A stretch of 64,000 nucleotides of DNA from Pontiella sp. (lineage in GTDB: Bacteria > Verrucomicrobiota > Kiritimatiellia > Kiritimatiellales > Pontiellaceae): the NCBI GenBank assembly GCA_050290185.1, contig JBNKHE010000007.1:160001-224000 (forward strand), written 5' to 3'. The stretch's first letter is position 1. Every line of letters starts with the position of its first letter. A program made the position numbers and the translations under genes. Positions 1 through 64,000 of the stretch are shown in pieces. The notes under the pieces were generated by a model. That model saw nothing but the letters and a program-made list of their open reading frames with translations. It did not search any database and was not told the origin of the DNA.

Positions 1-2
1 TC

Positions 3-149
3 GTGGTGGATCCGTTCATGGGATCGGGCACCACGTTGCGCGCGGCTAAGGATCTGGGCCGGCGGGCGATCGGCATCGAGGCGGAAGAGTGCTTTTGCGA
101 GATCGCGGCGCGGAGCCTGGAGCAGGAACAACTCGGGCTGGGGGTGTAA
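3..149 (+). CDS. Phage DNA methyltransferase (N4/N6, beta class), C-terminal fragment cut by window edge
   Basis: Frame from position 3 reads [26 protein letters not shown]..., containing the DPFxGSGTT SAM-binding motif; TAA at 147-149. Not in the ORF track. Confidence 0.9.
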
Positions 150-151
150 TC

Positions 152-349
152 ATGTGCGATTGCTGGATGGAAAAGGGCGTTAAACGGGTTGGGCGGTGCC
201 AGTACCGGTGCGCGGGGTGCGGCGCTGATATTTCGGACGTGTTCCTGATGGCGGCGGTTGCCGATGAGGCTTTTGCGGACGATCTAATTGAACGTGGGTC
301 TTTCACCACAGAGGGCACAGAGGGCCACAGAGAAAGGGAACAGGCATGA
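152..349 (+). CDS. Small Cys-rich phage hypothetical protein
   Basis: ATG 2 nt after the MTase stop; CxC and CxxC motifs; ATGA overlap with the next gene. Confidence 0.6.
   Translation: MCDCWMEKGVKRVGRCQYRCAGCGADISDVFLMAAVADEAFADDLIERGSFTTEGTEGHREREQA
305..333 (+). repeat. CACAGAG-unit repeat, copy 1
   Basis: accacagagggcacagag at 305-322 is identical to 4495-4512; related copy at 4003-4029. Confidence 0.8.
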
Positions 350-804
350 GACGGGACATTATTACGGTTGATGATGAGGGCGGCAGGGAGGCTTTAACAG
401 CGCCTTGCTTCGAGGTTCCGGAAGATCAGGCGATTATCAAGTCGCTGTTCGATGACCTGCTGGACACGGCGAAGTGGTGCGAGCAGCACCATACGATGGG
501 ATGCCTTGCGGTTTCGGCGAACCAGATAGGGGACCAGTACAACGCCTTTGTCATGAAGTTTGGCAGCGATTGGCTTTCGATCATGAATCCGATCGTTGTT
601 TCGGCATCGGACCAGAAGCGCCCGAGTGCCGAGCGGTGCCTGAGTCTACCGAAGCGCCCGGCCATTACGCGCATGCGGCACAAGGTCATAAAGATCCAAT
701 GGACCGACCCGGCCACGGGACGGGAGATGAGCCGGAAGTTCCACGACCGCGATGCGCGGGTGGTACAGCATGAGATGGATCATGGCCGCGGTGTGTTGAT
801 TTAA
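346..804 (+). CDS. def: Phage-encoded peptide deformylase-like protein
   Basis: Three PDF motifs in order: CLAVSANQIG (for GxGxAAxQ), ERCLS (for EGCLS) and QHEMDH (HExxH). Confidence 0.85.
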   Translation: MRRDIITVDDEGGREALTAPCFEVPEDQAIIKSLFDDLLDTAKWCEQHHTMGCLAVSANQIGDQYNAFVMKFGSDWLSIMNPIVVSASDQKRPSAERCLSLPKRPAITRMRHKVIKIQWTDPATGREMSRKFHDRDARVVQHEMDHGRGVLI

Positions 805-834
805 CCAATGGGATGAACAGGAAAGGGAAAAGCA

Positions 835-1251
835 ATGAAGATAGATACTGGAAATGTGGAACTCGAAGGCGTCGCAGTCTTTTCGGATGGGTCCGGAACT
901 GCGCTGGAAAATATAGAATGGGCGGAAAAGCACCTTACGAGGAGCGAAGAGGTGATTGCCACGCTGAAGCGCTTTATTGAGAAGCATCTGGAGACCTTGA
1001 AGGGGGTTTCTTGGTCAGTTGGGTATGGTGACGCAGAAATACTTCTTCGGCACGGTTCATATCTTGGAAAGCCCGCCTCTCCGAAGGATATCGCTCGGCT
1101 TTTCCCAAACGCCTGCTGGAAGCGCGAGCAGAAATCATACGACCGCGAGAATATCCATTATGTCGCTGAAGTTGATGGTGTGACGCTCCGCATTGAGTGC
1201 GCCGAGAAGGTTCCCAATCCTACCGCAAAAACCGGTAGGGTGGAGCTGTGA
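835..1251 (+). CDS. Phage hypothetical protein
   Basis: 138-aa ORF with purine-rich RBS; GTGA overlap with the next gene. Confidence 0.7.
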   Translation: MKIDTGNVELEGVAVFSDGSGTALENIEWAEKHLTRSEEVIATLKRFIEKHLETLKGVSWSVGYGDAEILLRHGSYLGKPASPKDIARLFPNACWKREQKSYDRENIHYVAEVDGVTLRIECAEKVPNPTAKTGRVEL

Positions 1252-2906
1252 AGGCATTAACGATCAAACAGCCTTGGGCGTGGTGCATTGTTGCGGACGC
1301 GATACCGGACAACCTGAAAAAGGACGTTGAGAACCGTTCACGCCGGCTGGGTCATCGCGGCATGTTGGCGATCCATGCAGGCAAGTCATTCGATGATGAG
1401 GGCTATGACTTCATTAAACGTGAATTTCAGGACATCGAGCTTCCATCAAAGGATGAATTTCAAATGGGCGGAATAGTCGGCGTGGTGGACATGGTTGATT
1501 GCGTTGAGCAGTCGGAAAGCCGCTGGTTCTTCGGGCCGTTCGGCTATGTCTTCGAGGAAGCGGTGGAGATCGAATTAATTCCAATGACTGGGAAGCAGGG
1601 GCTTTTCGAGGTTGGTGAAATTAAAATTAAACGGAAGGGAACGGAACAAATGGCAGAAGAAAAAACAGTTGAAGAAGTCGAGCGCGGTGCATGCGGCAAC
1701 AAGGGATGCAATTTCCATGATGATAATCTTCCGGAGAATTGCGGCGGAGCCAATTCGGCAGGTGATCCGGTTTTTTCTGATTGTGAAAAGTGGATGCTTT
1801 GCATCGATTCGCTGCCGAAGGCGGACGTTGTTTCGAAGACGGCGCGGAAGCTGCCGGTAAGGTTGAACGATGCCCAGATCGCCGAACGTGCGCGGGAAGC
1901 GGCGGATATTGTGCACAGTGCCCGCGAACTGGAAGAGAAGATTTCGGCGCTGAAAAAGAGTTACGGCGATACCATCAAGAGTCTACGTGTCCGGGCTGAT
2001 GAACTGAGCGAGGAAATCCATTGCGGCGAGATCGAGCTAAACGTGGATTGCCTGATTCGCAAGACGTTCGACACCGGCCTTTATGAAGTGATCCGGCTGG
2101 ATAACAACACGGTCATTGAATCCCGCCCTCTGAATCCCGATGAACTGCAGGCGGAACTGGATATGTGGCTGGGTCTGGATGAGACCGGCGAATTGATGGA
2201 TATGGCGGAGGCCTTCATCCGGTCAACGAAGCGCGCGACTGCGAGCCATCTACAGCGCAAGTTTGGTCTGGGAGTGAACCAGGCTGAAACGTTGATTATC
2301 GAGCTGGCCCAGCGCGGTGTGCTTGGCCCTGCCGATGACAAGGGCGAGCGCGCGATTCTTGAAATCGAAGCAGAGGAACCGCCCGCCGATCCGGAGGAGG
2401 ATGAAACCTTTCGCGCGGTGTTCGAGGCGCAGGTTCAGGATGCGATTGAGCTCATTCGCAAGTCGGGGCGTGTTTCCACGGCCATGGTACAGCGCGGCCT
2501 TAAGCTGGGTTATACGCGCGTCTGCAAGATTATGGATGAACTCGAAGACCGGAAGATCATCGGGCCGGTGAAGGATAATGCCCCGCGCGATATCCTCATC
2601 GAGGTTGAAGTGCCCGAGCTCGGAAACCCGTTTGAGCTGGTGAACGCCGCGGCATCGATCGTTGAGGCGCTTATGCAGCGCCGTGAAGAACTGAAGCAGC
2701 TCCCGGGCGATTATGAAGAGGCGATCGGTGCCTATAAGCTGGCGGTGCTTGAAGAGATGGAGAAAACGAAGGGCGAGCCACTTAATACTGCCCTTGATCT
2801 TGCCCGGAAAGTCGAAGCCGATGGCGGCGCCGCAATTGAGGTCAGCATGATGCTGGTTGCCGGCCTTGAAGTGAGCGAGGAAAAGCCCAAATCCGAGGAA
2901 GAGTGA
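1248..2906 (+). CDS. ASCH domain protein fused to a coiled-coil region and two FtsK-gamma-like winged-helix domains
   Basis: N-terminal KALTIKQPWAW...KDVENR...IHAGK (ASCH). Two segments, ATASHLQRKFGLGVNQAETLIIELAQRGVLGP and VSTAMVQRGLKLGYTRVCKIMDELEDRKIIGP, match the FtsK-gamma pattern. Possible internal ATG at 1650. Confidence 0.8.
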   Translation: MKALTIKQPWAWCIVADAIPDNLKKDVENRSRRLGHRGMLAIHAGKSFDDEGYDFIKREFQDIELPSKDEFQMGGIVGVVDMVDCVEQSESRWFFGPFGYVFEEAVEIELIPMTGKQGLFEVGEIKIKRKGTEQMAEEKTVEEVERGACGNKGCNFHDDNLPENCGGANSAGDPVFSDCEKWMLCIDSLPKADVVSKTARKLPVRLNDAQIAERAREAADIVHSARELEEKISALKKSYGDTIKSLRVRADELSEEIHCGEIELNVDCLIRKTFDTGLYEVIRLDNNTVIESRPLNPDELQAELDMWLGLDETGELMDMAEAFIRSTKRATASHLQRKFGLGVNQAETLIIELAQRGVLGPADDKGERAILEIEAEEPPADPEEDETFRAVFEAQVQDAIELIRKSGRVSTAMVQRGLKLGYTRVCKIMDELEDRKIIGPVKDNAPRDILIEVEVPELGNPFELVNAAASIVEALMQRREELKQLPGDYEEAIGAYKLAVLEEMEKTKGEPLNTALDLARKVEADGGAAIEVSMMLVAGLEVSEEKPKSEEE

Positions 2907-3364
2907 TGAGCACGGTTTTCGGAGTTTTAGGGGCGCTGGTATTGTCACTTATATTCATGGTTTGGTTACGCTGCATTGCTTGTTTCGTGGTTAAGGCAAT
3001 GGTGCCTGAAATAAAAGAAGCTGAAAAACGGCGTATTCTTATCTCAATGTATCATGCCTCTTGGTGGTATTCGGAAAGTCCGGAGGCCATGCTGGCAATT
3101 CAGACGTTACGGGATCAGTTGGCGCGCGGTAATATCTACCACAACCAGTTGGATCCGCGCGAAGCATGGCGCAAGGCCATTGAAGAGCTGCCGAAAGCGC
3201 CATCCGAATTGGATCGGTTGCGGGAAATCGTAAAGCGCATGGATATGGCGGCTCCGGTTGCCGATGATTCGTGTGATGAACCGGGAATATCGCTTTCCGA
3301 GGCCTACCGCCGGCAGTTGATCGATGAAGGGCATCCGCTATTCACGGAAGGCGGTGCGGCATGA
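2903..3364 (+). CDS. Phage hypothetical protein with N-terminal membrane segment
   Basis: Hydrophobic first ~30 aa; overlaps both neighbours by 4 nt. Confidence 0.65.
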   Translation: MMSTVFGVLGALVLSLIFMVWLRCIACFVVKAMVPEIKEAEKRRILISMYHASWWYSESPEAMLAIQTLRDQLARGNIYHNQLDPREAWRKAIEELPKAPSELDRLREIVKRMDMAAPVADDSCDEPGISLSEAYRRQLIDEGHPLFTEGGAA

Positions 3365-3993
3365 GCTACACGCCGATGGTTAGCGGGGCGAAGGTGGATC
3401 TTCTGAATCCCGCTCCTGAGTCTATCCGGCTGCTGGATATGTCGATCGGTCTGGGGCGGTTGCCGCGGTATCTTGGGCAATACGACGCACCGCACTACTC
3501 GGTTGCCGAGCATTGCGTGGTGATGGCGCTCCAGGCACCGCGAGAGGAGGCGATTTATCATCTGTTGCATGACGGCCACGAGTATGTGACCGGAGATATG
3601 CCGCACCCCATGAAACAGCTGTTCCCCGGCGTGGTCGAGATCGAGGAGCGGATCCAGTCCGCCATCTATAAAAGCATGAATCTGGATGAGCCGAGTACGG
3701 AGCTGAAGGAACGGATTCACCTCTTTGATATGCGGATGCGGTCAACCGAAAAGCTGTTGATTATCAACGATGATACCGAGTGGGACCATTCAGATCATGC
3801 GCCGCCATTCGACGTGAGGTTGCTGTGCTGGGACTCGGAAACCGCGGCCAGCAAATGGATGGCGCTCTTCGCGGATATCTATGCCGAATACATCCGCAAC
3901 CGCCAAGCGGCGGCTTATAGGAATCTGGATGTTAGGACGGCGGAACAGCGCCGTCGGGATTCCGAGCAGCATTATCAAGGAAAGGTGCGGTAG
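3361..3993 (+). CDS. HD-domain phosphohydrolase (YfbR/YfdR-like deoxynucleotidase)
   Basis: RYLG...YSVAEH...LLHDGHEYVTGD motif set typical of phage HD nucleotidases. Confidence 0.85.
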   Translation: MSYTPMVSGAKVDLLNPAPESIRLLDMSIGLGRLPRYLGQYDAPHYSVAEHCVVMALQAPREEAIYHLLHDGHEYVTGDMPHPMKQLFPGVVEIEERIQSAIYKSMNLDEPSTELKERIHLFDMRMRSTEKLLIINDDTEWDHSDHAPPFDVRLLCWDSETAASKWMALFADIYAEYIRNRQAAAYRNLDVRTAEQRRRDSEQHYQGKVR

Positions 3994-4002
3994 GGATTTT
4001 CT

Positions 4003-4029
4003 CACACAGAGAGCACAGAGGCACGGAGA
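4003..4029 (+). repeat. CACAGAG-unit repeat, copy 2
   Basis: cacacagagagcacagaggcacggaga running into an ATG. Confidence 0.7.
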
Positions 4030-4178
4030 TGGATCAGGAACCACTTAATAAGCAGAAGACACCTAATATTTGTACCGAGTGCATGGCGCGTGAGTTTTGC
4101 AGCAGGCGCGTGCTGGTGGAGGGGTTCCTTAAGGTTTGCAGTTATCGGATTCATAAAGACGAAGGCGGTGCGGAATGA
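4029..4178 (+). CDS. 49-aa four-cysteine phage protein (below ORF track cutoff)
   Basis: MDQEPLNKQKTPNICTECMAREFCSRRVLVEGFLKVCSYRIHKDEGGAE; fills the gap and ends in an ATGA overlap with the next gene. Confidence 0.65.
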   Translation: MDQEPLNKQKTPNICTECMAREFCSRRVLVEGFLKVCSYRIHKDEGGAE

Positions 4179-4495
4179 AGCGGAACATGCACGAGAACAG
4201 TTTGGCGGCCTACGGTCAGGAGCGGGCGCATCTTAGCGATCGCGCCTTCCGGATTTACAAGCTGCTGGCTGAGCATCCGGAGCCGATGACCGATCGGCAG
4301 ATTATGGAGACGCTGGGCTTTCATGAGCCGAATGCGGTACGGCCTCGAATTACCGAGCTGGTGAACAAGCATGGTCTGGTTTGCGAGGTGGGGAAGGTGT
4401 GCTGTCCGGTGACCGGCAAGGCGGTGCGGGAAGTTCAGGCGAAGGTGCATGTATTTCAGGAGGATGCGGCGGGGCAGGGTGCATTTAATTTTTAA
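4175..4495 (+). CDS. Phage winged-helix-like hypothetical protein
   Basis: MTDRQIMETLG...NAVRPRITELV HTH-like pattern. Confidence 0.7.
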   Translation: MKRNMHENSLAAYGQERAHLSDRAFRIYKLLAEHPEPMTDRQIMETLGFHEPNAVRPRITELVNKHGLVCEVGKVCCPVTGKAVREVQAKVHVFQEDAAGQGAFNF

Positions 4496-4512
4496 CCACA
4501 GAGGGCACAGAG
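4495..4512 (+). repeat. CACAGAG-unit repeat, copy 3
   Basis: Exact 18-bp match to 305-322, directly abutting ATG 4513. Confidence 0.8.
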
Positions 4513-4731
4513 ATGAAGGTAGGAGATTTAGTAAGGCCTAAAAGTTTCGACCACCAGTTAGCCTCTGGTTGTTGCAGATATGATTTTGCTGTTGTTGTGA
4601 GAATGGAGCCCTTTGCCCTGGTATCCGAAAAAGCGGACATGCTTTGGATGTGTACGGTTAAGGCTGAAAACTTCGAGGTGTTTGGAACAGCAACGCCAGA
4701 AATGCTCAAAAGATGTATGGAGCGGATTTGA
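4513..4731 (+). CDS. Phage hypothetical protein (KOW/SH3-like start MKVGDLV)
   Basis: 72-aa ORF filling the gap in the operon. Confidence 0.65.
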   Translation: MKVGDLVRPKSFDHQLASGCCRYDFAVVVRMEPFALVSEKADMLWMCTVKAENFEVFGTATPEMLKRCMERI

Positions 4732-4734
4732 TAA

Positions 4735-5193
4735 ATGAGTACTAAGGCGGGGGCGTTACCACAAAACATCATCGATGCCATGCAACCGGCAGACCGCAAG
4801 CGGCTGGGCCTGAAGAGCACGGATGAACGTGACCAGGCGATCGAGGCCAAGGCGGAAGATGATATTCAGCGGGCGGTTGAGGCGTATTGCGTCCATCTGG
4901 GCTTCGAGAAGCTGATTGCGGAGAACATCCAGCGCGCCGAGGTGCGCCGTGGATATCCGCAGCGCGGGTGGCAATTCCACCTTTCCAAGCTGGGGGCGAA
5001 GAGGAATCCCACGCTTCCGGACATTACCCTTTTTGATTGCAAGACCGGGCGCTTCCTTTGGCTGGAGTTGAAGGCCAAGGGCGGTAAGGCGCGCCCGTTG
5101 CAGGCGGTATTGATTAAGTGCGGTTTCTGGCGCGTGTCCTACAGTGCCGAGGAGGCCTTCGGGATCGTGCAGGATTGGTTGGCAAATGGGTGA
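4735..5193 (+). CDS. VRR-NUC-like PD-(D/E)xK nuclease
   Basis: LPDITLFD...FLWLELKAKGGK...LQ pattern. Confidence 0.75.
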   Translation: MSTKAGALPQNIIDAMQPADRKRLGLKSTDERDQAIEAKAEDDIQRAVEAYCVHLGFEKLIAENIQRAEVRRGYPQRGWQFHLSKLGAKRNPTLPDITLFDCKTGRFLWLELKAKGGKARPLQAVLIKCGFWRVSYSAEEAFGIVQDWLANG

Positions 5194-5746
5194 TTTGTTT
5201 CCAGGGGCCGGATATTCACACGCTGACTTGGTGCTACGCGCTGAGAAGTGGCTTTATGCTTTCGGGTGCAACGTGGTTTTCCGCGAATTTGTCGCCTACA
5301 CGCCGTCTGGAGAAATTCCAGACGCGATCGGGTGGAAAAGCGGCTTTTCAATACTGATTGAATGCAAAGCCAGCCGCTCGGATTTCCTAGCCGATAAAAA
5401 GAAGCTTTTCAGGAAATATCCAGAGCACGGAATCGGTAGCAGTCGCCTCTATATGTGCCCGCCAGACATAATCCAACCCGAAGACCTTCCGGAGGGCTGG
5501 GGTTTATTGTGGGTGCGTGGAAAGACGGTCGAGCGCGTGGTTGCGCCGAAGGGCAACACCTTCCACCGCTCACCACTGAAGCATTTTCAAGAACGCAGTA
5601 TGCAGGGCGAGGTGGCTTTGTTGGTCTCCGCCGTTCGGCGGCTGAAGATACGCGGTCATTTAGATGAGATTTATGAACCCATGCCGTCAACGCATCGACC
5701 AGTTGAAAGATCGGCGGACTGGTTCATGAAAGGTAGCGGGATTTAG
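5186..5746 (+). CDS. PD-(D/E)xK (MmcB-like) phage nuclease-fold protein
   Basis: EIPDAIGW...LIECKASRSDFLAD...EDLPEGWGLL; ATG at 5186 overlaps the previous gene. Confidence 0.75.
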   Translation: MGDLFPGAGYSHADLVLRAEKWLYAFGCNVVFREFVAYTPSGEIPDAIGWKSGFSILIECKASRSDFLADKKKLFRKYPEHGIGSSRLYMCPPDIIQPEDLPEGWGLLWVRGKTVERVVAPKGNTFHRSPLKHFQERSMQGEVALLVSAVRRLKIRGHLDEIYEPMPSTHRPVERSADWFMKGSGI

Positions 5747-5747
5747 T

Positions 5748-5763
5748 TTGGCACAGTAGGTGC
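5748..5763 (+). promoter_or_regulatory. Possible sigma-54-type promoter
   Basis: TTGGCACAGTAGGTGC gives GG-N10-GC with a TGGCAC core, intergenic, about 30 nt before ATG 5795. Confidence 0.35.
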
Positions 5764-5794
5764 GCGTGCGCGCCCATTAAGAGAGCGGGAAGAT

Positions 5795-6976
5795 ATGGCG
5801 GATAATTATTTTCAGAAGACGGGACACGACATCCATTTGAAGAATCAGGTGTTCATGAATCTTCCCCTTGAGGCGCATGGCATGTATTCGAAGATGCGCT
5901 ATTTCTACGGGCCCGAGTTGCGGGTGGACGGTACGTTCCCGCTGGGGGCGAAGCAGCGGGCTACGCTGGCCGATCTCCTTTTGTTCTTTGGTGATGGCAC
6001 CAAGAAGCGCCGTGATGAGCTGAAATCCCATATGGATGGGTTGGTGCTGGCCGGCGTGGTGAAGCTATCTGGTAAATCGAACACGGTTGTTCTGTGCACC
6101 GCCCAGGATGAGCAGGAACTCGGGCGGAACCGTCAGACGTATGATAAGCGCGATCAGCGCGCGAAGGTGTTTTATGAGCGGGTGGAGCGTATTCGCCGCA
6201 GGATCGTTTCCTATGTTAAGGCGGACAATGGCTCGGACCTTGGGCGGTTTCGCAAGTGGGTATGTTGCGAGGTGGATTGCAAGGGCCGTACGGCAGACCG
6301 GATCATGCAGCGCCTTGTTGAGGATGGGGTGATCGAGTTTGATATAGAGCAGGGTGTTGTTTCTTTCCTTTCCCTCGATGGTACGCTCGCTACGCTCGCT
6401 CGCCCCCCTGTTGCTGGAGCTGGAAAAGCTGGATCTGGGCAAGACCAGTCCTCCGGACATGTCTTGCAGAACCAGAACCAGAAACCAGAACCAGAGAGAG
6501 AGAGGGGATATTCATCCCCCCAGCTGAAAGCTGGTCAGCTGGGGCGGGGTCCGAACGATTCTGGCGAATCGCCCGGAGCCTCCCCGCCTGGTGCTGGTAG
6601 GGGGGCGAGCGAGCGTAGCGAGGATAACGGCGGGCCGCCGGTCGATCCTTCGGAGTCAAGAGACTGGATGTATCAGCCAGGCGATGCCTACAGCGTTCCC
6701 GATCCCGTCCATGCCGCAATCATTTACCTGCGCACCAAGCCGGGATGGCAGGAACGTTCCGGCCAAGGGAAGAACGATGCGAGCTCAAGGCGCATCCTGT
6801 TAGCAAAGTGGACGGCGCTCAAAAATGAGATCGGGCCCGAGGCCGCGGACATGATGTGGCGCGATCATCTGCGCGATATTTTCGAGGATGGGTATGACAA
6901 GACGTGGAACAGCTTTATCAAGATATTCATTTCCCGTCTCAACAAGGCAATGCTTCACCTTCCGGGGGGTAGATGA
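5795..6976 (+). CDS. Putative phage replication initiator / replisome organiser
   Basis: 393 aa; HTH-like middle region; low-complexity linker (QNQNQKPEPERER) with embedded DNA repeats; typical position before late-control genes. Confidence 0.55.
   Translation: MADNYFQKTGHDIHLKNQVFMNLPLEAHGMYSKMRYFYGPELRVDGTFPLGAKQRATLADLLLFFGDGTKKRRDELKSHMDGLVLAGVVKLSGKSNTVVLCTAQDEQELGRNRQTYDKRDQRAKVFYERVERIRRRIVSYVKADNGSDLGRFRKWVCCEVDCKGRTADRIMQRLVEDGVIEFDIEQGVVSFLSLDGTLATLARPPVAGAGKAGSGQDQSSGHVLQNQNQKPEPERERGYSSPQLKAGQLGRGPNDSGESPGASPPGAGRGASERSEDNGGPPVDPSESRDWMYQPGDAYSVPDPVHAAIIYLRTKPGWQERSGQGKNDASSRRILLAKWTALKNEIGPEAADMMWRDHLRDIFEDGYDKTWNSFIKIFISRLNKAMLHLPGGR
6386..6622. repeat. Perfect 24-bp inverted repeat (6386-6409 / 6599-6622) enclosing GCTGG and CCAGAA short repeats
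   Basis: ctcgctacgctcgctcgcccccct and its exact reverse complement aggggggcgagcgagcgtagcgag. Confidence 0.9.
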
Positions 6977-7446
6977 TGGATAATCATGACCGTGAATACC
7001 TGGACGCATGGGAAGACCTCACCCCGGCACAAATTAGGGAGATGAAGGCCGCCGGCATCACCGGCCCGCAACTGATGAGCTATACCACGTTGCGGCCTGA
7101 ATGTACGCACGAAGCATCCGTTCCGCCGGCGGAGCCTTTCGCCAAACAGGTTGACGAGGAAAGAATTTATGAGGTGGTTCGCCGTTTGGTTGGCGAGCTG
7201 CTGGGGCAGACGAACCCGGCGCTTGCGCTTGAGTGCCTGAGTCTGGTGACGGGCATCGGGTACATGGGCAACTCGATGACCGAGATTGCCAAGCGGCATG
7301 GGGTAGGACGTGCGGCAGTTAGCAAGCGATGTGTTCAGCTGTGTGATGCCATCGGGATTGAACCTCCCAGGGCAATGAGATCGAAGAAAGCGAGGAAGAG
7401 TTATGGAGAGCGTGCACGAAATCAGCACAACAAACACGAGCATTGA
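6973..7446 (+). CDS. HTH protein (sigma region 4-like), possible late regulator
   Basis: SMTEIAKRHGVGRAAVSKRC helix-turn-helix. Confidence 0.7.
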   Translation: MMDNHDREYLDAWEDLTPAQIREMKAAGITGPQLMSYTTLRPECTHEASVPPAEPFAKQVDEERIYEVVRRLVGELLGQTNPALALECLSLVTGIGYMGNSMTEIAKRHGVGRAAVSKRCVQLCDAIGIEPPRAMRSKKARKSYGERARNQHNKHEH

Positions 7447-8029
7447 TATATCGCGCATGGGGATCCGGTTCTCCGGTGAGATATCATCGGAGCAATGGGA
7501 AGCGCTCGGGGTAAAGCTCAGTTCCGCCTCGCGCTCGCTCGGGTTCATGATCGGTGATTGGGTCAATGCGGCGGTTGATGGCATGGAAAGCGATGACCGG
7601 TTCGGCAAGGCGATTGAGATGACGGGGCTCGACTACAACACCATTCAACGCTTCTGCCGCGTCGCATCGTTGATCGAGATTGATAGCCGCATTGAATCGC
7701 TTTCATGGGAACACCACCGGATTGTCTCTACCCTTCCGCCGGTGGTGCGTGATGAGTGGCTGGCGTTGGCTGCAAAGCATGGCATGAGCAAACGCCGCCT
7801 TCAGCGCTCACTCAATGCTGGGCGCGTGGTCGATGTCGATGAGATGAAGGCGGCGCCATCGCAGAAGATTGAGACCGTGCATCCGTTTGTTAATCGCACG
7901 GTCGGATTGTTTGTGCGTTGGAAGAAAAGCGGATGGCTGAAGAAGCAGAGCCCCGACCAGCTCCAACGCTTGCGCGCCGATCTTGAGCCCGTCGTGGCGA
8001 TATACAAGGAGCTTGGTGGCGATGTGTAA
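7403..8029 (+). CDS. LmbU-like phage DNA-binding protein
   Basis: ISSEQWEALG...FMIGDW...LSWEHHR...WLALA...SKRRL pattern. Confidence 0.6.
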   Translation: MESVHEISTTNTSIDISRMGIRFSGEISSEQWEALGVKLSSASRSLGFMIGDWVNAAVDGMESDDRFGKAIEMTGLDYNTIQRFCRVASLIEIDSRIESLSWEHHRIVSTLPPVVRDEWLALAAKHGMSKRRLQRSLNAGRVVDVDEMKAAPSQKIETVHPFVNRTVGLFVRWKKSGWLKKQSPDQLQRLRADLEPVVAIYKELGGDV

Positions 8030-8205
8030 GGGCAAAAGGAATCTATTTGACGGATTTCCACCGCAGGTTCCGGACGCTTCATCACGCTGGAAACCCGAGA
8101 GTGGTATTTTTTCTGATGTTACATGTTTTTCGCGCGCAGGGGTCTTTCGCCACGCGTGCGCGCGCGAGGTGTAACCTGTTACGCGTTTTCATTTTTGGGT
8201 AGGTG

Positions 8206-8829
8206 ATGGCAGGTCGAAAGCAACCAGCAGCTAGAAAGAAGACACCGGCGAAGAAAGCGCCGGCCCGAAAAACTGCGCGCAAAAAAGCACCGGCGAAGAA
8301 GGCTCCAGCCAAAAAAGCGGCGAAGAAAACCACCAGAAAAAAGACCGCGGCTTCAGCCAATCCAGAAGATCAACTAACATTCGAGCCAACCCTTGTTGCG
8401 CTGGCGAAATGCCTGGGCGTGACCCGCCAGACCATCGACCGATGGAAAAAAATCGAAGGCGCTCCGGAGCCCAGATCGGATGGGCGGCATTGCGTTGAAG
8501 AGTGGCGCAAGTTTATGTCAACTAAGGATTTGTCGGGCAAGTCACATGACCTAGAAAGCCTCCGAGCTCGGGATCTTCTGGCGAAGTGTGAAGAGCGTGA
8601 ATTTAAAAACGCGGTGAAGCGCGGCGAGTATGTGAGCATCGAGGAAGTCCGGCTGGTTTGGGGGGAGTGCTGCGCCCAGGTAATCCAGCTTTTGGAAAAA
8701 GCGTTGATGGATGAACAGCCGCCAATTCTCGCCGGCATGGATGACCCGATCGAGATCCGGCAGAACAACGAGCGTGTTTTGACCGAGGCGCGCAGGATCC
8801 TTCACTCGGGCGAAGGGTTGACGCCATGA
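8206..8829 (+). CDS. Terminase small subunit (Nu1-like) with histone H1-like N-terminal extension
   Basis: Immediately upstream of terL with ATGA overlap; HTH LAKCLGVTRQTIDRW; RGEYVSIEEV; N-terminal KKAPA repeats. Confidence 0.8.
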   Translation: MAGRKQPAARKKTPAKKAPARKTARKKAPAKKAPAKKAAKKTTRKKTAASANPEDQLTFEPTLVALAKCLGVTRQTIDRWKKIEGAPEPRSDGRHCVEEWRKFMSTKDLSGKSHDLESLRARDLLAKCEEREFKNAVKRGEYVSIEEVRLVWGECCAQVIQLLEKALMDEQPPILAGMDDPIEIRQNNERVLTEARRILHSGEGLTP

Positions 8830-10643
8830 CCGATCGGCGGAAGCTGTTCAACATCTTCCGCGAGGTTTGGCGGCCTCCGGAAAAGGATACCCCCTGGCGA
8901 TGGGGGGAAAGAAATGTTTCGGACATTCCCTATTCGCCGATTCCCGGGCGCTTCCGCTCTGCGAACTCTCCGCACATCCGGGAACCGATGGAGGCCATGG
9001 CCGACCCGTCGGTGAAAGAGGTTGCGATTCTGGCACCGATCCAGTCCACGAAGTCACTCGGAGCGGAAATATTCTCGTGCTACCTGATTCCGAACATGCC
9101 GGGGCCAACGTTGTGGTTATGCGAAACCGATGACGATGCAAAAGACCATTCCGAGAGCCGCCTGCAGCCGCTTTACGAAAAGTGCGCGCCGGTGAAAGCC
9201 CTTTTCCCGGCGGACAAAAACAAGCGCCGTAACGCAACGATTCATTTCACTAATGGCATGACGCTCTGGATTCTCGGGGCCCACAACATCAAGAACCTGC
9301 AACGCCGCTCAATTCGCTGGGTGATTGGTGATGAGGTGTGGAACTGGCCGCAAGGGCACATGGCCGAAGCCGAAGCGCGCACCACGGCTTTCGGCTGGCT
9401 GGGAAAGTGCATCTGGTTGAGTCAGGCCGGCGTTGAAGATGATGAGTGGGACCAGAAATTCAAGAGCACCGACCAGCGGGAATTAACGTTTGAATGCCCA
9501 GAATGCGGAGAGCGGCAGGCCTATGAATGGAACCAGGTCGAATGGGATAAAACGTGCAAGGATGAAGAGGGGAACTACAACTTCGAAGTGCTGCGCGAAT
9601 CCACGCGATACAAGTGCAAGGCCTGTGAAACGCTCATCGAGGATACGCCGGTAAACCGCCGGAAAATGGGGGAGTCCGGCAAGTTCATCACAACGAATCC
9701 GAACGCGGCAAAGGAGTTGGTTGGCTTCCATTGGAACGGGATCGCCACGATGAAGTGGGGGCGCATGGCCGAACTGTATATCCGGGCAAAGCTTTCAGCG
9801 AAGAAAGGCGATCTGAACCCGCTTGTTCAATTCTACCAGAAGCGCCTTGCCAGACCATGGGACGAAAACGCGGAAGACTTCGGGATTGATGTACCCACCG
9901 AAGCCTATGAGCTCTCCAAGTTCTGGGAAAAAGAGGGCTATCTCAACGCCAAGGGTCAGGTTGTCGAAGGCGGTGACGAAACCGCCCGGGTGCCGCTGAG
10001 GTTTCTCACGGTGGACTGCCAGACCGACCACTTCTGGCTTACAGTCCGGAGCTGGGCCCCGAACGGGCAATCGCGGCTGGTCTGGTATGAGCGCGTTTTA
10101 ACCTGGGAGGATGTCGAAGAGACGCAGGTGAAATACAGCGTTCATCCGCAGATGGTCTTTGTCGATGCCGGACATAACCCATACGAGGTTTACAAACAGT
10201 GCGGAAAGCGCGGGTGGACGGCGTTGCGCGGTGACCAGCGCGAAGGGTTTATTCATACCCGCACCACGAAGGATGGCCGCCGGGAAAAGACCAGGCGCTT
10301 CTATTCCATGGCACAGGATCAGATGGCCGGCGGCGTTAAATGCCGGATGTTCTATTTTTCGGCCAACCGGATGCGGGACATCCTTCAGAGCCTCCGGCGG
10401 ATCAAGCTCGGTGATGAGTTGATATGGCAGGTTCCGGATGATGCCGACAAGTCATATCGCCGGCAGCTGGAATCGGAACGCCGAACCAAGAAGCGCGGAA
10501 AGTGGATATGGGAACAGATCGGCAGACGCCCGAACCACTATTTCGACTGCGAGGTCATGAGCGTATGCGCGGCGGTCATGCTGAAGATCGTCGGGGAAGA
10601 GTCGGTTGACACCGCCGGTTCTGATGATGAGCGTGATACCTGA
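8826..10643 (+). CDS. Terminase large subunit, lambda GpA family
   Basis: Walker A-like APIQSTKS, Walker B VIGDE, two CxxC pairs, GFHWN, nuclease LTVDCQ, and C-terminal NHYFDCE. Confidence 0.95.
   Translation: MTDRRKLFNIFREVWRPPEKDTPWRWGERNVSDIPYSPIPGRFRSANSPHIREPMEAMADPSVKEVAILAPIQSTKSLGAEIFSCYLIPNMPGPTLWLCETDDDAKDHSESRLQPLYEKCAPVKALFPADKNKRRNATIHFTNGMTLWILGAHNIKNLQRRSIRWVIGDEVWNWPQGHMAEAEARTTAFGWLGKCIWLSQAGVEDDEWDQKFKSTDQRELTFECPECGERQAYEWNQVEWDKTCKDEEGNYNFEVLRESTRYKCKACETLIEDTPVNRRKMGESGKFITTNPNAAKELVGFHWNGIATMKWGRMAELYIRAKLSAKKGDLNPLVQFYQKRLARPWDENAEDFGIDVPTEAYELSKFWEKEGYLNAKGQVVEGGDETARVPLRFLTVDCQTDHFWLTVRSWAPNGQSRLVWYERVLTWEDVEETQVKYSVHPQMVFVDAGHNPYEVYKQCGKRGWTALRGDQREGFIHTRTTKDGRREKTRRFYSMAQDQMAGGVKCRMFYFSANRMRDILQSLRRIKLGDELIWQVPDDADKSYRRQLESERRTKKRGKWIWEQIGRRPNHYFDCEVMSVCAAVMLKIVGEESVDTAGSDDERDT
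10605..10626 (+). promoter_or_regulatory. Recurrent TTGACAC late-module motif, copy 1
   Basis: GTTGACAC-N10-GATG; similar copies at 13094, 15786 and 26029. Confidence 0.5.
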
Positions 10644-10887
10644 TTACTATACCGGCTTCACACAGGTTGAGGTCGAAGAGATTCTGGCAGTCCAAAAAGC
10701 CGAGCTGAAGAAAACGCAGCAGGCCTACTCCGATGACGGCTCCAGCGTGAACAAGCGCCGCCTCGATGAAATCACTTTGATAATCAAGGGGTGTCAAAAC
10801 GCCCTGATTAAGTTTGATCCGGACACCTACAAGCGCGGCGGGCGCAAGGTGATTAAATCCGGGTTCGATGGCTACCTGGAGAAATAG
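10624..10887 (+). CDS. Head-tail joining (gpW-position) protein
   Basis: Small ORF between terL and portal, as in lambda-like heads. Confidence 0.65.
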   Translation: MMSVIPDYYTGFTQVEVEEILAVQKAELKKTQQAYSDDGSSVNKRRLDEITLIIKGCQNALIKFDPDTYKRGGRKVIKSGFDGYLEK

Positions 10888-10889
10888 AC

Positions 10890-12338
10890 GTGGCTGGGAG
10901 ATTTAGCAATTTCATCGCAACCAAGTTTCCAAGGCTTGGGCGTGTATTGGGTTTTTCAGGCTATGAGTCGGCGAATACTTCCCGCGCACGGGGCTGGCTT
11001 CCGGGCGGATATCCGCGCGATGCAAAAGAGGAAATGACATCCTTTACGCGCCGCGAGCTGGTAAAAAAATCACGCTACCACCTAAAAAACTCCGGCTTTT
11101 ATCGTGAGTACGTCGGCGATATGGAGATGTATTCCGTTGGTTCTGGCATGCGCCCGCAGGCCCAGACGGACAATCAGGAGTGGAACCGCAAAGCCGAGGA
11201 ATATTTCAAGGATCGCTTTTGCTTCCGGGCCGATATCACAGGCCGTTTTTCATTTGCCGAATGCCAATCCCTTGTGTGCCGGGCGGTGGATTCAGATGGT
11301 GAATTATTCGTTGTAAAGGTTCGAGACCGATTCGGTAGACCGCGCATCCAGCTGATTGAGTCGCATCGGTGCCAAGACGACGGCACAATGGATACGACGG
11401 ATGGTATCAAGTTCGACCAAGTCGGCGCTCCGGTTTACTACAACTTCCGGCAGGGCGATGATATGACCTATCGCAAGGTTCCGGCCAATGCGGTGATGCA
11501 TGTCTTCGAGCCGGAATATATTTCCGCCGCGCGCAACGCCCCTCCACAGCAGCACAGCATGAATAACATGCAGGATGTTGCCGAACTGCTGGCCCTCGAA
11601 AAAGGTGCGGTTAAATCAATATCCGATATCGCCCACATCCTGAAGACCGAAGCCGGAGAGGTCGATGAGAGCGGTGATTACGTGGTCAAGGTTTCTGAGG
11701 ATCAAGACGGCGATGGAGAACAAACAGATCCGGAATACATCCAAAAAATAACCGGACGTAAAACAGTAGCCATTAAGCCCGGGGAAGACCTGAAGCCATA
11801 TGAAAGCAGCCGCCCAAGTCCGACCTTTGCCGGATTCTTGAACTACATCGACCGGGAATCCGCCGGCGGCGGCCTGCCGCCTGAATTTATTTCAGATCCT
11901 TCCAGAATCGGCGGTGCCGTTGTGCGCCTGGTGACGGCCAAGGCGCAGCGCCGGGTTGAAAAGCGACAGCAGGCCATCATCAACCGTATGCTCGTGCAAT
12001 GCTGGGCCTACGTGATCGGCGATGCCATCGATCGCGGTGATCTGGAGCCGATGAAGGGATGGTACAAGGTTCGCTATGTCACGCCGAAAAAAATAACCGT
12101 GGATGCCGGCAGGGAAAACAAGGAAAACCGCGCCGACGTCGAGACCGGTCTGAAAACATTGGACGAGCATTTCAAGGAACTCGGACAAGATTTCGAGGAG
12201 CAGCTCGATATCAGGGCGCGCAATGCGCAGGCGATACTCAAAGCCGCTGAAAAATACGGCGTACCGGTCGAGATGCTTTACAACCCGTCAAAATATACCA
12301 GCTCCCAAGATATCCAAATCAGCACGCAGGGGGATTGA
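10890..12338 (+). CDS. Portal protein, lambda family
   Basis: YESA...R...DGELF...IQLIESHR...DGIKFD...PSPTF...VDAGRE pattern; position in head module. Confidence 0.92.
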   Translation: MAGRFSNFIATKFPRLGRVLGFSGYESANTSRARGWLPGGYPRDAKEEMTSFTRRELVKKSRYHLKNSGFYREYVGDMEMYSVGSGMRPQAQTDNQEWNRKAEEYFKDRFCFRADITGRFSFAECQSLVCRAVDSDGELFVVKVRDRFGRPRIQLIESHRCQDDGTMDTTDGIKFDQVGAPVYYNFRQGDDMTYRKVPANAVMHVFEPEYISAARNAPPQQHSMNNMQDVAELLALEKGAVKSISDIAHILKTEAGEVDESGDYVVKVSEDQDGDGEQTDPEYIQKITGRKTVAIKPGEDLKPYESSRPSPTFAGFLNYIDRESAGGGLPPEFISDPSRIGGAVVRLVTAKAQRRVEKRQQAIINRMLVQCWAYVIGDAIDRGDLEPMKGWYKVRYVTPKKITVDAGRENKENRADVETGLKTLDEHFKELGQDFEEQLDIRARNAQAILKAAEKYGVPVEMLYNPSKYTSSQDIQISTQGD

Positions 12339-12340
12339 CC

Positions 12341-13153
12341 ATGAGATTCGCACGCATTCAAAACGCCGTTTACCGTCAGCCGTGGAACATTACCGGCGGC
12401 GGTTGGATGAGCATTCATGAGTTGCTGCAAAGCCGGCTTTCCTCCGAGTACCAGCAAGGCATGTTTTCCGACTGGGTGAACGAGCGTCCAGACATGGAAA
12501 TCGATCAGAACGGGATCGCCCATATCCACGTTGTCGGCGTGCTGGGCAAGGGGTTGACCAATATCGAACGCAGTTGCGGTAACACCGGATATGAGCAAAT
12601 CGAGGCCGAGTTCGAAGAGGCCGAAGAGCGCGGTGCGCGCGGGGTGTTGCTGTATGTAAATTCACCGGGCGGCGGCGCCATTGGGAACGCGGAAATCTCC
12701 GAGCGCGTTTCTGGATCCCCGCTTCCGGTTGTCACGTTCGTGGATGATCTTTGCGCATCGGCTGCCTACTCGATTGCGGCGGGAACGAACCACATCGTCT
12801 GCACGAAATCAGCCGAGGTCGGCAGCATCGGAACCATCATTGCTTTGGTCGATGTGTCTGGTGCGTGGGATCAGATGGGCATGAAGCCCGAGTTTATCAC
12901 GCACACGGGCGGCGACCTGAAGGACGCCAGCTGGCCACCCAGCTTCACCGACGCGCACAAGGAATATTTCCAGCAAACGTGCGACGACTTCTTCGGCCTG
13001 TTCAAGGGCCATGTGCTGGCCCACCGCAATGTGGAGCCTTCCGCCATGCGCGGTCAGTGCTTTGTCGGCCAGCGGGCGAAGGATGCCAATCTGGTTGACA
13101 CGATTGGAAATTATGAAACCGCGTATGCTGAAATTTTGAAGCGCGCAAAATAA
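12341..13153 (+). CDS. S49 family head maturation protease
   Basis: VNSPGG, CASAAYSIA, VGSIG and ANLVD motifs. Confidence 0.93.
   Translation: MRFARIQNAVYRQPWNITGGGWMSIHELLQSRLSSEYQQGMFSDWVNERPDMEIDQNGIAHIHVVGVLGKGLTNIERSCGNTGYEQIEAEFEEAEERGARGVLLYVNSPGGGAIGNAEISERVSGSPLPVVTFVDDLCASAAYSIAAGTNHIVCTKSAEVGSIGTIIALVDVSGAWDQMGMKPEFITHTGGDLKDASWPPSFTDAHKEYFQQTCDDFFGLFKGHVLAHRNVEPSAMRGQCFVGQRAKDANLVDTIGNYETAYAEILKRAK
13094..13115 (+). promoter_or_regulatory. Recurrent TTGACAC late-module motif, copy 2
   Basis: GTTGACAC-N10-TATG at the end of the protease gene, ahead of scaffold/capsid. Confidence 0.45.
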
Positions 13154-13168
13154 ACCAAGGAGTACAGT

Positions 13169-13627
13169 ATGTTCAAGACACTCGACGAAGCCTGCGCAGC
13201 ATACGAGGCGCTGAATGAAAAATTTGAATCGCTGCAAGGCGATCATACTGCCGCCCAGGCATTGGCCGAAGAAACCGAAAAGGCGAAGACCGAAGCCGAA
13301 GCCGCGCTGGTGACTTCCAAGGAAGCCCAGACCAAGGCCGAAGAAAAGCTTCAGAAGGAAACCGAGCGCGCAACCAAGCTCGAAGCCGACCTGAAGACCG
13401 CCCAGAAAGAAAACGATACGCTCAAGGCCGAAGCGAAGTCCGCCGAAGAGCGCGCCGCCGCAATGTGCGCCGCTGCCGGTGTAGACCCGATCAGCATCGA
13501 TCCGGACAACAAAAGCGAAGGATCGCTAACCGAGCAGTACCAGGCCATCACCGATCCGGTCGAAAAAGCCAACTTCCTTGAGAAGCACAAGGCCGCACTC
13601 GTGAAGGAATCCAACAGCAAAAAGTAA
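13169..13627 (+). CDS. Coiled-coil scaffold-like protein
   Basis: A/E/K-rich coiled coil between protease and capsid; AAGGAG RBS. Confidence 0.7.
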   Translation: MFKTLDEACAAYEALNEKFESLQGDHTAAQALAEETEKAKTEAEAALVTSKEAQTKAEEKLQKETERATKLEADLKTAQKENDTLKAEAKSAEERAAAMCAAAGVDPISIDPDNKSEGSLTEQYQAITDPVEKANFLEKHKAALVKESNSKK

Positions 13628-13681
13628 AAAACCCTTAAGGAAACCAACCACTGAACAGAAAATTTAACCAGGAGATAAACC

Positions 13682-14581
13682 ATGGCACTCGACGCAGGAC
13701 TCGCAATTGATATCGTCTCGCAGGCAGCACTGAAGGCTTTCAATGCTACCATTCAGGCACTCAACTCCTTTTCGACCGACTTTTCCGCCGATGCGGTGAA
13801 GGTGGGCGAGAAGATTAAGTTTACCTGGACGCCCGCCGGCGCAACCGTGACGGACTACAATCCGGCCAATGGTTATGTGACTGAAGCACCTTCCCAGCTG
13901 CCGAAGGAACTGGCGATCGACAAGAACAAGTATGTTGGTTTCCACTACACCGACGATCAGCTGGCCACCATGACCCTGCTGAAGCTCGAAGAAATCGGCG
14001 CTCAGTATGGCGCGGCTCTGGCCGAAGCGGTTCTGGCCGATATCTGGGGAATCATCTTAGCCGCCAACTATGCGCAGGTCATCCCGGCCCCGATCATTGC
14101 CGCTGATTTCGACAGCGACGATGTGCTGGACATCGGCAAGCAGTGCACCGTTCTAAAGTGGCCCAAGGCCAACCGAAACATGATTCTGAACCCGGATTTC
14201 TATACCGCGCTCGCCAAAGATCCGGCGGTCAAAGATGCTTCCAAGTCTGGCGGCACAGAAGCCGTGCGCGAAGGGCGTGTTCCGAACCTGGGCACCTTCG
14301 CCAATATCTTCGAGTCCACGGTACTCGCAGAAAACGGCCAAAACCTCCAGGGCTTCGCGGTGAATACCGAAGCGATCGGTATTGCCTTCCGGGCGGTTAC
14401 TCCGGACATGTCCGCTCAAAAGGTAATGGAGCACCGTGTTTACACCAACGAAAGCGGCATGACCATCTGCTTCAAGGAATGGTATGACCCGAACAAGAAG
14501 ACAACCAAGCGCGTGCTGGAAGTCTACTACGGCAAGTGCGTAGGCAACCCGAACGGTATTGTCCGCATCGTTGATGCGTAA
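13682..14581 (+). CDS. Major capsid protein
   Basis: 299 aa, strong AGGAG RBS, position after protease and scaffold, C-terminal YYG..V.NP.GIVRI typical of HK97-fold coats. Confidence 0.8.
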   Translation: MALDAGLAIDIVSQAALKAFNATIQALNSFSTDFSADAVKVGEKIKFTWTPAGATVTDYNPANGYVTEAPSQLPKELAIDKNKYVGFHYTDDQLATMTLLKLEEIGAQYGAALAEAVLADIWGIILAANYAQVIPAPIIAADFDSDDVLDIGKQCTVLKWPKANRNMILNPDFYTALAKDPAVKDASKSGGTEAVREGRVPNLGTFANIFESTVLAENGQNLQGFAVNTEAIGIAFRAVTPDMSAQKVMEHRVYTNESGMTICFKEWYDPNKKTTKRVLEVYYGKCVGNPNGIVRIVDA

Positions 14582-14613
14582 TCGGTGATTTGAACCGAAA
14601 CGAGGTTGAACCA

Positions 14614-15198
14614 ATGGCAAAAACAATCGCAATCATCATAGCCACGGCCACCGACGGTACTTTGAGCATCGTCGGTGGGGCCGATGGCCTCATGTCGCGC
14701 AGCGACGCACGCACAAAGCTGCGCGAAATCGTAGGCGAAGATCTCGCCAAGGTTGAGCTCTTCGACTTGCGCCAGCCGTCCAAGCGCCGGAAGCTAAATC
14801 GTGCCACTGAGCCGGCTCCGCCGAATGAAGACACTCTGCCTACCTTCGACGAAATTGCCGAAAAACTCGCCTCGGGCGAAGTGGTGATTCCGGAGGATGG
14901 TCTGAAAAACGACGGTTCGCCCAAGGTAAAGGCCGTGAACGATTTGTTTGGCGTCAAGCTGGATGGCAAGGCGGTTGCTGAACTATGGGCGAAAGTCGAA
15001 GAGATGAAGAACCGCCCGCCGCAACCTCACGAAATCGCCGAAAAACTCGCCTCTGGCGAAGTGGTTATTCCGGAAGACGATATGGACGAAGACGGCGTTC
15101 CGTTCCTGGACTGGATCAATGAAAAGTTTGGCGTTGAAATTGACGAAACCGAACTTTCGGCGATCTGGGAAACGGTGCAGAAGATCAAGGCCGGATAG
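14614..15198 (+). CDS. Phage protein with duplicated ~60-aa domain (HeH/Mu gp35-like)
   Basis: EIAEKLASGEVVIPED occurs twice, 180 bp apart (14851 and 15031), each followed by DG.P...N..FGV. Confidence 0.65.
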   Translation: MAKTIAIIIATATDGTLSIVGGADGLMSRSDARTKLREIVGEDLAKVELFDLRQPSKRRKLNRATEPAPPNEDTLPTFDEIAEKLASGEVVIPEDGLKNDGSPKVKAVNDLFGVKLDGKAVAELWAKVEEMKNRPPQPHEIAEKLASGEVVIPEDDMDEDGVPFLDWINEKFGVEIDETELSAIWETVQKIKAG

Positions 15199-15261
15199 TA
15201 AACGCCATAATATTCCGTATCTTTAACAAAAAAATGAAATCCTAAATCAGGAGATTGAATC

Positions 15262-15681
15262 ATGAAAAAAACAGCTGTATTTTTGATCGCGTGTGCGGTG
15301 GCCTGCATATCCTTTGGCGGAATCGAGGGGGCGGCGGCCAAGTTTGATCCGATTACTACCAACCTCACAACGCAGGTACTGAGCTTTTCCGGCGAGGTCA
15401 TGCAGATTGGCGTTGAATCGGGGTCGACCAATGCCTTTGATCTGACCATCTCGGATTACTTTTCCGGAACCACCATCTACAGCGCAACCAACATCACGAG
15501 CACTTCGTTCAGTCTGGTTCCGCGGGTGGCCGCCACCGATACCGCCGGCAACACGGCAACCAATACGCTGGGCACAATTTATGTTCCGGCCTATGTCAAG
15601 TTGATCAGCGTGACCGCCGGTAATTCGACTACCACCAACGATACGGCGACCGTGAAAATGGTCATCAACAAATCACCGTAG
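15262..15681 (+). CDS. Signal-peptide-bearing Thr-rich beta protein
   Basis: MKKTAVFLIACAVAC N-terminus; AGGAG RBS; AT-rich upstream gap; terminator downstream. Confidence 0.7.
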   Translation: MKKTAVFLIACAVACISFGGIEGAAAKFDPITTNLTTQVLSFSGEVMQIGVESGSTNAFDLTISDYFSGTTIYSATNITSTSFSLVPRVAATDTAGNTATNTLGTIYVPAYVKLISVTAGNSTTTNDTATVKMVINKSP

Positions 15682-15724
15682 CGCGATTTTTGAACCGGGC
15701 TTCCCTTCCCCGTTCATCATCCCG

Positions 15725-15759
15725 GCCCCGGTCCGCGTGCCACGCGGGCCGGGGTTTTT
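15725..15759 (+). terminator. Rho-independent terminator after head module
   Basis: GC stem ccccggtccgcgtg / cacgcgggccgggg followed by TTTTT. Confidence 0.85.
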
Positions 15760-15785
15760 AATGCCGCCGCCCGCCGCCCGTAATA

Positions 15786-15808
15786 TTTGACACCCAGGCA
15801 ACAGTATG
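15786..15808 (+). promoter_or_regulatory. Recurrent TTGACAC late-module motif, copy 3
   Basis: TTTGACAC-N11-TATG just after the terminator, ending at start codon 15806. Confidence 0.55.
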
Positions 15809-16129
15809 AGCTACGAAGACCAGACAGAAGGCTTCCAGACGTTGCTCGATGCGTCTGGCCGGCAACTGACATTCAAGGTGAACGATGATGATGTGCCGTT
15901 TACTGCCCTTGTGGCGCGCCAGGACAACGAGGCGCAGCCGTATGACCTCGATCCGGGCGAGTGCCAGACCGTAACGGTTTCGCTCTTCAAGAGCGTTTTC
16001 GACCCGCTCCCGACCATTGGAAGCTATTTCAAGGATGACGAAGGCGGGCGCTACCGCATCAAGGCACGGCGGCCAAACCCGGGTCGACCGGTTGTTAAGT
16101 TCGTGTGCGAATATTCGGGCGGTGAGTGA
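15806..16129 (+). CDS. Head closure / head-tail connector (gpFII-like position)
   Basis: 107-aa beta-rich ORF with P.IG....D.EGGRYRI pattern. Confidence 0.65.
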   Translation: MSYEDQTEGFQTLLDASGRQLTFKVNDDDVPFTALVARQDNEAQPYDLDPGECQTVTVSLFKSVFDPLPTIGSYFKDDEGGRYRIKARRPNPGRPVVKFVCEYSGGE

Positions 16130-16731
16130 TGTTGGATCAGGCAAAAATAGATACGCGCCATCTTGAGTCATTTAATAAAACGCTTCAGGAGTACTTAAAA
16201 TGGAACGACCGGGAGCTAGGGCCATTGCTCCAAAATCGTGCGCAGCGCATGCGCTGGGAACTATATAAGATCTTTTCATCCATTGCGCCTACCGCAGACG
16301 AGGTTTCAGAGGAAGCAGTGCAGCGTGGTTACAAAACCAAACGCCGTATGGAGGGTGGGAGGCGTGTTAACTTTGAGCGGGAAATTAAAATACGCCGGAG
16401 TTCGGTTAAATACCTTTCAGTAGCATGGATGTTGCGCGATTGGCGCATGGCGAAAGAGGGACAAAACGTAAAACGTGACCAGATAAACCGTAGAAATCGG
16501 AAGATCGGCGAGGTGATAGACCGCACAGCAAAAGGAGTACGCCATCCATATGTCGAAATTACAAGCCTTCTTCGCGGTGCGGTTCGGATGAACGCAAAAC
16601 GTGGGTTGATTACCAGAGCCCTAGCCAGACAAGAAGCCGACATGCGTGAGTATATCTACAAAAAACAAAAACAGAAGCAGGCCCAGACCATCGCCAAGCT
16701 CAACGCCTTCACAAAAGGAATTTCAGTATGA
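16126..16731 (+). CDS. Basic neck / tail completion protein
   Basis: Highly basic 201-aa ORF in the connector cluster. Confidence 0.55.
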   Translation: MMLDQAKIDTRHLESFNKTLQEYLKWNDRELGPLLQNRAQRMRWELYKIFSSIAPTADEVSEEAVQRGYKTKRRMEGGRRVNFEREIKIRRSSVKYLSVAWMLRDWRMAKEGQNVKRDQINRRNRKIGEVIDRTAKGVRHPYVEITSLLRGAVRMNAKRGLITRALARQEADMREYIYKKQKQKQAQTIAKLNAFTKGISV

Positions 16732-17150
16732 AACTCCATGAAGTAACCCCGACCGCCCAAGGCATCATCACCGCGGTGAACGAACTCAAGGACATTCCGC
16801 AGATTATCGGAATGAACAGCAAGGCGGAGCTGGAAGCGGCCATAGCCGATTTTGGACTTGCGCTGGTGTTTATCCAGGAAAGCGGCGATCCGATCGACCC
16901 CGGCGCGCCGGATCTTTTACTCGACAACATGCTGATTATTGCGGTGCTTGAAAATCCACAGACCAACCAAACCGGCATGACCGGGCTGGAAATCACCGGC
17001 CTGGTGTTGAAGTCGATCCACCAGCACGATTGGTCCGAACCGGGGCTCAAGAATGCGCTGGTGGTTGACAATCCGGCATACACAAAAGGTGAACTGGAAA
17101 CCGGGCTGGAGTCCTATTTCTGCAATTTCAGAATAAAAACCATCGGATGA
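16728..17150 (+). CDS. Tail terminator-like protein
   Basis: Acidic 140-aa ORF directly before the tail tube gene. Confidence 0.55.
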   Translation: MKLHEVTPTAQGIITAVNELKDIPQIIGMNSKAELEAAIADFGLALVFIQESGDPIDPGAPDLLLDNMLIIAVLENPQTNQTGMTGLEITGLVLKSIHQHDWSEPGLKNALVVDNPAYTKGELETGLESYFCNFRIKTIG

Positions 17151-17158
17151 GGTAAATC

Positions 17159-17704
17159 ATGGCGAACGATACGAAAAAAACAATTCTCGGAACCGGCGAT
17201 TTTGCATTGATCATCGGCGCCGCCGCCGCGCCGGCAGACGAGGCGACCTATGATCTCGCCGCCAACGATTTCGGCAACGTTTCAAAAGTAGAATTTGCCA
17301 ACGAATCGAACCTCGTTGAGCACATGGGCTGTTACAAGGGTCTGAAAATCCGCGACGATGCGACGATTACAGAGCTGAAGCACGGCTTCAAGATGACCTG
17401 CGACGAATTTACCGAGCAGGGTTTCCGCGGCATGTTCCTCGCCGGTGCCGGTGCCGATGATGCCACCGATCCGACCTACACCAAGTATCTACCCATTTCA
17501 GCCGCCAACACCCTGAAGGGGTATGGCCGATTGCGCATCCACAAAGCCGGCGAAGCGGATCCGCGCATCATTTGGAAAAACTTCGAGTGCATCGTCCGCG
17601 TATCCACCATGCCTAATTTTGATGGATCGACCCACGCTTCGTTCGACGTTGAAGTCAACGTTCTAGCCGACCTTGGCGAAGTGCTCGTTAAGAAAACCGC
17701 ATAA
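17159..17704 (+). CDS. Major tail tube protein
   Basis: 181 aa, GAGGT RBS, LGTG...FGNV pattern, position before chaperones and tape measure. Confidence 0.7.
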   Translation: MANDTKKTILGTGDFALIIGAAAAPADEATYDLAANDFGNVSKVEFANESNLVEHMGCYKGLKIRDDATITELKHGFKMTCDEFTEQGFRGMFLAGAGADDATDPTYTKYLPISAANTLKGYGRLRIHKAGEADPRIIWKNFECIVRVSTMPNFDGSTHASFDVEVNVLADLGEVLVKKTA

Positions 17705-17823
17705 CCGGTGAGGTGAGCTGATGGCATCGCTTAACGAAATTTTCAACGGTGAAGTGGATAAGGCCGCGAAAAAGAAAGCGTCCCCACGTCCCGCACCGGA
17801 CAAACAGAGAGAGGAAAAAAAGA

Positions 17824-18195
17824 ATGAACCAGCAGGCAATAATTAACGGCGGAGAAGAAATCGAAATTTTTGTTTTCGATGGCGACACCGTAAAAACAGA
17901 AACCGTAAAAGTTCGACTGCTCAAAATCGCTGAGTTTGAGAGCTATCTGAAGAAGCTGGAAACCGAAACCGCGCTGGCTGAATTTCTGTGCGACAAGCCC
18001 GAAGGATGGGGCGCTACGCTGCTTCCAGACAGCATCATGGATATCCTGGACAAGGGCCAAGACCTAAATTTTACGACTGTCCGTCGTTATCTCCAACGGC
18101 GGGTAAATCTGACGGAAGACATGGCACCGGCAGCAAAGGCGGCTCTGGCGGCTCGGGATATAGTATTGCCGACCTCTGCGCCGACGGGGCAATAG
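17824..18195 (+). CDS. Tail assembly chaperone (gpG-like)
   Basis: ATG 17824 after GAGGA; lies between tube and tape measure genes. Confidence 0.65.
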   Translation: MNQQAIINGGEEIEIFVFDGDTVKTETVKVRLLKIAEFESYLKKLETETALAEFLCDKPEGWGATLLPDSIMDILDKGQDLNFTTVRRYLQRRVNLTEDMAPAAKAALAARDIVLPTSAPTGQ

Positions 18196-18479
18196 TTTTA
18201 AAATGCGGGGTTCAGGAAGTCGCTAGCCGATGCTCTTTCCCCGAGTTGTTCTTGATCCTCCGCCGAGCTGAAAAACGCCGGTCGGAGGATTTGCAGATTA
18301 TGGCAGCGGCGCAGCTCCGCGCGGCCTGTGCTCCATGGAGCGAGAAGGGCGCAAAGCTGGCGAGCGAGTTCATTCAATCGCTGGGCGGCGGTGGCGATGC
18401 GCAAGAGCCTGAAAGAAGCTCGGGCGAACTACTTCAGCTATTTGCCGAGGCCGGGATCCCGATCAAGGAGTTTGATTAG
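18066..18479 (+). CDS. Second chaperone ORF (gpT-like), in the -1 frame, probably frameshift-expressed
   Basis: Open -1 frame 17988-18479 overlaps the gpG-like ORF; slippery heptamer A AAT TTT at 18066-18072. Start coordinate is tentative. Confidence 0.5.
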
Positions 18480-18481
18480 AG

Positions 18482-20809
18482 ATGGCAGACAGCCGCGTCA
18501 GTGTGTTGATCGATATGCGCTCCAGGCTCAACGGCCTGAACGCGGCCTCTGCCGGCCTTGGCAACCTCATCAAAAAAGCCGCCGGATTCGCCGCGGCCTA
18601 CGTTGGTGTGCGGCAGGCGATCCGTGGCAGCCGGGACATCATCAAGCTCGGTGCCGACCTCGACCACCTTTCAGGCCGTACAGGAATATCAGTCTCATCC
18701 CTAAATGTACTTCAACGAGCATTCGAAGATAATGGGGTGTCGGCAGATAAGCTAGGCATGGCTGTAAGCGGATTGCAGAAACGGATAGTAGATGCTTCTC
18801 GTGGTACTGGCGAAGGCATGATCGCTTTAGATATGCTCGGATTGAGCGTAAAAAAAATTATTGATCTTTCTCCTGAAGATCAGTTCTCAGAGATAGCATC
18901 TGCAATATCGTCAATTAAAGATCCTGCAAAACAAGCGGCGGCGGCTATGGGTCTTTTCGGTGACGCTGGAGCCGAGCTTTTGCCGATGTTCAAAAATGGC
19001 GGCGCGATCGACGACGCGCGCGCATCGCTCGGCAGCATGCCCGAGGTTCTGGAACGAAACGCCGAACAATTTGAACGCATCGATACGCTGGCCGGTAGGC
19101 TGAAGAATAAGTCAAGGCAGTTGTTCCTAGGGGTGGGCGACCAGATCGCCGACGAGCTGCTGGGACCACTGGAGACCATCAATACAATGGACTTCACGCA
19201 GGCCGGACAAAATATCGGTGCGTTCCTTAATCTGGCAATCGACGCCTTCCGGGACGGCACCTTCGGTGAATTTATTTCCCTCTCCATGGAGGCCGGTTTT
19301 GAAAAGGGCACGGCCACGGCCAAGGCGGCGCTCGATGCGCTGTTCGCATCCTTCGGCGAAGATGGGGAAATGTGGAAACATGCGCTTAATGGTGCGATGA
19401 CCTTTGGGGTAGGTGCCGCTAAGTTCCTGCTTACCGTGTTCGAAACACCGATAACATATCTCTCGACCGGCTTCCGGTGGATTGGCGATCGTATTCTCGT
19501 GATGTTCGGGCACATCGGAAAGGCAATCAGTGGAATTTTCGAAGCACTAATAAACGGCATAATCCACGGCTTCGAAGTGGCGCTTAATTTCGTCATCGAC
19601 AAGGTAAACGCTATCACTGAAGCCATGCCGTTCACCGATGGCACCCAGATCGAGCGTAAGAAACTTGATCGTGTTGATTTTTCGAATAATCCGGTTCGTG
19701 AGGCAAAAGGATGGCAAGAACTCTTTGACGAACAGAAAGCCGGAATATCGGAAACAAACGACCTGATTATCAACGGCCTGAACAAGAGCCTTGAGGAATC
19801 GCGCGAGATCATCGGAATCACAAACGATGAAAACGAAAGAGGTAAAAGCGCGCTTGAGAAGATTAATGATCTAATCGAGGAACAGAAACAAAAGCGCCTT
19901 GCAATTGTTGATGCGGCGAAAGCAACAGTAGCTACCGATACAGCTAATGCCGATACCGCTCCAAAGCGGCTTGAAGGAAAAAACTTCTACGAAAAATCAT
20001 TCAACAACTATGCCGACATGGTTGATGGAGTTGGCGATTCAGGAGTAACTAAAATTCAGGCTGTAGACGCGGCATTGATGGATTTTTATACAAATGCCGG
20101 AACTGTTGCAGAACAGTTACACGAGCAAATAGGAAATATTTCAAGCGCTCTTACGACCAGCATTTCGGCAGGAATAGAGGGTCTGATTAACCGGACAAAG
20201 GATTGGGGTGATGCGCTCCGCGATATCGGATCCAGCATTGTAAGCAGCCTGATTAAGTCGTTTGCCGATATGGCCGCTTCATGGGTGATGACCCATGTCA
20301 TAATGAAAGGCGTTTCGCTGGCGTGGTCTGCTTTTTCTGACATGATGCATGCAAAGGATGTTGCTACCACTACGGCTGCCGAATCCGCAAAGGGAGCTGC
20401 CGCCGCTCCGACAGCAACGCTAATATCAATATCAACGTTGGGTCTCGCCGCCGTAATTGGCGGTGCGGCCGTAATATCAGCACTGGCAACCGTTGCCGCA
20501 ATGGGAGGCTTTTCAGAAGGGGGATATACCGGAGATGGCGGTAAATATGACCTCGCTGGAGTGGTTCATCGTGGTGAGTTCGTAATCCCGGCTGATGTTG
20601 TTTCCGGGCTGGGCGGTGCGAAGGGTGTAGAAGCGATGCTGGCCGCCAACGGAGCCGGCTCCGCCGCACCGGCCCCTGCTTCCGGAGGTAAGACAGATAA
20701 CAGCCTGTTTATTCTAAATTCAGAAGCACAGCTAAGACGGATGATGAGTTCGCGCGATGGGACTAAGGCGCTTCTTGATTTTGGTCGGAAGCACTGGGGT
20801 CTTACATGA
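18482..20809 (+). CDS. Tail tape measure protein
   Basis: 775 aa, Ala/Gly-rich helical; C-terminal [26 protein letters not shown] motif. Confidence 0.92.
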
Positions 20810-21360
20810 GTGCTGTAATCGTAAACGGACATGTCTTTTTTCACCAGGCGCAGGATTTTGGGCAATCGTGCAGCTATGGCCTGAAGCATGCCTGCGGACG
20901 GGCGGATAGCCTGGAAGGGAAGGAAGACAACGCCCGCTTTTCTGCCCGCCCGCGCCGCACCTACGAATACAGCATCCGCCCGCTTTCCCTTGCCAGCCGT
21001 CTCGCCGCCGAAACGGCCATTACCGAAGCGCTCGCACTGAAAGCCGCCGCCGTTCCGATCTGGGCAAAGGCGCGGTTCGACTTCACGCGCGACGCGCAGG
21101 ACCGGTTTGTTTTCGACGGATCCCGGGATCTGCCGGCGGTTGGAAGTTACTGGATGTTGTCCAGCGGCACGGAATGGACCGCGGTGGTTATCGATGCCAT
21201 TAACGGCCTTGCGGTCGACTGGACACAGGTTGATGGCGGAGACGGCACGCACGGCGGTGAATTAAGCCCGATCCTGTTTGGCGTCATTGACCCGCCGAAA
21301 CAATCGACCGGCGGAGATCCTTCCAGTGTAAAAATCATGTTTACCGAGCGGGAGGGCTGA
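20806..21360 (+). CDS. Distal tail-like protein
   Basis: Position directly after tape measure with ATGA overlap. Confidence 0.55.
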
Positions 21361-21363
21361 CCA

Positions 21364-22776
21364 ATGGCCTATCCCGTCTTCCCGTTCCGGATCGATTACA
21401 CGAGCAACATTACGATCCGCTGGAAAAATGCCCAGCTTCCGCACGAAATTTCCCCGGCGCCGCTTGGATTTTCAGATGGGGTCCAGACAGCCCGCAAGCG
21501 CGCATTCGGGGTTTCGGCCAGGGTAAAAACCGGCGCGCATGTCGACATCCTAGAATCATTCTTTGCCGATATCGGTTGCGATCCGTTCTGGCTTCCGGAT
21601 CTGCCGCGCGAAATATCATCCTTCCAGCAGATCAGCGATACCGTGCTTGAGGTTGATGGGTTCGACCTTACGGCATTCATGCAGAACCAGAACGCCTATT
21701 CGTTGATTTTACGGCCTCACGGGTCGGCGGATCCGGTCATCGCCGCCGTTCAGTCCGTTGAACGGGTTGGCGGTAAAGACCGCATCACCCTTGCCGCCGC
21801 GTATCCCGGGCTACCGACTCCGGATGAAGCGGAAATTTGTTTTTCATCGCTGGTGGTTATCGATTCGGATTCGGTCAAGTTTGATCCGGAAACCTCTACA
21901 TTCTGGAGGGTATCATTCACGGCAATCGAGCAACCATTCGATCCGGAGCCAAGCCGTCAGATTTACTATTGCTACGCGTTCAGCTGCACCGACCATCTGG
22001 GCAACTCGCGGGTGCATCGGCACACGACCGATGCCGACAGCCGCAACATCGGGGCCGATGCCTATGAGCCGCACGACATCATGCACAGCGGCCTTGAGCA
22101 TGGCCGGCTGACGTCCGACAACAAATGCACCATATCGCTGCGCGCGGTGCCGGGCGGGGTCTTTGCAACATGGAAGCCCCGGGCCATCGAGCCGCCAGTA
22201 CTGGTCACCGTCTACAAAGTCGAGGTCGTCGCCGGAATCGATCAGGCCGCCGTGACGGAATTTTCCGGCGAATGCGCGCAAATCATGCGGCAAGGGGATT
22301 TGATCGAGGCCACGTTCCGTTCCAATGCGCTCAACCAAAAAATTCCAAATTTCTTGGTTTCAGTGCGCGACAACGCCGATCCGTGGGAAACACACGATCC
22401 GGAACTATTCACCGTCGACGCCGTGGTGCTGCTGGTCGAGTTCGACCGGATCTATTTGACCATTGCGGACGCCGCCAACGTCGACGAATTGCCCGGCGGT
22501 CATTTGGTGATCGAAACCGCCGGCCTCGCCGTGGTCCGCGATATCCTGTCGATCACATCCATCGGCGGCGATGGCTATGTGGCGCGCATAAACTACAGCA
22601 TCGAGGGCGTCGGCGTTGGCGATCCATGCACCTGCTACTTTGGCTATGACGGCTCTCCGGAAACATACGTGCGTCTTTTCGGTAGCCTGGAAGGCTTTGG
22701 TGGACACCCGCGGCTCCCAGCCCAAAATCCGACGTTCAAGGCCATCAACGTGACAACATCCGGAGGCAAGAAATGA
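21364..22776 (+). CDS. Tail tip/hub protein (DUF2163/gpL-like C-terminus)
   Basis: C-terminal GYDGS...FG....FGGHPRLP..NP resembles baseplate hub proteins preceding NlpC/P60 genes. Confidence 0.65.
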   Translation: MAYPVFPFRIDYTSNITIRWKNAQLPHEISPAPLGFSDGVQTARKRAFGVSARVKTGAHVDILESFFADIGCDPFWLPDLPREISSFQQISDTVLEVDGFDLTAFMQNQNAYSLILRPHGSADPVIAAVQSVERVGGKDRITLAAAYPGLPTPDEAEICFSSLVVIDSDSVKFDPETSTFWRVSFTAIEQPFDPEPSRQIYYCYAFSCTDHLGNSRVHRHTTDADSRNIGADAYEPHDIMHSGLEHGRLTSDNKCTISLRAVPGGVFATWKPRAIEPPVLVTVYKVEVVAGIDQAAVTEFSGECAQIMRQGDLIEATFRSNALNQKIPNFLVSVRDNADPWETHDPELFTVDAVVLLVEFDRIYLTIADAANVDELPGGHLVIETAGLAVVRDILSITSIGGDGYVARINYSIEGVGVGDPCTCYFGYDGSPETYVRLFGSLEGFGGHPRLPAQNPTFKAINVTTSGGKK

Positions 22777-23204
22777 CGTTCGAAGAAAGGATCGTGGAAA
22801 GCGCACGGCGGTGGATTGGGCTTCATGCCCCATTTGCCCCGCATGGCCGTTCCGAGCGCTATGGAATCGATTGTGTAAACCTTGCCCACGTCATCTACAC
22901 CGAAGCTGGAATGAATCTTCCAGACCTTCCGCGCCGCTATTTCATGGACTCCAGCCGGCACCAGACCGACCAGACCGTCATGGATTGGATCGAATCAATC
23001 GGCTCTTTTCAGGAAATACCGCTGGCTGAAAGCTATCCGGTCGGCACCCTGCTTTGCGCCGACATCGGCCGATCGCCTTACCACGTTGCCATTGTGATCG
23101 ACAACGCCCACGCCGTCCACAGCATCCGCCGCGCTGGGGTTTGCTGCGTGGCCTATGGAACCGAAATCAAAAAAATCACCCACGCATTCAAGCCAATCCA
23201 ATGA
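22773..23204 (+). CDS. NlpC/P60 tail-associated peptidase
   Basis: ARRWIG..F..HGR....GIDC, HVAIV and HS catalytic motifs. Confidence 0.88.
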   Translation: MTFEERIVESARRWIGLHAPFAPHGRSERYGIDCVNLAHVIYTEAGMNLPDLPRRYFMDSSRHQTDQTVMDWIESIGSFQEIPLAESYPVGTLLCADIGRSPYHVAIVIDNAHAVHSIRRAGVCCVAYGTEIKKITHAFKPIQ

Positions 23205-25582
23205 GTTCTGGAACCAACAAGGAATATGTATCCGGTTACCCGCGGAAATTGGGGAACATCGATTTCGAGCGCGTGTCTACCAACCAGGAGGGTGTTGCCC
23301 TTCCGGTGGTTCAGGGGACGGCCCGGCTCGGAGTGACGTGGCTTGATGGCGCCAAAAACGTAAATGCCTATGCAGTTAAGGTAAAGGTCGGAAAAAGCAA
23401 GGAAACGGTAGGCTACAACTACTATGCCGATATGGCCGGCGTGATTTGTCTTGGCCCGGTCGACCGGCTGCTGGCGGTCTACTCGGCGGAAGAAACCATA
23501 TGGTCGGGCGATTTGACCGACCCCGGCACGGGCTATGTCAACATCCAGACCACCGTCGGAAATGCGCGGTTCCGGTTTGGAACACCAAACCAGACCATTA
23601 GCGGCTATGTACTTGATCCGGCAAAACACCCCGGCTACCAGAACCAGGCGATCATCGAATTTAAACAAATGTTTTTTGGCCGCGATACCACCAACGCGCG
23701 GCAGATTGAAGTGCTGATAGTCCGTGCCGTGCCGGATGCGGACATGATCGATGATCGTTCCATCAATGCCGCCGCCGCGCTGCGCGAAGTGGTCTCAAAT
23801 TCGTTGTGGGGGGCCGGGCAAAACCTACCGCTTTCCAATGTTCAAACGGTGCAGGATCAACTTGCGGAGGATGCCATTGGGATGTCGTTCAATTTGAACA
23901 GCATCGACGATGCGGAAAAAGTGGTTGAAGCGATCATTGATACATTCAACGGCGATCTTGTTTGGGAAAAAACAAGCGGGGAATACATCCTGAAGCAGGG
24001 ATACCGCCCGCCGGCCAATACGGCAATACTCCCGGTTATCATGGCTGCCCAGTGCACATCCTTGCCAAAAACAAAAATAAAAGCCTACGTCGACCAGCCC
24101 GGCGAATTGCGGATGAACTACATCAACCGCGCCCGCAACTTCAACGACGCCCAGGTTCTGAAACGCTCGCAAGGGCATAGATTGCTGAACGGCATTCGAA
24201 AAACAACCACACTTGAGCGGCAGGAGATCGATAATACGGCGACGGCGCTGAAATTGCTCGCGCAGGCCATGGTTCAAATGTCGCTTCCGGCAGCCGAAGG
24301 TTCATTCGAAATTCGTGCGGTCGACGCGGAAACGGTCAACATCGCCGACTGGTTTTGGCTGGAGCTATGGACCGGGGCTGATTTGACCATGTGCCGGTGC
24401 ACCAGCAAAAAGCAGGCAGATGCATTTTCCCGCGACGTTGCGATCGAATACGAAGCCGACTCCACGCGCTGGGCCTACACCGGCGCCGCCGGCGGCGCCG
24501 CATACACACCGCCGGATCTTCCGGAATACCTACCCGAAACACACATCTTCCAGCAGCTCATCGAGACGCCGCGCTTTATGTCGACCGGAATCGACCTGAT
24601 TACCGCCGTTGGGCGCGCCCACAGCCTGATAGTCGGTTTCACGCCATACTTTGCCCTCGATGCCGACCCGACCTATTCAACCGCCTTGAAAATAGAAAAT
24701 TCGGCGGTAAACCATTTCGGCCTGCCTGTTGAAGTGAAGAACGCAACCGGGACCGCAACGGATCTTGTGGTCACCCCGCTCAACAACGATGTGACGGAAT
24801 ACGAAAGCGTTGCCGCCGCCGCCCAGCAAGCCGGAGAGCTGCTGCTGTTCATCGGGGACGAAATAATCTCCTTGCGCGACCTGTTCATCAACGGAAATGA
24901 TTTGGAGCTAGACAGTACGTTGCGCGGGTTCGGCGATACCAAGCCGAAAAACCATGCAGCAGGGGCGCAGGGAATCATCATTTACGCCGCCGAAGCCTTT
25001 AGGATCAACCCGGCTCCAGGTGAAACCACGAACCGGAACATCAAGCTCCCAGCCGAAACGCTGCTGGCGGTGCAGGATCTTGATGAAGTCGACCCGATCC
25101 CATGGGTATCCGAACTTCGGATAAATCGTCCGCTCAATATATCGGCGCTCACCATCGAAGGAGAAGTGTTGCCGAAACCGGCGCACCACTACAATTTGGC
25201 CGATTATGATCTGGTATCAACCCCGGCATGGAACGCCTCTGTTTCAATGACCGTGGCAAAACAGGACTGGTCGAGCCTGGGATTCATCTCGGCAAATTTC
25301 TACACAGCCGCCGACCTCTACACCCGCGTCCGTGCCTACGGAGCCGACGAAGTAACCTTGATCGGCGACACCAGCAGCGCAAACGCGACATTTTCCGTAC
25401 CGCTTGCATCCGAAGGCCACGCAACCGGACATCTCGAAATAACCACCTATCACCCCGATACGCCAGAACTGGAAAGCCAAGTTGCTTTGCGGATCGACAT
25501 AACCTTCGGAACGCCTGGCTACGCGGTAGACGCGAACGGCGACTTTGCAATCGATGGAAACGGCGATTACGCCACAGAATAG
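23201..25582 (+). CDS. Central tail tip / host specificity protein (gpJ/GTA-like)
   Basis: ATG 23201 (ATGA overlap); LPVVQGTARL, ICLGPVD, HPGY and LRGFGDT....HAAG patterns. Confidence 0.8.
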   Translation: MSSGTNKEYVSGYPRKLGNIDFERVSTNQEGVALPVVQGTARLGVTWLDGAKNVNAYAVKVKVGKSKETVGYNYYADMAGVICLGPVDRLLAVYSAEETIWSGDLTDPGTGYVNIQTTVGNARFRFGTPNQTISGYVLDPAKHPGYQNQAIIEFKQMFFGRDTTNARQIEVLIVRAVPDADMIDDRSINAAAALREVVSNSLWGAGQNLPLSNVQTVQDQLAEDAIGMSFNLNSIDDAEKVVEAIIDTFNGDLVWEKTSGEYILKQGYRPPANTAILPVIMAAQCTSLPKTKIKAYVDQPGELRMNYINRARNFNDAQVLKRSQGHRLLNGIRKTTTLERQEIDNTATALKLLAQAMVQMSLPAAEGSFEIRAVDAETVNIADWFWLELWTGADLTMCRCTSKKQADAFSRDVAIEYEADSTRWAYTGAAGGAAYTPPDLPEYLPETHIFQQLIETPRFMSTGIDLITAVGRAHSLIVGFTPYFALDADPTYSTALKIENSAVNHFGLPVEVKNATGTATDLVVTPLNNDVTEYESVAAAAQQAGELLLFIGDEIISLRDLFINGNDLELDSTLRGFGDTKPKNHAAGAQGIIIYAAEAFRINPAPGETTNRNIKLPAETLLAVQDLDEVDPIPWVSELRINRPLNISALTIEGEVLPKPAHHYNLADYDLVSTPAWNASVSMTVAKQDWSSLGFISANFYTAADLYTRVRAYGADEVTLIGDTSSANATFSVPLASEGHATGHLEITTYHPDTPELESQVALRIDITFGTPGYAVDANGDFAIDGNGDYATE

Positions 25583-25591
25583 GAGAAAACC

Positions 25592-26029
25592 ATGGCATAC
25601 GACATCGGCCCGAACACATGGGCAAAAGTGAAAGCGTTCTTCGACCTGATAAGCGCTATTGCAGCTGGAAAAGTCACGCTCGGCGGAGCCTTGGATTTAA
25701 CCACAGACCCGACCGGAGGCGATGGAGTTGGAAACCGCGACTACAACGATGCGCGCTACGCGACCGCAGCGCAAGGAGGTTTGGCGGATACGGCGCTGCA
25801 GCCCGCCGACGTTGGCACCGCCGCCGCCCAAGACGTCGGCTATTTCGCGACCGCAGCGCAGGGAGGTCTGGCCGATACAGCGCTGCAGCCCGCCGACGTC
25901 GGTACCGCAGCCGCTCAGGACGTCGGCGCTTTTGTGCCGACAGACGGCTCCGTCTCATCCATCACATTTTCGAACGGCGCAAAGCTGGAAATTTCCGGCA
26001 GCACACTGGTCATCACCGCCGCGCCCTAG
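25592..26029 (+). CDS. Short tail fibre-like protein with tandem repeat
   Basis: ATAAQGGLADTALQP repeats typical of phage fibre proteins; AGGAG RBS. Confidence 0.7.
   Translation: MAYDIGPNTWAKVKAFFDLISAIAAGKVTLGGALDLTTDPTGGDGVGNRDYNDARYATAAQGGLADTALQPADVGTAAAQDVGYFATAAQGGLADTALQPADVGTAAAQDVGAFVPTDGSVSSITFSNGAKLEISGSTLVITAAP
25760..25927 (+). repeat. 87-bp-period tandem repeat (two copies)
   Basis: Copies start at 25760 and 25847 and both encode ATAAQGGLADTALQPADVGTAAAQDVG. Confidence 0.9.
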
Positions 26030-26051
26030 TTGACACGTCCTGCCCAATAGG
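26029..26051 (+). promoter_or_regulatory. Recurrent TTGACAC late-module motif, copy 4
   Basis: GTTGACAC-N11-TAGG in the 33-nt gap before ATG 26063. Confidence 0.45.
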
Positions 26052-26062
26052 AGGCTATACCC

Positions 26063-28216
26063 ATGAAAAATAGAAAATCACTTGTTGTCACACTGATTGC
26101 TTTGTTGTTCGCGCTGCCGTCATTTGCGGCCAGCCTTAACCAAATATTCAACACCAGCCCATCTCCCATCACCAACAACAACGATGGAGTCAGCCAGTTG
26201 ATCAAAGTCAAAGGATCTTTGGCCGAAAACGACGTGCTCGTCTACGACGGCCTTGGAAACGTTGTTTCCGCCGGAGTCTCACCTACCAACTTGGTTGTTT
26301 CTAGCAACAGCTACACCAAGGCGGAATCAGACGCGCTTATTGCCACAAAAACCGATTCCGTTTCAAACGCGCTGTCTGTCGTGATCGGGTTTAAGCAAAA
26401 CGCCAACACGGCCAACGCCAACAACGCCACGCTCGCACAGGGCGATTTGGCAGATTCCTCTATCCAGCCTTCCGACCTGCTTTATACGGCCCAACTTGAT
26501 GGGTTGCAGCAACTGCTTACCTCGTCTGTTGGAACGAATGCAATTGCCACGTATGGTAAAAATGCCGAAATCATCAGTGTTAATTGCTTGGATTTCGATG
26601 GGACAAATTCATACGTGAAAATGCCATTCACCACGGATGTAGGAGCGTCCGACTTTTCATTCCACTGTACAATCAACCCGGATATTGTATCGGGCGCTGC
26701 CAAAACGATTTTTTCCCACGGAGAGGTATCAAGCAACAGCAGGAGTTGCTGGGTGGTATTAGCAAATGGCCTTTTATCCACTAGGCTTAGCGCCGACGGG
26801 ACGGCACAAACTGAAGTTATTGGCGGGACCGCGGTGCCAACAAATACATGGACTTCGTTATCCGCATACAAGACTGGATCCAGCATATTCTACTATTACA
26901 ACGGATCCCTTAATCTGGCGGGTACGACCGTATCGTCTCTTCGCAATTCTGGCGGCTACGCATACACAGGATCACGGTACTCAGGAACGGCGATGGACTA
27001 CCCATTCAACGGAAAAATATCGGATGTACACCTCGATATTCTTCCAACAACGCTCGATGTATATCTCTATATTGGACAATCGAATTGCGAGGGTAATCCA
27101 GGGGAGTATGGAACACTGCCGACCATTTTGCAGGGGGAAAACTTCCCGTTCTTCGAAGCCTCAATAAACCATGGGACGCAAACCAAGCGCGGAACCTTTC
27201 TCAAGCCGTTCAATTCCACGCAATGGGGGGCTGAGCTTGTATTTGGACAGGTTATCACCCAGCGTGCACAAAAGCGCATTGCAATTGTAAAGGTATCTAC
27301 TGGAGGTACTTCGCTGGCCGTTGATTGGCAGCCAGGGGGAGAGCAGTACACCCAACTAACAAACGCATGGGCAAATTTCGAGACTGACATGGCATCGGCT
27401 GGATATACGATTGGTGATGTGCGCGGGATTTGGATGCAAGGCGAGAAAGACGCCCAATCGAACTTGTGGGCGAATGCTTATGTCGAGAACTACGACAACA
27501 TGAATGCAAGCTTCGAAAACGATACTGGCGTAGAACTGGTAAATACCACATTTTGCCGCATAAACGACGAGGGCAACCCCGGGTCGGACAGAGTACGCGC
27601 AGCATTGGTTGAGCTTGGCAACCGACCGGGAAATACATGGATAGATACGGACTCGATGCCGCGTCGTCCAGACGGCGTGCACCTTGACCCCGATGGGTTG
27701 CAAGCTCTTGGTACGGCCATCGGCAATGCCGTTGTTGTCAATGCGGCAAACAATGCAGATCCGGTTTTCTGGAATGTTTATTCAGAAGGATCATCGACCA
27801 ATATTTACGACGTGTCCGGCAATACCAATACCGGCACCGCAGTCAGTGCATCATGGACAACATCCAGCGGAATCGAATCTTGGAACCACCTAAAAGGGTG
27901 GAGCATGAGAGGTGCAACGGATGCATATATACCGGCGTTATACAATCTTTCCGGAGACGCTTCTGGCGGTGCGCTACAGCACCTTGGCGGGTTTGTCCAC
28001 AACGGGAGCGAGTGTGACTTAATACTCTGGGATGGGTCCACCAACACCTACGTCAACCTACTGGAGTCGTCGTCCTACGCCTCTAATAGCGACCCAACAA
28101 ATCGGTACTCATCGGTTGGAACGGGCGGAAGAATAACGACATTTGCGGCATATACCAACAACCTTCCGGTTGCGTCGGATACCAGGCTGAAGGGCTTCTT
28201 GGAGTTGCAGAAGTGA
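26063..28216 (+). CDS. Signal-peptide protein with LamG/concanavalin-like domain and SGNH sialate O-acetylesterase (SASA) domain
   Basis: Signal peptide ending SFA; LDFDGTNSYV...FNGKISDV (LamG); GQSN, GGTSL, WMQGEKD and DGVH (SASA catalytic motifs). Confidence 0.85.
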   Translation: MKNRKSLVVTLIALLFALPSFAASLNQIFNTSPSPITNNNDGVSQLIKVKGSLAENDVLVYDGLGNVVSAGVSPTNLVVSSNSYTKAESDALIATKTDSVSNALSVVIGFKQNANTANANNATLAQGDLADSSIQPSDLLYTAQLDGLQQLLTSSVGTNAIATYGKNAEIISVNCLDFDGTNSYVKMPFTTDVGASDFSFHCTINPDIVSGAAKTIFSHGEVSSNSRSCWVVLANGLLSTRLSADGTAQTEVIGGTAVPTNTWTSLSAYKTGSSIFYYYNGSLNLAGTTVSSLRNSGGYAYTGSRYSGTAMDYPFNGKISDVHLDILPTTLDVYLYIGQSNCEGNPGEYGTLPTILQGENFPFFEASINHGTQTKRGTFLKPFNSTQWGAELVFGQVITQRAQKRIAIVKVSTGGTSLAVDWQPGGEQYTQLTNAWANFETDMASAGYTIGDVRGIWMQGEKDAQSNLWANAYVENYDNMNASFENDTGVELVNTTFCRINDEGNPGSDRVRAALVELGNRPGNTWIDTDSMPRRPDGVHLDPDGLQALGTAIGNAVVVNAANNADPVFWNVYSEGSSTNIYDVSGNTNTGTAVSASWTTSSGIESWNHLKGWSMRGATDAYIPALYNLSGDASGGALQHLGGFVHNGSECDLILWDGSTNTYVNLLESSSYASNSDPTNRYSSVGTGGRITTFAAYTNNLPVASDTRLKGFLELQK

Positions 28217-28248
28217 GTAAATCAGCACGTGCTTGAAAGGGGGGTATA

Positions 28249-28503
28249 ATGCCTGAACATGTTAAGGTAAGCGCAGTGAGTGCCGTGGTCGGCGTATTCA
28301 TCACGTTCGGATCAATATTCATCGCCACCGGAAGCTACCGCCAAAAACTGGATGATACCTCCAAGGAAATTGTTCAGCACCGCGCGGATATAATTGCTTT
28401 GTATACCACGTCGAAGGGACTTGAGCACGACATCCAGGACATCAAGCAGATGCAGCAGGAATCCCGCGCGGACATAAAGACCCTGTTGATCAGAACAAAA
28501 TGA
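28249..28503 (+). CDS. Small one-TM coiled-coil protein (holin/antiholin-like)
   Basis: N-terminal hydrophobic helix followed by a heptad-rich tail; position in lysis region. Confidence 0.55.
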   Translation: MPEHVKVSAVSAVVGVFITFGSIFIATGSYRQKLDDTSKEIVQHRADIIALYTTSKGLEHDIQDIKQMQQESRADIKTLLIRTK

Positions 28504-28541
28504 TTTCCGGCAATGGGGCCGGGATTAGTGGAGGTCAAAAA

Positions 28542-28826
28542 ATGAAGAAAAAGTTTAGCATGCTGATGGTATTGGCCGTTCTTGCCCTGGTGATGGCGGC
28601 TATGCCGTCGTTCGCCCAGGACGCGGGTGCCGAGGCCGTTGCCAGTGCATCGGATGGCGGCCTCTTGGCGTGGTTGTCCCGGAACATGGGCGCGGTGTTC
28701 GGAATCGTAACGGCAACGCTCGGGGTTCTGGCGATGGTCTGCAAGCTGACACCATCGCCGAGGGACGACGCAATCGTCGCCAAAATCCTTGGCTGGCTCA
28801 ACATGTTGCCGGTGAAAAGGCAGTAG
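28542..28826 (+). CDS. Holin-like membrane protein
   Basis: GGAGG RBS; two hydrophobic segments; KLTPSPRDD motif common in small phage holin-like proteins. Confidence 0.65.
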   Translation: MKKKFSMLMVLAVLALVMAAMPSFAQDAGAEAVASASDGGLLAWLSRNMGAVFGIVTATLGVLAMVCKLTPSPRDDAIVAKILGWLNMLPVKRQ

Positions 28827-28827
28827 C

Positions 28828-29193
28828 ATGTTGAAGGCTGCTCTACTCGCATTGCAGGAGTGGCTGCACTGGCGGCGCGTCATGGCTGAGATCCAGGCGC
28901 GCCGCTTGGTTTTGACGGAGCTTGAGCGCGTCGAAAGGGAAATCGATGAAATCGAAGACGATATCGAAAAGCATCGCCGCAATGGCGATCATGCTGATGC
29001 TGACCGGTTGCTTCTCGCAATCTCGCGTAGAGCCTGTTTTGAGCGGGGGATACTTGACCTTGCGGAAGGGGCAGGTTTTCACCGCTCGGAAAGACTGCGT
29101 TTTGGTGGATCTGGAGATCGTGGAGCAGAAGGACGCGATAATCATCGATCTGATCCGGTCGCAACGGAAGCAGGAAGTGAAGCAGCTGGTTGA
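28828..29193 (+). CDS. Coiled-coil lysis-region protein (possible inner spanin)
   Basis: Starts 1 nt after the previous stop; charged coiled coil; overlapped by a lipoprotein ORF. Confidence 0.5.
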   Translation: MLKAALLALQEWLHWRRVMAEIQARRLVLTELERVEREIDEIEDDIEKHRRNGDHADADRLLLAISRRACFERGILDLAEGAGFHRSERLRFGGSGDRGAEGRDNHRSDPVATEAGSEAAG

Positions 29194-29197
29194 ATGA
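28982..29197 (+). CDS. Overlapping lipoprotein (possible outer spanin, Rz1-like)
   Basis: MAIMLMLTGC lipobox in the +1 frame within the previous gene; ATGA overlap with the next gene. Confidence 0.55.
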   Translation: MAIMLMLTGCFSQSRVEPVLSGGYLTLRKGQVFTARKDCVLVDLEIVEQKDAIIIDLIRSQRKQEVKQLVE

Positions 29198-29442
29198 AAG
29201 CAATTACACTGTTCATTTTAATGTCGATCACCGGATGTGCAACGCGCGTCACAACCTGCACATGGGGTCCGGATCCCGGGAAAAACATCCTCAAAAAAAC
29301 CACGGTAAGCCATTCATGGTGGCTTGGTTTGCCAGCAATTGCACCGATGGATTCATCCGTTAAAGACGGAGAGTTCCAAGTCGAAACAAGAGCAATGAAA
29401 GTCCCGGACGGATGGTTCGGCGTCTACCGGGATCAAAACTGA
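29194..29442 (+). CDS. Small lipoprotein
   Basis: MKAITLFILMSITGC lipobox. Confidence 0.7.
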   Translation: MKAITLFILMSITGCATRVTTCTWGPDPGKNILKKTTVSHSWWLGLPAIAPMDSSVKDGEFQVETRAMKVPDGWFGVYRDQN

Positions 29443-29472
29443 TTTAGCTGGGCTCCTCCTCTCTCCCGGCGG

Positions 29473-29502
29473 CCTCCCTTGCTTCGGCGAGGGAGGTTTT
29501 TT
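29473..29502 (+). terminator. Rho-independent terminator ending phage late transcription
   Basis: cctcccttgc-ttcg-gcgagggagg followed by TTTTTT. Confidence 0.88.
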
Positions 29503-29513
29503 ATTTCTCAGCA

Positions 29514-29616
29514 TTGTATATAAACGAAATATAAACGGATATATATTGAATATACGAAATACAGCGCAAAAACACCATAAAACAGCGTTTTTGATCCGAT
29601 TGTTTTAGGGTAAGAG
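29514..29616. other. Putative attR: AT-rich phage arm plus crossover region
   Basis: Very AT-rich; ATATAAACG twice with 11-bp period (29518, 29529); ACGAAATA at 29524 and 29554; abuts the rnpB fragment. Confidence 0.65.
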
Positions 29617-29783
29617 CCCACCGCCCCAAGGGTAACCGAGGGGGCAGGGTAAACCCCGTCCGGAGCAAGATCAAATAGGGAATCGAGGAACGGCCCGTTC
29701 CGCAGGGGTTCCGGGTTGATCGCACTAGATAAATGATCGACTCCGCAAGGAGAACAGAATCCGGCTTACCGCCCTGACTGCTT
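29608..29783 (+). ncRNA. rnpB: RNase P RNA (type A), 3' half only; 5' half absent
   Basis: Conserved blocks in order: GGTAAGAGCCCACC (L14/P14), GGTAAACCCC...GGAGCAAG, CAAATAGG, CGGCCCG, CCGGGT, CTAGATAAATGAT and ACAGAATCCGGCTTA. No upstream GAGGAAAGTCC block. Confidence 0.93.
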
Positions 29784-30449
29784 TTATCCTTTTGGCAGCT
29801 TTTTTTGCTGGATCACTTCAAAGGCCAACCGCTCCAGAGCTTTGCCGTTGGGTAGATCCAGCTTGTTCTTGATATTGATGCGGTGGGTGTCGACCGTATT
29901 GCGGCTGATGTTGAGTTTTTCCCCGATGGTTATCGAGTCGTGACCTTCTCCCAACAGCTTGAAGATATCCATTTCGCGGTTGGACAGCGTGTCGAGCAGC
30001 GAATGTTTTCCCGACGTGCGACCGTTCATTTTCTTTTCGATCCGTTCCTGGATGTCGGGATGAAAGCAGAGGTTGCCGGCGAGTACGGAGCGGATGGCCT
30101 GCTTGAGCTCGGCGGGCGGCGTGGTCTTCATGACATAGCCGGTCGCCCCGGCCATTGCCGTCCGTTCCGCGAACAGACGCTCTTCGGACATCGTGTAGAC
30201 CAGCATTTTAAGTTTTGGGTAGGTGGTATGGATGCGCTGGATCAGATAAGTCCCGTCCGAGTCGCCCAGGGATAGATCAATGAGGGCCAGATCCGGCACA
30301 TCCGACTCGAGCAGCTCCATGGCTTCATTGGCCGAAAAGGCCATTCCAAGAATTTCCATATCGGGTTCGTTGGATAAGAGAATTTTCAACCCGTCATGAA
30401 TGATAGGATGATCGTCGATGACCATAACCGAATGCTTGTTGTTGTTCAT
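29784..30449 (-). CDS. NarL/LuxR family response regulator
   Basis: Receiver IDDHP...DLSL...GYVMK plus LSNREMDI...TVDTHR HTH. Confidence 0.93.
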   Translation of the reverse strand: MNNNKHSVMVIDDHPIIHDGLKILLSNEPDMEILGMAFSANEAMELLESDVPDLALIDLSLGDSDGTYLIQRIHTTYPKLKMLVYTMSEERLFAERTAMAGATGYVMKTTPPAELKQAIRSVLAGNLCFHPDIQERIEKKMNGRTSGKHSLLDTLSNREMDIFKLLGEGHDSITIGEKLNISRNTVDTHRINIKNKLDLPNGKALERLAFEVIQQKKLPKG

Positions 30450-30544
30450 AATACCCCTATCTGAACTTCAATATTCAAGAATTTATTCTTTTTGGGAGGG
30501 GAAATGAAGAGATTTCTTGCGGAAACAAAGAGAAGCGACTGGTT

Positions 30545-31561
30545 TTACTTTGAGCAACAGCCGGATTTTTCCCGCTCGGGAAGCAGTCCTTTCACCAGGA
30601 TGGCCACAAGTATGGCGACCCATAGGATTTGCAGGGGTCCATGGCATTCGCCCGCATGGCAAACCTGATCCATCACACCCAGCCTGGGGGTGAAAAAATT
30701 CATGGCAAAGCCAGCGGCCAGAGCGCACAACGACAATGTTGCGAGAAAGACGGCAAGTTGCTTGCGGCCAATGATCTGCCATAGCGTTGTCAGTGTTGCG
30801 GCGTTGGTTGCCGGGCCGGTTATGAGGAATACAAGCGCGGCTCCCGGTGATATGCCTGCCTTAATGAAGGCCAGTGCAATCGGAACGGATGCTGAGGAAC
30901 AGACGTAAAGCGGGATGCCGATGCCGAGCATGAGCAGCATGGCAATCGGCGAATTACCAATGGTGTTGGTGAAAAAATTATCAGGAATGAGTCCGCTGAG
31001 GATTCCCGAAAGAATGATACCGATCACCACGGGCTTGGCAATGTCCCGCGGGAGGGAGATGAATCCGTAACTCAACATGCGCTGAATCATGGGCTTTTGA
31101 TTAGGCTGGCAGCATTCTTCCTGGCACTCTTCAGTTGCTTCCTCCTCATTCGGCGATGCGGCAGTAACCGCTATGCCGCAAATGATGCCGGATAGAAACG
31201 CCACGGCTGCCCGGAAAATGGCGAATACCCATCCAAGCAGGGCATAAGTGATCATCAGACTATCGATCCCCGTCTGGGGGGTAGATGCCAGAAAGGAGGC
31301 GGTTGCGCCGCGGCTGGCACCGTGTTTGCGTAGCGAGGCCGCCAGCGGGATAACGCCGCAGGAGCAGATGGGCATAGGTACGCCAACAAGCGCGGCCTTG
31401 AACGATCCCATCCATCCTCCTCCACCAAGGTGCCTGCGGACGTAGTCCTTGGATATGAGTACGGAAAGCACGCCCGCCATCAGAAAGCCAAACAGGAGGT
31501 AGGGCGCCATGGCCAGCGTGACGCTCCAGATTTCATTCAGGACTTTTAACAGGACGTTCAT
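30545..31561 (-). CDS. Permease, SO_0444/DUF318 family (putative metal transporter)
   Basis: PICSCGVIP, STPQTG and PLYVCSSASVP motifs; multiple TM segments. Confidence 0.85.
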   Translation of the reverse strand: MNVLLKVLNEIWSVTLAMAPYLLFGFLMAGVLSVLISKDYVRRHLGGGGWMGSFKAALVGVPMPICSCGVIPLAASLRKHGASRGATASFLASTPQTGIDSLMITYALLGWVFAIFRAAVAFLSGIICGIAVTAASPNEEEATEECQEECCQPNQKPMIQRMLSYGFISLPRDIAKPVVIGIILSGILSGLIPDNFFTNTIGNSPIAMLLMLGIGIPLYVCSSASVPIALAFIKAGISPGAALVFLITGPATNAATLTTLWQIIGRKQLAVFLATLSLCALAAGFAMNFFTPRLGVMDQVCHAGECHGPLQILWVAILVAILVKGLLPEREKSGCCSK

Positions 31562-31623
31562 GAGCAAGGATAGTCTCGATTGGATTAGATGGGCTCAAGG
31601 ATTATTACGTTGAAATAGTTTTA

Positions 31624-32280
31624 TCAGCCGATGTGAACCGGTTTGCCGAGATACACGGGTTTGCGGTGGATAATATAGAGGTCGAGTATGGTTTTTACCC
31701 GCGCCAGCTGTTCCCGCAGCTGGGTGCGAAACCCGGCTCGGCTCGATACATCCGCAGCGCAATATCCAATGGCGTCAATCTGCTTTCGTTTTGCAATGAA
31801 TAGCGCTCGTTGTACATGGAATTGCTGTGAAATTATGGTGATCTGATCCTGACCAAACACCTTTCGGGCGCGCACTACAGAATCCATCGTACTGAATCCG
31901 GCATAATCGCAGATGATTTTTTCGGGAGGAATCCCAAGTTTCACCAGCGCGGCTTTCATGGCGCCGGCTTCATCATAGGTGGAAATATGGTTGTCTCCGC
32001 TGACCAGCAGATAGTCGACCTTACCCGCGTTGTACAGCTGGTATGCTGCGTGGATGCGATGCAGAAAGTAGAAGTTGAAGTATCCTCCGGCCAGGTGGCT
32101 GGAGCAACCCAGCACCAGGCCAACCTGGCGTTTTGGAATCGCGGACGACGAAGTATACACACGCTTCTCGGTGTCGAGCTGTATCCAGAATCGGGCCAGA
32201 GCGATCATCGCGAGTATAATGGCAACGCTTGCGAGCAACCATCTCATCAATGTTCTTTGTCTAATCCATCGGCTAAGCAT
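31624..32280 (-). CDS. sanA: SanA/ElyC/YdcF family protein
   Basis: LVLG, LLVSGDN, DYAGFST.DS and SQQFH motifs. Confidence 0.88.
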   Translation of the reverse strand: MLSRWIRQRTLMRWLLASVAIILAMIALARFWIQLDTEKRVYTSSSAIPKRQVGLVLGCSSHLAGGYFNFYFLHRIHAAYQLYNAGKVDYLLVSGDNHISTYDEAGAMKAALVKLGIPPEKIICDYAGFSTMDSVVRARKVFGQDQITIISQQFHVQRALFIAKRKQIDAIGYCAADVSSRAGFRTQLREQLARVKTILDLYIIHRKPVYLGKPVHIG

Positions 32281-32356
32281 TTTTGCATGCTAATGGATTC
32301 TGCGTGAAAATGAAGTTGTTTTGATAATTCGGTATTCATCTGTATATTACTCGGTC

Positions 32357-33835
32357 ATGCAGCATTCCAAAACCATCAAGGATAAGCTGAAGGCCCTGCC
32401 GGATGAGCCGGGATGCTACCTCATGCGCGACCGCGACGGGAAAATTATCTATGTCGGCAAGGCGGCCTCACTGCGCAAGCGCGTACAAAGTTATTTCCGC
32501 GAGCACACCCGGCGCACGGCTCAGCCCAAGATCCGCAGTCTGATCAGCTCCATCGCCGATTTTGATATTATCGTGTTGAAAAGCGAGGCCGAGGCCGTTC
32601 TGACGGAAGGCAAGCTGATCAAGGAATACCGTCCGCACTACAACACGCTTTGGAAGGACGACAAACGCTTCGTGATGGTTCGGGTGGATGTGCAGCATCC
32701 TTTTCCTAAGATTGAAAAATGCCGGATCAAGAAGGATGACGGTGCGCAATATTTTGGTCCGTATACCTCCGGCCTGGCAGTCAAGGTGGCCATTGAGTTT
32801 CTGGAGCGGAATTTCGGGATACGGCGTTGCCGGCCCCGGGTGCCGGATGAAGACACCTACAAGCACTGCAGCAACGATATCATTGCCAACTGTTCCGCAC
32901 CTTGTATCGGGAAGGTGAGCCGGGAGGAATACCGTACCCGTGTGGCGGAGGCTTGTGCATTTCTTCGCGGGGAGCGAATGGAGCTGTTGAAGAACCTGCG
33001 CGCGGAGATGGAGAAAGCCGCGGAAGAGCTCCGTTTCGAGGATGCCGCCGCTCTGCGCGATATGCTGTTGCACCTTCACAATGCCGTAAAGGAACGGGCC
33101 AAGGTCCGCAAAACGCCTAAAATGAAACAGGATGAAGCGCGGCAGGGTTTGCGGGAACTGCAGAAACAATTGAAGCTACCGGCAGAGCCGCGCGTCATCG
33201 AATGTTTCGATATCTCCAACATTTCGGGAACCAACTCGGTCGCCAGTATGGTCTGTGCAGTGGATGGCGTACCGTATCCCAACCGCTACCGCCGTTTCCG
33301 GATCAAAACGGTTGAGGGGGCAGATGATCCTCGGTCAATGGCTGAAGTCGTGCGGCGTCGCTACACGCGGTTGCTGCGCGAAAAAAAGGCATTGCCCGGG
33401 CTGGTGATGGTAGACGGCGGTATTACGCAGCTACGTGCGGCCAAGGCAGAGTTGATGGAGCTCGGCCTTGATCATCTACCCATCGTAGGTTTGGCCAAGC
33501 GCTATGAGGAGATCGTCTGGGATCATGAAAGCAATGCAGGGAATCTGCTGTTGCCGCGGCATTCCGCCGGATTGACGGTGGTCACGCGTTTGCGGGATGA
33601 AGCGCACCGGTTTGCCATATCCTACCACCGCGAACTGCGCCGCCAGCGTATTATGGAGTCGCGCCTTGACGAGATTCCCGGGATCGGTGCTTCAAAAAAG
33701 GACACCCTCTTGAAACACTTTGGCTCCATTGCACGTCTGAACCGCGCAACGATCGACGAGATTGCCGAGGCTCCCGGCATCGGGGTAAAAACGGCGGAAT
33801 TGATCAGAGGTGAGCTCGATAAAAAAGGATCATGA
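32357..33835 (+). CDS. uvrC: Excinuclease ABC subunit C
   Basis: GIY-YIG start (PGCYLM...IYVGKA), ECFDISN, DGG, RDEAHRFA and HhH motifs. Confidence 0.96.
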   Translation: MQHSKTIKDKLKALPDEPGCYLMRDRDGKIIYVGKAASLRKRVQSYFREHTRRTAQPKIRSLISSIADFDIIVLKSEAEAVLTEGKLIKEYRPHYNTLWKDDKRFVMVRVDVQHPFPKIEKCRIKKDDGAQYFGPYTSGLAVKVAIEFLERNFGIRRCRPRVPDEDTYKHCSNDIIANCSAPCIGKVSREEYRTRVAEACAFLRGERMELLKNLRAEMEKAAEELRFEDAAALRDMLLHLHNAVKERAKVRKTPKMKQDEARQGLRELQKQLKLPAEPRVIECFDISNISGTNSVASMVCAVDGVPYPNRYRRFRIKTVEGADDPRSMAEVVRRRYTRLLREKKALPGLVMVDGGITQLRAAKAELMELGLDHLPIVGLAKRYEEIVWDHESNAGNLLLPRHSAGLTVVTRLRDEAHRFAISYHRELRRQRIMESRLDEIPGIGASKKDTLLKHFGSIARLNRATIDEIAEAPGIGVKTAELIRGELDKKGS

Positions 33836-35031
33836 ATATGCAAGTACCGACCAAGCGATTTGGACGAACGGAAATACAGATGCCCGTGCTAACGTGCGGC
33901 GGCATGCGCTATCAGCAGGGATGGGATGATCTCGATCCTGGAAAAATCGACCCGAAGGGACAGGAAAATCTGGAAGCATGCATCCATCATGCACTCGGGC
34001 ACGGCATTAACCACATCGAAACGGCTCGCGGCTATGGTCCCTCGGAGATGCAGCTGGGTTGGGTGCTTCCAAAAATCGATCGCGACACGTTGTTCGTTCA
34101 AACCAAGATCGGTGTAAAGGAAACGGCCAGGGAGTTTCTGGATGCCTTTGAGACGTCGATTAAATATCTGCAACTTGAATATGTGGATTTTCTGTCGATT
34201 CATGGAATAAATCTTCCTGAACACATCGATACGTGTCTGAAGAAAGGCGGGTGCCTGGATGCCATCCGCCAGCTTCAGAAAGAGGGGCGGGTGCGCTTCT
34301 GCGGTTTTTCCACCCATGCAGGGCCCGAAACGGTCGTGCCGGCCTGTGAGACGGGTGAGTTCGACTACGTGAATCTCCATTGGTATTACATCTATAACCA
34401 ACTCCATTGGCCGATGGTCGAAACAGCGGCGAAACAGGACCTGGGGGTGTTTATTATCAGTCCGAATGACAAAGGCGGCATGCTGTATCATCCGACGGAT
34501 AAAATGTCTAAGTTGTGTGCTCCGCTCACCCCGATGCAGTGGAACGACCTTTACTGTCTCGCACGCCCGCAAGTCCACACGCTCAGTATCGGTGCGGATA
34601 AACCCTCCGATTTCGACGAACATATCGAGGCTGTAACGCAGTACTGGGACAACCGCACCGAGCTGGCGGACCGCATTGAACGGCGCATCAATCAATCAAT
34701 CGAAAGTGATCTGGGTCTGGAATGGGTTGGCCACTGGCACGTTGGCCTGCCGCACTATCCCGAAACCCCGGGCAATATTAATGTACGGGAGATTGTGCGC
34801 CTATGGACGTTCTTCCAAGGGCTCGACCTGCTCGAATTCGCGAAAATGCGCTATAACCTGCTCGGCAATGCCGATCACTGGTTTCCGGGGAACCAGGCCG
34901 CCAAGGTTGACTCGCATGACTGGTCCTGCCTCTCCGGTAGTCCCTTCGCCGACCGCATCCCCTCTATCCTGAAAGAAGCCCATGAACTTTTTCATGTCGA
35001 CAAGGAAGCCAAGCGCCTAAGCGAATCGTAG
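33832..35031 (+). CDS. Aldo/keto reductase family protein
   Basis: RFGRT...GGMR...HIETARGYG.SE...GFSTH motifs. Confidence 0.9.
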   Translation: MNMQVPTKRFGRTEIQMPVLTCGGMRYQQGWDDLDPGKIDPKGQENLEACIHHALGHGINHIETARGYGPSEMQLGWVLPKIDRDTLFVQTKIGVKETAREFLDAFETSIKYLQLEYVDFLSIHGINLPEHIDTCLKKGGCLDAIRQLQKEGRVRFCGFSTHAGPETVVPACETGEFDYVNLHWYYIYNQLHWPMVETAAKQDLGVFIISPNDKGGMLYHPTDKMSKLCAPLTPMQWNDLYCLARPQVHTLSIGADKPSDFDEHIEAVTQYWDNRTELADRIERRINQSIESDLGLEWVGHWHVGLPHYPETPGNINVREIVRLWTFFQGLDLLEFAKMRYNLLGNADHWFPGNQAAKVDSHDWSCLSGSPFADRIPSILKEAHELFHVDKEAKRLSES

Positions 35032-35035
35032 GCAT

Positions 35036-35071
35036 AAAAAAGCCTCGTTTCCATTCCGAAACGAGGCTTTT
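35036..35071. terminator. Bidirectional terminator
   Basis: aaaagcctcgttt / aaacgaggctttt stem between convergent genes. Confidence 0.85.
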
Positions 35072-35075
35072 AAAA

Positions 35076-35160
35076 TGGTGGTGGGGGATGGATTCGAACC
35101 ATCGAACTCGTAGAGGGCAGATTTACAGTCTGCTGCGTTTGACCGCTTCGCTACCCCACC
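35076..35160 (-). tRNA. tRNA-Tyr (GTA)
   Basis: Reverse complement GGTGGGGTAGCGAAGCGG...GCAGACTGTAAATCTGC...GGTTCGAATCC...CCACCACCA; long variable arm; encoded CCA. Confidence 0.97.
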
Positions 35161-35249
35161 GTTTCCGATAAAGGAGCGACTAAGGTACCGAAATATTTTG
35201 GTTTGTCTACTATCAATTTCCGCAAAAAACCGATTTATTGGATTTCAGC

Positions 35250-36185
35250 ATGAACATATCTAATACACACATCATCTGTTGCGGTTTTACGCCCTGTATC
35301 CAGCGCATTCTAGAATTTAAGCGAGTGGAAAAGGGGGAGGTGAACCGGGCGGGCAAGGTGACGCTTGGCATTGGCGGCAAAGGGGCGAATACGGCTCGCA
35401 TGATCAGGCAACTCGGTCATGATACTCTACTGGTGGGGTTTGCCGGGGGTGCCAATGGGCATCTGCTGGAACAGATGCTCACTGCCGAAGGTGTCGCATT
35501 CCAACACGTGGAGGTCGAGGGGGAAACGCGGATCTGTCAGACGTTGGTGGAGTCAGGCCATCCGGATACGACCGAACTGGTCGAGGAGATGCCCGCGATT
35601 ACCGCGGAAGATTGGGCGGGTATGCTCGAGCTATTTGGGTCCATGGAACTTCACGACCCGATCGTTTGCATATCAGGAAAGCTGCCCGCCGGTGCGCCTG
35701 TTGATGCCTACGGGCAGATTGCCGCTATGATAGGGGAGCAGGATGGACGGGTGATTATTGATGCGCCCGGCGATCCCTTGCTCTGTGCGTTGGAGCACAA
35801 GCCCTTTATGGTCAAGATCAATGATGTTGAGCTGATGCAGACCATTGGTGGCGAGGATTTGATCGATGCCTGTCGGAAGATTATCGGGAAGGGGGCATGG
35901 TCGGTTCTGGTGACCCGCGGAGCACGTACGGCATTCTATGTGGACGGGCTGCAGACGCTGGAAATCACGCCGCCAAAGATTATGGCCATCAATCCAGTAG
36001 GCAGTGGCGATGCCGTGACCGCCGGGATTGCGGTGGCTCTGGCCGATGGGTATGTCATGTCGGAGGCTCTTGTTCATGGCATGGCCTGTGGTGCGGCCAA
36101 TGCCCTTAACCTGGTTTCAGGAATGCTGGTCCCAGCCGATGTGGAACGTCTTTCCGCTGAAGTCCAAATCCAAATAGTGAAGTAA
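35250..36185 (+). CDS. 1-phosphofructokinase / tagatose-6-phosphate kinase family (PfkB)
   Basis: GGKGAN, GETR, VKIN..E and NPVGSGD motifs. Confidence 0.9.
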   Translation: MNISNTHIICCGFTPCIQRILEFKRVEKGEVNRAGKVTLGIGGKGANTARMIRQLGHDTLLVGFAGGANGHLLEQMLTAEGVAFQHVEVEGETRICQTLVESGHPDTTELVEEMPAITAEDWAGMLELFGSMELHDPIVCISGKLPAGAPVDAYGQIAAMIGEQDGRVIIDAPGDPLLCALEHKPFMVKINDVELMQTIGGEDLIDACRKIIGKGAWSVLVTRGARTAFYVDGLQTLEITPPKIMAINPVGSGDAVTAGIAVALADGYVMSEALVHGMACGAANALNLVSGMLVPADVERLSAEVQIQIVK

Positions 36186-36231
36186 AATATTACGACCCGG
36201 GTGATGGATCTTCGCTCAGGAGTACTTCATG

Positions 36232-36705
36232 TTATTGCAGATCGTCGGGGAACAGATCCCCCAGTTTTGGTTCCCGTCCGGGCGGAGTTCGCTTTGCGGT
36301 AGATCTGCGGGCATCCTGATCACACTGATTGATGAACTCCTGCGAGGACATAACCTGTGCGCCGGCGCTGGATACGGTCGCATGTTCGGCATGGTCGGAA
36401 GTAACAACCAGGATCTTTTCCGGTCGATCAAACCTGGAAACTAATCGTTCGATGATGGTATCGGCAGACAAGTTGCCCGGAGAAAAGAAGACTTCCAGAT
36501 GCGGCGAGGTGAGCGCGTCGTCATTGCCGGCTTCGCGGCCATCGAAGACTATGGTCGTTTGCGGCGCCAGCCGGTGGGCTGTGTTCCCGATCATCCGAAC
36601 CAGTCTATGTCGGGCGGCCATCAGGTCGGTGCGTAGCAGTTCCGCCAGATCATCGACTTGGTGCAGTACATTATAACCGTCGACTATGAGCCATTCGGTC
36701 TGCAT
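36232..36705 (-). CDS. NYN domain protein (YacP/Rae1-like)
   Basis: LIVDGYN, IVFDG, SAD..I and VVTSD motifs. Confidence 0.9.
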   Translation of the reverse strand: MQTEWLIVDGYNVLHQVDDLAELLRTDLMAARHRLVRMIGNTAHRLAPQTTIVFDGREAGNDDALTSPHLEVFFSPGNLSADTIIERLVSRFDRPEKILVVTSDHAEHATVSSAGAQVMSSQEFINQCDQDARRSTAKRTPPGREPKLGDLFPDDLQ

Positions 36706-37577
36706 TATTTTCTCCAGAGCTTTCGCTTCTTCCCTTCGATCAACTGCTCCATCCGGCGTTTAAAGTCATCTTTTGCTTCCAGGCCCTGTTCATAGATTTC
36801 CCAGGGCTTGTGGAAGTCGAGAATTTCCACGTCCACCAGGGGCGGCCGGATATAGATATCGACCGGGTGGTTGACTTGTTTTTCCATAGCCATGGCATCC
36901 ATCATTACCTGATAGGTATGGAAGATGGCATCGCGTGGTGACGGGATCTTGCTGGGAGGCGTTGAATCCTGACCCATGATGTCCACGGCGATCCGCACGT
37001 CGCATTTCTCGTCGAGCAGGTCGTGCGGGACATTATTCACAAGGCCGCCATCTACAAGTACCCGCTCCCCATCAAGCACTGGAGTGAAAATGTAGGGCAA
37101 CGCCATGCTGGCACGTACGGCGGGCAGCAGCTCGCCGGATTGGAGTACCACCTGTTCCTTCCGCCAGAAGTCTGTGGCAACCACCTTGAGGGGAATCTTG
37201 AGCTCCTCAAAGGTCGATACCTGCATTTGATCATAGAGGAACGATAACAGTTTTTCGCCCTTGAGCAGGCCCTGCGGTTTGAAACTGAAATGCGGGTCGA
37301 GCAACTCCAGAATCTTGAGCGAATCCTTTTGCCGGATGATATCTTTCAGTTTTGCGTGGGGCGGAACGATCAGCTTATGGAACATTTCGGCAATATTCTT
37401 TGCCGAGTGTCCCGATGCATAGAGTGCCCCCATAATGGCTCCGATGCTCGTACCCGTCATGCAATAGGGCTTTATGCCGAGTTCGTCGAAGACCTCAAGA
37501 ATAGGCAGGTGCGCAAAACCTTTCGCGCCACCGCCGCCGAGTGCGAGTCCGATCTTTATCATGGATGAAGTATGCAA
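36705..37577 (-). CDS. Patatin-like phospholipase
   Basis: GGGAKG, GTSIG and DGG motifs. Confidence 0.92.
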   Translation of the reverse strand: MHTSSMIKIGLALGGGGAKGFAHLPILEVFDELGIKPYCMTGTSIGAIMGALYASGHSAKNIAEMFHKLIVPPHAKLKDIIRQKDSLKILELLDPHFSFKPQGLLKGEKLLSFLYDQMQVSTFEELKIPLKVVATDFWRKEQVVLQSGELLPAVRASMALPYIFTPVLDGERVLVDGGLVNNVPHDLLDEKCDVRIAVDIMGQDSTPPSKIPSPRDAIFHTYQVMMDAMAMEKQVNHPVDIYIRPPLVDVEILDFHKPWEIYEQGLEAKDDFKRRMEQLIEGKKRKLWRK

Positions 37578-37623
37578 GGGAGCGATGCAGGGATAAAGCC
37601 TATTATTGGAAATGAGCCGGCCA

Positions 37624-38586
37624 TCAAGGATTCCATGCGGCGTCGGCGAGAAATTCGGTAACGATGGCTTTGTAACTGGATAGGCGCTGGGCCTTTTTGA
37701 GCTTCTTGAATAATTGGTGGCCGTTGGAGATGTGCATGCTCTGATAGGTCCAGAATTCCTTCATTTTCCCCAGAACCGGCTGATCACCGTGAAGGACCGT
37801 TTCGTAGCGTGCCAGCAGGTCTTCATGAAAGGCGGCAATGCGGTTGATGGCATTCGGGATCCCGGGCTGGCCGCTCTTGATGACTTCGCACAGGAACGGG
37901 TTGGCAAGAAGCCCTCGTCCAAGCATAAAGCGGTCGATGGACGGGAAGCGTGCCTGGATCTGTTTGAAGGAAGAGAGGGTATGGATATCCCCGTTGTAGC
38001 AGACGGGCCGTTCCAATGCGGAACAGGCTTCGTCAAAGGCATCGAGATCGACCGTCCCGTCATACATTTGCTCCGCCGTACGTGGATGGATGATCACCTC
38101 GCTCAATGGATACTGATTCAATATCGGAATCAGATTCATCAGTTCCGATTTGTCCGCCACGCCAAGCCGCACCTTGACAGAAATGCGGCAGGGGCTTTCG
38201 CGGCAGGCCTTGTCGAGGACGGCCGCGACCATATCGGGATGGGCCAGGAGCCCGGAGCCGCGCCTCTTTTTTCGGATCGGTTTGTGCGGGCAGCCGAGGT
38301 TCCAGTTCACCTCGTCATATCCCAGATCGTGCAGCGCCTTGGTCATCTGTACGAAATCATCGGCTTTGTTGCCGATTAATTGCGGGATGAGCGGCAGTCC
38401 TGAATTGTTTTCCGGCAGTACATCCTTCAGCAGCTTGGGGTTAATCCGTTCGGCGCTGACAGTCGAAATGAACGGAGCCATTTCGATATCCAGTCCCTCA
38501 AAGTGGCGGATGAAGGCCTGGCGATAATGCATCGTTGTAATCCCGCGCATCGGAGCCAAGATCAATACTGGACTTGAAGTGCTCAT
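37624..38586 (-). CDS. tRNA-dihydrouridine synthase family protein
   Basis: LAPM.G.T, NLGCP, GSGLL, IHPRT and NGDI motifs. Confidence 0.92.
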   Translation of the reverse strand: MSTSSPVLILAPMRGITTMHYRQAFIRHFEGLDIEMAPFISTVSAERINPKLLKDVLPENNSGLPLIPQLIGNKADDFVQMTKALHDLGYDEVNWNLGCPHKPIRKKRRGSGLLAHPDMVAAVLDKACRESPCRISVKVRLGVADKSELMNLIPILNQYPLSEVIIHPRTAEQMYDGTVDLDAFDEACSALERPVCYNGDIHTLSSFKQIQARFPSIDRFMLGRGLLANPFLCEVIKSGQPGIPNAINRIAAFHEDLLARYETVLHGDQPVLGKMKEFWTYQSMHISNGHQLFKKLKKAQRLSSYKAIVTEFLADAAWNP

Positions 38587-38592
38587 TGTTTA

Positions 38593-38653
38593 GCCACGGA
38601 ACAACACGGATGAACCCGGTAAAAATCGATGTTTATCCACGTTCATCCGTGGC
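38593..38653. repeat. REP-like intergenic palindrome
   Basis: cacggatgaac (38605-38615) pairs with gttcatccgtg (38641-38651); repeated cacgga units. Confidence 0.65.
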
Positions 38654-38658
38654 CTGGT

Positions 38659-39225
38659 TCATGCGCGGGAGAGGTATTTGCGGTCGCGGGTGTCGACCTT
38701 GATGGTTTCGCCGGGTTCGATATATTCCGGAACCTGCACGATCAAGCCGGTAGTCAGCGTGGCCGGTTTGGTGCGCGAGGTGGCCGAGGCGCCTTTCATG
38801 GCGGGCGGGCATTCGACGATCTCCATATCGATCGTGTCGGGCATCTGGAGCGTCAGGATCTTTCCTTCGGAAACCAGTGCAATGATCCCTTCCATGTCCT
38901 CGATTAAAAAGGGCAGGCAGTCTTCAATATCTTCCTTTACCAGTTCAAACTGCTCGTAGGACGAGAGATCCATGAAGGCAAACCGATCGCCATCCTTATA
39001 GAGATATTGAACCTCGTTTTTATCGTACGTGGCGTCCTGGAGGGCATCGTCTGCCCGATAGGTTTTGTCGACCTTCTGCTTGGTGGAAACGTTGCGGAAC
39101 CGGACCTTGTAGATGGTTCCTCCGCCGCGAGCCGTCGGCGATTGCTGGGTGATGTTTTCAATTACGTGCGGGGTGCCGTCGATGTCGATGACGGACGTCT
39201 TCTTCAAATCACATGCCTTGACCAT
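38659..39225 (-). CDS. yeiP: Elongation factor P-like protein (EfpL/YeiP)
   Basis: EF-P fold with SPTARGG loop instead of KPGKG; KPATLTTGL..QVPEYI. Confidence 0.88.
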   Translation of the reverse strand: MVKACDLKKTSVIDIDGTPHVIENITQQSPTARGGGTIYKVRFRNVSTKQKVDKTYRADDALQDATYDKNEVQYLYKDGDRFAFMDLSSYEQFELVKEDIEDCLPFLIEDMEGIIALVSEGKILTLQMPDTIDMEIVECPPAMKGASATSRTKPATLTTGLIVQVPEYIEPGETIKVDTRDRKYLSRA

Positions 39226-39332
39226 AAAATCCTCCGGTTAAAAAGAAGGGCGCAATATCCCTGAACGAAATGGAATTTTCAAGCGATTTGGCGCGTGATG
39301 AGTGATGATTGAAACGAGGTTCTTCTAACGCC

Positions 39333-40076
39333 TCACGCCTTATTTATCATTGCGGCGGAGAACCCGGCGCCGAAGCCATTGTCAATATTGACGACGGTGA
39401 TGTTGGGCGCGCAGGAGTTGAGCATGGTAAAGAGCGGGGCGAGCCCATTGAGGTGCGAGCCGTAGCCAACGGAGGTGGGCACCGCAATTACGGGGCAGGG
39501 AGCCAGTCCGCCAACGACAGACGGCAACGCGCCTTCCATTCCGGCTACGGCAACGATGCAACGGGCTTTTTGAATTTTTTCATTCTGTGCTAAAAGGCGG
39601 TGGATACCGGCCACACCGCAATCATAGAGACGTTCGACGTTTGCGCCGGAGATTGCGGCCGTTACAGCGGCTTCTTCGGCGACGGGAATGTCGGCAGTGC
39701 CGGCAGAAATCACCAAAACACTGCCTGTTTTTTCGCGATCTTCTTTTTCGAGTGTGATGGTGCGCCCAAGCTCGTTGTAGACCAGACGGCTATCCATTCC
39801 CTGCAGATGCGCAAACAGTTCGGGTTCGGCCCGGGTTAGAAGAATATTACCGTTGTGCTTTGCGAGCGATTGGAAGATTTTTTCAACCTGTTGGGAGGTC
39901 TTTCCCTGGCAGAAAACGACTTCGGGGTAGCCGGTGCGGAGGGCCCGGTGGTGATCCACTTTCGCAAAGCCCATATCTTCGAATGGCAGATGTTTAAGCG
40001 TTGCGAGGGTTTGTTCCAAATCCGTCTCGCCGCTCTTAAAGCGGGTCAGCAACTGCGTGATTCTATCTATTTCCAT
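39333..40076 (-). CDS. larB: Nickel-pincer cofactor biosynthesis protein LarB
   Basis: DHHR..RTGYPE, AGTAD.PVAEEA, AGMEGALPS, PTSVGYG and VVNIDNGFG motifs. Confidence 0.93.
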   Translation of the reverse strand: MEIDRITQLLTRFKSGETDLEQTLATLKHLPFEDMGFAKVDHHRALRTGYPEVVFCQGKTSQQVEKIFQSLAKHNGNILLTRAEPELFAHLQGMDSRLVYNELGRTITLEKEDREKTGSVLVISAGTADIPVAEEAAVTAAISGANVERLYDCGVAGIHRLLAQNEKIQKARCIVAVAGMEGALPSVVGGLAPCPVIAVPTSVGYGSHLNGLAPLFTMLNSCAPNITVVNIDNGFGAGFSAAMINKA

Positions 40077-40951
40077 GGTGGCGTCCCCGGTAGCAAGGCT
40101 TTGAACTCACGGATTACTTGTTGTTGATATTCATCGGGAAAACCACCGGCCAGAAACATTCCATATGCTTCGTCCATAAACCGTTGCCAGCTTTCAATCT
40201 CATGCCCCGGATTGATTGGGAAAAAATTGCAGCCAATGGCCTGGGCGGTGGCCATGTCGCCGGGGGCATCGCCGATCATGAGGATGGCGTTGGCGGGATA
40301 GCGGTTGACTGCAGCCATCGTGAAATGATCGATCTTGCTGCCCAGCTCGGGGCCGGCGATAACGGAAACGTATTTCGCAAGATCATCACGGTACCAATCC
40401 TTGAGTAGGGCAACGGCCTGCGTCTGGGAGATTACAATGGCATCGGAGTTTTGCTGGATGCGCTTTAGCGCATCTTCGACGCCGTCAAACGCCGGCGGGT
40501 CGGACATGTTTTGGTCAATGTCGGCATTGAGCGAAACGCTCCATGTGTGGGCCTCTGCCAGGAGTTTGCTGCCGGTACGTTGAGCTTCGGCTTCAATGGT
40601 TGCATTGCTCAACGGGAGGCCGGAGTCGCAGTACGTTCGTAAATCCGTTGGATCGGGAAGGTCGGCGTTTTCGCGGGCTTCGGGCCAATCCTGGAGTAGC
40701 TCAAAGGTTTTGCAAAGCCCCAGGAAGCGGTTGAGTCCCCGATAGGTGGAGTAGAGATAGACAAACTCGGCTGCGGCGCGAACCTGGGGTTCGATGGCTT
40801 CAAGTTGCCAGTGCCGGATGATATGGGGGTGGAAGAAATCTTTTTGTTTTATCTCCATGGTGTCGAAAACGCAGCCATCGGAATCGATGCCCACGAATGT
40901 GTCGAATCGGGGGAGAAAGTTGATGAGGTCGTCTTTGGTAAATTCTGTCAT
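40067..40951 (-). CDS. HAD superfamily hydrolase
   Basis: DSDGCVFD motif I and MIGDAPGD motif IV. Confidence 0.88.
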   Translation of the reverse strand: MTEFTKDDLINFLPRFDTFVGIDSDGCVFDTMEIKQKDFFHPHIIRHWQLEAIEPQVRAAAEFVYLYSTYRGLNRFLGLCKTFELLQDWPEARENADLPDPTDLRTYCDSGLPLSNATIEAEAQRTGSKLLAEAHTWSVSLNADIDQNMSDPPAFDGVEDALKRIQQNSDAIVISQTQAVALLKDWYRDDLAKYVSVIAGPELGSKIDHFTMAAVNRYPANAILMIGDAPGDMATAQAIGCNFFPINPGHEIESWQRFMDEAYGMFLAGGFPDEYQQQVIREFKALLPGTPPWK

Positions 40952-41116
40952 AAATGGAATCCAATAGTTTGAAACAGTAGGTTGTGAAGGGATAGGGGGT
41001 CAAGCTTGGAGCCTTGAAACGGCAGATTTTGGTATTTTTTTATCGAAGCAATTCAGGGGGTTCGGTAAATTCCGCGACTATATTCATAAATCCGAATAAA
41101 CGAATAGAGGTCTGTT

Positions 41117-42304
41117 ATGAGCAAAATCCGTAAGGATCACGTATTTACTTCCGAGTCTGTTTCCGAGGGGCATCCCGATAAGGTGTGCGACCAGATTTCC
41201 GATGCTATTCTGGACGCCTGTCTGGCGAAGGATTCCGGAAGTCGTGTAGCGTGTGAAACATTGACCACAACCAATCTGGTGGTAAACGCCGGTGAAATTA
41301 CCTGTTCCGGGTGGGAGAATATCGATCCCGAAGCCATCGCCCGCGAAGTTGTGCGCGATATCGGTTATGACCGCGAGGAGCTGGAGTTTTGCAGCGAAAC
41401 GTTTGAATACATCAACCGTCTGCATGGACAGTCGCCCGACATTTCCCAGGGCGTGACCGAAGGTCAGGGGCTTTTCAATGAACAAGGAGCCGGCGACCAG
41501 GGCATGATGTTCGGCTATGCGAGCAATGATACCGACGAGCTGATGCCTGCGCCGATTGCCTTCAGCCACCGTCTGCTGGATGAGCTTCAGAAAATCCGCA
41601 AAGCGGGAACCATTCCCTATCTTCGCCCCGATTCAAAATCGCAGGTCTCGGTTCTGCACATCAACGGGAAACCGAAATCCATTGAAACCGTGGTGATTTC
41701 GCACCAGACCGATGATGTTGCGTTGGAACAGATCAGAAAGGATCTGATCGAGGTGTGCAAGGATGTGCTGGAGCCGACTGGTTTGCTCAAGTCGGATACG
41801 GAATTCTTTATCAACCCGACCGGAAAATTCGTGATCGGCGGGCCGCATGGCGATGCCGGTCTGACCGGCCGCAAGATTATCGTCGACAGCTATGGCGGTG
41901 TCGGGAGCCACGGTGGTGGTGCGTTCTCCGGCAAGGATCCCTCCAAGGTCGACCGTTCGGCCGCCTATTATTCCCGCTATGCCGCCAAGAATATTGTTGC
42001 GGCAGGTCTTGCGGAAAAGTGCGAAATCCAGGTGGCCTATGCCATCGGTGTCGCAAAGCCGCTCAGCATCAATATCGACACCTACGGCACCGGCAAGGTG
42101 GATGACCACCTGATTGAAAAGGTCATCAAGTCGGGTGAAATCTTCGACTTCCGTCCCCGTGCTCTGATTGAAGATCTGGGCCTGTTGACGCCCGCGGGCT
42201 GGAGCTATCGGGACTCTGCCGCCTATGGTCATTTTGGACGTTCCCGTTTCCCTTGGGAGAAGACGGATAGGATCGATGCATTGCGCAAGGCCGTCGGCCT
42301 TTAA
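41117..42304 (+). CDS. metK: S-adenosylmethionine synthetase
   Basis: [19 protein letters not shown] and GGGAFSGKD motifs. Confidence 0.98.
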
Positions 42305-42327
42305 TTTGCCTGTCTATCGTTGAAGAG

Positions 42328-42362
42328 GTGCGCCATCCGCTTTTCCGGGTGGTGCATTTTTT
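42328..42362 (+). terminator. Terminator after metK
   Basis: gtgcgccatccg / cgggtggtgcat stem followed by a T tract. Confidence 0.75.
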
Positions 42363-42444
42363 GATAAGAGCCGTTGCAGTCCCTTCTTGAAGAACGCGGT
42401 ACGGGCGCTATAGTGATTGTGCTTCTATCACGATTGGTTTGAAC

Positions 42445-43719
42445 ATGAGTAATAAGCGCAAACTCGAACAACTGGAAACCTATCTGCTTGCGGTTTTGGA
42501 TGGTTCCCAAACCGGAAAATGGCCCAGCATCCTGCGCGCCCTGCTCAAAGGTCTTTCCCTGCTGTTCGCTGTCGTGGTGCAAGTCCGCCTTTGGCTTTAC
42601 CATCATCGCATCCTGCGGCCCAGTACGCTGGGATGCCAGGTCATCAGTGTCGGAAACCTAACAGTGGGGGGGACTGGCAAAACTCCGGTGGTGGAAGTGT
42701 TTGCCAGAAACCTGCAGGAACAGGGGCGGAAAGTTGCCATTCTAAGCCGCGGCTACAAGAGTAAGGAGCTTCCGTTCCTTCAGAAGATGGTCCAACGCAT
42801 CACGACGGGTAAAATCGAAGCTCCGCCACGTGTGGTTTCCGATGGAAAACGCCTGTTACTGGACTCGTGGACGGCGGGCGACGAGCCCTACATGCTTGCA
42901 TCCAATCTTCCGAATGTTGCTGTAGTGGTCGACAAGGATCGTGTCAAAGCCGGTAAATATGCCATCAAGGAACTGGGCTGCGATACGCTTATCCTCGACG
43001 ATGGTTTCCAGTATCTGAAACTGGGCAATCGCCTGGATATCGCATTGGTCGATTGCACGAATCCCTTTGGCGGAGGTCATCTGCTCCCGCGGGGCCTGCT
43101 GCGCGAGCCCATGCGCAATATCAAACGTGCCGGGTTTATTTTTATCACCAAGTGCCATAATGGCGGGGATAAGGAACTCAAGGAACAGTTGCGGCGGCTC
43201 AATCCCGTGGCCGAAATCTCGGAGTGCCGTCATGCGAATAAATATCTAAAGGATGTTTTTGGCGATAAGACCCATGAACTGGATATGTTGAAAGGGATGA
43301 AAATTGCCGCCGTTTCCGCCATTGCCGTTCCGGAAAGCTTTGAAAATGCGCTGCGCAACCTAGGGGCCGAAATTATCTATACCCGCCGTTTTGCCGACCA
43401 TCACCGATTCTCCCAGCAGGAAATCATCAATACCATCAATTGGAGCATCAAACACGGAGCGCAGGCGATCCTGACCACCGAAAAGGATGCGGTGCGGTTC
43501 CCGTTTGTTGACCGGCGTGATATCCCGGTGCTGTTCATGCGGGTTGAGATTGAGATGCTGAGCGGGGAAGAAGAATTTATGGATTGGATTGCGCGCATCT
43601 GTTTCAAGTCCCCGCGCGAACGAAAAGCGCAGGAAAAGAAGAAGGCGGCTGATGATGCCAGCCGCCTTGCAGCAGAGGGAAAGGAGAAAGTAAAACCCTC
43701 TGCTTATGCACAAACTTGA
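42445..43719 (+). CDS. lpxK: Tetraacyldisaccharide 4'-kinase
   Basis: [27 protein letters not shown] and TTEKDAV motifs. Confidence 0.96.
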
Positions 43720-43761
43720 CTACTTAGACGGCACCCTTCGGAAGCCGTTCAATTAAAGACG

Positions 43762-43800
43762 AAAAAAACGCTCCTCCATTGCCGGGGAGCGTTTTTTTTT
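43762..43800. terminator. Bidirectional terminator between lpxK and carB
   Basis: aaaaaaacgctcc / ggagcgttttttttt. Confidence 0.85.
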
Positions 43801-43820
43801 CTTCGTAGCGCAGGATAGTG

Positions 43821-46800
43821 CTATGCGTGGTAGTCCTGGATCGGACGGACATCCCAGTCGTTTGACTTGATGTAGCGGATGGCTTTTCCTGTTGCATGGG
43901 CACCCGATTCCGTCGTTACGATCGGAAGGCCGCGCAGGATGGCTTCGGAGCGGATCTTGATTTCATCCACCCGGGCCACCGGACCGCTGGGCGTGTTGAC
44001 CAGCAACTGGACGCCGCTTTCCTTCATCAGGTCGATCACGTTCTTCCCATCTTCGGACAACTTATGCGTCAGCATAACTTCCAGACCGGCATTGTGCAGC
44101 GCCTGCGCCGTACCTTCGGTTGCGACCAGTTTAAAGCCAAGCTCGTTAAATTCCCGGCCGATTTCGACGATCCAGTCCTTGTCGCGGTCCTTGGCGCTGA
44201 GGAAGACGGTCCCTTCGGTCGGCAGTACCTGGCCGGCCGCTATTTCCGCTTTCCAGAAGGCTAGTTCAAAGGTGGTGTCGATTCCCATGACTTCGCCGGT
44301 GGATTTCATTTCCGGACCGAGGATCGGGTCGACGCCCGCAAAGCGGTTAAAGGGGAATACCGCTTCTTTGACGGCATACCATTCGATTTTTGGCTGGAAC
44401 CCGACGAGGCCCAGTTCCTTGAGCGTCTTGCCCATCGATATCTGCGTTGCAATGTTTGCCAGAGGAACATTGGTGGCCTTGCTTACATAGGGAACGGTAC
44501 GCGAGGCACGCGGATTGACTTCGATAATGTAGAACTCGTCGTCCTTGACGGCGAGCTGTGCGTTCATGAGTCCATGCACATTCAGTTCCAGTGCCATGGC
44601 CGAGCAGGCTTCTTTGATGCGGTTGACCATTTCATCGTTGAGCGAGTAGGGCGGGATCGAGCAGGCGCTATCGCCCGAATGGATGCCGGCTTCCTCAACG
44701 TGTTCCATAACACCGCCGATATAAACATCGGTTCCGTCGCAGACCAGATCAACATCTACTTCGATGGCGTGTTCGAGGAAGCGGTCAATCAGCACGGGAT
44801 GTTCGGGGCTGGCGGCGAAGGCTGCGTTGACGAAGGGTTCCAGCTCCTCTTCCTCGTAGGCCACCATCATCGCGCGCCCGCCGAGAACGAAGGAGGGTCG
44901 GATCATGACCGGGAAGCCGATGCGTTCCGCAATAACCTCCGCCTGTTCGAGTGTTTTAGCGGTAGCACTTTCCGGCTGTTTGAGTTCAAGCTTGTCGAGC
45001 AGCTGGCGGAAAAGTTCGCGGTCTTCTGCCGCGGCGATGCTCTTCGGAGAAGTGCCGAGAATCGGGACGCCTGCTTCCAGCAGGCGATCCGCCAGATTGA
45101 GCGGGGTTTGGCCGCCCATCTGTACGATCATTCCGATCGGCTGTTCCGTCTCGTAAATGTTCATCACATCTTCAAAGGTCAGCGGTTCGAAATAGAGTTT
45201 GTCCGAAGTATCGTAGTCAGTCGAAACGGTTTCCGGGTTGGAGTTGACCATGATGGCTTCGTAGCCCATTTCCCGCAGGGCCTTGACGGTATGCACGCAG
45301 GAATAGTCGAACTCGATGCCCTGGCCGATCCGGTTCGGTCCCGAGCCCAGCACGATCACGCTTTGCTTATCGGTTTTCCGTGTTTCGTTGAGATCGGCAT
45401 AGCAGGAATAGAAATATGGGGTGGAAGCTTCGAATTCGCCGGCGCAGGTGTCGACCAGACTGTAGACCGGGATGATGCCTAGCTGCTTGCGCAGCGCCCG
45501 GATATCGTTTCCTTTACATCCGCGCAGTGCGCCGATCTGCTCGTCGGAGAAACCGTTTTTCTTGGCTTTTTTGAGCAGGTCGTAATCCAGTTCAGCGGCA
45601 TCGATAATTTCCTGTTCGATCTCAACGATCTGCAGAATGTTGTCGATGAACCATGGGTCGAGATGGGTCATGGACTGGATTTTTTCGATGGAATAACCCT
45701 TCTTGAGCGCTATCTTAATGGCAATCGTGCGCTCTGTGCAGGTGGTCTGCAGGTAATTGTCCAGTTTGGAGACGTCGACTTTGGCTTCCGCCTTCAGATC
45801 CAGTCCATCAACACCGATCTCCAACGAACGGAAGGCTTTTTGCAGCGACTCTTTGAAGTTGCGGCCGATCGCCATGGTTTCGCCGACCGACTTCATGCTG
45901 ACGCCCAGCGTAGGGTTGGCGCTGGGGAACTTTTCAAACGTGAAGCGCGGGAGCTTGGTTACCACATAATCGATAGACGGCTCGAAACAGGCCGGAGTTT
46001 CCTTGGTGATATCGTTGGGCAACTCATCGAGGGTGTATCCGGCGGCGAGCTTGGCCGCGAGTTTCGCAATCGGGAAGCCGGTTGCTTTTGAGGCGAGGGC
46101 CGATGAACGCGATACGCGCGGATTCATTTCGATAATCGCCATGCGTCCGGTTTCCGGGTGGATGCAGAACTGCACATTGGAGCCGCCGGTTTCCACGCCG
46201 ATCACGCGTAACACTTTGAGCGATGTATCGCGCATAATCTGGTATTCGCGGTCGGTCAGAGTCTGTGCCGGTGCGACGGTGATGCTGTCTCCGGTATGGA
46301 TACCCATGGGGTCCATGTTTTCGATGGCGCAGATGATGACGGCGTTATCTTTTTTGTCGCGCATCACTTCCATCTCGAACTCTTTCCAGCCAAACACGGA
46401 TTCTTCGAGCAGGACTTCCGTGGTTAGGCTGGCCTTAAGCCCCCCTTCCGCGACCTCCAGCAGCTCTTCCATATTATTGGCAATTCCGCCGCCGGTTCCG
46501 CCGAGAGTGAAGGACGGGCGTACAATAATCGGGAAGTCGAGTTCCTCTTCGGCGATGCGCCTGGCTTCGGCCAGATCATGAACTTCATAGCTGCGCAGGG
46601 TTTCGATGCCTGCTTCTGCCATGACTTCCTTGAACAGGTCACGCTCTTCACCGCGCATGATGGCGTCGTACTTGGCGCCAATCATTTCCACGCCATACTT
46701 TTCCAATACGCCCATTTCGACCAGCTTCATAGCCGTATTGAGTGCGGTTTGTCCGCCCAGGGTCGGAAGAATGGCGTCCGGCCGTTCCCGGATGATGATT

Positions 46801-47027
46801 TTTTCAACGGCCTCCGGAGTGATCGGCTCAATATAGGTATGGTCGGCCGTGGCAGGGTCGGTCATGATCGTTGCCGGATTGGAGTTGATCAGAGACACGA
46901 TATAGCCTTCTTCGCGCAGCGCCTTGCAGGCTTGCGTTCCGGAATAGTCGAACTCGCAGGCTTGGCCGATCACGATCGGGCCGGAGCCGATGATTAGAAT
47001 GTGGTGGATATCTTCTCTTTTTGGCAT
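43821..47027 (-). CDS. carB: Carbamoyl-phosphate synthase large subunit
   Basis: MPKR...[17 protein letters not shown]; duplicated ATP-grasp halves; MGS tail. Confidence 0.98.
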
Positions 47028-47058
47028 AATTGTTACCTCAACGGCTTAAATCATATTT

Positions 47059-47129
47059 CTCTCAGAGTCGCGGAGGGTGCAGAGGCAACTTGAAAAAGCT
47101 CTTCTCTGCGTACTCTGCGACTTTGCGAG
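47059..47129. repeat. REP-like palindrome built from C(G/A)CAGAG-type 9-mers
   Basis: ctctcagagtcgcggagggtgcagag pairs imperfectly with ctctgcgtactctgcgactttgcgag. Confidence 0.7.
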
Positions 47130-47151
47130 GTAAACCCAGACATGTTTTAGT

Positions 47152-48699
47152 TTATTCCCATTCGATGGTGGACGGGGGTTTGGAGCTGATGTCGTAACAG
47201 ACGCGGTTGACGCCGCGGACTTCGTTGATGATGCGATTTGAAATGGAATCCATGACGTCGTACGGCAGCTTGTACCAGTCGGCGGTCATGCCGTCGCGAC
47301 TTTCGACGGCGCGGACGGCTACCACATTTTCGTAGGTGCGGTCGTCGCCCATGACGCCGACCGACTGGATCGGCAGCAACACGGCGAAGTATTGCCACAC
47401 GTCGAGGTGGTTAGGCATCTTCATGATTTCTTCGCGCACGCGCAGATCAGCCTGCTGGAGGACTTCGATGCGTTCGGGGGTAATGTCGCCAATGATGCGG
47501 ACGGCCAGACCGGGGCCTGGGAAGGGCTGGCGATCAACGACGTAGCTCGGCAGGCCGAGTTCGCGACCGACTTCGCGGACTTCGTCCTTGAATAGTTCGC
47601 GTAACGGTTCGATCAGTTTGAACTGGAGGTCGTCCGGCAAGCCGCCCACATTGTGATGGCTCTTGATGGTGGCAGACGGGCCGCCGATCGGAGAGACGGA
47701 TTCGATGACGTCGGGGTAGAGCGTTCCCTGCCCAAGGTATTTGACCTTGTCGCTAAGGCCGCGCGCCTTTTCCGCAAAAACGTCGATGAAGGTGCTGCCG
47801 ATGATCTTACGCTTCTTTTCCGGATCGGAAACGCCGGCAAGCTTGCTCAGGAAAAGATCGCCGGAATGGGCGACGATTAGGTCGATGCCGAAGGCTCGGC
47901 CGAAAAGATCTTCGATTTCCTCGGTTTCCCGGTAACGCATAAGACCGTTGTCTACATAGACGCAATGCAACCGTTTGCCGATGGCCTTATGGAGCAGGGC
48001 GGCCACTACGGAAGAGTCGACCCCTCCACTGAGGCCGAGCAGAACATGGTCGTCGCCAACGGTTTCCCTAATATGCTTTACGGTAACTTCGACGAATTTG
48101 GACATTTCCCAGTCGCCGGAGCATCCGCATATCTTGAAGGCGAAGTTCCACAGCATCTCCTTGCCTTGCGGGGTGTGGACGACTTCGGGGTGGAATTGCA
48201 CACCGAAGATGTTGCGATCGAGATGCTGAATGGCCGCGAAGGGGCAGTTGTCGGATTCGGCAACGACCTCGAAGCCTTCCGGCATGGCTTCCACCTTGTC
48301 GCCGTGGCTCATCCATACCTGGATGTCGGGCGAGAGTCCTTTGAACAGGGGCGAGCTCTTGGTGATCTGCATCATGGCCTTGCCGTATTCGCGTTTCAGA
48401 CCGGGCTTGACGGAGCCGCCGAGCGTCTGGGCCGTGAGCTGCATGCCGTAGCAGATGCCGAGGATTGGAATACCTAGATCAAACAGGGCGGGATCGCATT
48501 TGGGCGCATCTTCGTCCGGCACGCTGCATGGGCCGCCGGAAAGAATGATGCCTTTCGGGTTGCGCTTTTTCAGTTCTTCCGCCGCCGTGTCGAAGCGAAT
48601 GATTTCACAGTAGACCTTCTGTTCGCGGATGCGTCGCGCAATCAGCTGGGTGACCTGCGAGCCGTAGTCGAGGATGGCAATCCATTCGGGATGGTTCAT
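47152..48699 (-). CDS. guaA: GMP synthase (glutamine-hydrolysing)
   Basis: GICYGMQ, QFHPEV, SGGVDS, IKSHHNVGG and KPPSTIEWE motifs. Confidence 0.98.
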   Translation of the reverse strand: MNHPEWIAILDYGSQVTQLIARRIREQKVYCEIIRFDTAAEELKKRNPKGIILSGGPCSVPDEDAPKCDPALFDLGIPILGICYGMQLTAQTLGGSVKPGLKREYGKAMMQITKSSPLFKGLSPDIQVWMSHGDKVEAMPEGFEVVAESDNCPFAAIQHLDRNIFGVQFHPEVVHTPQGKEMLWNFAFKICGCSGDWEMSKFVEVTVKHIRETVGDDHVLLGLSGGVDSSVVAALLHKAIGKRLHCVYVDNGLMRYRETEEIEDLFGRAFGIDLIVAHSGDLFLSKLAGVSDPEKKRKIIGSTFIDVFAEKARGLSDKVKYLGQGTLYPDVIESVSPIGGPSATIKSHHNVGGLPDDLQFKLIEPLRELFKDEVREVGRELGLPSYVVDRQPFPGPGLAVRIIGDITPERIEVLQQADLRVREEIMKMPNHLDVWQYFAVLLPIQSVGVMGDDRTYENVVAVRAVESRDGMTADWYKLPYDVMDSISNRIINEVRGVNRVCYDISSKPPSTIEWE

Positions 48700-49808
48700 T
48701 ATTTATATTCCTTCATTAAGTCGATGAATTCCTCGAAGAGGTAGAACGGGTCGTGCGGGCCGGGGGCCGCTTCTGGGTGGTACTGCACACAGAAGAGCGG
48801 CTGCTGCTTATGCTTGAGGCCGGCAACGGTATTGTCGTTGAGGTTGATATGCGTAATCTCGGCCACGTCCGTATTGACGGAGTCGGCATCGATGCAGAAT
48901 CCGTGGTTATGCGAAGCGATTTCCACCTTGGTCGTACGTAGATCCTGAATCGGTTGGTTGCCGCCACGGTGTCCGAACTTGAGCTTATAGGATTTAGCGC
49001 CGAGCGCTAATCCGAGCATCTGATGGCCGAAGCAGATGCCGAACATGGGGCGCTTGGATTCAATAAGGTCGCCGACCAGTTTGGTGATGTTTGGCGCTCC
49101 GGCTGGATCGCCGGGACCATTGGAGACAAATATGCCGTCCGGCTTGGCAACGAGAATTTCCTCGGCAGGGGTCGTATTCGGATAAACCGTACATTCGCAA
49201 CCGAGCTGGTCCAAAATGCGTAACTGGTTAAGTTTGATGCCGCAGTCGATGACGGCCACCTTGAGTGCGGCATCCGCTTTGCCGCCTTCAGGCCAGAGAT
49301 ACTTTTCGGCGATGGTGACTTCGGTGGAGAGGTCGCGGCCAACCAATCCATCCGAGGCCTTGGCTTTGGCAACCAGGCTCTCTTTATCAAGATCGTCGGT
49401 GGAAACCACGCACTTCATCGCCCCTTTGTCGCGGATGTGCAGGGTAATGGCGCGGGTGTCAACTTGATCCACGCCAATCTTGCCGTTTTCTTCGAGATAC
49501 TCGGGCAATGATTTGGTTGCCCGCCAATTGCTGTAGATTCGTGAACATTCGCCCACGACAAGCCCCTCGGCGAAGATGCCGCGCGACTCGGCGTCCTCGT
49601 CATTGATGCCGTAGTTGCCGATCAACGGGTAGGTCATCGTGACGATCTGGCCGTGGTAGGAGGGGTCGGTCAGAATCTCCTGATAGCCGGTCATGGACGT
49701 GTTGAAAACCAGCTCTCCGTAGAACTCACCCGACCCTGCGAATGCCCGTCCTTCGAAGCAGGTACCATCCTCGAGTGCAATAATCGCTTTTTTCATAGTT
49801 TTTCCCAT
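48699..49808 (-). CDS. carA: Carbamoyl-phosphate synthase small subunit
   Basis: FNTSMTGYQE..TDPSY, SNGPGDP, GICFGHQ and QYHPEA motifs. Confidence 0.98.
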   Translation of the reverse strand: MGKTMKKAIIALEDGTCFEGRAFAGSGEFYGELVFNTSMTGYQEILTDPSYHGQIVTMTYPLIGNYGINDEDAESRGIFAEGLVVGECSRIYSNWRATKSLPEYLEENGKIGVDQVDTRAITLHIRDKGAMKCVVSTDDLDKESLVAKAKASDGLVGRDLSTEVTIAEKYLWPEGGKADAALKVAVIDCGIKLNQLRILDQLGCECTVYPNTTPAEEILVAKPDGIFVSNGPGDPAGAPNITKLVGDLIESKRPMFGICFGHQMLGLALGAKSYKLKFGHRGGNQPIQDLRTTKVEIASHNHGFCIDADSVNTDVAEITHINLNDNTVAGLKHKQQPLFCVQYHPEAAPGPHDPFYLFEEFIDLMKEYK

Positions 49809-50139
49809 AAAATGACGTTCTTCCGAAAGCAGTTCTGTACAAAATTCGGGATATCATCCATGTCCGGTGCACCCCTTGCAATCATTTATGTGGGTGAAAT
49901 GATGAAACGCCTTGTTTGCACCCGAATTTGTTGAAATATGGGTGCTGTACGAATTGGTCAAAGAGACGGATGCAACATTCATCGCGGTGCCAGCGGTATG
50001 GGGATATACCATATGCCGATACGAGCGATCACATTTTAGGTATAATAAATTATTGGTGTCCTTGACTCTGGAAAGTACTCGGTTAAATATAGATTGTTTT
50101 TTGTGTAAATTGATGTTTATCAAAGAAGGAGAAACGAGA

Positions 50140-52893
50140 ATGGCTCAGAAAAAATATGTCTACTTCTACGGAGTTTCAAAGGAGCTCACAGAAGGCGATA
50201 GCAGTATGAAGGCAGTCCTTGGCGGCAAGGGTGCCAACCTGGCGGAAATGGCAAATGCAAATCTTCCGGTACCTCCCGGATTGACCATCTCCACCGAGGC
50301 TTGTGCCTACTATTCCAAAACCGGGGGGAAATATGCTCCGGAAATGGAACAACAGCTGACAGCGCAGCTCAAGAAGCTGGAAAAGAATATGGGCAAGAAG
50401 CTCGGCGACCCGAAGGATCCGCTGCTCGTGTCTGTCCGTTCCGGCGCCGCCGTCTCCATGCCCGGCATGATGGATACTGTTCTCAACCTTGGCCTGACCG
50501 ACAAATCCGTACTCGGCTTCATCGAGCAATGCGGTAACGAGCGCACCGGCTGGGACTGCTACCGTCGCTTTATCGATATGTTCGGCGACGTGGTGATGGG
50601 GCCCTATACCGGTCTGACCCATCATGATTTCGAAGTTGAACTCGAAGCCATCAAGAAAAAGTACAAGGCCGCGGAAGACACGGATCTGACAGCAGAACAG
50701 CTGAAGGAACTGGTGGACATCTATAAAAAGGTCTACAAAAACAAGGTGAAAAAGCCGTTCCCGCAGGATCCGATGGAACAGCTTGACCTCTCCATCCGCG
50801 CCGTATTCGGCTCGTGGAACTCCGAGCGTGCCGAAAAATACCGTCAGATCAACAAGATCAACGGTCTGCTCGGCACCGCCGTGAATATCTGCACCATGGT
50901 CTTCGGGAACATGGGTGAAAAATCCGGCACAGGCGTTGCCTTTACCCGCGATGGCGGAACCGGACACAGTCAGCCAATGGGTGAATACCTGATCGATGCT
51001 CAGGGTGAAGATGTTGTGGCCGGCATTCGTACACCGAAACACCTTGATGATATGCCGAACGAGGAATCCACGGTCTGGGCGAAAGCCTATGCCGATCTGC
51101 AGAAGATCATGGCCCGTCTTGAGAAGCACTATAAATATCCGCAGGACGTGGAGTTTACGGTTCAGGAAGGCAAACTCTTCATGCTTCAGACCCGTAATGC
51201 CAAGCGTACTGGTTTGGCCGGCGTTCGCTGGGCGGTGGAAATGGCCACCGGCAAGGATGTCTTTACCGGCGAGAGCCAACCGAAGATTCTGACGCAGAAG
51301 GAAGCTCTCATGACGCTTACAGGCGACGATCTCGAACAGCTGTTGTTCCCGATCTTCGATATCGCTGCGGAAAAGAAGGCCAAGCAGATTACTTCCGGGT
51401 TGCCGGCTGGGCCGGGCGCTGCCGTGGGCAAGATCATGTTTGAGGCGGAAGATGCCGAGGCCGCCATTAAGAAAAATGCAGATGAAAAAATTATTCTGGT
51501 TCGGCATGAAACCAGCCCCGAAGATGTGGGCGGCATGTGGGCTGCGCAGGGGGTATTGACCTCTACCGGTGGCATGACTTCCCACGCGGCGGTTGTTGCC
51601 CGTGGCTGGGGTAAGTGCTGCATCTGTGGTGCGGGCTCCTTGAAGATCGACTATAAGAAGAAAGCGGTCACGATTGGAAACAAGGTCTACAAGCAGGGCG
51701 ACTGGATCAGTCTGAACGGTTCCACCGGAGCGGTCTATGCCGGTCAGATCCCGACGCAGGTCAGCCCGGTGGTATCTGCCGTCGTCGACGGCAAGGCCGC
51801 GGCCAAGAAGGATCCGATCTTCAAAATGTATGAACAGGTCTCCAAGTGGTCCGACAGCAACCGTACCATTAATGTTCGCACTAATGCCGATACGCCGAGC
51901 GACTCCAAGGCCGCCCGTGCATTCGGTGCAGAAGGCATCGGCCTGTGCCGTACCGAGCACATGTTCTTCGAGGGCGACCGCATCTGGGCGATCCGCGAGT
52001 TCATTCTGGCCGAGGACGAAAAAGCTCGCAAGGGTGCATTGGCCAAGTTGCTGAAGCACCAGCAGAAGGACTTTGAAGGTATCTTCAAGGCGATGGATGG
52101 TCTTCCTGTAACAGTGCGTCTGCTCGATCCGCCGTTGCACGAATTCGTGCCGCACACCAAGAAGGACCAGCAGGAAATGGCCAAGCGTTTAGGCGTGCCG
52201 CTGAAAAAGGTTACGGATCGCGTACAGGAACTGCACGAGTTCAATCCGATGCTTGGGCATCGTGGCTGCCGCCTGTCGATCACCTATCCTGAACTCTGCG
52301 TCATGCAGACCCAGGCGATTATCGGAGCGGCCTGCAAGGTGGCCAAGGCCAAGAAAGCCGTCAAGGTGCTGCCGGAAATCATGATTCCGCTCATCGGAAC
52401 CAAGGCCGAGCTGGACTTTCTCGAAAAGATTGTCCGCGAGCAGGCGGAGGCGGTCATTGAGAAGACCGGCGCCAAGGTTAAGTACATGGTGGGTACCATG
52501 ATCGAGATTCCGCGTGCCGCCCTGACGGCCGACGAAATTGCCGAGACTGCCGAGTTCTTCAGCTTCGGCACCAACGATCTGACCCAGATGACCTTCGGTT
52601 ACAGCCGCGACGACATCGGTTCGTTCCTGCCTGACTACCTGAATGAAAAGATTCTTCCGTCGGATCCCTTCCAGCACCTCGATCAGACCGGAGTGGGTCA
52701 GCTCGTTAAGCTGGGGGTAAAGCGCGGTCGCGAAACACGTCCGGATCTCAAGTGCGGGATCTGTGGTGAACATGGTGGTGACCCGGAAAGCGTGAAGTTC
52801 TGCGTCAAGGCGGGACTGAACTATGTGAGTTGCTCGCCGTACCGGGTGCCGATTGCCCGGCTTGCCGCAGCGCAGGCGGCTATCAAGGGCTAA
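50140..52893 (+). CDS. ppdK: Pyruvate, phosphate dikinase
   Basis: LGGKGANLAEM, SMPGMMDT, GGMTSHAAVVARG and GICGEHGG motifs; ATG 50140 after AAGGAG. Confidence 0.98.
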   Translation: MAQKKYVYFYGVSKELTEGDSSMKAVLGGKGANLAEMANANLPVPPGLTISTEACAYYSKTGGKYAPEMEQQLTAQLKKLEKNMGKKLGDPKDPLLVSVRSGAAVSMPGMMDTVLNLGLTDKSVLGFIEQCGNERTGWDCYRRFIDMFGDVVMGPYTGLTHHDFEVELEAIKKKYKAAEDTDLTAEQLKELVDIYKKVYKNKVKKPFPQDPMEQLDLSIRAVFGSWNSERAEKYRQINKINGLLGTAVNICTMVFGNMGEKSGTGVAFTRDGGTGHSQPMGEYLIDAQGEDVVAGIRTPKHLDDMPNEESTVWAKAYADLQKIMARLEKHYKYPQDVEFTVQEGKLFMLQTRNAKRTGLAGVRWAVEMATGKDVFTGESQPKILTQKEALMTLTGDDLEQLLFPIFDIAAEKKAKQITSGLPAGPGAAVGKIMFEAEDAEAAIKKNADEKIILVRHETSPEDVGGMWAAQGVLTSTGGMTSHAAVVARGWGKCCICGAGSLKIDYKKKAVTIGNKVYKQGDWISLNGSTGAVYAGQIPTQVSPVVSAVVDGKAAAKKDPIFKMYEQVSKWSDSNRTINVRTNADTPSDSKAARAFGAEGIGLCRTEHMFFEGDRIWAIREFILAEDEKARKGALAKLLKHQQKDFEGIFKAMDGLPVTVRLLDPPLHEFVPHTKKDQQEMAKRLGVPLKKVTDRVQELHEFNPMLGHRGCRLSITYPELCVMQTQAIIGAACKVAKAKKAVKVLPEIMIPLIGTKAELDFLEKIVREQAEAVIEKTGAKVKYMVGTMIEIPRAALTADEIAETAEFFSFGTNDLTQMTFGYSRDDIGSFLPDYLNEKILPSDPFQHLDQTGVGQLVKLGVKRGRETRPDLKCGICGEHGGDPESVKFCVKAGLNYVSCSPYRVPIARLAAAQAAIKG

Positions 52894-52909
52894 GGCTCTT
52901 GCTGGCAAC

Positions 52910-52940
52910 AAAAAAGCCCGTCTTCGTGACGGGCTTTTTT
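52910..52940. terminator. Bidirectional terminator
   Basis: aaaaagcccgtc-ttcgt-gacgggcttttt. Confidence 0.88.
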
Positions 52941-52984
52941 ATTGTCGGCGTCCCGGAAATATTCGGAACCATGTATTTCATGGG

Positions 52985-53956
52985 TTACTCGGCATAGCCA
53001 TTCGGATGGGCCTGATGCCAGTCCCAGGCGCTTTGCACGATCTCCTTCAGATCGGCATGCTTCGGATCCCAGCCGAGTACGGTTTTTGCCTTCGTTGCAT
53101 CGGCCACCAGCGCCGTGCAGTCGCCCGGGCGGCGTGGCTGGCTTTCGGAGGGGATCGGGTGTCCGGTCACTTCCCGGCAGACATCGATGACTTCCTTGAC
53201 GGTGTATCCGTCGCCATTGCCGAGGTTGAATGCACCGGAGATGCCGGGCTTAAGCGCCAGGATGTGCGCCTGGGCGAGATCCTTGATATGGATGTAGTCG
53301 CGCACGCAGGTGCCGTCGCGGGTTTCGTAGTCTTCACCAAAGATGAAGATCTTCTCGCGCTTGCCCTGGGCAACCTGCAGCAACAGCGGAATCAGGTGGC
53401 TTTCGGGGTTGTGGGCTTCGCCGTATTGCTCGGTCGCGCCGCAGGCGTTGAAGTAGCGTAGAAAGACGGAATCGATCCCATGGATTTTTTGTCCCCACGA
53501 GAAGATCTTTTCGCAGAGGTATTTTGATTCGCCGTAAACCGATTCCGGCTTCTGCGGCAGGGTTTCGTCCATCGGCATTCGGTCGGGCGTACCATAAGTG
53601 GCGCAGGTGGAGGAGAAGATCAGTTTCTTGCAGCCGGACTCGACCATGGCGCTCATCAGATTGAGCGAGCCGCTCACATTGTTCTCGAAGAAGGGCATCG
53701 GTTCCCTCATCGATTCGCCGACTTCGATGTACGCCGCAAAATGAATGACGGCATCGGGGCGTTCAGCGAGCAGGGCGCTTTTGATGTCTTCCTTGTAGCG
53801 GAGGTCGCCCTGCATGAATTTTGCGCGGGGATCGACGGCCGGTTGGTATCCGCGTTCCAGATTGTCGAATACGACCACATCATGCCCTTCATCGCAGAGC
53901 ATCTGGGTGGTAACACTTCCGATATAGCCGGCTCCGCCGGCAACAAGTACTTTCAT
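52985..53956 (-). CDS. galE: UDP-glucose 4-epimerase
   Basis: GGAGYIGS, HFAA, YGESK, LRYFN and RDYIH motifs. Confidence 0.96.
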   Translation of the reverse strand: MKVLVAGGAGYIGSVTTQMLCDEGHDVVVFDNLERGYQPAVDPRAKFMQGDLRYKEDIKSALLAERPDAVIHFAAYIEVGESMREPMPFFENNVSGSLNLMSAMVESGCKKLIFSSTCATYGTPDRMPMDETLPQKPESVYGESKYLCEKIFSWGQKIHGIDSVFLRYFNACGATEQYGEAHNPESHLIPLLLQVAQGKREKIFIFGEDYETRDGTCVRDYIHIKDLAQAHILALKPGISGAFNLGNGDGYTVKEVIDVCREVTGHPIPSESQPRRPGDCTALVADATKAKTVLGWDPKHADLKEIVQSAWDWHQAHPNGYAE

Positions 53957-53967
53957 GATTCTCCTTT

Positions 53968-54022
53968 CGTGAGGCCTGAAACGTGAGCCGAGATATTCAC
54001 GGTTCAATCGTCACTCGTCACG
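53968..54022. repeat. REP-like palindrome with cgtga/tcacg units (related element near 39294-39338)
   Basis: cgtgag...cgtgag on the left and tcacg...tcac...tcacg on the right, in the galK-galE gap. Confidence 0.5.
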
Positions 54023-54024
54023 GA

Positions 54025-55191
54025 TTATTTTACAATGGTTGCGCCGGCAGAAGGAATAATGACTTCCGCTGTGGGATGCAGACCCTGGGCTTTGCAGGTT
54101 TCAATGATTTTTTCGCAGATGGCGTTCGCATTTCTTTCGTGGACCAATGCGATGGCGCTTCCTCCCCAGCCGCCGCCGGACAGGCGGGCGCCAAGGGCGC
54201 CGGCTTCGCGGGCTGCTTCAACGACAATGTCGAGCTCTTCGCAGGAGTTTTCAAACGCCGTGCGCGAGGTTTCGTGCGAGTCGAAAAGGAATTGGCCGAA
54301 TTGCTCCAGTTTACCTTCCTCCAGAAGCTTAACGCCCTCCTCAACGCGATGGATTTCGCCCACAACATGCGTAGCGCGTTGGGCGGCTTCCGGATCGAGC
54401 TGTCCCTTGAGCGCTTCGAAATCTTCAAATTTGATATCGCGCAGGGCCTTGACTTCGTAGTCGACCAGCTCATTCAGCTCGGCGGCGGCTTTTTCGCAGC
54501 TTTTACGGCGTGCGTTGTAGGGCGATTCCGCCAAGGCATGTTTGACGTGCGGGTTGATCATCAGGAAAACGACATCGGCGGGCAGCTTGACCGGAAAGGT
54601 TTCGAGCGTACGGAAGTCAGAGTGGATTAGGCCGTGATGGATGCCGAAGATGCTGGAAAACTGGTCGAGCAGGCCGCAGCTGCAACCGGCAAAATCGTGC
54701 TCCGCCTTTTGCCCGGCTTTCGCGATCTCGATCTTATCAACTTCCTTGCCGGTATAGGCCAGTACGGCGTAGGCGGTGGCCACCTCAAGAGCGGCCGAGC
54801 TGGAAAGTCCGGCGCCCATCGGTATGGAGCCGAGGAATGTGCAGTCGATTCCGTCCACTTCTACCCCATGTGCCCGGAGGAAAAAGATGACGCCCTTTAC
54901 GTAGTTGGCCCACTGGAATTTCTTTTCCAGCGGTTCGTCGTTGGTAGGATCGAATTCTGCAGTGGCGGGGATATCCCCGGCCGTCAGGCGGACACCCGTT
55001 TTGTCCGATTTCGAAATGCAGAAGCAATGCCCCATGTTGATGGCGCACGAGAAAGTGGTGCCTTCGTTGTAGTCCGTGTGATTGCCCAGCACCTCGATAC
55101 GTCCCGGTGCATAAGCGACCGTGGTGGGTTCCGTTCCATAGGTTTTTGTGTGGATGGCTATGGCTTCATTCACAACATTCTTGTCGTACAT
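54025..55191 (-). CDS. galK: Galactokinase
   Basis: APGR...G.HTDYN, GAGLSSSAA, CG.LDQ and GARLSGGGWGG motifs. Confidence 0.95.
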   Translation of the reverse strand: MYDKNVVNEAIAIHTKTYGTEPTTVAYAPGRIEVLGNHTDYNEGTTFSCAINMGHCFCISKSDKTGVRLTAGDIPATAEFDPTNDEPLEKKFQWANYVKGVIFFLRAHGVEVDGIDCTFLGSIPMGAGLSSSAALEVATAYAVLAYTGKEVDKIEIAKAGQKAEHDFAGCSCGLLDQFSSIFGIHHGLIHSDFRTLETFPVKLPADVVFLMINPHVKHALAESPYNARRKSCEKAAAELNELVDYEVKALRDIKFEDFEALKGQLDPEAAQRATHVVGEIHRVEEGVKLLEEGKLEQFGQFLFDSHETSRTAFENSCEELDIVVEAAREAGALGARLSGGGWGGSAIALVHERNANAICEKIIETCKAQGLHPTAEVIIPSAGATIVK

Positions 55192-55277
55192 ATCAGTCCC
55201 TCCCCGATAGATTTATTATGAGTGTTCTAATGTAGGGGATAGTGCTAGGTAAATCCATGGGTTAAACGCGCAAAGAC

Positions 55278-56156
55278 ATGGACAAACAGTGCAATAACTG
55301 CATTAATATCCATATGTTTAGTTTGATGCACTATAAAATAAGCCAAAAAGTATCCGATATTTTTGACCTGTATACGGAGCTGCACGATATCCGTATCTCG
55401 CTGTTCAGTCCGGAAGGGACTCTGGTTTACCCGGATGAGGTAGGAAGGCCTAATTGCCGGCATTGCACGATGTTGCGGGAAGACCTGCGCATGGATTCAA
55501 AATGCCGGGCGCTGGATCGGAAAATGATGGATGCCTCATTGAAGCGCCGTGGTATGGTTACCTATACCTGCCATGCAGGCATGCATGAGGCCGCTGCACC
55601 GATTTTTGTGGGAGAGGATTTGGTCGGTTATGTCATGCTTGGCCAGTTTCGGAGCGGGACCGCGCCGGAACGTTCTCCCTACGCGGACGAATGGGAACGC
55701 GCCCAGGGAAATACGGATCTGCAGGTGGCCTATGCTCAAACGGCCGTATTCCCGGAGCAAAAAATCGAGACCCTGTTGTCCATGTTTCAACACCTGTTGG
55801 AGTTTATTGTTGAAAGCCATCTGATCCGGCACAAGGACTATGATCTGCTCGGTCCTGTGATAAAGCGGATTCAACAGCAACCTGACGGGGAGTTTTCGTT
55901 GGATGAGGCTTCCCGCATGGTGGGAAGAAGTCCCTCTACGGTGACGCGCCTGTTCAAAAAGGTGACTGGATTGAGCTTTAAGCAATATCAAACGGAATAT
56001 CGGATGCACCAGGCGGCAACGATGCTGAAAGCCATGCCGAACCGTCCGGTGGCTGAAATTGCGCGGGTACTTGGCTACGAAGATCCGCTCTACTTTTCGC
56101 GGGCTTTCAACCGTTATTACAAATGTTCGCCATCGATTTACCGGAAGGAACGTTGA
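55278..56156 (+). CDS. AraC family regulator with PocR ligand-binding domain
   Basis: C..C...C...D...YTCHAG...GYVMLGQ N-domain; C-terminal AraC HTH GYEDPLYFSR. Start uncertain. Confidence 0.9.
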   Translation: MDKQCNNCINIHMFSLMHYKISQKVSDIFDLYTELHDIRISLFSPEGTLVYPDEVGRPNCRHCTMLREDLRMDSKCRALDRKMMDASLKRRGMVTYTCHAGMHEAAAPIFVGEDLVGYVMLGQFRSGTAPERSPYADEWERAQGNTDLQVAYAQTAVFPEQKIETLLSMFQHLLEFIVESHLIRHKDYDLLGPVIKRIQQQPDGEFSLDEASRMVGRSPSTVTRLFKKVTGLSFKQYQTEYRMHQAATMLKAMPNRPVAEIARVLGYEDPLYFSRAFNRYYKCSPSIYRKER

Positions 56157-56243
56157 TTTCATAGCTGGAGAATCTATTAGGAATGGCTTGATCGAAGATG
56201 GGGGCCTTCTATAATCGCGCGCTTGTTAAATTAGGTGATTATT

Positions 56244-57644
56244 ATGGGAAAAACACTGTTTGAAAAAATCTGGGACCGGCATGTTGCCAAGGAACTTTCC
56301 GGCGACGAAGTCCTGCTCTATATCGACCGGCACCTCGTTCATGAAGTAACGAGTCCTCAGGCATTTGAAGGCCTCCGTTTGCATAACCGAAAGGTGCGCC
56401 ATCCTGAATTGACGTTTGCAACCACCGATCACAATGTCCCGACCGACAGCCGTACGGAAATTGTTGATCCGATTGCCAAGGCGCAGGTCGATGCGCTTCA
56501 ACGGAATTGCGAAGAAAACGGCATCACATTTTACGGGATGGAATCCGACAAGCAGGGGGTTGTGCATATCATCGGCCCGGAGCAGGGGATCACACTGCCC
56601 GGCACCACTATCGTATGCGGCGATTCGCATACCGCGACGCACGGTGCTTTCGGGGCGATCGCATTCGGCATCGGCACATCGGAAGTCGAACACGTTCTGG
56701 CCACACAGACGCTTCGCCAGAAAAAGCCGAAGCAATATAAGGTCGAATTCAAAGGCAAGATTCCGCTTGGCGTAACGGCCAAAGATCTGGTGCTCGCACT
56801 GATTGGCGAAGTAGGAACTGCGGGCGGAACCGGTTGCGCCTTCGAATTTTGCGGGGAGGCGATTGAGGCCATCTCCATGGAAGGCCGCCTTACCATCTGC
56901 AATATGGCCATTGAGGCCGGTGCGCGTTCCGGTCTGATTGCCCCTGACCAGACGACCATTGATTACATTACGGCAGAGGATCGTCCCTTTGCTCCGAAGG
57001 ATGAAGCCCTGGAGAAGGCCATTGAATACTGGAAGACCCTGTATTCGGACGAAGATGCCGTTTTTGATAAGACACTGGTTATCGATGTAGAGAAAATCGA
57101 ACCTCAGGTTACCTGGGGGACCAGTCCCGGCATGGTGACCGGCGTTAACCAACGCGTACCCGAGCTGGATGCCGTTCCGGAATACAGTCCGGAAGATGTA
57201 CGGTCTGCGCTCGACTATATGGGTTTGGAACCCGGCATGAAGATGACGGATATCAAGGTAGAAGCCGTATTTATCGGAAGCTGCACAAACGGCCGCATCG
57301 AAGACCTCCGCGAAGCCGCGAAGGTCATGGAAGGCAAGAAAGTGGCTGACGGCGTGCGTGTGCTGGTTGTGCCGGGCTCTGAGAAGGTGCGCTATCAAGC
57401 CGAGAAGGAACGTCTTGATCGCATCTTCCACGAAGCCGGGGCCGATTGGCGCTACGCCGGTTGCAGCATGTGTCTGGCCATGAATCCGGATAAACTGAAG
57501 ATGAAGGAACGTTGTGCGTCAACCTCGAACCGTAACTTCGAGGGGCGGCAGGGCCGGGGCGGACGTACGCATCTGGTCAGCCCGGCCATGGCGGCGGCGG
57601 CGGCCATTGCCGGACACTTTGTAGATGTAAGGGAGCTTGGATAA
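56244..57644 (+). CDS. leuC: 3-isopropylmalate dehydratase large subunit
   Basis: [22 protein letters not shown] and GCSMCLAMN motifs. Confidence 0.98.
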
Positions 57645-57646
57645 CG

Positions 57647-58279
57647 ATGGAAAAATTTAAAACATTCACGGGCGTAGTGTGTGCCGTAGATCGTGCAAAT
57701 ATCGATACGGATGCATTGATCCCGAAGGAACATCTCAAATCGATCAAGCGTACCGGATTCGGTCCGGCGCTCTTTTCCGACTGGCGCTACAAGGATGACG
57801 GCTCGGATAATTCCGATTTCATTCTGAACCAGCCGAAAACCCAGGGGGCATCGGTGCTCGTGGGCCGCAATAACTTTGGGTGCGGTTCAAGCCGCGAGCA
57901 TGCGGTATGGGCGGTGGCCCAGCAAGGGTTCAAGGTTGTGATTGCGCCGGCCGAGGGCGACATTCCGGCATTTGCCGATATTTTCAGAAACAACTGCGCG
58001 AAAAACGGCGTTTTGGCGATTCAGCTGACGAGTGGAGAGGTCGATCGGATCTTTGAATTGGCATCAGCCGATGAACCGCTTGAAGCGACCGTGGATCTTG
58101 AGCGTCAGAATGTTGCTTTCAAGCAATCCGGCGGCGATGTGGTTTTTTCTTTTGAAGTTGATCCGGCAGTGAAAGAAAAGCTGCTGCTTGGTTTGGATGA
58201 TATTGCGGAGTCACTGCTCTACGAATCCGACATTGCAGACTTTGAGACACGGCATGACACGCAGTTGCTCAATGCCTAG
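57647..58279 (+). CDS. leuD: 3-isopropylmalate dehydratase small subunit
   Basis: NIDTD and NFGCGSSREHA motifs. Confidence 0.97.
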   Translation: MEKFKTFTGVVCAVDRANIDTDALIPKEHLKSIKRTGFGPALFSDWRYKDDGSDNSDFILNQPKTQGASVLVGRNNFGCGSSREHAVWAVAQQGFKVVIAPAEGDIPAFADIFRNNCAKNGVLAIQLTSGEVDRIFELASADEPLEATVDLERQNVAFKQSGGDVVFSFEVDPAVKEKLLLGLDDIAESLLYESDIADFETRHDTQLLNA

Positions 58280-58314
58280 GCTTTCCTTTTCTTGAAGGGA
58301 TGGGTACAAGTAAG

Positions 58315-58341
58315 AGCTTCCGGTTTCCGGAAGCTTTTTTT
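58315..58341 (+). terminator. Terminator after leuCD
   Basis: agcttccgg-ttt-ccggaagct followed by a T tract. Confidence 0.8.
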
Positions 58342-58352
58342 GGTATGTGCGT

Positions 58353-59459
58353 ATGAAAAATTATCTGACTGCATCTATTTCCGAGTCCGCCGTTCGGCAC
58401 AATATTTCCATCCTCCGCAGCCAGATCGGTCCAGATGTTAAGCTATGTCCCGTGGTCAAGGATGATTGTTTCGGGCACGGAATGGACGTGCTCTATCCGG
58501 TGCTGGCCGAGCTGACCGATGGCTTTGCAGTGGCGGCTCCGCTGGAGGCTCTGGCCCTTCGGGCCAAGGGCTATCACGGATTTATCCTCTGTTTTCTGTC
58601 GGCTTATTTCGACGATTTCAAGGTGCAGGATGAACTCGTTTGGCAGGAAATTACGCAGACCGTGATGTCAAAATCCGCACTGGCCTCCATTGAAGCGGCG
58701 GCAAGGCGGGTCGGTAAAACGGCAAAGGTTCATCTGAAAGTGGATACAGGCATGGGGCGGCTGGGGGTTCCGGTCAAGCAGGCTCCGGATTTGATTGCGG
58801 CCATTCAGGCGTCCCCGCAAGTCGAGTTGTCCGGTATTTACACGCATTTCGCCACAGCCGATGAGCAGGACCGAACGGCGACGCAAAACCAGCTTGAACT
58901 CTTCAAGTCGATTCTTCCAGCGCGTGCGGGCCTGACGGTTCATACCGCAAATTCAGCGGCCACGATGGATTGGCCGGAAACTCATTTTGATATGGTTCGT
59001 CCGGGGATTGCAATCTATGGATGTCACCCTTCGGATCAACTGCGTAACCGGTTGGATTTAAAGCCTTGCATGTCGGTGAAGGCGAAGCTGATTGCTCTTA
59101 AGCATATGCTGGAAGGAAGCCGGAGCGGATATGGACTTACCCATCGATACCCGCGCGACAGCCGGGTGGGGATTGTTCCGATCGGCTATGGCGATGGATA
59201 TTTCCGATGCCTTTCGGGGAAGGCCGTGGTGCGGATCAATGGGCAGGATGCGCCGGTTTGCGGTCGCGTTTCAATGGACCAGATGACGGTGGATGTTTCA
59301 GATATTGAAGAGGTTAATGTGGGGGATGAGGTTGAGGTGATTTCCGCCGATCCTTTCGCTCCAAATAATGTCGAAAACCTGGCGCGTCTGGCGGATACAA
59401 TCCCTTATGAGATCACATGCCACCTCGGCCACAATATGCGCCATACGCTTGTGGACTAG
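58353..59459 (+). CDS. alr: Alanine racemase family protein
   Basis: VVK...GHG, KVDTGMGRLG, THFA, ANSAA, GYGDG, GRVSMDQ and TIPYE motifs. Confidence 0.92.
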   Translation: MKNYLTASISESAVRHNISILRSQIGPDVKLCPVVKDDCFGHGMDVLYPVLAELTDGFAVAAPLEALALRAKGYHGFILCFLSAYFDDFKVQDELVWQEITQTVMSKSALASIEAAARRVGKTAKVHLKVDTGMGRLGVPVKQAPDLIAAIQASPQVELSGIYTHFATADEQDRTATQNQLELFKSILPARAGLTVHTANSAATMDWPETHFDMVRPGIAIYGCHPSDQLRNRLDLKPCMSVKAKLIALKHMLEGSRSGYGLTHRYPRDSRVGIVPIGYGDGYFRCLSGKAVVRINGQDAPVCGRVSMDQMTVDVSDIEEVNVGDEVEVISADPFAPNNVENLARLADTIPYEITCHLGHNMRHTLVD

Positions 59460-60016
59460 GTGGATTCGATGTCGATGCCTTTTTTGTGGAAACGCTCTGC
59501 ACAACGGGGACATATGCAGTGGCTGAATTCCATTTTGGTCTGCTCCTTGAGGTAGATATCCACATGCTGCCATACGCCATCCTTGTCCTGGATACTTTTG
59601 CAGGTGCTGCACAGGTTATGAATTCCCCCGAGTTCCTGAACATTGGCTAGCATGTTACGTAGACGCTCATTGGCGGACTCCAGTTCCGTTTCCTTCTTGC
59701 TTAGCTCTTTGCTGCTTCTTCTTAGATGTCCCAGCGATACCGCCGCCAAAATCTGCAGGGCGATATAGGCGGGCGAGGAAGCGAAGCTGGCATAGCTTGT
59801 CGAGACTGAAAACTGGTCATAAACCATGGTGGTCAGCGGAATAAGCAGCAGAGCGGTTCCCAGCCCCGGAACGACTCCGCAGAGCCATGCAACGACTCCA
59901 ACCACGGCCGTTCCCATGATAAAGTAGGGTTCGCGGCTGGGGGCCACATAGCGCAGCAACAGCAGGTAAACTGCTATGACCGCAGCTGATACAATCGGTT
60001 TTAAGTACTTATGCAT
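59456..60016 (-). CDS. Membrane protein with C-terminal CxxC...H.ICPxC domain
   Basis: About four TM helices, a coiled coil, then LCSTCKSIQD..G.W....Y....FSHCICPRC. Confidence 0.75.
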   Translation of the reverse strand: MHKYLKPIVSAAVIAVYLLLLRYVAPSREPYFIMGTAVVGVVAWLCGVVPGLGTALLLIPLTTMVYDQFSVSTSYASFASSPAYIALQILAAVSLGHLRRSSKELSKKETELESANERLRNMLANVQELGGIHNLCSTCKSIQDKDGVWQHVDIYLKEQTKMEFSHCICPRCAERFHKKGIDIEST

Positions 60017-60042
60017 ACTCTTTACCTAGGCTCTATTCATTT

Positions 60043-61092
60043 TTATGGATACTGTCCAGGTATTGCAAGACCCATGCCAGAATCGAGGCCGAACATTAGG
60101 TTCATGTTTTGCAAGGCGTTGCCAGCCTGACCCTTCATCAGGTTGTCGATATGCGATATCACGCGCAGCCGGTTGTTCCGTTCATCTACGTCAACCGTCA
60201 GGCTGCAGTAGTTGGTTCCCCGGATGTCGGCAATGCTGGCCGGTGTGCTGGCGTCTTGAATACGCACAAATTGGTTGTTCCGGTTGAATTCCCGGTACAT
60301 CTCCAGCACTTCGTCCGCTTTCTGACCGTCCAGCGTAGCGTAAAGGCACGACATGATGCCCCGGCAGACCGGAACGACCTGTGCCGTGAAGGTGATTTGA
60401 ACCGGGTCATCGCCCAGCAGCCCCAGTTCCTGTTCAATCTCGACCACGTGTTGGTGGCCGGCCAGCTTGTAGGCGTTCATATTATCGTAGCGGTTGGGAT
60501 AGTGGAACGCCGGGTTGGGCTTCTTCCCGGCACCGGACACGCCGGTCTTGCAGTCGCAGATGATGCTTTTGGGATCAATAATGCCTGCCTCCACAGCTGG
60601 AGCCAGACCCATGATGCAGCTGACCGCAAAACAACCCGGATTTCCGACGATCGTCTGCTCCGTGGTGATATCATGCAGTTCGGGCAATCCATAGACGGTT
60701 TCATTCAGCAAGGCCGGTGCCTTGTGCTCGGGATCCCGTCCGATAAAGTTGGCATATTCCGCATAGCGTTCAACCGATCCAAACCGGAAATCACCGCTGT
60801 AGTCGATCACCTTTGCACCGTTGGATATTTCCGCTTCAGCGGTCTGCATGCCGACGCCATCGGGCGTGGAGAAGAAGACCACGTCGTAAGTCTCCTGGTT
60901 CTTGGGATCATCCGGAGAAACAATAACATCATCGCAGAAGCCTCTCAGGTGCGGAAAAACCTCGCTCATTTTCCGTCCGGTATCCGAAAGGCTTACCAGA
61001 CAGCCGATTTCCGCTTCCGGGTGCCGCAGCAACAGTTCCGTAATTCCAACGCCGCCGTAGCCGCCGGCTCCAACAATCTTTGCCCTGATCAT
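60043..61092 (-). CDS. argC: N-acetyl-gamma-glutamyl-phosphate reductase
   Basis: GAGGYGG, YGLPE, NPGC, GVSGAG and DNLMKG motifs. Confidence 0.96.
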   Translation of the reverse strand: MIRAKIVGAGGYGGVGITELLLRHPEAEIGCLVSLSDTGRKMSEVFPHLRGFCDDVIVSPDDPKNQETYDVVFFSTPDGVGMQTAEAEISNGAKVIDYSGDFRFGSVERYAEYANFIGRDPEHKAPALLNETVYGLPELHDITTEQTIVGNPGCFAVSCIMGLAPAVEAGIIDPKSIICDCKTGVSGAGKKPNPAFHYPNRYDNMNAYKLAGHQHVVEIEQELGLLGDDPVQITFTAQVVPVCRGIMSCLYATLDGQKADEVLEMYREFNRNNQFVRIQDASTPASIADIRGTNYCSLTVDVDERNNRLRVISHIDNLMKGQAGNALQNMNLMFGLDSGMGLAIPGQYP

Positions 61093-61205
61093 ATCGCTTC
61101 TCCTCTAAAAAAGTCGGAAAAACCTAAACCAGCCCCGACCGCGAATCGACACTAATCTTGCGTTTTTGGTTTCATCGTTTCCCGCGTTCATGCGAGTTTT
61201 CCGGC

Positions 61206-61706
61206 ATGAAAATTGGGATTCTTTCCGATACGCATGGGAATATTTCCGCTACGGCAAAGGCCGCTGCAGCTTTTCGTGAAGCCGGTGTAGATGCCGTCTT
61301 CCACTGCGGTGACATTGGCGGTATGGATGTATTGGCGGAGTTGGCCGGTGTTTTCGAACCACAGGGGATATCGGTGCATGCCGTCTTCGGAAATATTGAT
61401 ATCCATGCCAGCGACTGGAAGTTTTTCCCTTCTAACATCGGTGTTACCCTTCATGGGCGTTTTGGGGATGTCGCGTTCGGGGGTAAGCGCATCGCGTTGC
61501 TGCATGGCGATGATGCCCGCCGGTTCCGAAAAGTGGTTGCCGGTGGTGAATATGATCTGGTGCTTACCGGGCACAGCCATGAAGTGCATGATTTTGTTCA
61601 GGGCAGAACGCGGTGTCTGAATCCCGGGACTGCGGGGCGTGGAACGCCGAACACCGGAGCCGTGTTGGATCTGGAAAGCGGCGCATTCCAGGTGGTTTCC
61701 ATCTAG
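61206..61706 (+). CDS. Metallophosphoesterase (YfcE/MJ0936 family)
   Basis: SDTHG, HCGD, GN.D, GHSH and NPG motifs. Confidence 0.92.
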   Translation: MKIGILSDTHGNISATAKAAAAFREAGVDAVFHCGDIGGMDVLAELAGVFEPQGISVHAVFGNIDIHASDWKFFPSNIGVTLHGRFGDVAFGGKRIALLHGDDARRFRKVVAGGEYDLVLTGHSHEVHDFVQGRTRCLNPGTAGRGTPNTGAVLDLESGAFQVVSI

Positions 61707-62794
61707 CTTAAATCCGGAAAGGCATCGGCAACGGCGGAGCAGGTTATTTTTCCATTTCGCATGTTCAACGCTACGGAACGTCCGGCACTTTTGGCCAGAA
61801 ATCCATCAAGGCCCAGCGCGGCCAGCTCGCGGCAATAGCTCAGCGTGGCGTTGCAGAGCGCGTGGCTGCTGGTGCGGCCCACTGCGCCGGGCATGTTGGC
61901 CACGCAATAGTGCACGACTTCATCAACCACGTAGACCGGGTCGCTGTGGGTGGTCGGCTTGCTGCTTTCGCAGCATCCGCCCTGATCGATGCAGACATCC
62001 ACGATGACCGATCCACGTTTCATCCTTGAAAGCAGTTCGCGGGTGATCAGGCGGGGCGCCTTTGCTCCGGGGATCAGGATTGATCCAACCACGAGATCGG
62101 CATCGACGGCATATTGCTCAACGGCATGCGGTTCGCAGAAGATGGTCGTCACATTCGGCGGCATGATGTCGTCGAGCTGCCGGAGGCGATCAAGGCTGAT
62201 ATCCATGATGGTGACATTAGCGCCCAGCCCGGCTGCAACACGGGCCGCATTGGTTCCTACCACGCCGCCGCCAAGGATCAGCACGTTGGCAGGGGGGACG
62301 CCCGTAACGCCGCCGAGCAGGATGCCGCGTCCCATCATCGGGCGTTCCAGACATTTGGCCCCTTCCTGCACGGACATCTTTCCGGCGACCTCGCTCATGG
62401 GAGTGAGTAGGGGAAGGTGCCCGTTGCTATCGGCCAGGGTTTCATAGGCCACCGCCGAAATCCCGCTTTCAAGGCAGCCGGTTGTCAGCTCGCGTGAGCT
62501 GGAAAAATGGAAGTAGCAAAAGACGATCTGGTCTTTTTTCAGCTGCTTGATTTCTTCCGGCATGGGTTCTTTGACCTTGACGATCATTTCCGCGCGCTCG
62601 AAAATTTCGTCGGATGAGTCAACAATTTCCGCGCCTGCCTGCAGATAATCTCTGTCGTCGTATCCGCTGCCCAGACCGGCGTCCTTTTCGATCAGGACAC
62701 GATGCCCATCCTGCACGAGCAGTTGTGCGCCGACGGGTAGCATGGCGATACGATATTCATCCTTCTTCACCTCGTGCGGTATACCGATGATCAT
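61703..62794 (-). CDS. ald: Alanine dehydrogenase
   Basis: MIIGIP.E.K..EYR, VKVKEP, PMSEVAG, DQGGC and NMPGAV motifs. Confidence 0.96.
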
Positions 62795-64000
62795 GATCCG
62801 ACCTCCCATTCCCGACTGCGTTCCACGGCGCGGAGCCATTGGACAAAGCGGTTTTCAGCCTCATCGGTGCTGATCTGCGGCTCGAAAACGCGGTCGATTT
62901 TGCGCAGGGCTGATAGTTCTTCCGTTCCCGTCCAGAACCCGACCGCAAGGCCCGCCAGCGCCGCCGCACCGAAGGCCGTGGTTTCTATCATTTTGGGGCG
63001 TTCGATCGGGATCTGCAAAAGATCCGACTGGATCTGCATCAGGAGGTTGTTGGCGCAGGCGCCGCCATCAACGCGAAGGGTATTCATTGGAGCTCCGGCA
63101 TCCTTTTCCATGGCCCTCAATACTTCCAACGACTGGAAGCACATTGATTCCAGTGCTGCCCGGGCGATATGCGCCTTGTTGGAGCCGCGTGTCAGGCCGA
63201 TGAGGGTACCACGGGCCTGCGGGTCCCAGTGCGGTGCGCCGAGCCCGGCGAACGCCGGCACGAAACAGACGCCTCCGGGATCGGGTACCTGCATCGCCAG
63301 GGCCTCGACTTCGGGGGCTGTCTGGATGATTCCAAGTTCGTCGCGCAACCATTGCACAACAGCTCCGCCTATGAAGACGCCCCCCTCGAGGGCATAGCTG
63401 GTTTTGTCGCCGATCTTCCATGCCAGTGTGCTCAACAGCTTGTTTTTTGATGTTGCCGGCTTGTTGCCGGTATTCATCAGCAGGAAGCACCCGGTTCCAT
63501 ACGTGTTCTTTGATGCGCCGGTATCAAAGCAGGACTGTCCGAACAGGGCGGCATGCTGATCACCGGCAATGCCGGAGATTTTGCATCCACATTCACAAAG
63601 GTATTTGTCCGCGCAACCATAGACTTCGCTCGATGATCGTACGTCCGGCATCATGCTCCGGGGAATGTCCAGCAGATCGAGCAGGGTATCGTCCCAGTCC
63701 AACCCATGGATGTTAAACAACAGGGTACGCGAAGCATTGGTTGCATCGGTGATGTGCTGTGCGCCATTCGTGAGCTTCCACATCAGCCACGAATCCATGG
63801 TGCCAAAGGCCAGCTCACCGCGATCGGCCTGCGTTCGTGCTCCATCGACATTGTCCAGCAGCCATTTGATCTTGGTGCCGGAAAAATACGGATCCAGATA
63901 CAATCCGGTTTTCTCATTGAATGTGGTCTCCAGTCCATCGGCCTTTAACCGGGCACAGAGGTCTGCCGTGCGGCGATCCTGCCAGACTATGGCGTTATGG
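62791..64000 (-). CDS. glpK: Glycerol kinase, 5' end beyond window
   Basis: [10 protein letters not shown] upstream of the ORF-track start; YFSGTK, TNASRT, GDQ, KNTYGTG and GLGAPHW motifs. Confidence 0.97.

Follow-up and report, generated by a model that had tools for sequence, protein, structure and literature searches.

In the genome analysed here, a temperate tailed phage of approximately 37.6 kb appears to have integrated into the middle of rnpB, the gene for RNase P RNA, through site-specific recombination by a tyrosine integrase, leaving the host with an interspecies chimera as its sole full-length RNase P RNA; we give this reading a probability of about 85%. To our knowledge, RNase P RNA is a universal, essential and single-copy ribozyme. 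The DNA under study is a stretch of 64,000 nt (hereafter the window), which corresponds to positions 160001-224000 of C7, a 248-kb contig of the host genome (G000), and coordinates given without a contig or locus name are those of the window.

According to the mechanism proposed here, the phage attachment site (attP) would carry about 177 nt of rnpB-like sequence, with arm-type repeats on both sides and the integrase gene adjoining. A crossover in the conserved middle of the gene, most likely within 29634-29669, would join the host promoter and the 5′ two-thirds of the gene to the phage copy of the last 115-150 nt. The segment supplied by the phage would comprise the P15-P17 substrate-binding module and the 3′ strands of P2, P4 and P1, while the host 3′ end would have been pushed 37.6 kb away, to 29670-29784, as an orphan behind the phage terminator.

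Anatomy of the prophage and its rnpB junctions

At the right end of the prophage, positions 29608-29784 (+ strand, 177 nt) gave a 5′-truncated match to the RNase P RNA family RF00010 (cmscan, 71.4 bits, E 1.3e-21). The gathering score of this family is 100, and the partial fragment lies below it and is hence absent from a scan at gathering score. True rnpB homology begins at 29606-29608, and the model positions placed by cmscan at 29300-29315, beyond a 282-nt insert, are filler. Taken alone, 29608-29784 is a gene fragment and not a gene. The preliminary description, based on the letters of the window, had reported an rnpB 3′ part directly after a phage terminator and an AT-rich arm, with no 5′ half upstream; direct reading and cmscan both agree with this for the window, and all the rnpB motifs quoted there are present. 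Its match of ~175 nt also stands (about 177 nt), with the correction that the leftmost 26-60 nt probably derive from the phage and not from the host. The only Rfam family above its gathering score in the window is a tRNA-Tyr(GTA) gene (35076-35160, - strand), which is unconnected with the prophage junction.

Several features can be distinguished around this junction. A terminator-like hairpin with a T run (29471-29498, + strand; 12-pair stem with seven G-C pairs and a T-rich tail) lies 3′ of the last phage ORF (29194-29442), and four terminator-like sites were counted in 29300-29900, compared to a shuffle mean of 0.7. It is followed by an AT-rich stretch (29514-29607), the phage-side arm (P arm) of attR, which harbours candidate arm-type integrase sites (ATAAACG at 29520 and 29531, TTGAATATA at 29546). 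The rnpB-like stretch itself, on the + strand, is made up of three parts: (i) the leftmost 26 nt (29608-29633), which cover the 3′ strand of P13 and most of the P14 hairpin and are probably the phage's own copy, with A at 29628 and T at 29633 where attL has G and C, respectively; (ii) a block of 36 nt (29634-29669) in which the aligned attL and attR copies do not differ, and which is the most likely crossover (core) region; and (iii) the displaced host rnpB 3′ end (29670-29784), identified by allele comparison and now an orphan, which holds the P15-P16-P17 module, J18/2 and the 3′ strands of P2, P4 and P1. The next gene, on the - strand (29784-30449), encodes a host response regulator with a receiver and a LuxR/GerE helix-turn-helix domain (Pfam Response_reg and GerE), the usual right neighbour of rnpB.

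A whole-genome Infernal search identified a single full-length rnpB in the host genome, at C7:151636-151984 (+ strand, 244.7 bits, model positions 1-367), 8 kb left of the window and 37.6 kb left of the window fragment. Being a full-length RF00010 match above the gathering score of 100 bits, this working gene is assigned to class A. A DNA search with the fragment found two rnpB-like places, namely the window fragment and the 3′ part of the working gene, in a draft assembly of 163 contigs that is 95.5% complete, so that a further rnpB may sit on missing DNA. The two 3′ copies share 86% identity over the 177 nt of their alignment. Neither the window fragment nor the working gene (L001 1501-1849) retains helix P18, which takes up about 23 model positions in the class A consensus.

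These results bear on what the preliminary description had asked for at the left end of the prophage. The rnpB 5′ half, a complete 3′ part and, 72 nt further downstream, a tyrosine integrase gene were all found there, and the Infernal search gave no intact rnpB at an unrelated locus. The ways for the host to survive that had been put forward were a replacement 3′ half of ~175 nt supplied by the phage, an RNA working in two pieces, or another copy elsewhere. The replacement and the resulting chimeric ribozyme are borne out, with a shorter exchanged segment of about 115-150 nt, as the crossover probably lies 26-60 nt inside the repeat. A two-piece RNase P RNA and a second intact copy are not required and were rejected, given the full-length gene at attL and the lack of any other match in the draft assembly.

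The element between the two rnpB copies measures ~37.6 kb (37,801 nt from core to core). Its right 29.6 kb occupy positions 1-29607 of the window (+ strand), and its left 8 kb, with attL, the working rnpB and the integrase gene, lie outside the window (G000:C7:151636-160000, equal to L031 6636-15000). The integrase (357 aa; L031 7057-8130, + strand) starts 72 nt after the working rnpB and matches PF00589 (52.8 bits, cut-off 27.1) and phrog_1 (2.5e-43). Based on PHROGs and Pfam matches, the window part encodes a small (8203-8829) and a large terminase (8826-10643), a portal protein (10890-12338), a head protease (12335-13153), a major head protein (13682-14581), a tape measure protein (18482-20809), tail proteins (21364-25582) and a SASA sialate-O-acetylesterase/ConA-like protein annotated as putative tail fibre (26063-28216), while a WYL-domain protein, an HTH repressor-like protein and a DNA methyltransferase were annotated left of the window. 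By this gene content the element is a complete siphovirus-like tailed prophage with a lysogeny module. In the last four small ORFs (28249-29442) no holin or lysin family was recognised; these gave no Pfam match and one PHROG of unknown function. Further cargo includes a peptide-deformylase-like protein (phrog_2890; 346-804) and a protein of 552 aa with two FtsK-gamma domains (1248-2906); the WYL-domain gene adjoins the integrase gene (L031 8140-8694), and the methyltransferase has 612 aa (L031 12123-13961).

In 27 of the 34 same-genus genomes rnpB is uninterrupted and has both flanking host genes within 1.5 kb, a zinc-ribbon/coiled-coil protein gene upstream and the response regulator gene downstream on the opposite strand. 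The upstream gene alone was found in five of the 34, the regulator alone in one and neither in one, at loci that are often cut by contig ends; regulator homologues within 1.5 kb of rnpB were present in 28 of the 34, one of them partial. Compared with its kin, the prophage is an insertion within rnpB. The comparison with prophage-free relatives that had been proposed thus gave an intact rnpB directly beside the response regulator, and the placement of attB in mid-rnpB, with the window junction as attR, is supported by the full gene on the left, the integrase, the prophage in between and the intact kin. The element accordingly has the features of a restoration element: a 177-nt direct repeat at its two ends, an integrase at one of them, and a target that is uninterrupted in relatives.

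Allele assignment and position of the crossover

Besides 29628 and 29633, the aligned 3′ copies differ at 18 positions and by several indels between 29670 and 29777. Over 115 nt, the attR segment and the rnpB of the relative G056 share 95.7% identity, whereas full-length identity of the attL segment reaches at most 90.5%, to the relative G006. On the tree of the response regulator the host genome falls in a clade with G056, G011, G058 and G006 (support 99/95), within which G056 groups with G000 (87/75); on the tree of the upstream gene (96/91) the clade also takes in G038, G061 and G042, and G056 belongs to it on both trees. Two types of P15-P17 module were distinguished, of which the attR type occurs in six of the seven host-clade members and the attL type in three of the 34 genus relatives (G006, G001 and G007). 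In addition, the 5′ strand of P1 in G000 carries a U that is absent from all 11 relatives aligned and that pairs with A29777 of the attR copy, whereas the attL copy has a U at the P1 position, which fits the 5′ strands of G006, G056 and G058. Because of this identity, the clade trees, the module type and the P1 pairing, 29670-29784 is attributed to the host and the matching attL segment to the phage; and since the attR copy is the host allele and the attL copy a different one, the working rnpB is a host/phage chimera.

Within its clade, G006 is the sole carrier of the rare phage-type module, the other six members being host-type; the other carriers of the phage type, G007 and G001, are placed elsewhere on the flank-gene trees, so that the module type requires at least two changes. 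This pattern is compatible with horizontal replacement of the module, perhaps by similar phages.

The two copies bound the crossover to 29608-29669, and wherever in this interval it lies the exchanged ribozyme segment is 115-177 nt long. All seven host-clade members have G at 29628, like attL, which favours a crossover in the 36-nt block. Six of the seven have T at 29633, like attR, which slightly favours a crossover further to the left; this position, part of a GNRA loop, changes freely within the genus (T in 17, C in 14 and A in one of 32 genes parsed) and is uninformative. Of the 32 relatives parsed for it, 20 share the 36-nt block without a change, and 29 of 34 share its last 22 nt. We consider a crossover in 29634-29669 (gene positions 198-233 of 349) to have somewhat better than an even chance, with a smaller but substantial share of the probability falling on 29608-29633.

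On both arms, and in the same orientation, a repeat module was observed that consists of two ATAAACG words 11 bp apart, followed 15-18 nt later by ATTGAATATA. Its second occurrence lies in the 72-nt spacer between the working rnpB and the start of the integrase gene (C7:152000, 152011 and 152029). Together, the two arms hold four of the eight ATAAACG and both TTGAATATA words of the 37.6-kb element. These shared repeats are as would be expected for arm-type integrase sites and are regarded as candidates for them.

Four sequencing runs of one study (X1-X4), which may be the source sample, were compared as k=31 contigs over 27500-31500. X1 contigs without a single difference cover the attR junction in overlapping steps (29451-29663, 29634-29741 and 29712-30144), and in all four runs contigs pass from the attL-type rnpB 3′ end into the integrase-side arm; a contig bridging the whole 27500-31500 stretch was not found in the four runs. 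One X3 contig of 5817 nt runs from the right arm of the phage through the block into the attL-type 3′ segment and on into the integrase-side arm, keeping the attR letters at 29628 and 29633 and the attL letters right of the block. This contig reads as attP, which is suggestive of an element that may be able to excise and would put the crossover in 29634-29669; as no 31-mer spans the 36-nt block, it could also be a path made of attR and attL words. The depths of phage versus host contigs (10.7 vs. 6.06 in X3, 6.8 vs. 11.6 in X2) are not readable as an excess of phage or of empty sites. A third allele of the P15-P17 module, with 9-10 differences over 29634-29741, is present in X2 and X4 at depths (30.7 and 14.7) higher than those of host or phage contigs, suggesting that related strains or species with other rnpB alleles share the samples.

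The same prophage could also have entered near the 3′ end of the gene, for instance in a 25-nt identical block at 29752-29776, in which case the working rnpB would be almost wholly native, the long attR stretch would be mostly a pseudo-copy borne by the phage, and the last 8-33 nt alone would have been swapped, as in tRNA genes. There are several identity blocks between the copies, the clade member G006 is natively attL-type, so that this type could be native in G000 as well, and k=31 contigs cannot phase alleles. We nevertheless hold this to be unlikely, as the attR-type module is present in six of seven clade members, including G056 with its 95.7% identity, and some 145 nt of rnpB homology ahead of the crossover would serve no purpose for the phage. 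In X3, moreover, the right arm of the phage (depth 10.7) runs into the attL-type module and the attR type is not among the contigs there, a weak argument, since contig holes prove nothing.

Whichever the exact position, the exchange might have been carried out by the host's homologous recombination (RecA, Campbell-type) between the phage rnpB-like segment and rnpB and not by the integrase, as the likely crossover coincides with the 36-nt block, which is the longest stretch of perfect identity in the 177-nt homology (86%) and the place where homologous recombination would resolve. The intact tyrosine integrase directly beside the site (PF00589 and catalytic residues), the same repeat module on both arms, which is the classical attP layout, and the closest integrase relatives, which adjoin RNA-gene 3′ ends in the same orientation, make this route very unlikely and point to integrase catalysis as the probable one. 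Slightly less credible again is an assembly artefact, in which a free phage with an rnpB-like segment would have been mis-joined into the host rnpB, creating a false attL and attR. In its favour, the 163 contigs form a metagenome-style draft, the shared block makes a repeat, and one X3 contig reads as attP; against this, the 248-kb contig crosses both junctions with host DNA on each side, a false join needs two consistent errors across the 36-nt repeat, the final k of common assemblers is longer than 36 nt, and the X1 contigs tile the attR junction without differences. We thus retain integrase-mediated insertion in mid-rnpB as the preferred reading.

The hybrid RNase P RNA

A host/phage hybrid appears to serve the lysogen as its RNase P ribozyme, and predicted pairings suggest that the long-range helices between the 5′ and 3′ parts (P1, P2 and P4) can form in the chimera. 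With the host 5′ strand, the predicted duplex energy of P1 is -20.1 kcal/mol for the native (attR) and -16.1 kcal/mol for the chimeric (attL) partner, and that of P2 is -7.8 and -10.4 kcal/mol, respectively. In the cmscan alignment the working gene shows two non-standard pairs, a U.U in P1 and an A.C in P2, the latter being found with the native copy as well. The P15-P16-P17 architecture is common to both alleles despite different helix sequences, with predicted folds of -22.4 and -21.4 kcal/mol, and the copies do not differ in the 3′ strand of P4 or in the L17 loop, which presumably forms P6. The chimera's score of 244.7 bits falls inside the range of 17 intact genes of the genus (230.1-254.8 bits). 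The predicted folds and the model score are consistent with a chimeric RNase P RNA that would be active.

If so, a phage can split rnpB mid-gene provided that it brings along a functional substitute for one third of the molecule. The chimera would represent a natural domain swap, in which the specificity domain and the 5′ catalytic strands of the host are combined with a foreign P15-P17 module and foreign 3′ strands, and would bear on the modularity of the ribozyme. It would also open a route for phages to drive a horizontal, piecewise evolution of rnpB, a gene that is used as a phylogenetic marker. A wider proposition, which we regard as doubtful, is that lysogeny rewires the essential ribozyme, swapping P15-P17 and the 3′ core strands for the allele of another species, and that such phages may move modules between species and leave permanent mosaics; if true, it could explain the phage-type module of G006 inside a host-type clade.

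Integrase relatives, similar elements and known systems

In the integrase, PF00589 covers residues 205-346, and a SAM-like N-terminal domain is weak (20.4, cut-off 22.3). The translation contains R..HxxR..Y catalytic residues, which we take to be the tyrosine integrase motif; with PF00589 above its cut-off and these residues in the translation, the protein is classed as a tyrosine (lambda-type) integrase. Relatives were searched in genome contigs (three loci), viral contigs (eight) and metagenome contigs (24, of which 16 were scanned), and the search also covered 89 same-order genomes, with two matches besides G000. The nearest relatives share 58% (G007), 55% (G087, equal to L032; L047) and 45% identity (L035, L036 and L048). 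The integrase gene of G007 lies directly after a tRNA-Leu(GAG) gene, and at L032, L045, L035 and L047 a stretch of ~24 nt beside the integrase was noticed by eye, which we take to resemble the 3′ end of a tRNA-Ala or tmRNA gene; ARAGORN reported no gene at the two G087 loci holding this stretch (L101 and L102). By Rfam scan, 12 of 29 relative loci have a tRNA gene beside the integrase, while none of the 29 has an RF00010 match there, and no rnpB-targeting integrase clade was found. Since the closest relatives adjoin tRNA genes, a switch of target is suggested, and within the collections searched this integrase seems to be the only one that has moved from tRNA-type targets to rnpB, which may make it a tractable example of how attachment sites change. 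By eye, the C-rich core resembles the T-arm-like att sites of the closest integrase relatives.

Searches for similar elements were extended to viral collections. An exact search of IMG/VR with the phage-type module returned no contig, and one with the 22-nt core returned a single contig (L046), the complete rnpB of an unrelated organism. INPHARED gave six weak rnpB-like matches, none related to this phage; in Microcystis phage MaAM05 (MW495066.1, 115439-115517) and in two contigs of Acinetobacter phage MD-2021a, parts of the rnpB studied here have unannotated counterparts at 68-77% identity. At least 118 matches to a 15-nt motif of the P4 3′ strand were found in viral contigs, and among the 80 taken for inspection 39 are preceded by the 5′ P4 motif and probably represent whole rnpB genes, whereas most of the other 41 are, by eye, chance matches within coding sequence; of eight run in cmscan, one contig gave a clear 5′-truncated fragment.

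An IMG/VR contig of 46,105 nt shares at both of its ends (L117 1359-1526 and L181 1-100) an identical 95-nt class A rnpB 3′ end (model positions 256-367, 64.2 bits, 5′-truncated), with no rnpB 5′ part upstream at the far end and an ABC-transporter-like gene adjoining one repeat. The contig represents a circular element whose attP is of the rnpB type or, alternatively, a provirus flanked by rnpB repeats, and it suggests that the targeting of rnpB is probably wider than this phage. The genomes G010 (C85 and C209) and G018 (C39 and C83) each have two contigs with overlapping rnpB 3′ parts that break inside rnpB (L005/L082, L030, L029 and L088), which could be due to a strain mixture or to another rnpB insertion. 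The very conserved core of 22-36 nt in the rnpB studied here could serve as a broad-host landing site.

Integrases mostly target tRNA and tmRNA genes, and the element restores the gene with a short duplicated 3′ end, as in P4, P22, HP1 and L5. Elements targeting tRNA and tmRNA genes are reportedly treated by Williams in 2002 (NAR 30:866) and in the Islander/TIGER resource. As far as the available passages of two papers go, phages and genomic islands integrate in the 3′ part of tRNA and tmRNA genes via tyrosine integrases (PMC12424338, PMC12884075). In the accessible sections of a 2025 paper, Enterococcus phage phiEf11 is described as integrating into ffs, the gene for 4.5S/SRP RNA, which is presented as a novel non-tRNA target, and tRNA/tmRNA and csRNA genes, not rnpB, are listed there as known non-coding RNA targets (PMC12540744). 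Within the full-text passages retrieved, no description of rnpB as an attachment site was found, rnpB appearing there only as a marker, promoter or annotation item; the target tables of large island databases could list it.

With phiEf11, as depicted in those sections, the element described here shares the temperate lifestyle, an essential non-tRNA small-RNA gene as attB and a core near the integrase gene; the attP and attB cores of phiEf11 are an identical 27-nt ffs sequence (PMC12540744), while here the target is rnpB, the exchanged segment is long and diverged, and the RNA becomes chimeric in sequence. As in the elements that use tRNA and tmRNA genes, the integrase gene adjoins attP, attP would include the 3′ part of a gene for a structured RNA, one junction restores that gene and the other retains its displaced 3′ end, candidate arm-type repeats are present on both arms, and the nearest integrase relatives (58%, 55% and 45%) lie beside a tRNA-Leu gene or a tRNA/tmRNA-like 3′ end. 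Unlike in those elements, the target is the gene of the RNase P ribozyme, the crossover would lie in mid-gene, about 115-150 nt from the 3′ end, and one third of the RNA is rebuilt, with about 80% identity to the original and with whole functional helices that differ in sequence. The mechanism is the classical one of tRNA- and tmRNA-targeting integrases, from which this phage differs in its target and in the depth of its crossover.
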